Part shown: in pieces, positions 1-64,000 of the stretch
Layout of the letters: every line of letters begins with the position of its first letter
Position numbering within the stretch: position 1 is the stretch's first letter
Assembly: GCA_028023455.1 (NCBI GenBank)
Contig: JAQFVV010000010.1
Location: forward strand, 3,534,001 to 3,598,000
Source: Epiperipatus broadwayi
Taxonomy: Eukaryota; Animalia; Onychophora
Direction: 5' to 3'
DNA length: 64,000 nt
Notes under the pieces: generated by a model
Database searches by the model: none
Seen by the model: the letters and a program-made list of their open reading frames with translations, nothing else
Told to the model about the DNA's origin: nothing
Translations under genes and position numbers: made by a program

Positions 1-2152
1 TTCTAAGTTATTTTATATATATAAAACAAATTATTTTTTTAAAATATTAAGAGTTGCTTACACCCTTATCATATAGCTGCAATATTGGCTCATGAAGTTG
101 TACCATCTAATTTATAAAAATAAAGGAAATAGAATAGACTATAACAATATGGAATATCAACGTCACTCACAACAGTAAGGGTCCTTTCAAGAAACTTGTT
201 AAATATATTATTTCCTTTTATAGGCAAATGGAGATATGGTGTAATTTATATATTTTAATTAAAATATTCATTCCATATAATCAAAAGATATATGATGATT
301 AAAATGTAACTAATTATCCATTCTAATTTATTTATAGTATACAAATCGTATAGATGGAATGAGAAGAAGCATTATCATTGTTGTGAAAATCTGAAGTATT
401 TGAAATTAAAAATAATGTTAAACCATGATATGTATTAGCTTCAACTTTGTTTTTCATTTTGTGTAGTAGTCTTTCAAAGTGTTTATAAGTTGCTTTGCAA
501 TGTAAGCTTTAAAGTGAGATATAGGTTTGACAATAAAGTTTTTAATTTGAGCTGATTAAAATCAATATATCTTATTAAATAATCACAGTCTTCTTACACC
601 TTTAAGCAAATAATTTTTATTAATATAATAATAGTTTTGACTGTTCCTTGCAGTCTTCTTCAGATCTCAATCTATTGCTCTACCTTTCCATGCTTTTATT
701 TTAAAATCAAGCAACAACTTTGTTTTTTTCACTTCTAGGTCAAAAATAAGTTGTTGATTGTGCTATTTTTGCCATTAAGTAGATTATCTACAGAAAGTTT
801 GTAATGTTTTGTGTATGCAAACTTATAATAAGTTTTTTTTAGTAATTAATGTTCAAAAAAGAAGAAAAAAACATCAATCTTTTGCCTGAATGATTATCAA
901 TTTAAAAATATGAATCAGTTTAGAGATTTTGGTAATTTTTTAAAAAGATAGACTGATTTAACTAATTAAAAAATAAGATATTTTATATAGTGATTTAACT
1001 ACTAACAAGTAAATTAGTTTAACATAGAGCTATTAAGTTGCCCTATTTAGTGTTTGGAGGAAAGACATGGACCTCTTATTAATATAACATGAAAGATGTT
1101 ATAATAATTTTATTTAAGGTTGCTCCTTAAGATTTTGAAAACTGATAAATATGGTACTATAGAGTTTATTATGAATTCAGAATAGCAAATTCTTGTACTT
1201 GTCTTGATTAAATAGGCTTGTAGTGTAAATGAACAGTAAATAAACTTTCAAGAAAGGGTATTTCATAGTGAATTTGAGCTTATTTTTTATGTTAGAGGTT
1301 GATCCCATTTTATTATAATACAAAAGAGATATATAATTAAGCAAGATATTAAAGTATTTCAAAAAGTAATGTTTGCAACAGAAAAAGTTAAAAGATAGAT
1401 AGTATCACAAAATATCAAATAAAGAGACTAAGTGATTAAACATGGGATACATAGAGACATATTTATGTTTCACATATTGGTTAGTATTCTTATCCAAAAC
1501 TGACTGTTAATTTTTTTCTTTTTTTTTCCTTTTGAAGCAAGAATGGCCATTCAGTATTTACAAATCTCAGCTGATGATCATTTTAATTAAAAGGAATAAT
1601 AACTGGAGTAATGCACTTGTATTGCTATTACACAAAAATGAAATTATAGGTTATTAATTATTTACAAATTCTAGGCTAAAATTTTATGTGGAAGATTAAT
1701 GAAAGTTGCACTTAGCTAATTAGAGCTAATGGGTTTAAAAGTTGGATGGTGTATTATTGATTATCTACAACAATAAAAATGATAATCTAAATCTAAAATA
1801 AATATGAGCTTCTAGTGTATTTAAGTTTCATTGATTGTGAAAATACTTTCAATTTTATATATTTATTGATTATATTTAGCACATAAAATATTATGAAATT
1901 GAAAACATATTGAAATTACGAAAAAAAATTCAACTGCAAAAAGATGTATTCCTAAAATAATTTATCTTCTCCCAAATTAATTTCAGCATCTCTAAAAAAG
2001 TTATTGAAAATTGGGAAATGTAAGATTTCAAGTAAATTATCTTGAAATTGCAAATTTTTTTTTATCATCAAACCTGAGGATATATTGCACGATATTTAAC
2101 CAGTTTAAATCATATGAAAATTTTTTTTAATAAAACAAAATTAATATTTAAC

Positions 2153-2293
2153 AGATTTATAGCACACAACCTTTTAGTATCTATTGATTACTAAAGCTTG
2201 CATGAAGTAGTACTATTGTGGGGGAAAAATTGCTGTTTTAACAGCTTGTGTAAGCATAAGAAAAAATGATCATGTGATATTTTAATAGTTTAA
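2153..2293 (+). repeat. Fragment of the ~450-nt hammerhead-bearing repeat unit (family A)
   Basis: Aligns by eye to 10253-10397 (agatttta..ctattga..acagcttgtgtaagcata..atcatgtgat). Confidence 0.8.
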
Positions 2294-3239
2294 GATTTGC
2301 ATTGTCCAATAATATTTTTTTTTACAAAAAGAAGTAAAATAAAATAAATAAATAGAAGAATATAAAATAGCATAAAATGAATTTTGTATGCATAATATTG
2401 CAAGTACGCTCTTCTATGTCAAAAAAGAAAAATATTTAGCCAATGTGATGTATCTGCTTTGACTTTATATGAAGTCTAAAATGAATTAAAGATTGTGGTG
2501 ATATGTAAAGGAATATAGAAAAAAATATATTAGAAAACAATAAGAAAAGTGGACAGGATTTAGAATAAGAAGAAAGGTCTGGAACTGTTGTTGATTAAAT
2601 ATAAAGTTAAAATATATTTTTTAATTTTAAAAGCTAAGGTAAATAGCTAAATTATTATAATAAAAAAAAGGCTTTTGTAGAAAAGTCTTCTAGTAAACTA
2701 TTAAATGTGAGACATCAGTAAAAATAATATAAAAATTTTGAGTTATTATATAGAACATCTACAAACTACCCCATGTGTTTTAGAACATTGATTGTGTAGT
2801 ATATGAGTTACATGGATTAATTTCACTAATTCAAGAATGTAATTAAAAAAACAGATCAGATATACTCAGTCTATCATATAATTTTCTGTGCAATATATTA
2901 TATGATTACTCAATGTCTATAACATGGTAATTCAGTTTAATAAATTTATAGATTTATGTAAGAATGCACTATATATCTTAGCACGATGAAATAATATATA
3001 TATTGTAACAGTTCAGACGAAGTTTTATGTTATTACCCTGATAGTCTGTGATAGACTTGCTGCTAAGCTGCAGCTTATATTCTTTATTTTTATTAATGAT
3101 AGTATCATTAATTATAATACTATGTATAAATCCAGACTGATCATCTTTAATATGATTTATAATTGCCTTTGCTGTTTTTTGGAATGGATTTTTCCATTCT
3201 CATATCGGCTATCTGTCTTTTTAATTTCAAACATGCAAC

Positions 3240-3930
3240 CTTTATATGCCTGACCTGATTGCAAAATCTACATGTTGTATAGTGGTGCAGGCATTCTGTA
3301 TGTATGTGCATTTGTTAATTGCATCTATTGCAACACATTAGACAATTTGATGCTGAATTATCTGTGCTGACTGTCTGACCAACCCAGTATTATGCTTGAT
3401 TTTTTGCACATCATACTTAGTAATTCTTTAATAGGTTTGCCTGACTAGCTGTTGATTCTGCTAGTACTGTTTGGGACACAGCTGTTTCAAAATCTAAATC
3501 TGGCATCATCAGCATCTTAAATTGTGATCAGTTATGCTGCAAATAAATGATCACAAAGTGCTTCATTCAGGAAATATTTGGATTCACACCTTAATGCCAA
3601 TAATCAGATTCTTGTTGCGAACTCTCTGGCTCCCCCCCCCCTGTTCTTGTATGCAGGGGTTGAAATAATATCTCTGCATTATTGTCAAGGATTGGGGGGG
3701 GGGGATAATCTGTGAGAGTTCTTAATGTTTTATCAAAATCTAGGTCAGCAGGTGTTTCTGCCTAGATTGAGACTTGAGTATCTCTTAAATTTGAGGACCT
3801 ATTATGGTCATTAATGTGGCTAATTTTACCTCCAGCTTCTTGATCTGATTAGTTTGTAGGTAAAATATTAATCGCTCTTTATAGCTTGATCAGCTCTCAG
3901 GATGGGTTAGATCAAAAGCTTCCATGGAGC
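3240..3930 (-). mobile_element. Highly decayed non-LTR (LINE) reverse transcriptase fragment
   Basis: Minus strand gives DLDFDKT (DFxKAFD-like) and DADDARF (YADD-like) in the expected order; many stops. Confidence 0.35.
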
Positions 3931-6799
3931 CAATAGAATTAATTAACCATTTTTTTTAATTTTCCCTTGTTTCCTTATAAGAAAAACAAAGTACCAATGT
4001 TTATTTTTGTGAGTTACCATTTGTAATTTTAAATTTTGACAGCTACTGCTTGTAACTGTCTCAATGGACCTAACAATCCACTGGGGAGAGATGCACTCAT
4101 GATTGGTTTATGATTTTAATTGACACGCCATTTTTCTCTGTTTTTTATTCAGGCAGATCTAAGTGATAGAATTTTATCATCATTTTGTAAATATAACAAA
4201 TCTATTTTCTTTGCAATTGCATATTTTTTCCAAACTACCGAATCTGATTTTTATTCAGGCAGAATAGTGATTTTAATATGACAAATGTCTAACTGCATGC
4301 TCGCGTATTTACTGTATTTTCCCAGTCGTGTGGAAAAATAATTATTTTATCAGACTGCATCAAATTTGTTATGTTTGGTGTATTTTATACTATTTTTCCA
4401 GCCATAGGGCAATTTTTTTTTTCTCATGTGTCATATTTTTTGTTTGACAATGAGTGCTCAATCTGATTAGAGTATGGAAGGAATCTACACTAGCCCGCTT
4501 CTGAAGGCCATGTCATGTCAGATCTGACAATTCTATTAAATAGACATTTAGATTTTGCCATTTACTAGCACACACGTGCACACGTTTATATATATACATG
4601 CAAAAAATATGGAACTAGTTTGAATAAAATAAACAATTCATTAATCTTTATTAGTCATTCATTAGACTAGAGATTATCCACTTAATGAATAATATTTGTT
4701 ACATATTTATAAAATTGATATATATTTAAATACTAAAAATAATTCAATCTTCAATCATTCATTGTATAAAAGAATGGTTATAAATATTTTAAAGCCAATT
4801 ATAATAAATGTTCTATTTAATTTCCAAATATTTATAGACATTCTCTTCAGATTCAATAAATTATTGATTATTGAATTCTTCTTAGTATGTTTTAATCTTT
4901 TGTATTAATATATGAAGCGTTCGCTTAGAATAGATGTTGTTATGGACCCATTAATGTAAGTATCTGATTTAAATAATATTTTAAAAAAATTAATAAATAT
5001 TGGATAATTAAATGGCCATTTACTAACATCTCAAATACCATAAATACTTTGATGGTCATGTTCTTATTTCAGAGCCATCTATATGAATGTAAGCAATAGA
5101 TTCCAAATATAATGATGAAAAGATTTTTTTACAATCAGTTTTTGTCTTGTTAGACTTGTGATGAAAAATGCAGTATCAAGAATTGATTATTCTCACTCTT
5201 AGAGATACCCAAGACCATTAAACTAAAAACTGTTTCTGACAATATATTTAGCATTGCTATCCAATATTTATTAATTGTATGTACTTAGAAGATGTGAAAT
5301 GTATAACATGTTAGAATTTTTTTGTATATCAAGTGCAAGCTAAAGAAGTTCTGTTACTTTTTGATTTTAGTGTACTTAGGAGAATTCTCATGTGTAATCT
5401 TAGAGAGCACAATAAAGTAAATGTCATTGCCTTGAAAACATATTACTGCTCATTTTTAAAGTGAAATGTTATTTAATGTTTGTCACTGTTCTTTAGTCAC
5501 ATTTTCTTTCTTGTTGCTCTTTCTTTCACTCTCTATTTTTTTAACCTGTGTTATCATACACTTATGTCAGTCCAAAATCCAGTTGTCATAGAGTCATTGG
5601 TCATTTTTTTCTAAATGTATTTGTTTATGCAATAACATTTTCATCATCTAATTATGCATAAAGCAATGTGAGCTTCAAATTTTAATTTGGTTTCTGTATA
5701 TAAAAACTTTCAGCATTGAGAAAGCAATGGTGTGGAAAGAATTAATGGAATAAGAATCTTAATTGAAATCCTGCATAAGATTTGGTAAAGAATAGAAGTT
5801 TCACCCAATAATGTGATATCCTTTAACAAATATGAAAGGCTATAGAAAAGAAAGTCTAAATAAGGCTCTATCTCAGAAAATCTGACTAAGTTTCTATGTA
5901 ATAGATTTCTTATTAAATCAATTGAAATAGTTGCAATATAATTAAGAGTTATTAAGCAAGAGATAGTTGTAATAATAAAAATAAACATTTCAATTTTAAA
6001 AAATATATAATTAAATGCCAAGTGCAAATTTTATTTGATACAAAGTCTTCATGATTGCACATAGAAAAGTAATGAACTGACCTATTTTAAGTTGACATCA
6101 TTATTAAAGAAACATCTCTCAGAGAAAGATTAATTGAAAGCATAAATGCCACTAAGTTTTATTTAGACAAATAGATCAAGTGAAAGAAGACTTCATGATA
6201 TTGTATTTTCTGCTAAGTTTATTTTTAATATTTTTATTTTGAAATTTGAGATATATCACTTAAAAAATTAATGATACTGAAAATTGTATTGCATAATGGT
6301 ACTTACGTCCACATTAAAGTTTATAAAAATAAATATTTTATTTATAGTTTTATAGCATCATAAATTTCATTAAAATTTTTTTTTTTTTCATTGAATTTTT
6401 TTAGGCTTAGTATTGATAGGAACAGTTATTGAAAGTAATGGTTCTCTAAGCTTTAATTGTTTCCATTAATGAATTCTTGCACAACACTATGAATTGAATT
6501 ATGAATATTTCAAATTTGCTATAAAGAAATGTGCATAATTCCACTCTCAAAACAATGATGTCATATGGATCTTTAGTTAGGAATCAAAATGTTATTATTA
6601 TATTAGCACTTATATATGGAAATTTCAAGAAAGATCAAAAATTAGTATGCTTCAATATTAAAATATTTGCTTTTAAAAAATACATAATATTCATAAGAAA
6701 TTTGATGTTTATTTCTCTGGAAGCATGAGCTATTTATATATAAAAATGCATATGGCTTTATTGCTCAGGAGTTCACAAGAAGTTTTTAGTACCAGACTT

Positions 6800-6866
6800 G
6801 CAAGCACTAGAATCAATCCTGGGACCTCATGATTCCTAGTCAGTTGCTCTGTCAACTATGCCAAAC
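6800..6866 (-). repeat. tRNA-derived SINE-like head, decayed
   Basis: Minus strand TGGCATAGTTG (A-box-like) ... GGATTGATTCT (B-box-like) with tRNA-like spacing. Confidence 0.35.
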
Positions 6867-8067
6867 TACACAGTTTCTAAACCAATTGAACACTAAAATT
6901 ACCAATTTAGATTTTCAAAATTGGTGTATTACTGAGGTGTGGAATTTTCTTAAGGAGTATGTTGTAAATACAAGTAATGGTATTCTTGAGTTCACTAATA
7001 CAAAAATCCTCATTATTTCTGTGGCAATGATTATATTATAATTTACTTATTGGTTTAGTGAAGGTTCAAGCAGAAGTTTAATGATGGAATTATAATCTTA
7101 AAAATGATTTAAACTGCAATGGAGGAAAGCATTTGCTGATCATGATCAGTTTAAGTTTTTTTATATATTGAAAATAACACATGGATTTGAAACATAATAT
7201 CTTAATTGTATTAAATCAATGGATGACTCTTGTATAGGTTAAGGATTTTTTGATAATATCTTGAATGATAATACAAGGGTTCAGATGACTTTTTAATGAT
7301 ATATCTATCAGGATGTTTAGTAGATTGGGAATCCTTAGGTATGAACTTGCATGAGGTTATATAGTCAATAATAAGTCACATTGAAACTTATTAGATTAAA
7401 AGATTATAAATGTTTATATGCTTGGGAACCTAAATATAGATTAAAAATATTGTTTTGCAAAATCTAGCTGAGTTATCATGTTAAGCAGTTGGTTATTGGT
7501 AGAAATAATGTTAATATCAATAATTCTAATGGTAGAAAAAAAGCTAGTTGTAGTAATGAAAATAAGTATTTTATTTTAAAAAAAATAATAAATATTTGAA
7601 TGTACTAACTTGCTTGATGAACACTCCAAAATTTGAATGAATGAAAGTCAATGCTATAACTAGATGTAGCTGCTATTAGTAAAACTTTTTTGAAAAGAGC
7701 ATTGGATCAAAAGATAACTTGCTCTGTCTGTATATGTTTCTGTCTGTATGTCGAGATTTTTGAATTTTTAACAATCAAAAAAATCCATTCCCATTAGAAT
7801 TTGAACTTACATCCTTATGCTTCCCAAGAAAATTCATTAGTAACTGAACCAATAGAAATATTGTTTGTAGAATAAAATTGTCTTAATATTGATTTAACTC
7901 ATACTTAATTAATTAAATTAATTAAAAAAGAAATTATTTCACACTCAGCTGCCTACTATATATATACAATTTTAATGCACAAATCAGCGCATAACAGCAG
8001 AGCTTCTTCAAATTAAATCACAATTTATTATAAACTTAATATAAATTATAATACATAATAAATAATG

Positions 8068-8108
8068 CCCGATCGCTTTCAAGAGAACTTAGCTCTCATA
8101 ATCATGGG
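8068..8108 (-). ncRNA. Hammerhead-like motif, left arm of the palindrome (helix III mutated to AGCGAU)
   Basis: Mirror of 8341-8381 with one helix III substitution. Confidence 0.45.
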
Positions 8109-8340
8109 TAACAAAGAGTAAGCGTAACAAGGTTGCTATGTGTAAATATATGCAGATATATGTAAATTAATTGAACTATATGCGTAAATCTAATTAACCC
8201 ATTTCTAAGAAATGGGTTAATTAGATTTACAACCCATTTCTAAGAAATGGGTTAATTAGATTTACACATATAGTTCAATTAATTTACATATATCTGCATA
8301 TATTTACACATAGCAACCTTGTTACGCTTACTTTTTGTTA

Positions 8341-8381
8341 CCCATGATTATGAGAGCTAAGTTCTCTTGAAAGCGCTCGGG
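8341..8381 (+). ncRNA. Candidate minimal type I hammerhead ribozyme with A3-U8 core variant
   Basis: CCC AUGAUUA U GAGAG CUAAGUU CUCUU GAAA GCGC UC|GGG: helix I CCC/GGG, helix II 5 bp, palindromic helix III AGCGCU, cleavage predicted after 8378. Confidence 0.55.
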
Positions 8382-8659
8382 CATTATTTATTATGTATTA
8401 TAATTTATATTAAGTTTATAATAAATTGTGATTTAATTTGAAGAAGCTCTGCTGTTATGTGCTGATTTGTGCATTAAAATTGTATAAATTAATTAAAATA
8501 AAATAAAAAATATGTTTAATGTTTATAAAATAACATTTATAGAAAAATGATTGTAATGATGTCATATTGATAATACTGCACATGAACAAAGATGATTAAA
8601 AGAGCTTGATGAAAATTTTTTTTTATTTAAGTTGAAATTATATGTTTTATTTATAACTA

Positions 8660-8912
8660 AAAAGTAAAAAAATAATATTTTTTTAATAAAGCTTTTATGA
8701 AAACAGTCAACTAAAAAGTAGAAAAATAAAGTAATCAAACTAAAAAACATATGTCATTTCATAAAAGCACTTGAGGCTATAAAAATCAAAAAGGTCTTAA
8801 ATACTTTTATAAAAATGAGATTACTTTTTTATTTTTCTACTTTTTAATTGGCTATTTACATAAAAGCATTATTTAAAAAAAAATTAATATTATTTTTTTA
8901 CACTTTTACTTT
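8660..8912. mobile_element. AT-rich MITE-like foldback element (same family as 38633-39081)
   Basis: Imperfect long TIRs (gcttttatg..actaaaaagtagaaaaata / tatttttctacttttta..cataaaagc) shared with the 38.6-39.1 kb copy. Confidence 0.6.
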
Positions 8913-9340
8913 GAGATCAAATAAACAGATTTAAGGACTAATATATATTCAGACATAGTTGTTTTTCATGATTTGGTTTGCATAGTCATTCAAAAATGCA
9001 TTTAACTTTTTGTTTTTATCTATTTTTCTTCTAAAATTTGAATGATTATACTAATTTATGAATGAGTGTTAATAATAATGATGATAGTCTATAGAAAATT
9101 ATTTGATTCCTTTGACTAAAATTTAAAATGTGATCATTTTTTTAACTATTAATAGTTTGCTATTCTGAAACTTTCTGTCATTTTGCTTTTTTTAAAAAAA
9201 ATTTGCTTATAATCTCATTTATGCTATATTGTTTTTAATAGAGGCAAAACTCTCTATACAGTAGTGCCACTCAGTGTAAGCCAGAGTAATCAGTGGATGC
9301 AAAAAGGGCTATATTAAAATCCCTATCTAGTGCCTACTCA

Positions 9341-9392
9341 TCCAAGATCCCCAGACTAGTTTATAGCTTGTAGCTTTCATCAGCAAAGACCC
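9341..9392 (-). ncRNA. Decayed type I hammerhead motif (GAAA changed to UAAA)
   Basis: Minus strand: GUCUUUG CUGAUGA A AGC UACAA GCU A UAAA C UA G UC|UGGGGAUC. Confidence 0.55.
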
Positions 9393-10187
9393 TTGGACCT
9401 GAGAGTCCTGCACCAAGATCTTAGAATCTAAGGCAATCCTCTAGCAACTATCTTTTATTTTTTTAGCTAAATATAAAGCTATAGATCCAAAGTAAAAATA
9501 CAATTATGTTTTCAATCCAAGCTCATTCACTTGTATAGTCATATAGATCTGAACCCATTTCAGTATCTATATGTTTTGGTGTCTTTATTGTATTATTAAC
9601 CATAGTCAATATCATCCTACTTGGTAGGATTGGTATTAAACCATTAAATATCACATGACCATCATTCCCTATGCTTACACATGTTGTTATAACAGAGGCA
9701 TTACTCTCCATACTGTAGTGTCACCCAGTGCAAAACAGATAATCAATGGATGCAAAAAATTTTGTGCATAAAATCCCTATATAGTCTGAGGATATTGGAT
9801 GAGAATACACTAGACAGGTATTTTATGCAAAAAATTTCTTGCAACCATTGGTTACTCTGTTTTGCACTGGGTGTCACTACTATATGGAAAGTTTTGCCTC
9901 TGTTATGATAGCTTATATAAGTATAGGCAATGGTAATCATATGTTGCTTAGTGGTTTAATACCAATGGTGATTATTGTTATTAAAGAACCAAAGGCACCA
10001 AAATGTTTAGATGATGAACTGGGTTCAGACCTGTATGATTATACAAGTGAATGAGCTTGGATTGTAAATATTTTTGTGTTTTCATTTTGGACTCATAGCT
10101 TTATAGTTAACTAAAAGATAAAAGGTGGCTTCTAGAGGGTTGCATTAGATCTTAAGATCTAGGTGCAGTGTTCTCCGATCCAAAGCT

Positions 10188-10230
10188 TTTTCACTGATGA
10201 AAGCCACAAGCTAGAAACTAGTCTAGGGAT
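10188..10230 (+). ncRNA. Candidate minimal type I hammerhead ribozyme
   Basis: UUUUCA CUGAUGA(10194-10200) A AGC CACAA GCU A GAAA C UA G UC|UAGGGA; intact core, palindromic helix III ACUAGU, cleavage predicted after 10223; helix I is weakened and unpaired As flank helix II. Confidence 0.65.
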
Positions 10231-11029
10231 ATTGAATAAGTATTGACAAGATAGATTTTATGCACAAAGCTTCTTTAATCTATTGACTATTCTGTCTTGC
10301 ACTATGTAGCACTACAGTATGGAGAGTTTTGTTTCTGTAGTAACAGCTTGTGTAAGCATAGAGAATGATAATCATGTGATGTTCAGTGGCTTAATATATT
10401 GTGGTTTTTTTTAATTTGATAAAAAAAATTATTATTATTATTTGCTTGAATACATAATCATAAAATAAAATTGTTTATAGTGTTCTTTAAAATATTTATT
10501 AACTAAATATGTGTAGCAAGTTCTCTACCAAAGATTAGATGAAAGTAACTACACATTGTGGTTAACCAACACCTGACCACCATTCAATCTTGTTTTTATT
10601 TACTATAAAGTTATACTTTTAAATAAATCATAATAGACATTGATCCTGTGCAGTTTTACAGAGGCAGATTCAAAACCAAATGCTTCAAGATCAAAACCCA
10701 GCTGAATAGCAAAAAAAAAATCCAGTTTAGTTAATTGAATAGATCTACTGTTCTAATCTGCCACCAGGGTGCTCAAACATCACATGAACTCTCAAGAGAC
10801 TAACTATACACTTATATAATAAGCAATTTATAATAAAAATGATTCTTTCATTTTTTATCTATAAAAATGCAACAGTCCACTATAACTTTTATGTTATAAG
10901 AAGAGATCTTGTTATTGAAAAATATAAAACATTTGAATTGGTTATGTTTAATAAACTGCAAGATGTAATTGGTAGAATTATTAATTTGAAAACTAATTTT
11001 AAAAAAATATAATTTAATTGGTTTCCAGA

Positions 11030-11260
11030 TTTACACTTTGCTGCTGATTATGCTATTCTTGCCAAATCAAAAAATGATCTACACAATATATTTAATGCTT
11101 TAAATGCAATCTTTGATTTAAAAATCTCTTAGGTATTTTTTCAGTCAAAGATAAAAGAAAAATCGTCAACAACTTTTTAGTTTATGCTATTATTTTGAGA
11201 ATATGAAACATATTTAGATACCTATATATTCAGCTACTACCTATGTTCTATTTTATCTTT
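11030..11260 (+). mobile_element. LINE reverse transcriptase fragment
   Basis: Translates LHFAADYAILAKSKNDLHNIFNAL...LKIS, matching the FADD-region consensus. Confidence 0.5.
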
Positions 11261-13389
11261 AGTTGAATCTTTAAATACTGCTTTGTCATCATGAAGTAAT
11301 ACAGGGATGACTAATCAATAAATTTTAAGACTTTTGATTTGGAAAAGGGATTTATCATAATATTACTATGTAATTGATAAATTCAACATGTAATCTAAAA
11401 CTGCATTACTTTTCATTGACAGTTTTTTTCTGAACTTTTAGTATTACTTGTCTTTTCAATTTTTTATTTTGTTTTGAGAAAGTGGGAGGTGACGAGGAGG
11501 TAGTGTGGGGGTAAAAATAATTCAATTGTAAGTTTTTATGTTTTATTTTGATTTCTCATAATACTACCTAATATTGACTTAGAAATTAATTTATGTATAA
11601 TTTCAAACAACTTATTTATACTTAACAGTTTTGTTTCAAATTTTTATTTTTATTATTTGACTTTGAAATTTTTAAATTTCTTATTTGGTTTTTAAAAAGT
11701 GAGGAGGGTGTGGATGCAGTCAATTGTAAGTTTTATTGACTCTTATGAAAACAATAATTACTTTCAAAATTAAAACTTTATTTACACCTTAGAGTAGATA
11801 CAAAAAAAATCAATGATAGCATAAAATTATGTCAATAAGAAAGTTTCAACATATACATATAAATGTGGTATGCAAACCATGTATATAGAAAAATCAAAAG
11901 TTGTATTAGATCAATAACATAGTCTCAAGAGCTGCATAAGAAAATTATGATAGGTAATTAATGCAAGTATGAAAGAAACATAAATAAATATAAATAAAAT
12001 CAAAGATTACACTAATGCCTTAAGGCAGTGCGTTATATGCATAATTAGCTAGGAATATAAAGTAAGTCAAACCTATGTATAAGGTTTGGAAATTCCATTG
12101 ATTAATGACTATCCTGGTCCAAAGAGTGAGGATTATAACAATATTTACAAATTGATATAGGTAAATTAATTATACAGTATGGAACTAATGCAAAGTTTAT
12201 GTATTAAGTATATAGGATGTATGAAAGATATACATAGTTAAAGTTTAGATTATTCTTAGGTGAAAGATGGGATATATTATTTATTCAGTGGATGGGAGAA
12301 AGTTCAAGTTTTAGGCCTAGAAATACATGAATTAAGTTTCTAGCTTCATCTGGCTCCAGGTTTGGTCAATTAGCTATGAAAACAATAATTGTCAGTTACA
12401 TTTGATACAAATTACAAATAAAACAATCCAAACAAAAATGAACTGGCTGGCTTTGAAACAACAACAAATTAAAAGAAGATTTAAATGAAACTTTTTATTT
12501 GGTGTTCCACATCCCAGAAATTGTTTTCTTTTTATTAAATACATACACACAAAAAATCATTGCCCTTTATTTGGGCCCAGTAATTTGGCAACCACAATGT
12601 GGGTGGGCAATGCAAAATTGCTCTAAACTCTCTCTTAACTTTCTTTTCTCCGTCATAGATGATGTGAGATCCAAATAAAGAATGTAAGAAGTTTTTTTTT
12701 ACTTTTTAAAAAATAATAATAGTAGTAAAATAATTTAAATGAACAACTCAGTTTTATACTTACATTTCTTTTTCGAATAAAAAACATTTTAACAATATCA
12801 ATGAAGAACACAAATTTTATTTTAAAATTAATTTCTTAAAAAAAGTATTTATTTTCTGTTCTATTTTTTAACTATTTACAAACATAAATTTTGGGTACAG
12901 AAAATACATTGAATAATTTATTAATTAGTTATTCCAGTATTATTTCATGATGTAGATGCAATGTTTTAAAGAAATATTTAAACATAAAATAGAATATTGA
13001 TAGACAAGTACATTGGTAACTTAATTTAAATAATTTCATAGAAAAGTGGATTTGGATTTAGAAGTATCTCATTATAGTGATACTGAATTCCTTTTGGAGA
13101 CCTTAAATGGAACAAGTAGGCAAATTTCCAATGTTTCATTCCAAACATTCTTGTTGCAACTATTATTACTTTGTGATTATTTATATAGTATATGACCATG
13201 GATGGACTGCTCATCAATACACATTTGTCAGTGTGGTGAGTTTATTGGCTTAAGCTTTCTTCTTAGTTGCCTGATAGCTCTTGAGTGAAATGTCAGTTGG
13301 GCTTTCTTGAAGGCAAAAGTGAATGTGTGTGTGAATGGTTTTTTAAGTAGATATTTACAATTATGAGATAGAAAAATAACTTATAGTCT

Positions 13390-16285
13390 TATTTCCAGGA
13401 GGCCATAAAGTCAATAGCCAAGGCAGTAATTAGCAGCTGAAGGTGGAGAGTGCTAAGAATATCCTGATTGTGAACCTGGTCTGCCATATGATAATCTTTT
13501 ATTTCTGTACTTATTCAACTGCAGACAACTTTCAAGTGAAGGAAGACTGCAAGAATTGGAAGAACTGTCTAATATAAAATGGGACATTATTGGACTTTGT
13601 GAAATTAGAAGAAAATGTGAAGAGACAATAGATTTAAAAAGTGGTTATATACTATACTACAAAGGTACAAACAATGGAAATACAAGTGGAATATGATTCA
13701 TAATAAATAAAAAGTGGAAGAATGACATTGTGAAGATTGATGAAGTATTGGGCAGCATAGTAAGATTATTTATTCAACTTAATAGCAGATATCAAATGCA
13801 TGTAATTCAGGTTTATGCACAACAAGTTCTCAATGTGATGAAGAAGTAGAGGATTTTTATATGAATGTACAAAAATATTTTGTTCAAACCAAAGAACCCT
13901 TTGTAATTATCATGGGATATTTTAATACTAGAATTGATAAACAATTGAAAGTTGAAAATGCTGCATGCAAATTTGGTTATGGTGATGAAATGAGAAGGGC
14001 ATAGGTTTGTGGAGTTTGCAGAAAAAGAAAAACTTTATATTTTGAATTATTTTTTTGAGAAAAACATTAAATGTAAATGGACATTGAAGCATCCAAGTGA
14101 TTGTATAGCAGAATTGCATTATATTTTGACTAACAAAAAATATATATTTGAAAATTGTAATGTCCTTAATAAATTCAACACAGAAAGTGATTATCAATTA
14201 GTGAGATGTAAAAGACATGTTAATGCTAAACTAGAAAGAGAAAAATTATTAAGAAAAACAATATTCACAGTTGATATTCCTAAACTTCCAAAACATTCCA
14301 ATGAATTTAAATTAGAACTTACAAATCGTTTTCAAATATTAACAGATTTTGAATATGATTCAGATTTGAATGAAATCAATATAACTAATACACTTTTAAA
14401 AGCTGCAACAAAGATAGCTGGTACAAAAAAGCAGTAATTCACCAGTAAAATTCTACTGAGACAATTTATGAAGAAAAAAGGAATATAAAAAGGTTGTAAA
14501 AATAATGCATTAAGAGGGATTGAATATCTCGAATTTTGTAAAATGGTATGAAAAGAGTTGATAATGATATAAGAAAGTATAATTGTAAACTAGTAAGAAA
14601 AGCTGTAGAAGAAAATAAAAGTTTCAAGAGTGTAAAACAACATTTTGGTATTGGTTAGGAAACATATCTGCAATAAGAAAAAAAGATAGAACTATTACTA
14701 AAATGAAAAATGATATTATGAAATATATAGAAGAGTTCTATTAAGAATTATATAGCAATAAAGAGCAACGAAAAGTATCTTTTACAACTATTATATTTTC
14801 TGAAGTACTCAGAATTTTAAATGAAGTGTGACATGCAATTAAATTTATGAAGAAAAGAAAATATTCAAGTAATGATAGAATTATAATTGATATCTTAAAA
14901 GAAGCAGGTGAAGAAATACAACAATTTTGGCAAAATAATAAAGATCTATCAGATGATTGGAAGAATGCAGTATAATATTAATATTTTTAAAAGGTGATTA
15001 AGAAGATACTGGAAAATATAGACTTATCAGTTTTTCATCAGTTATATACAAAATTTTTACCAAAATAATTACAACTCATCTACAGTGAACTTTGGATTTT
15101 AACAAATCAAAGAACAATCTGGATATAAAAGTAGTTTTAGTACAGTAGATCATATCCAAATATTGAGAGAAGTTATACAAATGATCAATGAATATGTGTT
15201 GCCATTATACTTTAGATTTGTAGACTATGAAAAGGCATTTGGTTCTATAAAGCTTTTCTTTTGTGAATGAAGCATTAGATCATCAAGGTATAGATCCAGT
15301 GTATTGTCTTACTATGAAGAATATAAAAATGCAATAGCAACAATTAGATTACATAATGATACTAAAAAGATTAACATCGAGAAGGTTGTATGACAGGATG
15401 ACTCAATATTTCCAAAACTTTTTACAGCAGTTTTGCAATAAGTATTTTGTGGATTAAAATTGGAAGCTAGGGAAATAAAATAAAAAATGGAGATTATTTA
15501 AGTCGTTTAGATTTTGCAGATGATATAATTGTTTCTGCAAATAATGCTTTAAAGCTTTTTAAAATGTTGCAAGAGTTATCAGATGAAAATAAAAAAGAAA
15601 AATTAAAGGTAAATGTTAAAAAGACTAAAGTAATGTTCAATGGATTTAAAAGAAAAAAATGAAGACTGATAATGATGAGTTAGAAGAAGTTAAGAATTAC
15701 AAATACCTTGATCAGATTATTATTACAGATGAAAACATAATGAATGAAATTAATCATAGAATTAAACTTGATTGAAGAGCTTTTGGTAGAAATAATTTAA
15801 TATTAAAAGAAAATATGCATATGTGTTTGAAAAAGGAAGGTTTCTAATAAATTTGATTTACCAGTTCTTACTTTTGGATCTGAGACTTGTCACTTAACAG
15901 GAGAGAAATACAGAAACTTCAGATCATTCAACTGAGTATGGACAAATTCATGTTAGGAATAACAAGAAGAGATCACAAAAATAAAATACATGGGTAAGAG
16001 AGCAAACAGGTTCTATTGACATCATTAAAAAAATTAAGCGACTGAAGTGGAGTTAATCTGGATATATTCCTAGAAGAGATAATAATAGATGGGCAGTTAA
16101 AATGTTAAACTGGATTCCAAAAGATTGTAAAAGTCCTAGAAAGAAACCACATATGAGGTGAATGGATGAAATAAGAAAGTGTGCTGGTGTGATGTGGAGA
16201 AGAGAGGCTAGAGATTGGAGATGAATTAAATTTGGAAAAACCTTTTTCCTGCAGTGATGAGAATGAGATTGATGATAGTAATGTA
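13390..16285 (+). mobile_element. RTE-clade LINE, near full length, with a disrupted APE endonuclease + RT ORF
   Basis: NCRQLSSEGRLQELEELSNIKWDIIGLCEIRR endonuclease start; FVDYEKAF, FADD and KYL RT motifs; RTE-type 3' end (cctgcagtg..gattgatgat); many stops and frameshifts; supplied ORF 14009-14437 is a piece of it. Confidence 0.92.
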
Positions 16286-17330
16286 AGACATTCTGCCAAG
16301 TTGATTATATAAAAGTAAAGCATGCAATTTCCTATTAACAAAACAAAAAGATTCTAGAAATTTTCATTTAGAGATGTTCTATAAAATTCTAAAATTACAA
16401 GATCACAATACTATTTGGTATGTTTTCCAGCTTTCTGGACTTGGATAATATTATAAAGGCATATATGTATTGAAATTGAGTAACTGAAGCAAATGAATAG
16501 CAGCTGACTTCTTACAAATGTATTTAATCAGAGGAAAAACAAATCCCATTTATAGTATTCTAAAAAAGTGTATATTAATTTCTTTCTACTGGAACAATAT
16601 GATTTTGTTAGAATGTACTAGAAAACTAAATTAGGCAATGTGTTGAAATCTTTCAGAAAGAAGTTTTCTGTAAAAGAAGGTAAAAGACAATATTGTAAGA
16701 TACCTTTAATAAGTGGATTAAAAAGTCTGTCAATAGAACAATAGATGTGTGTTTGTGCTCCACTAATTAATTTCTATAGTAGTCAAAAAACTAATCTATT
16801 TTTTCTTCCTATTAGAATGGCCATAGCTCTTAACGGTTATGACGTGGTGGCAATTATCAATTTTCAGAGAAAAGCATTTAGTTAATAATGTTATATACTT
16901 AAAACGTCACATAGTTAACCTTTAAAAAAAAATTACTTTTTAAAAAAAAGTTATAAAAATTGCTCCCTAAACAGTACAAAGTTCAAGTAAAAAGTGATAA
17001 TTTTTTATTTTTTTACTTCCTGTTTATCTTTTACATTGTTGTGTAAGAGCAATCTATCGCACAGATGTTTATTAACTATTAGAAGAACAATACAATTAAA
17101 ATTAATATTTTAATTTTTAAAATATTGATGATTTTTTTAATATATAAACGATGTGAAAAGGAAAGATGGTGTCTTAGAATTAGGTGTTGTACCCTTGTCT
17201 CAACTTTATCCTTAATAATGGGTATTGCCTAAAGTATGGAGTTTCCTAGTGTGGGTTCATAATACCTTACGACTAGCCAACGAAAAATAACAATATAAAC
17301 AAACAAATAAGTAGTCAATGAGACAAACAG

Positions 17331-17580
17331 TCAATCAAATAATTTAGTTCGTAAATACCATTGTCCATAATAAGATAGGATAAGTAGTATAAATTTGAAG
17401 TCCATTTGCAAGAGAAAAGCAAATCTGGAATTACTCTGACAGTAATATACATTCAATCAAATAATTAAGTTCCTAAATACCATTGTCCATAATATGATAA
17501 GATAAGTAGTATAAAATCAAACTTCATTTGCTTAATCACATTAAGAACAGTGATTCATTAATCTGACAGTAACATACATT
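17331..17580 (+). repeat. Tandem duplication of a ~122-bp unit
   Basis: tcaatcaaataatt..taaataccattgtccataat..gataagtagtataaa..tctgacagtaa repeats at 17331 and 17453. Confidence 0.9.
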
Positions 17581-19559
17581 GACTACTAATTGAAGATTGG
17601 AGTCAGGATATTCAACAGTAAGTGACAAAAAGAAAGTGGAAAAGTCTGACATTCAAGATCACACCAGGAAGCTGTTAATGACATATAGTTAGACAAGCCA
17701 AAGTGGCAAAGGGTTATGTTTATGACATTCTTCCAATTAGATATGTTTGTAACAGCTGTACATTTGTCATCTTGCCAGTCTTAATAGACAATGAACTCTT
17801 ATAACTGTTATGATTATATTATTACGATAAATAAGATGCTATAAATGTTTTGATGTTATTTAAATTATATCTCAATTATTTATTAACCAAAACCACTATT
17901 TTCTGTAGCAAAATGTATAAATCCAACAATAGTAAGGACATCTCTCTCTTTCCATTTTACAATCAAATTACCAGTTGGACAAAATATAAGAAATATCTTT
18001 TTATTAATTCTGTATTTTGTCATCATGTAATTCAGAATGATAATACAAAACAACATCACAATTATTCTTTTACTTTTATAATTCTAAGTCATAATAATAA
18101 GTATGTAATAAAGAAATATATATATATATCAGTTTTGTAAGAAAATGAGAAGTATCAGAAAAGTCTTTAGTTTTAAACAAAATCAAATAGTTGATCCTTA
18201 TTAGTTGAAGCCATGCATTCATTAAAGATGGAAAAATGAAACTTGTAGAACTAACTGTGATATAAAAAACTGCTGAGAAAGAAAGATTACTATAATAAAC
18301 AAATCTATGGATGAATATATTACTGCAGAGGTTCATTCACATCTGATCTATTGTATCTATCAAAATAATTTATACCGAGTCTCATGGATAAACTGCTTTT
18401 TCAAAATGTCTGATTTTTGATAAATGCTGTGATATGGAAATATCACCAGTATAACTGGATAATACATGAGTAAAAGCATTTCACATGGAAAATGAATCAT
18501 TATTTACATTTTCTCCGATCATTAGAAAGAGTATAGTTGGTGTTGATCAAAATAAAAATTGCCTTCTGATTTTGAAACATGATAGTGATATTATCACTAT
18601 TTAGGAAGATAAGTTATAGTATTCTCTTAATGCAATCATCACTACTATGCATGGCCACATTATACTTACAGATTATTTGAATGTGTTAGAGAAACAATCA
18701 ATTTCAAGAAATTGTTTTCAGCTAACTCTATCATATTTCAGATGATTGTATTCCAATTTATTCTTATACAATGTCATGTACTAGTTTCATAGTTTTATTT
18801 AGCATAGTGTTCAATTATTTTATCTGACTCTTTATAGACAAGCAAATTCATTTACTTTCATCTAGTATCCATGGATTTTCATGATAATTATATAATCTAA
18901 TGTAGATTAATTATTTTTAATAAAGATGATTTTTGAATCAATTTTTTTTTGTTATTGTGCTTCTTAAACTCATTGATATAAAGGCTCCCTTGAAATATCT
19001 GGAAACATTCATAGCACCTAAAAAAAAAAAAAATTAATGCAAGCATATGTCATCATTAGACAATTTTATTATATTTATATTTAGTTTATTTAAATAAATT
19101 TCTTTATTTATATTTTTATTATAACACAAAATACTTAAAAAATTACAAATATTGCAAAGATCATGAAATATGAAACACAAAACTTATTAATAATAATATG
19201 AACAAAAATAAATAATATTTTAATGTAATAATGTGTTTGAATACTGCTAAACAAAAAATCGATATAAGATTAAATATTTGACATTGCAATTCTTAGATTT
19301 TTTTTCTTAAGGTTTTCATTGATAAACAAGATTTATGCTTACTCTTAATTAGTAATCTTTGCAGAGAAAGATTCAGTTCATTTATTTTCTTGAAAAAAAT
19401 CCTTCAGGTAAGAAAGCAAACATATCCAATTAGATCAGAAAAAATAGGTCCTAATGTGGGTTTTTTACTAAGAAAAAAAATTGTAATTCATTTTTTAATA
19501 TTAAAACTTTTTTTAAAACTTTACTTTTTTTAAAACTTTACTTTTGTGTAATATAAAAA

Positions 19560-20480
19560 AGATTTGTAATTGGATTCCATCTCTTGGCATAAAATTTGAA
19601 TGTTTACTTTTTATGTATTTAACTATTGTATAAACTTCTGATAACATTTTACTAAGTAATTCTTCCATGTATTGAAATACTAAGTTTTTTCTGTGGATAA
19701 TGCAATAAATATGTCTTGCAATTGATTAAACTTTACGTCATAGGTACAATCCCAATGCCCTTTTGCCATTTGTGCTCATTTTCTATAAAAAATATTAAAC
19801 TTTTCAAATATATCTCTTTCTTTAGTTGCACTGGAAAGATTACTGCAAAACAGCATTTGTTTATTACTTTGAAAATTATATAGGTATCTGACAAAAATCA
19901 TTAAATTAGATCATTTGTATTGTAAATTGATTATCAAATTGGGTGATGAATATAGTACTTTGCTTGATTTATGATAATAAAGTAAACATAAAATTATTAG
20001 TAATGCTATCTATTCTTCTTTTAACTGTAACCTTGGACACAGTATTTTTTTTTAAGCGTTTGATATTTTCAAACCATGTATATTTAGCAAAAATTTTATT
20101 GCTACTGGTAAGATGAGATCTTTTCCAAAAGTATAAGGCTTTTGTTCTTTTTTTAATTAATAACGAAATTTTGAAAGAAGCTTTTACTAATTTGTCATTT
20201 TATTATTCAATCTTTCCTTAAAAAAATTTAATTATTTTACTCTTATATTTATTGTGCACATACAATTATTTAACAACTATTTCTGGAAGATTACATACAT
20301 AGGCTGTAAGCACATTATATAAAGGCAAAAATCTATATTTCAAATAAGAAGTATCATAATTATGAATTTTCCCAAATTTTCTATCTCTTGCCACTCAGTG
20401 TTGAAAATAATGTGGATAGATCTGCCCATTTTGATAAAATATGAGATACTGTTGTTTTCAACTTGAATTCTTTGGTGTTT
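19560..20480 (-). mobile_element. Second Buster/ZBED5-like hAT transposase remnant
   Basis: Minus strand YTFGKDLILPVA, VSKVTVKRRIDSI, NLMIFVRYL, LFCSNL, YCIIHRK and IVKYIK in colinear order; heavily disrupted. Confidence 0.7.
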
Positions 20481-20810
20481 CGTTGTTTTTGATTGACTTA
20501 CTTTTACACATGTATTTTTATTAGCCATTTATCCATCCTAATGTTACATTTTTAATGAGGAGTTATCAAATACATACACTAGTATCAAGATACTCATTAC
20601 AAAAATGAAACTAGTAAACTGTACAAGTAAGGATATTTCCCAGTGTTTATAATGCTCATATAAGATTTGAAATACAGGCATTCTTATACCTGGAACTTAA
20701 TTGTAAATATAGGGGATTTGAACTCAGACTTTCAAGCAACCTTCAACTATCCACACTATCTCATACTACTGATACACATTACCACAAACATGTAGAAAAG
20801 ATAAATAATC

Positions 20811-20854
20811 ACCAATATACACATCTTATGCAGAACCAGCCCTCATCAGTTGGT
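20811..20854 (-). ncRNA. Decayed type I hammerhead motif, left arm
   Basis: Minus strand ACCAA CUGAUGA GGGC UGGUUCU GCAU AAGA UGUGUA UA|UUGGU. Confidence 0.6.
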
Positions 20855-21382
20855 CCAGATTATCATCTCCAACACATATGTATAATCAGTGCTCAGTTTA
20901 TATTAAGATAGCAAATCTTTATAGTTTAATGGACAGGCTTCAATCTACTCCAACCTCCAACTCTTCAGCCATCCATACTATTGAAAATCTGATGACAGAA
21001 TGCCCAAATCTCATGCTGATGCCAATATTGTTGTCATGCCCATGTTTACCTCAAGTCACTCTGACCCCTCATGTATAGGACAATATTTATTTAAATATTT
21101 CAAATCTTACAGATTAAGCCTGTATTCTGCCCATCCCTCTTCTATGTATTTAAATTGATGTTTTCCTATACATGAGGGGTCAGAGTGACTTGAGGTCAAC
21201 ATAGGCATGATAACAATATTGGCATCAGCATAGGATTTGGGCATTTTATCATCAGATTTTCAATGGCATGGATGGCTGAAGAGTTGGAATAGATTGAAGC
21301 CTGTCCATTAAAGTATAAAGATTTGCTACCTTAATATAAACTGAGCACTGATTATATATGTGTGTGGGAGATGATAATCTGG

Positions 21383-21426
21383 ACCAATTAATGAGTGCTG
21401 GTTCTGCACAAAATACATATATTGGT
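21383..21426 (+). ncRNA. Decayed type I hammerhead motif, right arm
   Basis: ACCAA UUAAUGA GUGC UGGUUCU GCAC AAAA UACAUA UA|UUGGU; the two-arm consensus gives a canonical motif. Confidence 0.6.
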
Positions 21427-22423
21427 GATTATTTATCTTTTTTACATGTGTGTGGCCATGTGTATCAGAAGTATGAGATATTGTGGATAGTTGAAGGTTG
21501 CTTGAAAGTCTGAGTTCAAATCCCCTATATAATGGTCATATAAATGGATTGTAAAATAAGTGATTTTTAAAATGTATTTGTATGCAAAATTAAATCTAAT
21601 TATCTACTTTCAATTTAAAACTTTGAAAATTATTTTTGTGGCTCCCTTAACAAGAACCACAGCCTCTTGAGAACCCATGACTGACAGTTTGTGAAGCTCT
21701 AATCTAGATAATGTATTGACAATCTAGGATCTAAGATTTGTTTTTTTTTTATTATTAGGCATAGTAATAGAGCAATAAATAATAAGCCTAATTTATGAAA
21801 ACATTTTTCAGAAAATATTTAAACTGCTGAATCATCCATTGATTTCTGTGCAGTATGTGATGGTTAAAAATCTTTCTCAAAACTGTTATCATAATTTTTT
21901 AAATTATAGTCCACAATTTCCCCCCCCACACACACACATATATTGTGAAAAGACTGCATAATTTGTTCAAAGTTTTCTTTTATACAGCAATAGTATTCCA
22001 AGTGTGAGAAAGAAAAAGTTCAAAATCAAAGCTTTCTCATTTCTGATTTCATATTTTGTTTAAATATACCTAAGAAAAAATTCCATGAAATATCTATTTA
22101 ACAGCACATAATAATGTCTACTCTTTTCAAAACATTTGTATCCCAAAATAATAGAATTGATGAATATGTGCATTGAAAAACTTTTTATCAGATTTTAAAT
22201 AAAATAAATAAATAATTGAATAGTTTATTACTTGAGATTTCATAAAAAGTTTGAGCACCAAAAATGAACAGGATTGAATTGCGATCTTTAAGCTCCAGAG
22301 TCTGCCATTCAAAGTGTGACAAGAAGCAGTAACAAATTCCCAGTAATGTTAATAAAATGTATTGCTTGATTGCACACCTAATTATTTAATTTGGAAATTA
22401 TTTTACTATTATATTAACTAAAT

Positions 22424-25221
22424 CAGTACTTCTCAAACTTTTTGATATGGAAGGGCCCCCTGAAAAACAATAATATATTTCCTGACACCCATTGACTAAC
22501 AAAATATTTACATAGCAATATATATATATATTGTTATGAAAATGGGGATAATAAAAAATGTTACATTTGAGCAAAATCATAATATGTTTATTATATTTAT
22601 AACAAAGGAGCTACATTTTATTATTAGGTTTACATACATATATTAATAGTTTTATGTTTACATTACAATATACTAACAATATTCAATAATAACATTAATT
22701 CATTTTTAATAACAATAATGTTTAATGAGGTGGATGTGACAGATATTATTAGAGACTATCAATATCTTGCAAAGTATTTGAAGTTGCAGCGCTTAAATTT
22801 TTTTCTAATGTTTCTTCTGATACAGATGATCTATGTTTATTCTTAATTCACAAAAGTGATGAAAAAGCAGTTTTACATCAATAAGATGAAGCAAAAGGAA
22901 TCAGAATATTTATCACTGTTTTAGAAATAGAAGAGCTTGTTGTCTGGGAATCCAAAATTCTTATATATCAGAATTACGAGATTCTGTTTCAAGTATAGTA
23001 TTTGCTCTTATTTCTATTAATTGTGCCTGAGATGAATGTTGAAATTCTAGCAAAGGAGCAAATGATAATCTTGTCCAATCATATTCTTTGTTTTCATCTA
23101 AATTGGGAAAATACTTTTTGAAAAAAGTCATACAATTGTTAAGGTGATTAATTATGATGTTTTTATTATCTTCAGATATCAAAATATTTTTTATTCAATA
23201 AATTCATAAAGAGATTGAAACATTTCTGTATTATAATATTTAAAACTATGTTACCATGCAGACAGTTTATTTTGGAAAGCTTGCAATCATATATTTAGGC
23301 AGAATATATTTGTACTTTTTCCTTACAGAGAGACATTTAATTGTCAAAAAAGAAATTAACAATCACTTTTGATCACAAAACTAGATTGCTAATTTATGGT
23401 TTCTATCAATTAGAAAAATTTTCAATTCATCTTTTAATGATAAAACTCTTTTGAGAACTTTTCTGCTAGATAGCCATTCAACTTCTGTATGATACAAAAG
23501 CATTTCATAATTAGAATTCATATCTTGGTATAAAATACAAAACAGTCTTGTATTGGTAGCATTGTTTTTTATGTAATTTAGTACATTCAAAACTGCTGAT
23601 AATACTTTACTATGAGATACTTTCATTTGTTGAAAAACTAAATTATTCTGGTGAATAATGCAATGAATGTGCCTTGTATTCTAGCAAATTTTTTGGCCTC
23701 TGCTACAAATCTTGATATTCTTTGTGCAAATTCCAACATCCAATCAAGTACATCTTATGAACTAATATATTTTTTCTCTTAGTTGTACCAAGAATATTTT
23801 TTCAAAATAGATCTTCGTGAATTTGAAAATTATGCAGATATCTCACAAAAACCATTAAATTAGCATTGTTTGTATTGTCAATTGATTCGTCAAGTTTAAT
23901 GGCAAAAAAACTGCTTTGTTTTATCTGTGATATTAAACTAGATATAATATTATTAGCAATAGAATCTGTCTTTCTTTTAATTGTATCTTTGGGCATAGGA
24001 ACATTCTTTAATGGTTCTGAGACTTCAGAACCATGAATAGTTTCACAAATTTTTATCACTGCTGATTATACAAAATCTTGGCCAGTGTATGAGGTTTCTT
24101 TTGTTTTAGCTACCAAATAAGAAATTTCAAAGGAAGTAATTTGTAATTTAATTTAGTTTTTTTTTGAAAAGAATGCTGATTGTCATTTACATTCTCATCT
24201 TTCTTTGGAAAAAATTAACTGGTTTATTTTTATATATAGCATGGACAGTTTTCAAGTGACAAATAAGTTTGTCCGGTCACATAATAATCATTTGATAATT
24301 ATTTTTTTAAATTAGGCATAATGGTTTGTTAGAATCATTATTCAATTGAATAAATTCATACTATATATCTGTGGCAATGGTTTTTTTTCTTTTTTTTTCA
24401 TTTGATATTTTTTGTCATTTATATCCAACTTCAGAAATCAATGTGGATTATTGTTGTTTTAATGTGATTAATCTAGATTTTTTGACCGCCTAACATTATC
24501 ATTCTCTACAATATCCTTTTAACTTTTTCTGATTATTCATTTTAACAGTTAATATGTTAAACTTCAAATAGTTCAAATCTTTTAATGGCTAAATCACCAA
24601 ATTTACTGCATTTTAAACTTGCTAAGTATTCATACCCATATCAACACCCAAGAGGCACACTGTGGGCATATAATAGACAGAGCACATATTGTATCTCTCA
24701 ACCCTAGTGGCTAGTCACTAGGCATTAGTGAATCAAGAATTCACACACATTTTCACCCAAAAATTATAGGTACTTATGTATCAATTCGATGATAACTCTA
24801 ATCATGCAATCTCATAAAATAAAGTTGGCACAGGATCTTCTGACAAATTTAATCCATCATTTATGATAAATGATGACAACATTTTGATGAAAAACTTTTT
24901 CCTGATTGAAATGTTATCTAATATTCACTTAAAAAACTGAATTCATTTCCTTTTTAGAAGATTTGTAATTATATATTTCTTTTTATAGAACACACAGGAA
25001 GTATATGTAAATATTTGAATAGGCTTTAACTTGTCAACAAAATAATATTGCTTGACTATTAGAAATATTAAGGCACATTCAAGTTTTTAGAAGATTATAA
25101 ATGTATTGATTCGGTCTTTATATATAAATTTGTTTTTTGCCAGTAACTTCAATCACCACCAGACTTTTTTGAAACCTTCCAGCTGCATGGGAAGTCACAG
25201 TTCACACTTTGAGAAGCATGG
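22424..25221 (-). mobile_element. Complete but dead Buster-family hAT DNA transposon with TIRs and 8-bp TSD
   Basis: TIRs cagtacttctcaaa (22424) / tttgagaagcatgg (25208-25221, 11/14 match); identical flanks AACTAAAT at 22416-22423 and 25222-25229 (nnnTAnnn Buster pattern); transposase pieces LDES..LMVFVRY, HCIIH, LLYHTEVEWLS, IPFASSY. Confidence 0.93.
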
Positions 25222-26384
25222 AACTAAATGGCTGGGATGAAGCATCAGTAAAATTTGATTAAATATATTTTTATCAATAATAAATTCATAAAATTTATAA
25301 AAGATTTCAACAATTAATAAATTTTATTTTCTGCAACTTAAAATAAATTTTAAATTTTTATATAAATGGTATAATTATAATTACTCATAATTCTTAAAAC
25401 AGTATCTTCACTATCTCTTAATTGCTTAATTAAATATAATATAATACACTATTTTGCTTTTTTGCACTTTTTAAAAGTAATTTTACTTTCTAACAGATTC
25501 AATTCAATTTACAGACTTCAACAGAAATCTGTAAATATTTTATATTTCATTTCATAATATGTCAAATATCAATTATAACTAAATATTTTAGTTGAACCTA
25601 CAGTTTTCATGGAAGACCTGCAAGTATTTTATATTACATTTTTGTAATAATATATTAAATAATTATTTAATTATTGTATTATGTTTTATAATACACCAAA
25701 GATCAGTTATAATTTGCAATAGATATTTAATGTATAGTTAGTATGAAATATAAAATACAAATCTCTGTTAAAGACTTTTAGAGCATCTGAAGTAGTTAGG
25801 AATTAAAACAAAGCTGCTTTTATAATGAAAAAAAAAGAGAGAAGTGATATAATACATCTCTATTATTAAAGTATGAGATTCTGAATTTAGGCTAGTAATA
25901 GTCCACTAGTGACAAATAGAAAAATACCTTCAGATGAGAATTAACTACTAATATCTAGAAAGTACAAAGAATATCACCTACTATTTTATAACAAATTATT
26001 ATTTTATCAAATACTATATTAAATATTTTTAATACAGTCTTTTCTATTTTCTCTCATTCTCATTCCACTTTTTTTATAATGTCTTCAGTAACAGATTAGT
26101 AAAAGGCTTAGCCATTATAAGTCTTAATTCATCATTTATATCTCTACACTCATGACAATATTATTGTATGTTTATGGAATCAAATTACTATTTTTCAATT
26201 ATGTACATAGCAATTGTAATTTCAATTTTTTTGCTTTTCTTTTATATCTAAATTGTAGGACATTCTATACTTGTACATCGTAAAAATATAAACGTTAATT
26301 ATATGTTAAAATTTTATTTTTGAAAGAAATATTTTTTTGTACATTATGTGTATTATTAACAATATCCAACTATAAATTTACATT

Positions 26385-26510
26385 GAAAAAATAAATGGTG
26401 CCCTGAAAAAATAAATGGTGCCTGCCACCTGGTTGAAAAAATAAATGGTGCCCGCCCCTGGCCAGTATTAGAGAATGTGCTCTTAAGTGCAAAAAGGTTG
26501 GGGACCTCTG
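26385..26510 (-). mobile_element. Terminal fragment of a hAT-type element with subterminal repeats
   Basis: Ends gttggggacctctg (CAGAGGTCCCCAAC hAT-type TIR); three copies of gaaaaaataaatggtgcc at 26385, 26405 and 26435. Confidence 0.6.
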
Positions 26511-26819
26511 CCCTAAAATAAGACCTAACCTGAAAATAAGCCCTAGCATGATTTTTTTCAGGATGTTCATAATATAAGTCTTACCCCCAAAATAAGCCTT
26601 AATTAAGATTGTCAGCCAGATGTACAGATTTCATTCATCCATTGAAACACACAAACATATATATGAATTATAAATAAATATAAATTTAGATTTTTGTATT
26701 GAATAAATGTAGATTTTTGTAAATGAAAAAATTAGATATTCCCTGAAAATAAGTTGTAATGTCTCTTTTGGAGCAAAAATTAATAGAAGACCTGGTTTTA
26801 TTTTCAAGGAAACATGGTA
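26511..26819. mobile_element. Tc2/pogo-type (TcMar) MITE, left end truncated
   Basis: Repeated ccctgaaaataag(a/c)cct units; right end ttttcaaggaaacatgg+TA. Confidence 0.6.
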
Positions 26820-27019
26820 TAAATTTATTATGGGATCTTCTCTTCAAATAAATGGAATCAGAAGATCTTTATATTTATTGATGAAGAAATGAATCTGTAG
26901 ATTTTCTTATAGTTACTACTATTTATATTCTTAAAAAAATATTATACTTCTTTCTAAGAATATTTAAAATCTATTTAGTGCACATAATGAAAAGGATATT
27001 TGAAACAGTTTTCTCTTTT

Positions 27020-27250
27020 GTTTTGTCCATTTTTGTGAGTGTGATGTTGATGACAGTGTTTATCCAAAATGTAAAAAATATTTTTGGCAAACTCTTTGAA
27101 TGAGGTTCATACTACTATTTGTTTTCATTCATAATTCCTCCATTTGTGACATGAAATTTAGGTTCATTTTTGTGGTGAATGTCTCAGGTTGACATATAGA
27201 ACAGTGGAGATTTCTCAGCAGGATACCATTTTCATAAAGATAATTCTCTT
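27020..27250 (-). mobile_element. Possible Merlin/ISXO2-like transposase remnant
   Basis: Minus strand LYENGILLRNLHCSICQ followed by LPKIFFTFW; weak similarity only. Confidence 0.25.
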
Positions 27251-29869
27251 TTGTTTCCTTTTTTTAATAGAAGAGAAAACTAAGAATTTTAAGTTTTTTT
27301 CTTAGTAAAAGGAAAATAATAATTTTTTTTCTTTCCCAACAATAGCTTGTGAATGCCCTTCCAATGTTATATCAAATCCATGATTTTCTATGTATGGATA
27401 AATTGTTACAATTATTATTATTTTGTTTTTATTATGCCTTTAGAGATTTTTTTATATATGATGTGCCCACACTTATATTTATTCCATGTTTGTTCATTTT
27501 AAATAGATTGATAATCCTCTTTACTCCTACATATGCCCTACAATTGATGTTTTTTTTTTCAACTTCATGAATACAAATTAAACTAAATCCTAATCTTAAT
27601 TTATTTCATTATATTTATATTAAAGAATCATTACGACATAATTATATTTTCAATCTTGCATGTAAATTATCACATTTTATTTCTCTTTTTGAGATTAATT
27701 ATTTAATTTGAATCATTTATATCATAACTTAATAGTGATTACAATTTGATGAAAATAGTTTTGACATTCTATCTAATCTGTATTTAATTGTTGCTATTTT
27801 TTTGGCATGGAGATAATGACTAATAATAATCATATTTTGAAACAGTTTCCTGCTACAATTTTTAACACAAGAATGTTATTATCAATTTTTTTTACTTTTT
27901 GTTAGTGCATCTTTTATCTCAACTCTGCCACAGCACAAACCACCCACCAGCTCAGTAACAAGTTATTAGTTTGTTGTTTTTTTCTGTAATCATATTGTGA
28001 AAGTTTGAGATATAAGACAAGTACTTAAGATTACCAAGAATATGTTTAGAAATTTTCTCATTTTTACAATATATATATAATGATAAAAAAACAAACAGAT
28101 ATAACCAGTAAGAATTATGTATACTACTTAAAAGTTTGCTTTTAGTAGAAAATTGGTCGCAATATCTATTTTTCTATTCTAAAAGATGAAAAAATTATAT
28201 GATGCTGATTACTTTATGTTTTATTATATTTTCAATCAAATCAAGATCCCCTTTCTGGATATTTAAATAAAAATCTCATCAAACAATCAAAGGATTGTTA
28301 GTGTAAAAAATGAACTTCTTATAATGTTCTTAATAGTTTTTTCCAGATCTAACATTAATATCAGCTGGATTTGATCTTTCTTAATGTTACTTGATTCTCA
28401 CCAAGATTCAGGATAACCCATGACATTGAATTCATCTGTTTTATAAATGGAATTCAACAGCACTAACCTATATATTGTACCATATATATATGTTACAAGT
28501 GTGTTGGCATTTGGTAATATTTTAAAGCTAAAAAAATAAAAATTTGAAATAATTCAATAAACACTATTTAGTTTTTTTTATTAGTATAATTTATTTTTAC
28601 ATATGTACAGTGAAAGTTATTTGTGTATTGGGGTTATCTATTTAATTGAAATAAAATTAAAAAATTGGAAGGAATAGAAATACATGCAGATTGGTAATCC
28701 AGATAAACAAAAGAAAGTAATTCCAAATGCAAGTGATTACCATCAGAGTAATATCCTTCTAACAATAACTAAATATGGCACTGAAGGAATCTATAAAAAA
28801 GAACTTTGGAACTAGAAAGCAAAAAGGAATGTACAAGATTATCAACTTGTATTCTGATAAGAAAACAAAGATGAAAATATATGCACAGAAATCTCAAAAC
28901 TAGTCATGATATAAAAGGGGCAACTTTGGAGCTGTGTCTTTGGCTGGTGATTTTCTTAGGTCCTGAATCGAGTGAGAGGACAGGCGGGACAATTACAGTT
29001 TTCTTGTCCTCACAACCACAATAAAATGCCTCCATTCAGGACTGCTCATGTGCTGCACCAATTTGTCAAGCATGAGTAAAAACCTAGAACATTTGCTGAC
29101 ACTTTCTCACATGAAAATGTCACCAGAATGGAACTAAAGTTAACTATAGAGCCCTTTGTAAAAAAGACTATGCATGGTACAATAATCAATGATCTACATA
29201 AACCTGAGGAACTTACCATTAAGATATTAATCATACAATAACTTGTATCTGATTAAATATGTGCACAAACTAAACACTAACTATGAGCTTATTGTATCAC
29301 TAAAGAGACATTCATTTTTCCAATTCTTCAATACACCTCATTGATTGCTTCCAAGAGGAAACTTAAGAAGAAAATAGTAATACAAACTGTTTTAATTATT
29401 TGATTAACATTATTGTCTGGATGTGTGTGTTCCTTTCATTTTATTAACATTATCATCTAATACGTTCAATATTTTAATTAGTTTGTTTTATTCTGTAATT
29501 CAATACTAGTGCTATAAATGCATAAATACAAAGCTAATATTTAATATCTTATTAAACCATAGGCTGAGCACTTTCAAGAGTCATGGCTCTCATAATCATA
29601 GCTCTTTATGAAGTAACAGATTTCTAATGTTATGCAAATCTATGCAAAGTTTAAATATTCCATTTCCTGGATATAGAATAACACGCTTCCTTTCTGTTAA
29701 TGGCATTGCTATCTATTGTGATAAAGCAGGCCTCTTTTTATCTTTTTTTCTCAAATCATTTCTCTCTCTGCAGACTAAGCTGATTATTTGTGTTTCACAT
29801 GGATGTACTGCAAGCTTTTGGTGCTGTGTGAAAATGGAATTGTGTGCTGGATTGGATTGTGCATTAATA

Positions 29870-31990
29870 TATTGTAACGATATATAAATATGTCGTTACA
29901 TTAATTTAAAATAAAAACTTAAAAGTTCGCAAATAAAAGTAAAAAACTAAACGCTAAAATTAAAATGTTTGTTAAACGTATATACATTCGCACAGATGCC
30001 AAACTTTAAAAATATTTTTTTAAAAAAAAAAACAAATAAGTATTTGAACGTACTTTTTTTATAAAAAAAAAAAGAAGTACAAGATTTAAAAATAAAAACA
30101 GGTATTAATTAATGTAATCTGTAAATGGAAATGATTGTTTATGAATTATCGAAAACCAAGCTAGCCTTGGGCTCTTGTATGATTAAAATGATCTGATGAA
30201 AGATAGATAAGAAAATAAAGAGAAATTAGCTTGACCAATGGAAGCACTAAGCCTTGGCTCGGACCCTAACGAAAGTGATGGATTAGGGACGTTTTGTTAA
30301 TTGAATCCGTGTGGATAATATAAAAAGGGAAATACAGTTTTTTCTACAGTTCCAGCGTTGTGTGTTTGAGAGGTGGTAGGACGCACATACCACACTCTCT
30401 ATTTAAAAAGGAAAAATGAAAAGACTGTGATACCTTGAACCAGCTATTGCCATCTCCAGAACATTATCTTCCAATGGAGGCATCGCGGGAATTAAAAGCA
30501 GAAACCTGGACTCTTCTACCGTGAGCTATGAACTTTACAAATTAACAACAACCAAAAAAGTAATTAAGAACTTTCGTCATTGATTTTTTTTTTTTAAAGA
30601 TTCAGCTAATTTAAATTTTAAAATGAACTCTTATTTGATTTTCAAATTAATAATTGATTGTTTAAATTTATATAGTTAAGTTTTGCTAAAATCATTTCCA
30701 TTTTATTATTTTTATTTGTAGTAATATTTATTGTAGAAATTATTAAATGCATTACATTTAAGTTGGGTATAGACGTTGCATAGATTCGTTAGCGGTTGAT
30801 TATGTTGTGGTTTTCACAGTCGATTGGAATATATAGGTCAACGATGTTAATGCGGGCATCTTACGATGAATGCCATGGGGCCTTGTGTATTCCCTGTTGC
30901 AATTGACGTTATCGATTGACTTTGTATTTTGATCGGTTGTGTTTAATTTGGAATGTTTTGACCGTGGAATCTGTGCAGCCGATCTATACCCAACATTTTT
31001 AAACAAATCTGTGCGAACGTATTTAAATGTTAAATTTAAGTCGGGCGTCAATGGCTATATAGTTTTGTAAAGTTATATTAAGGGAGGGTAATCTTAGGTT
31101 ATTCGTTTCGTGGTTGAATTGGCTCAATGGATTGGATATATTTGTGTAATTAGTAGATGTAGTATGAGATCCGCTTCAGGCAGGATTGCATATATACGCC
31201 ACACACCTTCTGTTTGCCTATGGATGGGTTTGTAAGTTGGCAGAAGACCGCAGTCCATTCCTATGGAGTTTTTTGTTTATTGTTCTACTCGCCAACAGAT
31301 GTCACATTCCTGTTGGTGGAGAGACCATGTTTTCTCTAATCTACTTACTGATCAGATGTACTTACCTGACAGTATAGTATTTTGTGTTGTCGTATCATGC
31401 TACATTGAATACATGAATGTATCAGATGGATTGGCGCCAGTTTGGTTGCGAAATTTGTTGCCTAAGGTTAAATCAGGGAAGACTATTTTCTTTTCAAATG
31501 CAGATCTATGTAGTCTATTCATACTTGACTATCTAAATAAAATATTAAACTCATTGAAACTTAGTTAAATGTAAAATTAAAAGTTAATATAAAAATCTAA
31601 AATGTTAAACTTATTCCTCAAATTAGAATGATTTTATATGTGCGTAAATAAATATTTTTATGTGTTAATTTCTGGCAGTGGCTTTTATTCTTTTATATTT
31701 AAGATATAAAATTTATATTTTATTTATCTCTGCGTTCCACTGAGCTAGTGACTTGGGCTAACGATCGGAATATTTAAATAAAGTGGAATCTTAACAGCGC
31801 GTATCTGCCTACTCTATAAATTTTTCTAGGTTTAAATGCCTAGATGGCGCCTTGTAGAGCAGATATCGTAGTTTGCAGTTAGATTCGATTTTCACTTTCA
31901 TTTCGATCGTTATAATATGAATATTTATGTTGAGATAATCTAGTTTCCAGTGATGTTTTGATTTCCCTATAGTATTGAATTACGGAATAT
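29870..31990. promoter_or_regulatory. CpG-rich island, probable unmethylated promoter region
   Basis: About 55 CpG counted by eye in 2.1 kb versus about 4 in bases 1-2100; contains CCAAT (30235), TATAAAAA (30319), CTAGATGGCGC (~31841; CTCF/YY1-like) and strong splice donors on both strands. Confidence 0.6.
31366..31460 (-). other. Possible first exon of an unidentified minus-strand transcript (5' boundary unknown)
   Basis: Consensus donor CAG|GTAAGT at 31366/31365 inside the CpG island; could encode MIRQHKILYCQ. Confidence 0.3.
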
Positions 31991-33860
31991 TAACAAACAT
32001 GCAAAGTTTAAAATTAAGTTTGCATTAGTTTGTTTTAATAAAAATATAATTAATATAACCCTTTCATTGTATGTTTTTAATTTTAGTTTGTTAAATTTTA
32101 TTAAGGAAATGTTTTGAGAAATATATAAATTATCTATGCCAACATGTTCATTTAATAGATGAGCACTGGGGAAAATTAATATAAAAGATTAAATGACAAG
32201 AAAGTGAAATCCCAATAATATAGTTATTTGCCTTGAATCAATGGGATGCAAATTCAAATAAAATATTAGATCAGTTAATCAGGAAATGCAACTGTGTTTT
32301 AAAAATATCCGAATTCACATATGAATGGAATAAATCTTACATAGTTTGATTAACTAATACATTATTATATGTAATGTACACACTTAATCTACCAGCAAAC
32401 ATTACAATATATATATGGTCAAACAAAACTATACCCCTCACATTTAATGATTGTCAGATATATGGATACAATGTCAGTTTAAGATTTTAATAAAACCACT
32501 GCTATATCTACTATCTGATCAAAATCTTTACAAGTTCTTTTATGAATTCTATATGTCAAATATATAAAATATTTAAAGCATCTCATTGTGTAATAGCTAG
32601 TTTGTCCAATTTCCACAACAATTTGAAGTTCAACACTAGGCTATTAGAATCATGACTTTTTTCATGTCACAAACAGATAAGATTTTTCTGTCAAGTAGAA
32701 AACCAATTCAAATAATTATTCAATGTAAATTGGTACATGATTATCTATCTATTCTTAGTTAAGTGATAAAATAATGATGAAAACAACTCAGTCCCTCCTC
32801 ATCCAACAATTGGAAGCCAGAACAATAATGCATTTGGTGAGAGATTACTGGAGAATTATTTTCTCTGTCATGGATTTTTTTTGTCTTTGCAGTTGTAAAT
32901 AAATGAATATGAAATATGTCTTTATTAAAATAAGAATATCCTATTTATATGACTAAATATTTCCTTTTGCGCAATAGATTAATTCATTGAAAAATTAATG
33001 TTTGATAATGTAATTTCTTTATTAAACCTCTAATTTAAGAACAGAATTACAACATTAATTGAAGAGCATACAAGAATTCAAAAATATTTGCTATATCATA
33101 GAATATTGTAAAACTTTCCATATCAAATCTAATCATTATCGTTAAAATGATGGAATGCAAATGAGAAAATAATTTTTTTTTATTTCATTTCTATATAATT
33201 AAATATTTTATATCACATGTATTTTTTTTTTTTAGAAATAATTAATAAAAGAGCTTCTTTATATAGACATCACAAACTATGATAATTAAATGTTCTGAAT
33301 CAAGTCTTTAGGCGAATGCATTTTAGAATATTCACATTTAAATGAATAATTTCGTATTTCCAGTTTTTTAAAATAATGTTTGCCCTTGAAATAATGCTTA
33401 GCAAGAAAAAATGTATTAAGGTTGTATTTAATTGTTTTCTTCCAAGTATGAAGTTGCATTCATAAAACATTATAATAACTGAACAAATACGTGAAGAAAA
33501 AAAGATACAATGAGCAGAATAAATTTTCATGAAAATTAGTAGAATAAATACTGACTATAAAAATTGTAATATACAACTTATTTTTTGTAAGCGAGTAAAT
33601 TAAGTTGAAGTGATTTAATAGCTTAATTTAATTCATTTCAAATAGAAAATCATTAATTTGAAAAGTTATTATTCAAAAATTTCATCCAAACAAAATTTCA
33701 AAGATAACTTAATTGTTTACTGTAAATAAATGTGTAGACACATTTATAAAAAGAATTAAAAGAAAAAATACTTGATAAATATTTATAAATTAATAAGACT
33801 AATTTCAATAAACTATCTGTTTTTCTATCTTGATCCAATAACTGTAATATCTTATTTACG

Positions 33861-34102
33861 ATTAGACTTGCTGCCTGTATTTGTGATGGCAGAATGCCAA
33901 CCTTTCTCCAATGAGGACAGGGGTGTTTCCTCTTTTGAATGCTGTAGTTATGATTTTTTAATAAGGCATATTAAAAAAGGCAACTTTTAAAAACATTAAA
34001 AAGACACAACTATGGTATTCTGCTGTTGCCAACAGCCCCCCCCCCCCCAATGAAGAAAGGTATAGCATTCTGCCATTGCAAATAAGGAGAAACAGGTCTA
34101 AT
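33861..34102. mobile_element. MITE with ~90-bp imperfect TIRs (attagac..gtctaat)
   Basis: Self-complementary ends; homologous copy at 43612-43804. Confidence 0.75.
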
Positions 34103-34619
34103 ATGTTGAAACGGTATATTTCTTGCATACTATACGTTTCACCTATTTACACCATAACTCCGTCTGTGCTAGCTTTGAACCCTCTGAGTACCTGCATATA
34201 GGCATAAACATAGTTATGTATGTATCAGCACACATATATATGCGAGTAAAAGACTGTAATATCGGTTTATACATATATTACAGTGTGTTTTTATTTGAAA
34301 TTTAGATCTCTTAGATTCTAGATTTAGTTTATTAAATAAGTCAGTTTATTAGTTTTACATTAAGAATCGCATATATGTGCATAAAATTCTCATATAGCCA
34401 TGATACATGTATAGCAGAATGTTATTGAAAAGATTTGCTAAATTCTAAATTTAAATTAAAATGTAGTAAATAAAAATCATGCCACCATGCACCTGTTTAA
34501 TATAGTGTAGGCTAAGTATCTAAATCTATATTTTTAACAACAATATTTTCAAAATTTTAACTTTAAATGTATGTAAATAAGTCAATTATTTTATATAGCA
34601 TGGTGTTTTTTATAAACTG

Positions 34620-35039
34620 TAATATTTAAACGGCATTAAACTGTTGCACATGGGCTTTGGATTTTAACTATAAAATGAATGAATACTAACACTTCAAACA
34701 CATGATAAAGTCTTTGGAAAAGATAGAATGGCCATCTATCCTTTCGAACCCAAATGCTTTTGTATGGGCGAATCTTAAGTGTTTGAAAGTGAAAGCATGA
34801 AGATATTAAATAATCACTTTTACTTTTGTAAGTAATTTAAAATGATTATTTAATATCTTCATGCTTTCACTTTCAAACACTTAAGATTCGCCCATACAAA
34901 AGCATTTGGGTTCGAAAGGATAGATGGCCATTCTATCTTTTCCAAAGACTTTATCATGTGTTTGAAGTGTTAGTATTCATTCATTTTATAGTTAAAATCC
35001 AAAGCGCATGTGCAACAGTTTAATGCTGTTTAAATATTA
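34620..35039. repeat. Near-perfect long inverted repeat (197-bp arms, 26-bp spacer)
   Basis: Arms are reverse complements with 2 mismatches by eye; both termini are TA. Confidence 0.97.
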
Positions 35040-38000
35040 AAATTTTAACTTTGTAAATAACAAAATGCACTGAACCAGCAGTAATGCAGAATCCTTATGG
35101 AATCGAGGTGGCTAAGTCAAATTAAAAATACTTGAGTTAAAAATTTAAACAATAGTTAAGTCAATTTTGCAAATTGAAATTAAGATAGTAAACAAGTACT
35201 AATGGATTTACCCACTGTGAATCCATCTTGTGACAAAAATAATATAGGATTTTAAAATTAGTATAAATATCCTATATTTTTGCCACTCAAGAACTTACTC
35301 TGTAAATTATGTTCGTGTTGTCATCAGAATCTATGCCCAATTGAAATTTAAGGTGATTGAGTAGGAAGTCCATAGATTTGCCATTTTTCCTGTGGGAAGG
35401 CAGTCATCTCAAACCCCATCCTATATGCCATATCAGTGTATGAGCATCATCACTGGAATGGAAAGTTTTCAGCCACAGCCTGCTGTTGAAAGAAGATGCC
35501 ATCTCCATGCAACTTGTCCAATGAAGAGAGTCACTATGCCTACCTTCTAGTGCATGAAGTCCCAGTTGCAGATAGAAGATTAGTGATATCACTTCAAAAT
35601 TGCAGAGCTCTCTAAATTAAATTTTTAAATCTGTAACTTTTACTATTAAGCTAGCTTATTCAATATACTGAACATTCACTCTTATTTCTTTAAACTCAGG
35701 TAAATTAAATTATTTACAAAATTAAGTCTATGTAAAGCTTGCCTGAATAATGTATTTTCATTTTTTCAATCTAAATAACTGTTTTGCTTCCCAGCTGATG
35801 TTGAAAAGTTCAATCTAAATAACTGTACCCAGTTATTATTTAAATTCTTTAAAACTGTGGTCATGCCTATCATTATTGTCTTAATTATTTTATTTCCTTT
35901 TGTTTTAATATATATGTTATAGTATACCAATATTTCAAGGAAGTGAATATTTTATTTTAGTAAACTTTTCAGGAGAGATCATTATTAAACTCTCCATTGA
36001 AATATTTAAGAATGCTACTTAGCATAGTTAATTGTTGTTTCAAAATCCTATTCTGATAGATAACGACTGATTTCTACAGGCTTCTTGTTATCATTATGTT
36101 ATTTACATTATAGTTTATTAAGGTTTGCATAATAAGTTATTAAACTTATGATTTATCTGTTAGTTAGAAGTAAGTTGCTAACTAAGGATGATATTAAAAG
36201 TATATTGTTGGTATTGTTGAGGTCATTAAATATACTTTCTCCTTCTTAACTTAATTGTGATTATATATATATATACAGATTCAGGGTATTAACTAGATTC
36301 ATAATTTAGTTAGTCCTTTTTACTTAGCATGATTATCATGCTAGTCTAGGAACTGGATTAAGTTAGTTTAGCAGATGGAAACTATCTGTTTAGATGCAGT
36401 TAATTAATTATTATATATATATTTGCATTTACCTATGAGTTGCGAGTCTGTCTTTACTAAATGCACTTGTACACAATTTCTTGCTATGAGGGTCCAGATC
36501 ATGTTTAAAGCCTATCCAATTTTCCTGAACTAAATATGTTTTTATTATACTAGCAAGCTGGTCAGTCTTAGGACACCGAGCATTCACTGCTGAAGCCTGT
36601 GAACAATTACTCACTTGCACTGTGATCTTATTCCTTAGTTTATTTAGCATCATAATCTATAGATGCGACCCTAAAAGTAACCAGTTTTTTACCTTCTTAT
36701 AATTAACACTTCAACATTAGTCTGAGACTGTAATCTTGGTTACCAGGTTGAATCTGTATACTGATGTTATTTATTTGCTCATCTGCTAATGTAATTATAA
36801 TAGCCAACTTAATTCTGTATATAATAATCATCTTGGCTAGAGTTTTAACTTATAACATTAACAAACCAAGCAAAGAAAAGTTTGGCATATTAGGTATGAT
36901 AGGCAAAATTTATTGACTGTGCAACATATATATAAATTCAATTAAGTGTTAAAGATGAATCTCATCTATGTAATGCCTGCATGTGTTAATTATATATAGT
37001 AACACTGGATAGTTAATATTATTTTGTTTGTTGAATTAGTTGTTTTAATAAACCTATTTTCAATTATAAATTATTTCATGCCTCTTTACTCACAATCCAA
37101 TTCCTTATTACCCAAATTCTTTAATATTTTTATATGTATGATTTGCAACATGTTAGTTAATTAAGTTAACATGTAAATAGTCTATTTAATCCTTAGTTAA
37201 TCTGCTAATTCCCCTGAGTCTCATGTTTCTCCCTGTTCGGAGCCAGCTCGCTGCAGAAATTGAGACCGAGTGTAATCTCAGAAATGTCATTCATAAGGTG
37301 TTAAATCATAGAGTACTGGTAAATGAGTTGAAGTTTGGTCAGATTCAAGATCTCATCTCGATCAGCTTTGGTGTATTTTGCCTGGATTCTGGATTTTGTT
37401 ATGTGAATGTACAAATCTGACTATTACAATGTAAGTACCCTCTATGTAATTATTTTTTTAAAAATATATCTAACTTTAATTCTTTAGTTGATCACTTATT
37501 TAAATGTCCCTCCTAGCATTAATTTTATTAAGCTTCAAATTTTTTATTCCAATAAATTTTTAAATTATTTATTAGATATATATGTTGGTAAACAATAATT
37601 ATTTTTAAAAAAAATTGTTTTAGCTTTGCAAATTGAGAAATATTGTAAATTCAATTAAGCAATCATATAGATAAGAAGTTTAACTTGATAGTAATTGCTC
37701 AAGCATTTATAATGCTGAAAAGTATTTTAAAATTTTTTTAAAAAAAAGGCTTATTTTAATTCACTTTCTGAAAAGTAATGAATTATTAAATAGACTCAAA
37801 TCGAACACAATTTTATTTAAAATGTAAAATATTATTTATAGTTTTAAAAAAGTGACAAAAGTAATTTTACAGCAGTGTATATAAAATATTTTCCTCAACC
37901 AATTAATAGTAATGACCTTAACATGACATATCTTCTAAAAGTAAATAGAATCTGAACCTAATTAGTAATTCTTCTAAAATAAATATTATAAAAATATTTT

Positions 38001-38223
38001 GTGCATAAAACCACTTTATAGAAAAATTATTGAAAATATATGTTTTTATTTTTGAAATCTAAACAACAGAAGGATCCTTTTAAAATAAATTGCAAGCACT
38101 GCCATGTGAAGAGAATGAGAAATTATCAATTGCTGACAATAAAGAAAAGTTTCAAATTGATTGTAATTATTTTAATTAAAATTCCTTCCATCTCTGGATT
38201 GCTTTTTTTTTTCATGTGTCAAA

Positions 38224-38296
38224 TGTGTTGACCGGGAAGCGAATCCAGGACAGCGGGCTTAGAAAGCAGCTATGCTAACCACTACGCCACCAACGC
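38224..38296 (-). pseudogene. tRNA-Gly(TCC)-derived pseudogene or SINE head
   Basis: GCGTTGGTGGCGTAGTGGTTAGCATAGCTGCTTTCTAAGCCCGCTGTCCTGGATTCGCTTCCCGGTCAACACA closely follows metazoan tRNA-Gly-TCC; anticodon stem broken, anticodon now TCT, A10 tract shortly downstream. Confidence 0.8.
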
Positions 38297-38632
38297 TTTT
38301 GGAACTAAATTTTTAATATTGTATTGTTTCTTGATTTTGCCATTAGAGTGAGTTTAAAATGAATGTAATTGCTTTAAAGATAGCTGCAGGAGAGCAATTT
38401 AAGGCTTCAAGATATACACATTTCAGCATGACAAATTTCCCTTGAGAATGTTGTTTGAAGGATTAAGTCAAGATCAAGGGAAAAATTACTGAAGAATAAA
38501 TTTTTCCAAATCTTTTATATTTTAAAAAAAGATATCATTAGTTTGCTAATTAGAAAGAAATTAAAAAACAGAGTTTTTATGGTTTATGTTTGTTTTAATT
38601 ACTGTCATAAAAATGTTTATATTGATGTAAAA

Positions 38633-39081
38633 AAAATATGTAAAAAAGTTTTTTTTAAAATAATGCTTTTATGCAAACAGTACTAGCTGACTAAAAAGTA
38701 GAAAAATAACAAAGTAAGTAGAAAAAAACTCAGTTAATTTTCCATTCTTGGAAAATATCAGATTTTAAGAATCTAGATTTCTTATAAAACAATTGGAAAT
38801 TGCAGGAATAATATTGTTTCAAAAAGATATTAGAGACTCAAATAAATCATTAAAATAAAAAAGGCCTCAAATGCTTTTATAAAATGGCTACCATAAAATG
38901 ACAGTATTCCTGCAATTTTTATTTATTTTTTAACAAGTATAGATTCTTAAGATCTCTGATATTTTCCAAGAATGTTTAAGTCAGATTACTTTGATATTTT
39001 TCTAATTTTTAGTTGATTAATATTGTTTACATAAAAGCATTATTTTAAAAAAATGTATTTTTTTTTTTTTTTACATATTTT
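38633..39081. mobile_element. AT-rich foldback MITE with long TIRs
   Basis: cattcttggaaaatatcaga..taagaatcta / tagattcttaag..tctgatattttccaagaatg and outer TIR segments shared with 8660-8912. Confidence 0.7.
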
Positions 39082-40409
39082 CTTAAAAGTAAAAAAAAAA
39101 CTCCACTGGGACAAATTTCAAAAATGTGGGCATATAGATGAAACATACATTGACATATAAATTAATAAATATTTTATATTATTATTACTAAAAAAAAAAC
39201 TTATTCAATATAAAGAAAGAATATATAAACAAAACTATATAAAATAAAACTAATGTTTATGTACAATTTTAGCAGAGATTGGATTTGCAATGCTGCAGTA
39301 AAAAAATCTATTCTTGATATCTGAAATATTGACAAACCCAAAATAAAATCCTGGAATCAAGTATTTTTGATTAAAGTGTGTTTACCTGTACTTTATTTTA
39401 TTTATATATTCAATATTTAATTTTATTTGCATTTTATTATATATATGTAATCAATTTTATACATGTTTGCATGCCTGGTGAAGTGAATTATTCTTTTGGT
39501 GAAATGCACTTTCAGTGCCGAATACTATGATTATTGTGCTCAGCATCAAAAGTGCACTTAACCAAACAAACATTATATTAAAGAAGAACCCACTTCACTA
39601 AACATGCTAACATACACATGAAAAATTATTATATATCTATCCCTGAAATATATACTAAATATAGATTTTTTAAATAATGATTTGTAATAAATTATTTTTT
39701 TGTTGTTAAAAATAATTATCTGCCCCCAAATTTCAAAAATAGTTTTATACACATTTATAATCCTTTCATGATATTTGTAATTATATATATTACCTTTTTT
39801 TTTTAAATTGTCTGAAAAAAATTTGGTTTGACACTCTCCATAAAAGTTTTTCAAATAATTGTTTGCCCTGTGTTATTTGTAATGAGTAATGATTTCTGAT
39901 TGAAGAAAATAAAAAAAATAATTTAGCCAATTGAATAAAACTCTTATGCATTACTTTTATTCAGGGCTTTTTTGTCATGTAACATGGAGGAATGGAGTTG
40001 TGTTACTTTTTTAAGTTTATTTTTAATGTTTCAAACATAATTAGATGGAAACAGTATATGGACATAATTACAATCCATATTTATATAATTCCAACAACTA
40101 AAAAAATATAGTGGTTTATGAATCAGATATTCAAAATTGACATTCTCATGTAATGAGAAGTGGACTCGTCCATATCCCTATTGGTCACTCATGGTCAATG
40201 ATGATTACAGCGACACATGTGCAGCCAGTAATGTCTGATGTTTGTAATTGAATGCACCTGCATAGCGATTGACAATGTGTGGAATATTTAATTTCTTTAT
40301 TTTTACATAAATTTGATGTCACTATTTTTATTTTATTTATTTTTTACTTTAAAAGTTTACCCCAAGTTTAAAAATGAAAAACATTTCCAGTTACTTCTAG
40401 ACCATCAGT

Positions 40410-41015
40410 CCCACTAAAAAAAAATCCAAAATGACAACAGAAAATATGGGAATATTAGTGCAAGTTGATGTTCCTGAATCATCTCAAATGGATCTTGAGG
40501 CGAAATGCCAAGCTAAAAATGATTGGCCAGATTGCTGATCATTGGATCAAAAAAAATGATTTTTGCTCAAAAAATGAATGGTTGAACATACACAAAGTGA
40601 AACTCAGCTGTACACCTTGTAGAAATGTTAGAACTCTTGGAACGGAAGTGATGATGGGAATGAAAATTTCCAAAGATGCCAACAATGAAGTCACCTATTC
40701 TGGGAAAAATAGGAAGTTACAATTGAGCTCACTTTGAAAAAAAAATTTTTTGATCACAGAGAATCTGCTGCATACAAAGCAGCTTTAAAAAATATTTTTG
40801 AAGCTGGAAAAAAAAAAGATTGAAAACATTTTTTTAAAATCATTATCTCATAAAAAAGTAATATCAGCAAAGAAAATTTGAACTGCATATAAAGTAGCAA
40901 AGGAAAATCAATTGTTCTTTACTTTTAAAAGTGAAATTGATTTGAAAGAACTGAATGGAATTGTAATGGGTCATATTCTTCCTTAATTAAACAATATATT
41001 TCATAACGCAAGTAA
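40410..41015 (+). mobile_element. KIAA1586/ZNF862-like hAT transposase N-terminal remnant
   Basis: WPDC..KNEWL..LSCTPC..LG..ISK..SSL*KKIFDHRESAA..TAYKVAKEN..IDLKELNGIVMGHIL. Confidence 0.7.
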
Positions 41016-43611
41016 AATAGAAGCTTGTACTTTATTCCTAGGATATATTTAACATTTGATTTCACAATCATAAAGCCATTCAGAAATATACGTAGTCATT
41101 CAATTAATAATATTTATTGAGATAAACTCATTAGTAATGTTAATACAGCAATGTCACATAACTTTATACATTTATAATTTCCTTCCTCCTACTAGTCTAG
41201 AAGAACAAATAATTATTAAAGTACATTTAATGACATATTTAATCTTATATTTTTTTTTTCCAAAGGTAAAAATATAAATAATTATGCCACCGCTATTCTA
41301 ATATATATGACAATAAAATTACATGTTCCTTGTGTATATTTTAAATTTTTAGTTTTCTTTTATATTTGACATGAAATTTGTACATTAAAGTTCTGAGAAC
41401 ATTCAATGACAGTTCACATTTTTCCTCCACATAAATGAAGCACGTGGCATTTGTTCCCTTCATAGTATAATTAAAGCTTAAAAACTTAATTGTTATAAAA
41501 TAAACAAATATTCTTTTATCCTTCCCTGTTAATTTTAAATTTAAATAAAACAATTTAACAGTCCTATTAAGCATTCCCATTTTTTAAATAATAATTTATC
41601 CTGAATTATAGAATATAACATTTACGTGTACTTTAGCATAACGTTGGGATAATTTGAACAATCAGCTGGGAGCAAATTGATGTATCTTTTAGTGGTTTTT
41701 AAGGACACATTTCGCAAACAAATAATATAATTAAATTTTTAACTTGAACTCTGGAAGAGGAAAAATAATTTTACTATTAAACTTTGCTAAATAAATTAGT
41801 TATAGCTGTGCTTGGTTAGCTATAACTGCCCTCGTGAAAGTTCTATAATTGACTGACCTCTTCAAAAGTAATAATAGACTGACTTTCAAAGTAATAATAG
41901 TAGACTGCCCACTTAAAAGTCATAAGTATTGACTTTTATAACTTTTTTAATAATCATTACATCATATTGTTCTCTTCCAATTGTTTACGATAATGTTACA
42001 TCAGAAAAAGATTGTCAATTGCCCCTCCCCCTTACAAACTTACTTAATTATGCAAAAAAACTTTAGACAGTAAAAAAAAAAATAGAGATGAAAAAAAAAT
42101 TATTTCGTCTTTTAAATAAATGAAAAAAAAATATTGAGCTAATAATTAAATGTGTTTTAAAGCAGCAGAATAAAATTAATGACAATTGTTTTAATAAATA
42201 AAATATTTTACAGTATTTGTCATTATATAATCCATCAGTCCATAATTTATTGATTTATTTAAAATGTAATTAAGTTAGTTTTTTAATACTGTTACTGATA
42301 TAATTAAATATTTGAATGTAATGTAGGATATTTAATGACTTAATGAAACATGTGAATGAAAAATGAAGTTGTATAATGCATGAATATTCAGTAGTAATAT
42401 ACTATAGGTATTATACTACACTGACCGAAATGACAATGTGAATGATGATGAGTGAAACATTTTACTGTTTATGCTATAAATTTAAAATGTACAAAACAAA
42501 TGGACTAGAAAATCATTCTAACAAAACTTAATACTGCTTTATGAGCAAATAAAACAAGTAAGTATCAACTCAGACTGTATTAACTATACATATAAAAAAC
42601 TACTCCCCTATTCTATCACTGATTATACCCCAAAACAAGACACTAAACATTTGAGAAATCCTTTAATTATACCTACACTTACTTTTGATTACTGTTTTAA
42701 GTCAAAATAAAATTTTTTTAAAAATTTCACGTTATTTCATTTTTTTAAAGAGGATTATATCAGAGATTACTGATATACTACTACACTACTACAATGACTA
42801 TTTCTGGTGCCAAACCAGAAGGTCACAATATTAACTTGCTGCAGAAATATATAACATATATACACTATATGTGTGATATTGATTTAAAGTAAATTATACA
42901 TATTCAGTGTTCATTTACAATATATGTTATGTACACATACTAAATATGATATATACATAAGGGGTATACATTTTAACTTATAGCAGAAATATCTAGTGAT
43001 ATATATATCAACTGTAAGTTTCCAGTCAATTTAAAGTACAATATAGTTTTATATTTTTATTTCCTGTGCCAGTACTAAAAACTTAAAAATAATGAGATAA
43101 TTTATATATATATTGAATGCTTTTATTGACTATGTACTAAAAAGAAATAATGTAATTGTTTCTTTAGGGATTTCTGGACCCCCATGCTTTTATTTTAAGT
43201 TAAATCTAAAAACTCCAATTATGGTTGAAGAAATAATTATTTTATTTCTTTTTAGTGCACAGTCAATAAAAGCATTTAATATTTTTAAAAAATATCTATT
43301 ATTTCTTTTTTTTTAAAAAAAATATCTGATCTTTTCAGAGTGAAGGGGAATAGCAATTTAAGGCAGAATCAATTAGAGTGAAATTTAAATGTTAGTATTT
43401 TGTAAAATTTTTGGGATTTAATAATTAAATTTTTCAATTTTAGGAATCAAAATTTTTTTAGAAAAGCACTTAAAATGCAAAGATTTATTATATTACCAAA
43501 GAATAATGATTTCTATTGTAGCTGGGTTTTTTTTATTTGAAAAATATGTACTGGCAGAATTTGAAATAAAATTAATTACAAATAATTAATTAAAAACAAT
43601 CTGGTATATAT

Positions 43612-43804
43612 ATTAGACCTGCTGCCCATGTTTACAACAGCAGAATATTGTATCTTTTTCCAGTGGAGGGGAGGGTGTTTACAATGGCAGAATTCCATAG
43701 TTGTGACTTTTTAATATGGTATTTTGCCTTTGCAAACACCCGACTCCCTCAATTAGAGAAAGGTGTGGCATTCTGCCATCACAAATACAGGCATCTGGTC
43801 TAAT
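43612..43804. mobile_element. MITE, second copy of the 33861-34102 family
   Basis: attagacc..ggtctaat termini within a (TA)n context; shared gcagaat/attctgc internal arms. Confidence 0.75.
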
Positions 43805-44459
43805 ATATAAGTACCAATAATCTTTTATATATAAATCAGATATTTTTATAAACATTATGTTATAGTAAAAATAATAAAAACAGAATATGGGTTCACTGCT
43901 ATTTATTTCCCAAGGACTATGTAATCCTCTTTTAGGATGAGTATGGGTGATTAGGGTTTCATTTTATCATAACTAATGTGTTTTTTTTCTTTTAATATTT
44001 CTTTAAGAAAATAATTATTTACTGAATTCTCTAATTTTTTCTTCTTTTTTTTATTACTACTAAGAATGTTAATAATTATTTTAAAATCAAGACAATTTTT
44101 TTTATAGGCTATCATTAAGTGCACATGGAGGTATCCACCAAAATCATATATGTAAGTTTTATTAACTTTTAATTTTAAGTAATGTCTATATTCTATATAA
44201 TAACAATAGTATAAATGTCAATCAATAGACTATTATTTACATCATTAGAAATAGACAATTATGGGATAATAAAGTGTTGAGTGAAAACACATTTATTCCA
44301 TGTTTTAAAATAATAGATACCAAAAAAATAATAATAATAATCTAAATTTCAAGAATTGAGATAAAAATAGATTTATTTTTTCAGTATGTGAAATCATTTC
44401 TCTCAGTTAACATTTTATTATTAGCATTTAAAGTTATATTTGTAAACTGGATCTCATTA

Positions 44460-44680
44460 CTTCTACCTCTTATTTTTGTTAATTGAATTGAGTATGTTAT
44501 TTCTATCTCTAATCTTTAATGACTGAGGTGGGAGGGTTATTCCATCTCTTATCTTCGAAAACTGAATTTATATATTATTTCCATATCTCATTTTTATAAA
44601 CTCATTTAGATTATGTTCTTTCAATCTCTCATTTTTGTAAATTAAAGTGGGTGTATTGTTTTCATCTTTTATTATTCATA
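44460..44680 (+). repeat. Degenerate ~40-bp minisatellite (about 6 units)
   Basis: Recurring ttc(t/c)atctct(t/c)at(t/c)ttt..aa(c/t)tga..(g/t)ttat units. Confidence 0.45.
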
Positions 44681-45394
44681 TTAGGTTTTTGAAGAAATAA
44701 ATTTGTGTCATTTTTATTAAATACAATAATGGAAAATCTCTAATCTTCATTCATCTAACTTGCACTTGACCAGTAGTTTGAATACACTTTAATTAATAAT
44801 AATAATTATTATAATTGTGATACAATTGTTGAAGAGGTAATATGATATTTATGCATGGACATTAGTCAGGAATTTAGCTTAATATGCCTACTGTTCAATT
44901 ACACAGGACTTTATTTTTGATAGAAATCATAAAATCAACAATAATAAATTAGTATATTTTAAAAATATATTTATTGACATAATAAAATTTGTATAGTTGA
45001 ATATTATAATACACTTTGTCAAAGTTGGCTCAATTCCATTGCTGGTATTGGCTTCTTCCATCAAAGTATATTATGATGAATTGAGAAATATGTCATTTTT
45101 TTTTAATAAAACTAAATTAATAAAAGTTCAAGGTGTATTATAAAAGATTTAATGGACTTATTGTAAGTGTATCCAAAAAAAAAATTTATTCTCATTTTCA
45201 GAAGAAAAAAAAAAGGACACTTTATAATATTGTTTTTTTCTGTTGATTCCATATGCACATAGAGAATTATAACAAACTGTAGGAATATTTTAAGTATCTG
45301 CTATATCTGTACATGTTTTATTAAAGAATAAATAAATGTGTACAAACTTAAAATATTGATATTTGCCTGAAGATATCTATCTGATGATAGTATA

Positions 45395-45640
45395 TTAGAT
45401 GTGATAATATATTGAACTATTTCCATCATCTTTCATTAAATGTTAAATGTATAGAAAATTTTAAACTTTATTTAAATTCAAATACAAACAACTTGTTAGT
45501 AATAACATACAAATGCTAACCTGTGTTGTATTACTAACAAGTTGTTTGTATTTGAAAAGTTTAAATAAAGTTTAAAATTTTCTATACATGCAACATTTAT
45601 TGATACATGATGGAATATACCAATATATTATCACATTTAA
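45395..45640. repeat. Inverted repeat (~110-bp arms; inner ~60 bp nearly perfect)
   Basis: tgtatagaaaattttaaactttatttaaa..acttgttagtaata mirrors tattactaacaagt..tttaaataaagtttaaaattttctataca. Confidence 0.9.
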
Positions 45641-46399
45641 AATATTGATATTGCTAGAAAACTCCATAAAAGAAATAATTGATATGCACAAAAAAAAAAA
45701 AAAAAAGAATCAGTAATTGCAAAAAGCAACAGGCAAATTTGCATATTAATTTATGCAAATTAGCAATGCTGATAAAAAAAGTTTGCAGAAGAAGAAAAAG
45801 GAAGTGTGCAAAAAAGGGGTTCTAAGTTTTATGTTTTGTTCTGTAGTTAGTTCTGTTGTTCTGAAAGTTACTAAAAGAGAGGTTAGTCAAGAATCTAATT
45901 TGACTATCTCAGAATAATGTATGTGAACAATAATGTGTTTATAAAGTTGCAGACTTAAAAATACATTTATATATAATCTCTACAGAGATATGAACTATCA
46001 AGTGATCTAAGAGATCCTGTTTTCAACTAGCAAACATCAAATTGAATTATTAATATTTTACTAACAGTATTATCATTATTCAGAGTAAAATAAACTCTAA
46101 ATTTCTTATTAAACTTTGTTGGTGTTTCCTTTAATTAACAATTAAAATTACCTGGCTGTTAATTGACTGGATGGCTTTGGATATATTATGTTATGCAGTT
46201 GAAGATGAGAACCTGAAGATATATTTTGTGGCACAGCTCAACAAAAGTTATATATTATTTGGATTAGTTCAACAAAATGATTGGTATATCAAGTGGACTA
46301 ATTATTAAAGGAGACAAATTATTTAATCTGTGATATAATTCAGCACTGCAGTTGAAACAAAAATGCAAAATAATGTGATAGTTATATTTGATATAAAAA

Positions 46400-47700
46400 A
46401 TTCAGGTCCGTGGCAAATATATGTGAATAATGTGGAAAAGTATATGCTTATGAATGGAGTATAGATGATAAACCTAAAGTTTCAGTGCTATTATGGATAT
46501 CAGGCAAGAATGTATTAAATGTGGCAAATCATTTATGTGATCCAAAGCTACCCAAAGAAATATCCTATGAGGATTTATTGATAACATTAAATACATATTT
46601 CAAAACTATAACATCAAAATTTATAGTGCATCTTCATTTTCATGGGAGGATGCAGTTGCTAAATGAAACTATACATGAATATGACTTTTAAGTCCTAGAA
46701 ACTTTAGTAAAAGATTGTGAGATCAAGACAATTATTGACAAAATTTTATTAGATCAGTTATTATGGGGGATAAGGGATATAAAGCTTAGAAAAATTCTTC
46801 TAAGTGAAAGGAACTAACATACAAAGTCACTATTGAGTGGGCATTAACTCATAAGGTCATGGTAGTCCATGTAGAAACTTTTTAAAAAGCAACAGAGGCC
46901 ACTACTTTGGAAATAAGTATAAATGCAGCAAAGCCACAAGATACGCATAAAATTTAACACAGACCTCTTCTACTTATTATTGTTGTTAGAAATCAGGTCA
47001 TTTAAAATCTAAATGCAGATTTAAAATGAAAAAATGTTTTAATTGTGGGTTGGAACGTCATTTGTCAAAGTTATGCAAGCATTGAATGACAAAATAGGAT
47101 TTACAAAGAAAGAGAAAATCAAGGAGAAGATTGTCTAAGAAGTTTGTAACAGTAAACAGATTGAAAGATAGTGATGATATGCCTAAATTAAATGTAAAAG
47201 TATGTGGTCAAAATATACAAATAGAAATTGACAGCAAAGCGGGCATATCACTAATAAATAACATTGAAAGATTGGATTAGGATTTGTAAAAAAGCAAAAG
47301 TTAACATGGAAATAGAAATCAAATAAAGATTAGAGGAATAGTGACAGTGCTTGCTGTGATAAATAGTAACAATTACCACTATTTGTAACTGAACAGAAGA
47401 TTAGCCCAATATTATGAAGAAATTGATTTAAACTACTGGGATTAAAAGTTAAGATTGCAAAAAATTGTCAAGCATGTCAAAGTACAGCAAATTTATTGGC
47501 TAAGAAATTTAAAACCTGATGTAAAGCTATGGAAGCTTGGCAGTGAGTTTATTTAGACTGTGCAGGATCATTTCATGAGAAAATATTTTGTGTAGCTGTA
47601 TATTCAAAATGGATTGAAAAATCCTATAATAAATGACACAAGCACAGAAAGTATAATAAAAATTTTGAACAAACTCTTTGCAATACATGGTTAGGTGTTC
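46400..47700 (+). mobile_element. Ty3/Gypsy (K02A2.6/Mag-like) remnant: gag, zinc knuckles, protease, then integrase; RT/RNaseH deleted
   Basis: LLWISG..CDPKLPKEISYEDLL..LNTYF gag; two CCHC knuckles; IQIEIDSKAGISLI protease; CQACQ, DCAGSF, YSKWIE and LFAIHG integrase. Confidence 0.88.
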
Positions 47701-49077
47701 AATTTTAAATTAGAAGTAATTAGCGGTTTTGTGAAAGTTGTAATATGATTAAAATTATAAACAAATCTTAAATTCATATTCATTCTTCATTAAGATAAGG
47801 TAACTGAAAGCAGTAACTTTTTAAAAAATTGTCTCTGCATATAAAAACGTGCAAATAAAGATAATTTATTTTTTATAAATGCACACAGATTTTTTTTAAT
47901 TATAAAACATTCTCTTTGTTCTAAAAAAAAAAAAACTACTTTAGAAAATTTACAAAGAGATCGTCTCAATAGAAAAGGTAATTGAAATAAAAGTTGTATG
48001 CAAATAAAGGCATTTACTTACAAATTAGCAGAGTCTGATGGGTGAAAATAAATATTTGTTGTGGTTAAAATGGTTATTGAAGAAAAGATTAATTAACAGA
48101 AAGAAGTTAACCAAACTGCAAGTGAGAATTAATAGTGGAACAATGGTTAAGTAAATGTATAGATTGTGAATGCCAAGAAAACACTTAAGTTGGGAAATTT
48201 AAAGAGTTTATTTGTAAATGGAAATAGTATATTGTCTGTTAAAGTCATTTAATTTGTTGAAAATTAGTTATTATTAAAAGAACTATATGTATTTTCTAAT
48301 ATATGTGTAATATGTGCAAGAGACTTTTAAAATTGAAAACACAAGTGAAATTGTTTTATTCTTTCTGTGAATAATATATAATTCCATTCGAAGATAAATT
48401 ATAGCTTATTTAATTTGGATTATTACATGCTTAATTCTTTTCACCTCATTATTATTATTGTTGTTGAATAAATATTATAATATATAATTTTCTCATATAT
48501 TTGTTCTTTTTGTTCTCACTGTCTGACTCAATTTAGAGACCCTCAGGACATAGCAAAAAATTATTAGAATATTTTTTCAATTTTATTTTTTTTAAATCAT
48601 TTTCTTATACTTAATTTTTTTTATTTAATTAGAAATATTCATTTTGGTTTTATGAATCATTGCTAATTTTTCAATATGCACTTTCTTGTTTGTTTGTTTT
48701 TTTAATAATTTATATGCTTGTATAAAATTTTGCCTTTTTGATTAAAAAATAAAAATCTAGAAATATATTAATGTGTGTGCTCAATAGGATTTTATTTGTA
48801 ACTATGTGTTGGATTGTTTTCATCTTCTAATTTTAGTTGTTAAATGTTTTTTAGAAAAATTCAAACTTTCTTCAAATTTTTCAAATATATTTTGAATGAT
48901 ATTATTGTGCTTCCTTCTTCAAATGTTGTTGACTTAACCAATCATTGTATTAGCATGAGAATTGAACCAGTGACCCTTTAGATTCATGTTATTTAACCAT
49001 TAAATCTATTTTAAAAATTTAAATGAAGTTTGAAATTTTCTGATCTGTTTAACCAAGTATTTATTTATTTATTTTAG

Positions 49078-49306
49078 AAAATATCTTTGGTTAGTACTGA
49101 TGTTGACAGTATCAGTATTTATAATTACTAATGTTGTTTGTGCCCATATGCTGAAGAGCCATCCTCGGCCATTAAGTACCATCACTGTTGCTCAGATTAG
49201 AGTCATAGTCAATGATTCTCTTTTTGTAGTAATGAGTGTTTTTCTTAGCTGTTGTTTTTATAAACTTATGAACATTTCTTCAGCAGTCATGCCTTTGGAA
49301 TCTCAG
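49078..49306 (+). CDS. GPR137: Internal coding exon of a GPR137/GPR137B (TM7SF1)-like integral membrane protein
   Basis: ttttag|A AAA TAT..TCT CAG|gtaagc; KYLWLVLMLTVSVFIITNVVCA..IRVIVNDSLFVVMSVFLSCCFYKLMNISSAVMPLESQ matches the GPR137B pattern VRVAINDTLFVL..LSICLYK....IYLESK recalled from memory; open frame, strong splice sites. Confidence 0.85.
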
Positions 49307-50229
49307 GTAAGCCATTTTTAATATATATTTTTATTTTGTTGTTTGATTTTAAGATCTTATTTATATTTACATTTTTTACAAGTAGTCTTTTATGAGTAGA
49401 ATTGCTGATATAAATTGTTTTTGAAGTATAGTGCATTGGTAAGATAGAAACATCAACTGTTAAAGATTATACAATTAACAACTCTTTATTTCTGATGGTT
49501 GAACACTATATGATCTCCCAAACAATTGATTATCAATATTTTTTTTAATATAGACATGAATGAAAATATGGAAAAATTTCATTTATTTTGTGTTTTTATT
49601 CATTTACTTGCTTTTTGTAAAAATTAAAAATGCAATATCTTCATTTATTTGTTTTTCAAGGTATAAGTGAAAGTAAATAATAGATATGTGAAAATAACAA
49701 AATTGAAGTCTATTAAAACTATTATTAGGAACAGAAATGTTTATTGCACTTTAAGTATTTTATTTTATTTATAAATGTTACAGAAATCTCTTGCATGTGT
49801 GAATTCATCTTGGATATATGTCATGTAATTATTAAAGTCCTACAGCAGTCTATTTATGATTGTCCCTTTTTCATATAATGTAATAATGTGCATGTGACAT
49901 TATATAGCAATAGCATTTGACTATTATCACTATTGTAAATTATTTTACTCTTACTACTTGCTTTTAACAGAAGGAATTCTTTTAAGAAAATTGTAGAAAA
50001 TTTAGGTTAATTATCCAACTTAAAATTTACTAAACAAACCAATAATTGTTTATTTCCATCAGACAGAATGAGTTTATTTTACTGGACAAACTGAGTCAGT
50101 TCAGCTAATAAAGCTATTCTATATATGTCTTACCCCTTGGGAAAAAAATTTGATAAATAAGAATGAATAGTTTGATAGTATTTGATTTATTTATTTTTTT
50201 TTTGTCTAGTAATTGTGCTGTCTTTTTCT

Positions 50230-50800
50230 TGGTATCTTGATTCATCAGTGCTTCTGTCTCTATTGCCATGAAACTTTGGTGTGAATTAAATGTTTGACTA
50301 TTATTTTCTCATGATATTGCTCACTATCCCACTGTCTGACTGGATCAATTTTTGATTAGGAACTTCTGGATTATTGTAATGTGATTGTTCTTGATGATAT
50401 CTATGACTTTGACCTTCTCAATTCTTTATTACTAGGAAATGATGACCCCATCTGATTGCTGTTATAATTGGAATATGTTTTCCAAGACATATTCTGCATA
50501 ATTTCTTATCTACACTTCAAACCAACAATTTATTTGCTAATTTTATTTTCTTTAATATGCATTTTTGATCTAAGATTAGATTCGTTTTTAGAGGTTTTTT
50601 TTACTAAAATTTCAGCTGTTGTTTTTGTAAACAATTATTGGTGTTGTGTGTGCTGTATTAGCAGTATTATAATCACATATTCCTATCATCTGTTGGTTTT
50701 TTCTAGAGATTTTTCTTGACCTCTTGAATTATTCATTCAGCCTGTTTATTGTTTTCTAGAGGAATAACATTATCAATATATAAATGTTGCATCACTTTTT
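50230..50800 (-). mobile_element. Possible RTE LINE 3' remnant
   Basis: Minus strand QQMIGI and VKVIDIIK resemble the RTE C-terminal region; very decayed. Confidence 0.3.
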
Positions 50801-51846
50801 GCACAGAAATTTCCATATTGGTTAGATATAAAGCTGTCTATTCATTTCAATATATCAATTATAAATTTTGACTTATGCTTGCATACACCTTATATCAACA
50901 AAAAAAAGTTTATTTAATAATATTTATAGATTAAAGATAATCTAGTGATCCATATAATAAACATACATCAAATGAAGCCATAATATATATAATTAATATT
51001 TTAACAAAATCAAAAGGTTTAAAACAAATTAAGAAAAACTTGATATTTCTTGTAATTATTTGCCATAAATTAAGATACCTTATGATAAAAGCAGTCTCCA
51101 AATCAATCATTAATCTGAGAGGTGCATTTTCTTTATATAATTTAATATACACAAAGAAACATGATAATAACATAACTGAAATGTAAATCTTCAGGTATTC
51201 TTTTCTTGTATATGTTTTTTCCTATATATGGGCATAAAACAACATTAATAAATTTATTTATCATTATTTTTAATTATAATTGTCATTTTTTTTCAAACTT
51301 CAATTTATAGTTTTCTGTTCAATTTCACTGTCATACACATCATTATCAAATAAAATAAATCTATTTCTTTTATTCTTCTTTATGCAAATAACCCTGATAT
51401 CACACAACATCAATTAAAATTATGAATTATTGTGATCCACTTTTAATAATCCTGAATTATTAATCCCTTATAGTTATGACTTGTTTAATTTGACAATTCA
51501 TAAAAATAAGCTTTTTCAATATCTGCAATCTCTGAGAGTATTTTTCCGATCATCTCCATAATCAAAATTTTAATGTATATTTAAACTCATTTGACAAGTT
51601 CATATAATAATTACATATATCCATACTAAGCTCTTTACCTGTTTATTTGGCCAAAAACTTAAATTTATTATTGTACCAGGAACCTTCTACATTGTTTCAT
51701 ACTTTACCACATTGCACAAAACATTATTTACTGTATCAGGATTCTACTTCATATCCTCATAATACAACATTCTACCTTTAATATGTAAACTTAAAATTAA
51801 ACATAGCTCACTGTATATGTAAACAAAGAGAATAAGTCACACACAC

Positions 51847-51938
51847 CCAGGCTATGATTTAAAAGCACTCCGAACAAAGGATCATTCTATTCTTGATCCT
51901 TTGTTCAACATTCAGAATGCTTTTACGTCATAGTCTGG
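51847..51938. repeat. ~92-nt imperfect hairpin
   Basis: Perfect 13-bp stem gaacaaaggatca/tgatcctttgttc with a 9-nt loop, plus outer stem ccaggctatga..taaaagca / tgctttta..tcatagtctgg. Confidence 0.85.
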
Positions 51939-54900
51939 AGGAGGGTGATTTACTAACATTCTGCCTTGTAACTTTACACCACTAATTCTAGACCAACATA
52001 AGGTGATATAAATTTCTAAACAGTAAAATCCATAATTAAACTTAGTTAACTTCACTACTATAAGCCTCATATGTGGAGAACATAAATCAACTGAATGACA
52101 CATTTACATATGGTATTATTTCAAACCCATCAAAAAAGATACACTGAAGATAAAAATCTATAAAAAGGATATCAAACTATAATCATTACTTATATTTGCT
52201 GATCACTTTCTTGGTATCAATCCCTATATCAAAAAAATATTTTTACAAAGCCTGAATCACATGGACTTTATGTGCCACTTTTTCAATTTCAGAGAAAGAA
52301 TACTTTTAAAAGGTCCTTATAAAGATTCTAACTATTGTTCCCTACAGCATATACCATGTTCATGCTCAGTAGCAACAAAAAAAACCTCTTAAATTCTCAA
52401 GTTGAGTGGTTTGCAGTATATAAATAATAGAAAAAAAAAAGTTATAATTTATATTTACTGTGAAGTAAGAAGAGCTGATAAATTGATAACACAAAATGCT
52501 GGCTCAACTTAGTAACTAATCTATAATATTAAGTAAATAAAACAAACAAAAACCCCAATCATCATTTAAAATTTTGACAACATATTATAGAAATGTAATA
52601 TTAAGATATAAATGAACCTCTTCCCTTTTTCTTTGAGTTACATGTAAATATACATTGTAACCTAATGGTTGGGCTTGATGTTTGTCAAGTTATCTTTTAT
52701 TAAACCATGAACTAAAATTTTAAATTTTAATCAACTGTAATCTTACTTATTTAAATTGGTTGTTAAGTTAATGGTGTAGTCTAATGGCTATTAATTTTTA
52801 ATAGGGAAACTTAATAAATAAATCTCTCTAGGATAGTAAATAATCAGACTGTTCAACATATGTCAGCTCTCTGCCCAAGTTGTGTGGGGGGCGATTTGAC
52901 AGATAAATTAGTTTTAATATATATGATGTAATAATCTAAGTTTACTTTAAATAAAACCATACATTCACTTTAATATTTTTATTGTTAAATAATAGTTCAT
53001 AAACAAACTTAAGATTAGAATTATTTTACACTAAATATAATTAATGATTGAATTTTTTTTATCATGTTCTAAAATATTAGTAAAGAGTTCAATTAATTAT
53101 AATTAAGGTTAAAAGGTAGAGATTTGCTAATTTTAGGAAAATATCTCTACTGATAATAAAGAATCTGATTGGCTTATTGATTTACTATCAGCCCCTTGGC
53201 TAAGAAGTTTATAAATTAGCTAATAAGAACTTGGAAGGGGAAATTTTTTTTAAATGAACATGGAGATCATTTCCAACTGGCAAAGAAACTTATCTATTAT
53301 TTAAAGTATATAAATTATTAAAAATGTATTATTTTCTATAGTGAAAAGTATAAATTATTTATTGTTGTTAATTAATAAAGCATGGAGTAAATTTTAAAGT
53401 ACCTTCATCCACAAAAGGGTGCATTATAACTACCAACTGATAATTTAAAAACTGGAGTTCAGATTGAAGCAACAAAATGGCTACAAAGTTAAGTTAAACC
53501 ATAAGCAGTTCAAAAAAATTTGTAAGCATTAATTTTCATAAATTAGCTTATGATTGTTTTATCTATAACAGCTGTAAAATACATAACCAATGTTGCTATT
53601 ATGAATTTAAAATTATGATAGAAAGTAGTTTTGGAACTTTCCCTAACAGGAGAAAATTACAAGTGAACTATATTAAAAGTTATATCTGATTTTAATTACT
53701 AAATAATTCTTCTGGTATACATATAAAATGTTTTTATTAAAAATGGAATGCTATTTTAAGCTAGATGTATATGCCATTAACATTACAGAATACACAATAA
53801 ATAATTAAATTATTTTATTATGTTTAAAATTAGTAATGATAACAACTCATACCAGCCTAAGTTTTATTAAATATAAATGAATAAACTATTAACACTAGAG
53901 TCTCAGAAATACATTTACTGAAATTCTTAATATTAAATGTAATAAATTACCTCAAATTTACAGGAAAAACAGAATATGCTTTACTTAACTATAGTGGAAT
54001 TATTATGATTATTAAATAAAATAATATTATCTGCAATATTATATCAGTTCACCTTAATTCCAAATTAGTAAATCATTGAATTAATAATATTGTGAATTTT
54101 AAAAGTACAATAGGATATTTATTAGATAGCTGGATTATATCTTAAAATTAAATAATTATAAACCAGTAATTTTTTAAAATCAACATTCTTCTTCAGTGTT
54201 GCATTTTCTTCCAGTTTAAAAGTGTTAAAAGTTTAAAGGGGGGGGGGTTGTAATTAGGTAAAGATTTTAGCAATTTCTCTATGATTAGTAATAGTTGATC
54301 AATACATGTTTATTGGAAACCTCCAAAATATTATGATTCTAATAAAATATTGGAGATGAATATTTACAAATATTTGTGATAAATAATAAAATTTATAATG
54401 ACGATATTATGGAAGATAATCTTCCATGCTTATTATATAGTCAAAGTTAAAAACAGAAGTTGATGTCTTCTTATAATTCAATTGGTGTATTCACAGGAAG
54501 GAAGAAATAATTTGATCGCAATATTTATGGAAGAAAACACAGTGAGAAATGCAAGGCAATTACGATATTATTAAAAAGCAAAGAATATTACAAGGCCTTC
54601 AAATAATTCTGCAGTTTAAATTGTTACATTCAAGTTTTTCATTTCTTCACAGAAGAAATATGAAGAAATCTTATTTAAGATTTTTATTTTATTTATTGTG
54701 TATTTTATTATAATCTTATGTGTATTTAATATTCATAGGGGTTCAGCAGTCGACTTGTTCATAAAACAAAAGGCATCCGAAGTAACATTTATATTTAAGT
54801 TTATATTTTTAGTAAAAACTGATCACAAGGAAGGTGAAATCATTTAAGATAAAATTTTAAACATTATTATGTCATTTTTTTTCTTTTTGTTATCTGCTTG

Positions 54901-56116
54901 ATAAAACTGCAATTATCCAACGATCATGGAAGGTAAAATTCAATTTTGATTGAATCAAGGCATATTTAATATTGTATTATGCAACTAGTTACAACCAATA
55001 ATTATTACTCATTAGAAATTGCTTTTGAGTCTATGATTGTTATTTTAATTTCCACATATTAATTGATGATTATATTCCGTTTGCTTGGTGTTCACACTTA
55101 TAATGTTGATGTTGTTTATTTGTGAGATTTGATTGGTGCCATATTAGATAATGATGACATGATGTGTCCTTATGCTTATTTGTTTTTATATCCTTTTCAT
55201 CTTACATGATGTGTACCTCTTCCTTTACCCTGTGTGAAAGTGTTAAGTCATAATTATGGGCGAATCACGTAGATGCCCATGGACTTTTGAGCTAATTAAG
55301 GTCTATACTGTTACAAAAAATTTTGTGTGTTTTCTTAAATAAGGGATTAACCACTCCTTTCCCCCTCATATCCCTATAGGTATTCCAAATCATCCATAGT
55401 CATGGTTACTTGCTTATCTGCCTTGGTCATCATTGTTATGGTTATGGATATATTGCATATGGCATTAAATTCCATCCCATTAATTCTTGATTGTTTAATA
55501 GTTAGTAATAATAAAATTATCCTTGAGAAGATATGAATAAGATCTGTGTGAACCGTGTTAGCATTAGGCGAATGATGATACCAAATAGTAGTATCTTTGT
55601 TAAGTATTAATTTATAATATAGTACCAGTTTATTGTCGGCTCAAAGTAATATCAAATGTACATATCATATTTATTGTTTGCTACTCTTAGTTAAGTATTA
55701 GTAAACTAAAATTTTCAATTGTGTTATAGAGAAGTTTTATAATAGGATATTAGGTAACCAATGGGAGATTTATAGTAATACTGATTTTTTTTTGGGGGGG
55801 TGGGTGGGGTAAATTTGAATTGAATTACCAGTCTAACATCCTAGATAAAGTTACATAATCTTTTTACAATAATGAAATATGCATAATTATCGATGCCTTA
55901 AAGGATGTTCATCTTAAAAGTGGCTAGTATTAAGTAGTGTCAGTCTGCCATTCATTAAATAGTATTTTTGTGATTAGCATACTTATACATTTAACTTTGA
56001 TATAGAAATTTAATAAACATATACATGGTAAACAAAATTTAACAAATTTCTAATAAGCTAGAAAGATGTAAATTAAAGGTATAAGTGTAAATAATGATAA
56101 TACTGTAAAATGTAAT

Positions 56117-56490
56117 AGGATCGTGGTGGCTATGATTGTTAAAGAGCCAAGGACACCAAAATGTATGGGTGCTGAACTGAGTTCAGACCCATAAGACTAT
56201 ATAAGCTATTGAGCTTGGATTGAAAATATTATTGTGTTTTCAATTTCATTCTCATAGTTTTGTAGTTAAATAGAAATAAAAGATGGCTGCTGGAGGGTTG
56301 CATTAGATCCTAAGATCTAGGTGCAGTGTTCTCAGATCCAAGGCTCATCACTGACAAAGGCCACAAGCCAGAAAGTCTGGGGATGTTGAATGAGTAGGCA
56401 CTAGATGGGGATTTTATGCACAAGCCTTTTGGCATCCATTGATTACTCTGGTTGGCATAGGGTGGCACCACTGTATAGAGAGTTTTGCCT
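56117..56490 (+). repeat. Dispersed 5'-truncated copy of family A unit with a decayed hammerhead (56345-56384)
   Basis: Aligns to 9960-10335; CUCAUCA CUGACAA A GGC CACAA GCC A GAAA GUC|UGGGGA. Confidence 0.9.
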
Positions 56491-58974
56491 TTTTAAAATG
56501 TAATGATGTATTATAATTTTGATTTAAGGAGATATTCTTATGCTAGTATTGAAGTCACATTAATAAAAAAAAATTTATTTTTTTTTTATAAATTTTCCTT
56601 TTGATAGTGTGTAAATATTAATTGTAAATAAAATTTGTTTTGAAATTTAGCAAGTTATCAGTAATCTTATACACTATCCATATTATTATTATTATTTCTA
56701 TCACTATTGTCATCACTCAATATTATTAATTTTATTATATGTTCTGTATATCATTAATAAATTTTACTAAACTCTTACATTTAGAGCATATAAAATTTTA
56801 CTACTGACTGATTAAAATATTGTTGGTTTGATGCAGAGATACTACTTTAAAGTGATATCTTAAAAACCAAATATTTGATCTTAAGATATCATACCAATAA
56901 ATTGTAATGTACAATTATTCACTAAGTTTAATCATACAGATCAAAGAGGTCAAATTTAAATTATTCTTAAATGATGTTATTATTGTCCTATTATTATTGT
57001 TGTAATTGTAGTCAAAATATTTTAAGATTATCTAATGATTAACAAGATTGTTATGTTTATCTTGTTATTATGGATTTGTTGAGTTATTAGAACATTTAGA
57101 GTTTGTTTTTACTATTACCAGTAAAGGATTTAGATTTCCTTTAGTAATTCCTCTTATGTAATATAATTTATTTTAATCTTCTATATTTGGATAGCTGTAA
57201 AATCCCTCTTGCTGATCCAGATATACATTATGAAATTGTTGAATTCTAAAATCATATGAACCCAACCCTGAGAAATTATTGATTAATAATTCTAAACTTT
57301 GATTTTGTTTGTTAGATTTTATTTCTTAAGTCATTGGGTATACATTACCATAATCTCTTATCTTTATTCTTATTGTTTTTATTGATTAATCAAAATCCCA
57401 AAGATTTAAACCTTTTTTGATTATTTAAACTTGGAATCCCTTGCTTTTATTTTAATAATCAAATTAATGTTTCAGGATCCCATTCATCATCATCATCATT
57501 GTTGTAATAGTTCATCCATATTTTTATTTTAGTTCTGTCATCATCTTATTTTATTACATCAGCATAATTTATTTATCATTCATTGATCCCTATTTCATTT
57601 CAAAATTAACTATTCATTACCTTAACACATCCTCTTTCTTTTCTTCGCATTCTTAGGTTTATTCATTATTCATTTGTGTTAGTTAATTATCATTTACCCT
57701 TCATTACTCTTTTAAACTTCTACATCTTTATGCATTTGTCATTCATTTTATTTTGCTAATTTTATAATCATTTCCTACGTGGATATCTCTCTGATTATTA
57801 ATCATCTTATATAATTGCAATTTGAACATATGTCTCTTCATATCACTATCTTTTTCTGTATTGAAAGTAATTTTAATCCATGTGCTTTATGTAATATTAG
57901 AATGATGGGATTTAAGGTCAATGTACTGTAATGTCTTTAGTGTACTGTAACCTCTCCTATTTATGCTCTACTCGTATGTTTATGCTAGCCAGAACATGTG
58001 GCACATTTGTATTTTTGAAACAGATAGAAAGCTAGAGATAAAAAACTGCAATATTATAATCAGGCACCAAGAGATTTGACAAAAAGCTACTAGCATCTAA
58101 AAAAGGTCTTAATTACAAAAAAGCAGCTAAAATATGGGATAACCCATGAATTATTTTGAGCCAATCTAAGGAGTTTCAAAATTTCAGCAGGGGTAGAGTA
58201 AATAGTACATCTATAAATAAGGCTGAAAGTAAAAAAAAAAACTCAGTACATAGAAAAATGGAAGAATTTAAATGCTACTATTATGGTATGGAATGTTATA
58301 AAGCTTATAGTTATAAATGAAATAAAATATATTGCAGGACCTTTCCAAGTATTTGGTTATTTAGAAAGAATCTGTTGTATGAAAATCCATAAAGAATAAA
58401 ATGTTCACCTCTATTTTAAGTTTAACTAGAATAAAAAATATTTTATTTTGAGTTAAATAGAAATGTTTTTAATTTAATTTTAAACAAATAATAATAAAAA
58501 TATTTCTTTTTATAAATTTAATTCTTTATTGAGATAAAAAAAATGTATTTAAATGAAGTTTTTAACTAATGAGATGCAAGAAAAAAGTACATAATATTAA
58601 ATTAAGATTTTACATAAAATCAATTGAAATCAGAGGTAAAAATTTGTATCACATTCTGTTATCTAAATTAGTTAGTCTGAAAATGATTAGTTAATCTTGG
58701 ATTTGTAGTAAAGCTTTGTTGCGTATTTTATATTTCTTGTCTCAAAATTTTTAGTTTGTTTATTTTTTACAATGAGTCTGATTTAATTACAAAATTAAAA
58801 ATTATATTATTAGATTTTTTTCAGTTAAACAATAATTAGCTGAATACTCTAATTTGTTGACTGAGATTAGTTCAAAGAAAAACACAAAATTTGATACCTG
58901 ATAGTTAATATATAAATTTGTTGATTTACATATTCCACTTTCAGAATTAAATGATACACAAATCTTTTTTGTTT

Positions 58975-59545
58975 ATTGTATAAATGTTGTTAGCAATGAA
59001 CCATTTTCTTTTTTGATCATTTCATTCTGCACATACTACTTTAATATTATGTGGATTGAAACTGCCGCCAGATTCCATTTCATGTTCCAGAAACACAGAC
59101 TTCACATTAGATCTTTCTTTGCATGGTAGTAAATATACTTATGCTGTGCTAGTCTGGTGTCACTGTTAGTGCATGATTCCCCATAATAGATTGCTCTACA
59201 ATCAGTTTCATTGCAACTGATCTTGTAAACAATCTGGAGGGCCTGGTCTGGAGGCAACTTGTCCTTCATATTATTTAGAGGCTTGTTTAGGTTTGAAGGA
59301 ATTTTGAAGTTGACATTAAATATGTCAGAACACATATTCTTTAAACATTGTGATAACCCAGGCATAAAGAGAAAAGTTATCAATTTAATTGTATTCTTAG
59401 AAGCTGGAGGATGGGAATTTATTCTGGAGTAGAATGTTTTAAGTATTCTAAGTAAGCTATTGTAATTATAGCCTATCCTGACCAGGTCTCTAATTTAGCT
59501 TTCAATTTTACTTTTCTGATCCTTTCCAAACATACATAATTTTTG
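58975..59545 (-). mobile_element. Penelope-like element fragment (RT C-terminus, linker and GIY-YIG endonuclease)
   Basis: RIGYNYNSLLRI..FMPGLSQ..VNFK..KDKLP..IVYKISC..DC..IYYGES..RLAQHK..FLEHEMESG..FNPHNIKV. Confidence 0.82.
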
Positions 59546-60011
59546 ATTTTTATAAAGAAAGCATTTGAGACCTGCCATTTTGTGTGAGATGTATGTGATT
59601 GAGGATATATTGTACTATGTGCTTTTCTCTTAATAAATCTCAGCCAACAAGTTTATGCATTATGAATATGATCTTCTAGGTTGAAAACATTGCTCAGCTA
59701 GTTATTGTTTAACTGAAATAAGTCTAATCTTTTCTTTAGAAGTGAATGAATGTTATTAATAGAAATACATAGTAAAAGAAAAGAAGTAAACCATTATAGA
59801 GTTATAGAGATTAAAAATTCTTTAGAAAAAGCTATGGTATAAATAGCATGCAGCAGAAATCAGTTGTGTTCATCTTTTCTTTCTTTTGACTGACTCCTGT
59901 TTGTGGTGATCATCAGTAGAAGACTTCCAACTAATATGCAATTAATAAAAATCTTTCCCATGCATCAAGAAAACTCCATTCATTGTTGTTTATACTTAAT
60001 TCAGCTTAATA

Positions 60012-60068
60012 ACACTTGTGTAAGCATAGAAAATGGTGATCATGTGATGTTTTTGGTGGCTCTAAACC
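60012..60068 (+). repeat. Short fragment of family A unit
   Basis: acacttgtgtaagcatagaaaatggtgatcatgtgatgtt matches 10343-10385. Confidence 0.75.
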
Positions 60069-61959
60069 AGCTTACTGATTGCTCTTCATCTTTGAAGTAA
60101 TTAAATGAATCAATTATGTGCCAACTATATAAAATCTACAATTAATTTTACATATTTGTAAGTGCAAGCTATATATAAGTCATGTGACATCTGACTTGTT
60201 ATTATTACTATAATGATTATTAATGTACATTTTAAATACATGGAAAAATGATTATGATCCAGTGAATAGTTCAAAAACATATGGAAAGGGAAAAACCTAT
60301 GTAAAAGAAATAAATATTTTATTCTAACTGATTAATTTTGCTGACTGCTGTGTAAAGACTGATATAAGATAAATTATATGAAAGTCATTTTAATTTATAG
60401 AAGCTCCATGAACTTGATTTAAATCCTAAATGAACTTTCTTTCATGTAAAGACTTATGATTTATTTCATTATCGATCTCTTAGTTAATATGTTTTTATTT
60501 TCTTTAAACTAACAAATAGTGTATAAATTGTAATTAAGGTTCTGAATTATATTGTGATTTAAAAGGTTAGTTTTAAAAGTTAAAAAAAAAAAAAAACAAG
60601 AAGAAAGAAATCAGTTTGTGAAGACTAAACTCCACAGCTAAATTGTTTATTTAAAAAAATATTTAATCAGAATAAATAGTTTGATTTTCACAAATTCTCC
60701 TAATACTTATTTAAGTTATTGGATAATATTATTTGTGCAAACCTACAAATATAAAGCAGAATTATATCAATGGGGTTTATTATTCAAAATTAATATCTCT
60801 AAATACTATCAGATTTTACATATTTTATTAGGACTAATATTTAAATATTTTGGTTAAAAAAGAAAAGGGAGAAAATAAAGTTAAGGAATTTGCCGACAGC
60901 TTGTTGAGGCTGATGCTAGATGTGTCTTTATTTCATTGATTTGTTCATATAGATTTTACTTGTTAATCTAAAAGTTTAAATAGATTCTAGTTTTTATTAC
61001 ATGGCACATAAGCATTTATTTAGTAAAGAGGACATTGATGTATTTATATGTATTTAGTAAAGTATTTTCTAAAGATTTTTCACACCTTGTTTTAGACATA
61101 TTTTGATGCATAACCACCATCCATTGATAATTCATATATTTATTTTCTAGAGTTTGAAATATAAATTTTATTAGGATTAATTAATTGTGCAATTATAATT
61201 TTAGATGTATTTCAAATATTTTCAGAATATATATATGGTTATATTTGTTAATTTATTTGATGATGATCATTTGGTATGATACTGAATGCTAATTGTAAAG
61301 AGTACTTAAAATTTTTATTATTCATATGTGTGACTATGCTAAAACAAACGTTTGATTGGAATATGTGCTATTGTTGCTGCTAACTAAAATAAAGAAGAAA
61401 TATTTGTGTGCACATACTGAATTTAGCTTTAACATGGATAAACAACCTTTATTCATTTAAAGGCTGAGATAATTGATTTACTGTAGAATCTTGCTCCATG
61501 ATAGTATTTCAGAAAGATCCTTGAATTGTTTTATAATTATGTACATGATCTAAGAATTACAGTTAACATCTATTGAGGTAATTTAATATAAGTAGATTAA
61601 ATAATGTTCATATTAGTCTGGTTAGATATAGAATATAATAACTAAAAATCATTATAGTATATGTTTTAATATAACTTGATGGATTTTCTAATAAATTTTA
61701 TTTTGCTTATTTATTAAGTATCTTTTATTAGTTATTATTTGTATTATAATGCCCTAATGACCAACTGAATATTCTAAGTCTCTAAATATCTGCAACCTAG
61801 TGGACATAAATTAAAGTACTAGTAGTTGTTGAAGATTTTGTAGGTGTTTATGGTTATATATTCTCACCAGTAAAGTAAGACATTCCTGTATAAATATCAG
61901 TGATTAAACATGTAATGAATGCTATTGTAATGTGAGGAATTTTAGATAATAAATCTAGA

Positions 61960-64000
61960 GACACCCTATGTAGGGATGTTGGCCTTATCTGCATGTCACA
62001 ACTGACTATTAGAATAGAAACTGACTTTATTTATTGGAAATAGAAATTCAAATGGGAAATGACAGATAAAACAGGAAGTATGATGCAGAGTGGATAAATA
62101 TGTCACTAATACATATAGTTTTGTGTGATGGGGCTACACCAATAATTTATAAACTATGGAAAGTTCCTTTCATGTTTCAAATAAAAAACGAATTAAATGA
62201 TGTAATTGTAAAAGGAGTATTAACACTTGTAAAGAGTGTAAAATGGGCCCTGCCAATAAGTGGTAATAGCTAAGTCAAATGAACAAATTTGTATCTGCTG
62301 TTATTATTAAATTATGATAAATAAAAACATTCCAAAGTGTTAATATTCAATGCTGAATGTTAAAGAGATATTGTCTATCATGGAAAAAACAATGCTTTAA
62401 ACAAAAATTAACTTTGAAAGCAGCTTTCCATCAAATTGTATTCTCTAAAAAGACTTTGTAATTCTTAATTTATCATGCATTGTTGTTTGCTTAATTATAA
62501 TAGATTGCTTTATAGAATTATGGTGACTCGTACCAGCTTTCAATCCAAAATGGACCTTGTCCAGCAAATGGATGGAGTAATGCTATATTGTGATGATATT
62601 TTAATAATAGTAGCAAACTTTGGAGAAAATTTGCATCGATGACTTAAACATTTTTGACAACCTTACAAAGTTCAGAACAAGAATAAATATCAATAAAGTT
62701 TTGGGAATGTGTAAAGGGAAGAAACATGATTCATAAAAAAATGTTGCTTTTAAAGATACCCCAAGGTCTAAAAAATGTGAAAAAATTACAGGCCTTTCTG
62801 TATCTATTGAATTATTTCAAAATATTTTTAAAAGGTAAAGCTCATATGGCCTGACTATTGTATAATTTACTTAAAAAAAAAGATCAGAAATGAAATTGGG
62901 GAGAAAGGGTTTTGTTATCATCAAATAGGTTTATTGATGCATTATGACAATAGTCTTGAATTAAGTCTCATTACTAATGCTTCTGAATTTGGTGTGTGAT
63001 TTTAATTTTATGTAGTGGCAGGTGGCAAACAACCAATAGGATTTGCATTGAGAATATTATTTAACATTGAGGAAAATTACAATCCATTAGATAAAGTGTT
63101 TGAAGCCAAAAAGTTTCACTAATGTTTGTATAGTGATCACGTAAACTTGTTATGATCACAAGTCATTATTACGAATCTTAACCAAAAACAAAACAGTAGC
63201 ATATCATTTAAAAATCAGAATGCTTTCAGTGATTGAATTTATTATCAGAACTATAACTTTGAAATAACTTTAAAAAATAGGTGTATGAAAAGTATGCCGA
63301 TGCAATTATGAGATACCAAATAAGTCAGAATCATGATTATCTGAAACAACTATAAACTATATAGATAAATACAGACATAGTAAGAAGTCATAATGTAGCA
63401 GGATAGACAAAGACCAATAAGGAATATAAAATGTTAGTTACATGAATGAACAAAGGTTGGTCTAGCCAACACTCTGAAGTATTCTACAAGTAAATTGTCC
63501 AGCAATAAAAGATTTATCTTAGTAGCTGCTATAGTACTAATACTGTGTATAGGATGGAAGCATTGCAATTGATACATCCAAGGTCATCCTGGTGCTGTTT
63601 AACAAACACACTTGTTTTATAATTTGTTATAATTGATTACTATACAAGAAATTCAAATCTACTGCCTTGTATAGCATGATACTCTGCTGTAAATAAAAAT
63701 ATTGAAGGGTTAATAAAAAATTATAACAAATGCCAAATGATAGCTAATGTACTAATGAAAAAATATAGTTTGCCCAACAGTTACAAAGCCATACAGTCAC
63801 AGGCATATTGGTTATTTTAGACATTTTAAAGGGCATGCATTCTTAATATTAAAATGCTTATTTAAAATGGATAGAATGTAAGATGATTAAGAATATGTGT
63901 TCAGAGGACATAATCTCAAAAGTCAAGGAGATCTGAGCAATTTCCTGAGACTTTAATATGAAATAATGGCACAAATTTTATCCTCAGAAAACTGAAGCAA
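61960..64000 (+). mobile_element. Ty3/Gypsy pol remnant (RT, RNaseH, integrase), running off the window
   Basis: VKWALPI, AFHQI, GVMLYCDDILI, LQAFLYLLNYF, LMHYD..ITNASEFG, PIGFA, HK, GHPG, NGTNF motifs in order; many stops. Confidence 0.88.

Follow-up and report, generated by a model that had tools for sequence, protein, structure and literature searches.

Hammerhead-bearing palindromes in the onychophoran Epiperipatus broadwayi as probable products of Penelope-type integration

Three unrelated families of inverted repeat, here called E1, E2 and E3, fall within one 14-kb stretch of a contig of the onychophoran Epiperipatus broadwayi, and each of their arms bears a hammerhead-like motif. Is such a palindrome a mobile element in its own right, or the trace of how a known kind of retroelement inserts itself? 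The first-pass annotation of the window (the whole stretch of 64,000 nucleotides analysed here) favoured a new class of non-autonomous fold-back ribozyme retroelement. Our analysis points elsewhere: very probably, each palindrome goes back to one integration event carried out by the machinery of Penelope-like elements (PLEs), and consists of two truncated copies set head to head, of a PLE in the case of E1 and of short non-coding units in E2 and E3.

Anatomy of the three palindromes

Self-comparison of the arms confirms that the inverted repeats E1, E2 and E3 are real (Table 1). The families show no similarity to each other (BLAST E ≥ 0.05 between families), and a reading of the sequence finds one hammerhead-like motif per arm, oriented outward and close to a sharp outer end, with a palindromic helix III; in all of this the first-pass annotation was right. 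It recognised the three palindromes but overlooked the left tails of E1 and E3, and the full spans with tails are therefore 7925-8489 (E1) and 20661-21529 (E3), next to 9240-10397 for E2.

Table 1. Features of the three palindromes and of one unpaired unit in the window
Feature	Position	Strand	Description
E1 inverted repeat	7960-8218 / 8231-8489		Arms 98% complementary
E1 left arm	7925-8213	-	5′-truncated PLE 3′ end, long form; tail extension 7925-7962
E1 left-arm mirror motif	8071-8105	-	AGCGAU where the right arm has AGCGCU
E1 right arm	8236-8489	+	Same 254-nt PLE 3′ end; stops at short site (...AAAATTGTATA, 8486)
E1 hammerhead variant	8344-8378	+	AUGAUUA-U-GAGAG/CUCUU-GAAA-GCGC-UC; predicted cut after C8378
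E1 dimer target-site duplication	7916-7924	.	AATTAATTA; second copy 8487-8495; read from the sequence
E2 inverted repeat	9236-10397		Composite; arms 79-81%
E2 left arm	9240-9785	-	437-nt non-coding hammerhead repeat, about 1.25 monomers; ends at the short 3′ site, 9240
E2 left-arm motif	9354-9383	-	UAAA replaces GAAA
E2 right arm	9782-10397	+	Same 437-nt repeat family; long 3′ end at 10396/7
E2 right-arm motif	10194-10223	+	CUGAUGA..GAAA-CUAG-UC; helix I broken; predicted cut after C10223
E2 dimer target duplication, probable, decayed	9227-9239	.	TATTGTTTTTAAT vs TATTGTGGTTTTTTTTAAT at 10397-10415
Single unpaired E2 unit	56140-56492	+	GGC/GCC helix II subfamily; short 3′ end
E3 inverted repeat, outer part	20707-20954 / 21283-21530		Arms 92%
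E3 inverted repeat, second part	20956-21097 / 21147-21288		Arms 91%
E3 left arm	20661-21097	-	Nearly full unit, long form; tail 20661-20706; 5′ at unit position 52
E3 left-arm motif, decayed	~20816 to 20849	-	CUGAUGA box 20843-20849
E3 right arm	21096-21529	+	Full-length 435-nt unit, short-site end
E3 right-arm motif, decayed	UUAAUGA 21388-21394	+	AAAA replaces GAAA; predicted cut after 21421
E3 dimer target-site duplication	20650-20660	.	TAATGCTCATA vs TAATGGTCATA at 21530-21540; 10/11 bases identical

E1 is made of two heavily 5′-truncated copies of an autonomous PLE that encodes a reverse transcriptase with a putative GIY-YIG-like C-terminus, and what remains in the palindrome is the last codons of that element and its 3′ UTR. 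The left arm is 99% identical over 289 nt, the 38-nt extension included, to an oriented reference copy (L069), and the extension sequence is found again beyond one end in many copies. For the right arm, a first look yields about 1000 candidates that are 98-99% identical and have the same boundaries throughout. Most E1 copies have a conserved ORF upstream of the unit, with the stop codon 21 nt into it; this ORF has an open frame of at least 507 aa, contains YVDD and VYNISC...YYGET, and matches RVT_1 with 32.9 bits (cut-off 29.6). At least 85 scored genomic copies have open frames, of up to 772-793 aa, and the survey of the genome that gave them listed 203,743 first-look candidates, most of them without a score. 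In the Atlas clusters nearest to the E1 protein, HTH_animal, RVT_1 and GIY-YIG are combined (PF01541 in 23-47% of members); the C-terminal 149 aa of E1 yield no Pfam or NCBIfam match, GIY-YIG included, and the motif VYNISCPENNCMASYYGETKATLSTRLSQH is visible there. The E1 family is young and apparently intact.

The units of E2 and E3 measure about 375-435 nt, are non-coding and high in copy number, and belong with the animal retrozymes or non-autonomous PLEs. Both have a low GC content and thousands of copies, and stop-free stretches in them reach at most 74 and 84 aa. Tandem copies of E2 (739-1052 nt) are built from the 437-nt monomer, and a tandem E3 copy measures 926 nt with a monomer of 467 nt. 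The E2 insertion in the window is old (about 80% identity to the family), which is why its target duplication matches imperfectly; in its right arm the short site would be expected at about 10331-10345, and the single unit at 56140-56492 has a mutated core, CUGACAA. The 3′ ends of E2 and E3 show no similarity to that of the E1 PLE or to eight other PLE 3′ UTRs, those compared out of the many PLE families that the 203,743 candidates suggest, and no autonomous partner with a common 3′ end came to light among them.

Hammerhead motifs and their distance from the outer ends

Judged by its sequence, the E3 ancestor (ACCAA-CUGAUGA-GUGCUG/CAGCAC-GAAA-UACGUA-UA|UUGGU) qualifies as a canonical minimal type I hammerhead: it has CUGANGA ... 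GAAA, an N17 that is not G, and three helices. The E2 family motif (CCUCA-CUGAUGA..GAAA-CUAG-UC|UGGGG) is near-canonical, departing only by an A.A at the base of stem II, and has a subfamily with a compensatory GGC/GCC change. E1 has the topology of a hammerhead but carries A3 and U8 (AUGAUUA), and would be a variant of the core; the assignment to minimal type I hammerheads with palindromic helix III is supported, fully by the E3 ancestor and nearly so by E2, while E1 departs from the conserved core. The box architecture of E1, with covarying helices, recurs in the 3′ UTRs of at least five other PLE families. An A3-U8 core in place of C3-G8 may be clade-wide in PLEs here, the youngest and most active family included.

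The hammerhead motifs of E1-E3 have their backing only at the level of the families. A type I descriptor finds dozens of matches in the E2 and E3 loci, which amount to about 95 and 98 kb, against a chance rate of 0.02 per 64 kb in shuffles, but passes none of the window copies of E1, E2 or E3, and the Rfam models give no hammerhead match in the window copies or in intact E3 copies. All window copies have mutations in the core or the helices, and therefore none is predicted to be active.

The distance from predicted cut to outer end comes to 108 nt in the right arm of E1 (to the short end), 108-109 nt in both arms of E3, 114 nt in the left arm of E2 and 113-115 nt in the single E2 copy, with 174 nt in the right arm of E2, which has the long end; the values given in the first-pass annotation are essentially reproduced. 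The idea of a fixed tail of about 110 nt as a shared constant has to be given up, however, since three additional PLE families of the same genome end 71-85 nt past the cut. The distance of about 110 nt is family-specific and no universal ruler.

Copy structure across the genome and rival readings

Across the genome, E1, E2 and E3 arms occur alone, in tandem and head to head. In each family the 3′ ends are fixed and the 5′ ends variable, which supports the retroelement nature proposed for them, and the short and long 3′ ends seen in each family (about 38-48 nt apart in E1, about 45 nt in E3 and 58-65 nt in E2) support a defined 3′ tail. Neighbouring copies adjoin head to head with their 3′ ends outward, at a junction point that differs from locus to locus; single units and inverted dimers are commoner than tandems in E2 and E3. 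Complete E1 dimers are head to head without exception (11/11), and one long end is combined with one short end in 11/11 complete dimers of E1, 19/24 of E2 and 15/19 of E3, the last being a script count in which the remainder are parsing artefacts or complex cases. Head-to-head dimers are flanked by direct duplications of variable length, 6-10 bp at other E1 loci and 9-19 bp around the window dimers of all three families; the targets are AT-rich and often (ATA)n. Most 5′ ends lie off the predicted cleavage sites, and cleavage therefore has no visible role in defining the inserted copies.

In the reading of the first-pass annotation, the palindrome would itself be the mobile unit of a distinct class of fold-back ribozyme elements, with a tail of about 110 nt measured from the ribozyme. 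The geometry common to three unrelated families within 14 kb (108-114 nt from predicted cut to short end) speaks for it, as does the fact that head-to-head is by far the commonest paired arrangement. Inner junctions, however, differ everywhere except in overlapping loci on the same contig (L038/L043 and L074/L081), the units also occur singly and in tandem, and three other PLE families end at a different distance from the cut; E1, moreover, is not non-autonomous but the 3′ end of a coding PLE. The proposed link to PLEs and retrozymes is supported. The architecture has already been described for PLEs, including hammerheads that sit in pairs on opposite strands, 100-700 bp from each other (PMC8557442, PMC4209133, PMC11167929), so that the palindromes are a good example of it rather than a new class. 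The fold-back reading is thus largely refuted and highly improbable, and a new kind of element is not established.

That E1-E3 are DNA transposons of the MITE or foldback type, with long terminal inverted repeats in which hammerhead-like strings arose by chance, is extremely unlikely, even though they are palindromic, AT-rich and high-copy, have short flanking duplications and contain no ribozyme that Rfam finds. Their arms are unequal and their junctions variable, an extra tail is present at one end, the target duplications range from 6 to 19 bp, and the E1 arms are 3′ UTR sequence from a reverse-transcriptase gene; against the low chance rate of the descriptor stand dozens of matching E2 and E3 copies. 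A genuine MITE-like palindrome does lie next door, at 8640-8910, but its family repeats the whole palindrome (about positions 1-261, on both strands), which E1-E3 do not. As a candidate class, MITE/foldback elements, recognised by a repeated whole palindrome with constant termini and constant duplication length, were rejected for E1-E3, where that combination is not seen. It is also very unlikely that a single cDNA snapped back and copied itself, or that two independent insertions fell side by side, in place of priming on both target strands. The arms do adjoin with an overlap of 0-4 nt, as a template switch would give; a snap-back, however, predicts equal arms that share a start site, with the flank copied in inverted orientation, whereas unequal arms, a long and a short end, and direct duplications are seen. 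Independent insertions would not abut head to head almost every time, and would not lie within a single target duplication.

A model of paired insertion and its place among known elements

Integration by the PLE machinery, the reading preferred here, could proceed as follows. In an AT-rich target, the element endonuclease would nick each of the two strands, with between a few and about 15 bp separating the nicks, and from each 3′-OH reverse transcription would be primed at a fixed position inside the element RNA, near its 3′ end. The two cDNAs would grow toward each other, halt at arbitrary points and be joined head to head, and the product would be an inverted repeat with element 3′ ends on the outside and a target duplication flanking it. 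In the 3′ module, of which E2 and E3 would make use as E1 does, the proximal start site would follow the hammerhead motif at a distance of 70-120 nt, depending on the family; a further start site, 35-65 nt beyond it, would give rise to the tail, on one arm only. A more tentative extension, which we consider possible but rather doubtful, is that the arms of inverted PLE dimers are strictly coupled, one starting from the proximal site and the other from the distal, tail-bearing site, with the proximal-site arm usually reaching further 5′. Two reverse transcriptases, one primed by each target strand, might follow one another along a single RNA, the first having begun at the proximal and the second at the distal site, and this would explain why only one end has a tail. 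Both this rule and the A3-U8 clade go beyond the literature consulted.

In LINE-1 twin priming, the 3′-OH of the second target strand primes a second cDNA, giving an inversion with one target duplication; its two segments come from a single RNA and combine into one inverted or deleted copy. Here, in contrast, both arms carry the element 3′ end and would start at two different internal sites.

PLEs are known to have inverted 5′-truncated partner copies and a tail of 30-40 bp on one end (PMC8557442). In vitro, both strands are cleaved and extended, with two internal start sites of reverse transcription whose spacing corresponds to the tail, and in an Anolis PLE the hammerhead lies 85-92 nt upstream of these sites (PMC11167929). 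Like the endonuclease PLEs (Penelope/Poseidon, Neptune, Nematis), E1 has a single reverse transcriptase-containing ORF, whose C-terminus is putatively GIY-YIG-like; marked 5′ truncation, partial tandems, an adjacent inverted 5′-truncated copy, a tail at one end, AT-rich or microsatellite targets and a hammerhead-like motif at a fixed distance upstream of two probable internal start sites are also shared. The differences lie in the tails (38-65 nt here versus 30-40 bp), in the distance from cut to start (108-122 nt in E1-E3 versus 85-92 nt in Anolis) and in the core, which is AUGANUA rather than CUGANGA in E1 and its relatives.

The hammerheads of PLE terminal repeats have a palindromic helix III and an unpaired base before stem II (PMC4209133). 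A short helix I, a palindromic helix III and opposite-strand motif pairs a few hundred bp apart are found here as well; in E1 and its relatives, a base between position 9 and stem II is likewise unpaired, and E2 has an extra A at this place plus an unpaired A before GAAA. In Schistosoma Cercyon, C3-G8 covaries to U3-A8 (PMC4209133), whereas the E1 type appears to have A3-U8 instead. Animal non-LTR retrozymes have been described (PMC7229834), and their origin as non-autonomous PLE sequences has been proposed (bioRxiv 10.64898/2026.07.22.740005). E2 and E3 resemble them in being non-coding, GC-poor and high in copy number, in a predicted type I hammerhead with a helix III of 1-2 bp and a palindromic loop, in forming tandem monomers (437 and 467 nt) as well as dispersed units, and in target duplications longer than 4 bp. 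In contrast to retrozymes, most of their copies stand singly or form inverted dimers whose ends are of the PLE type, not long tandem arrays, and their 5′ ends lie near the presumed distal start site rather than the ribozyme cut.

For annotation, short palindromes in this repeat-rich 5.6-Gb genome would be PLE-type integration products rather than MITEs, and one of them, E1, is tied to a young, apparently intact PLE family. With target duplications, abutting arms and a long and a short end per event, the copies provide a natural data set for the poorly understood integration of PLEs, complementing the single in vitro study (PMC11167929), and the putative A3-U8 core in several PLE families may allow the C3-G8 tertiary pair to be tested by natural covariation.

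Palindromes as single integration events

Every arm of the three inverted repeats E1, E2 and E3, an arm being one of two head-to-head copies, carries an outward-pointing sequence of hammerhead topology whose helix III is small and palindromic. The predicted hammerhead cleavage site (the cut) lies 108 nt from the outer end in the right arm of E1, 108–109 nt in E3, 114 nt in the left arm of E2 and 174 nt in its right arm. The geometry described in the first-pass annotation, that is, inverted arms, outward motifs, palindromic helix III and cut-to-end distances, is thus borne out by the window sequence, with left arms that run on beyond the annotated boundaries by 38 nt (E1) and 46 nt (E3). BLAST found no similarity among the three families (E ≥ 0.05).

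Positions of the inverted repeats, hammerhead-like boxes and related repeats, in window coordinates or, where an L number is given, in genomic loci fetched around family copies; PLE, Penelope-like element
Feature	Position	Description	Putative target duplication
E1 dimer	7925-8489	259-nt arms, 98% complementary	AATTAATTA
E2 dimer	9240-10397	composite of blocks, 79–81% complementary	decayed TATTGT..TTTTTAAT
E3 dimer	20661-21529	two arm blocks, 91–92% complementary	TAATG[C/G]TCATA
AUGANUA box	8344-8378	A3 and U8 for expected C3 and G8, then unpaired U	
AUGANUA-type box, diverged PLE family	L029:2261-2315	as above	
AUGANUA-type box, diverged PLE family	L055:2507-2564	as above	
AUGANUA-type box, diverged PLE family	L025:2776-2833	same box and unpaired U	
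AUGANUA-type box, diverged PLE family	L056:766-822	same box and unpaired U	
AUGANUA-type box, diverged PLE family	L050:442-497	same type and unpaired U; box reads GUGAAUA	
PLE ORF fragments	29481-29871 (-), 58956-59584 (-), 50913-51218 (-)	34–62% amino acid identity to the E1 ORF C-terminus	
PLE copy	ends near 29660	followed by AUGAUUA-U-GAGAG/CUCUU-GAAA-GUGC-UC, 17th position ~29566; family ends 76–85 nt past cut	
Dispersed copy	56140-56492	ends 113–115 nt past its site	
Short E2-family fragments	2156-2296, 60011-60052		
E2 hammerhead and flanks	9190-9450, 10050-10310	part with high contig word depth	
Palindrome between E1 and E2	8640-8910	AT-rich, 73-nt arms, 79% complementary	

In E1, E2 and E3 alike, genomic copies stop sharply at the 3′ end and vary at the 5′ end. 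Each family uses two alternative 3′ ends, which would correspond to proximal and distal RT start sites: a short end 108 nt (E1), ~108–114 nt (E3) or 111–122 nt (E2) past the cut, and a long, tail-bearing end a further 38, 45 or 58–65 nt downstream, respectively. Paired copies are nearly always arranged head to head with their 3′ ends outward; the arms abut with an overlap of 0–4 nt, and the junction point changes from locus to locus. One long and one short end are combined in complete dimers of E1 (11/11), E2 (19/24) and E3 (15/19 by script); inspected by eye, the E3 exceptions are complex arrays or BLAST alignments that run too far into AT-rich flanks. Two pairs of loci (L038/L043 and L074/L081) hold the same composite insertions at overlapping contig coordinates (C191, C12453), and one of each pair was left out of the counts. 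Flanking direct repeats of 6–10 bp, often in (ATA)n, accompany E1 dimers at other loci. Taken together, the variable junctions, the long and short ends and the target duplications indicate that each palindrome represents one integration event and that the palindrome itself is not what is copied; the idea of the palindrome as the mobile unit is not upheld, since inner junctions vary among loci.

Many E1 insertions lie inside (ATA)n/(TAT)n microsatellites (e.g. L066, L070, L079, L082 and L090), in keeping with the preference for microsatellites that has been reported for PLEs. MFE folds of the E1 and E3 3′ tails have the tail pair into a long hairpin that contains the short site; as evidence for a common fold of the tails they gave nothing decisive. 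The palindrome found between E1 and E2 is a member of another family, with at least 1000 candidates. The repeated unit of that family, ~260 bp long, is the complete palindrome; its ends are constant, it matches on both strands and it contains no hammerhead motif. In contrast to E1–E3, this palindrome behaves in a MITE-like fashion.

A coding element and two non-coding units

E1 has ~1000 first-look candidates in the genome. In most copies conserved coding sequence lies upstream of the 254-nt unit and ends at a stop codon 21 nt inside it. The ORF, open for at least 507 amino acids at two loci, carries YVDD and a VY..C..YYGET motif and matches RVT_1 above the cut-off; no GIY-YIG match was found in its C-terminus with Pfam or NCBIfam, and the nearest Atlas clusters are animal proteins with HTH_animal, RVT_1 and GIY-YIG. 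In a genome search, at least 85 of the scored copies had reading frames that stay open for up to 772–793 amino acids; they fall into two subfamilies (97–100% versus 83–85% identity). Head-to-head pairs that are candidates for full-length E1 copies lie at G000:C6222 (around 8.775–8.781 Mb) and at C6778 (around 52–55 kb). The upstream ORF, its RVT_1 match, the Atlas neighbours and the open genomic copies identify E1 as the 3′ end of a young, apparently autonomous PLE, and the earlier suggestion that these palindromes are non-autonomous fails for E1.

E2 (at least 4669 candidates, ~82% identity) and E3 (at least 7436 candidates, ~90% identity) are both non-coding. They occur as discrete units of ~375–435 nt and also as tandems, with monomers of 437 nt (E2) and 467 nt (E3). 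In size, non-coding nature and tandem capacity they fit animal non-LTR retrozymes, which have been argued to be non-autonomous PLE sequences (2026 preprint, bioRxiv 10.64898/2026.07.22.740005). The possibility that E3 ends in a tRNA-like sequence at its 3′ side (GAGTTCAAATCC) was rejected, as ARAGORN finds no tRNA. Four runs, whose contigs are of uncertain type, contain words from E1 and E2, and those of E2 are extremely abundant around the motif. In these public runs, which come from three organisms and whose RNA or DNA origin is unrecorded, contig word depth reaches tens of thousands across the hammerhead of E2 and the sequence flanking it, and is far lower over the rest of the unit. The hammerhead part of E2 is common to very many copies, or to several families and species.

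Hammerhead motifs and their distance from the 3′ end

When sequence is shuffled, a type I descriptor (helix I ≥ 4 bp, CUGANGA, helix II ≥ 3 bp, GAAA, short helix III, N17 other than G) yields 0.02 hits per 64 kb; the ~95 kb of loci taken from around E2, and the similar amount from around E3, each give dozens. The hammerhead-like motifs of the first-pass annotation are supported beyond chance at the level of the E2 and E3 families; the window copies themselves fail the descriptor, with no intact hammerhead among them. Rfam reported no hammerhead, only spurious miRNA-hairpin hits, at gathering thresholds on the whole window and at E ≤ 10 on 7500–22000, and nine loci whose motifs are intact again gave only such hits at E ≤ 10; this negative is uninformative, since the E3 motif escapes the Rfam models even where it is intact. 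The E3 ancestor derived from 58 copies, ACCAA-CUGAUGA-GUGCUG-GUU-CAGCAC-GAAA-UACGUA-UA↓UUGGU (arrow, cut), reads as a textbook minimal type I motif, and its two CpGs are now TpG or CpA in most copies, both window arms included. The majority form of E2, CCUCA-CUGAUGA-A-AGC-CACAA-GCU-A-GAAA-CUAG-UC↓UGGGG, is accompanied by a compensatory GGC/GCC stem in one subfamily and by a G.U at the stem base in a related family.

The E1 motif reads AUGAUUA-U-GAGAG/CUCUU-GAAA-GCGC-UC↓GGG. All E1 copies are 98–99% identical, so that the family itself offers no covariation. Other PLE ORF C-termini with 34–55% amino acid identity to E1 were found in the window and in the fetched loci, and the 3′ UTRs of these E1-related PLEs share the AUGANUA-U box, GAAA and a helix III that is mostly palindromic; their helices I and II vary in sequence, with pairing kept in most. 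An unpaired base ahead of stem II is a known feature of PLE hammerheads, and Schistosoma offers a U3-A8 covariant of the core (PMC4209133); an A3-U8 core was not found in the cited PLE hammerhead literature. Given the kept pairing in relatives and the Schistosoma precedent, the E1 motif is most likely a lineage-specific A3-U8 variant and not a product of decay.

The tail length, proposed to be fixed at ~110 nt in the three families, stays the same inside a family and varies between PLE families (71–85 nt in three others): these further families of the same genome end 76–85, 74 and 71–82 nt past the predicted cut and have longer alternative ends as well. A 108-nt ruler between ribozyme and RT start that would apply to all families is therefore rejected, and the agreement among E1–E3 is partly coincidence. 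A dimer junction at the cleavage site was likewise rejected as a general rule. The E2 junction in the window does sit at the cut, both arms reaching ~546–550 nt, and is the sole such case among 69 copies, whose 5′ ends show no peak at the cut and cluster at monomer positions 179–192, adjoining the distal start site. In E2 and E3 alike, unit 5′ ends cluster beside that site rather than the cut.

A known insertion signature and a possible coupling of arms

Strong 5′ truncation and partial tandems characterize all endonuclease-containing PLEs, which also show an inverted 5′-truncated copy beside the element, a tail of 30–40 bp, often at one end only, and microsatellite targets (Craig et al., PMC8557442). 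For an Anolis PLE, both target strands are cleaved and extended in vitro, reverse transcription has two internal start sites, the interval between them corresponding to the tail, and the hammerhead cut lies 85–92 nt upstream of the RT starts, cleavage being dispensable for insertion (Frangieh et al., PMC11167929). The ribozyme of the Anolis element required protein. Pairs of minimal hammerheads on opposite strands, 100–700 bp apart, have already been noted (Cervera and de la Pena, PMC4209133). Judged against these descriptions, the 'shared architecture' of the three palindromes corresponds to the known PLE insertion signature, and the suggestion of a new class of fold-back ribozyme elements is set aside because its features have already been published for PLEs.

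In 35 of 45 dimers the arm with the short end extends further 5′ than its long-end partner (p = 1e-4), a count possibly biased by locus selection; when the count is conservatively restricted to dimers whose selected arm bears the long end, the figure is 19/27 (p ~0.05 by estimate). A correlation of arm lengths within dimers was weak (rho 0.25, p 0.09) and was discarded as a lead. Coupled synthesis of the arms was not found stated in the cited PLE literature. Combined with the strict pairing of a long with a short end, the greater 5′ reach of the short-end arm suggests that the arms of a dimer may be made in a coupled way, as would happen, for example, if two enzymes copied one RNA in file.
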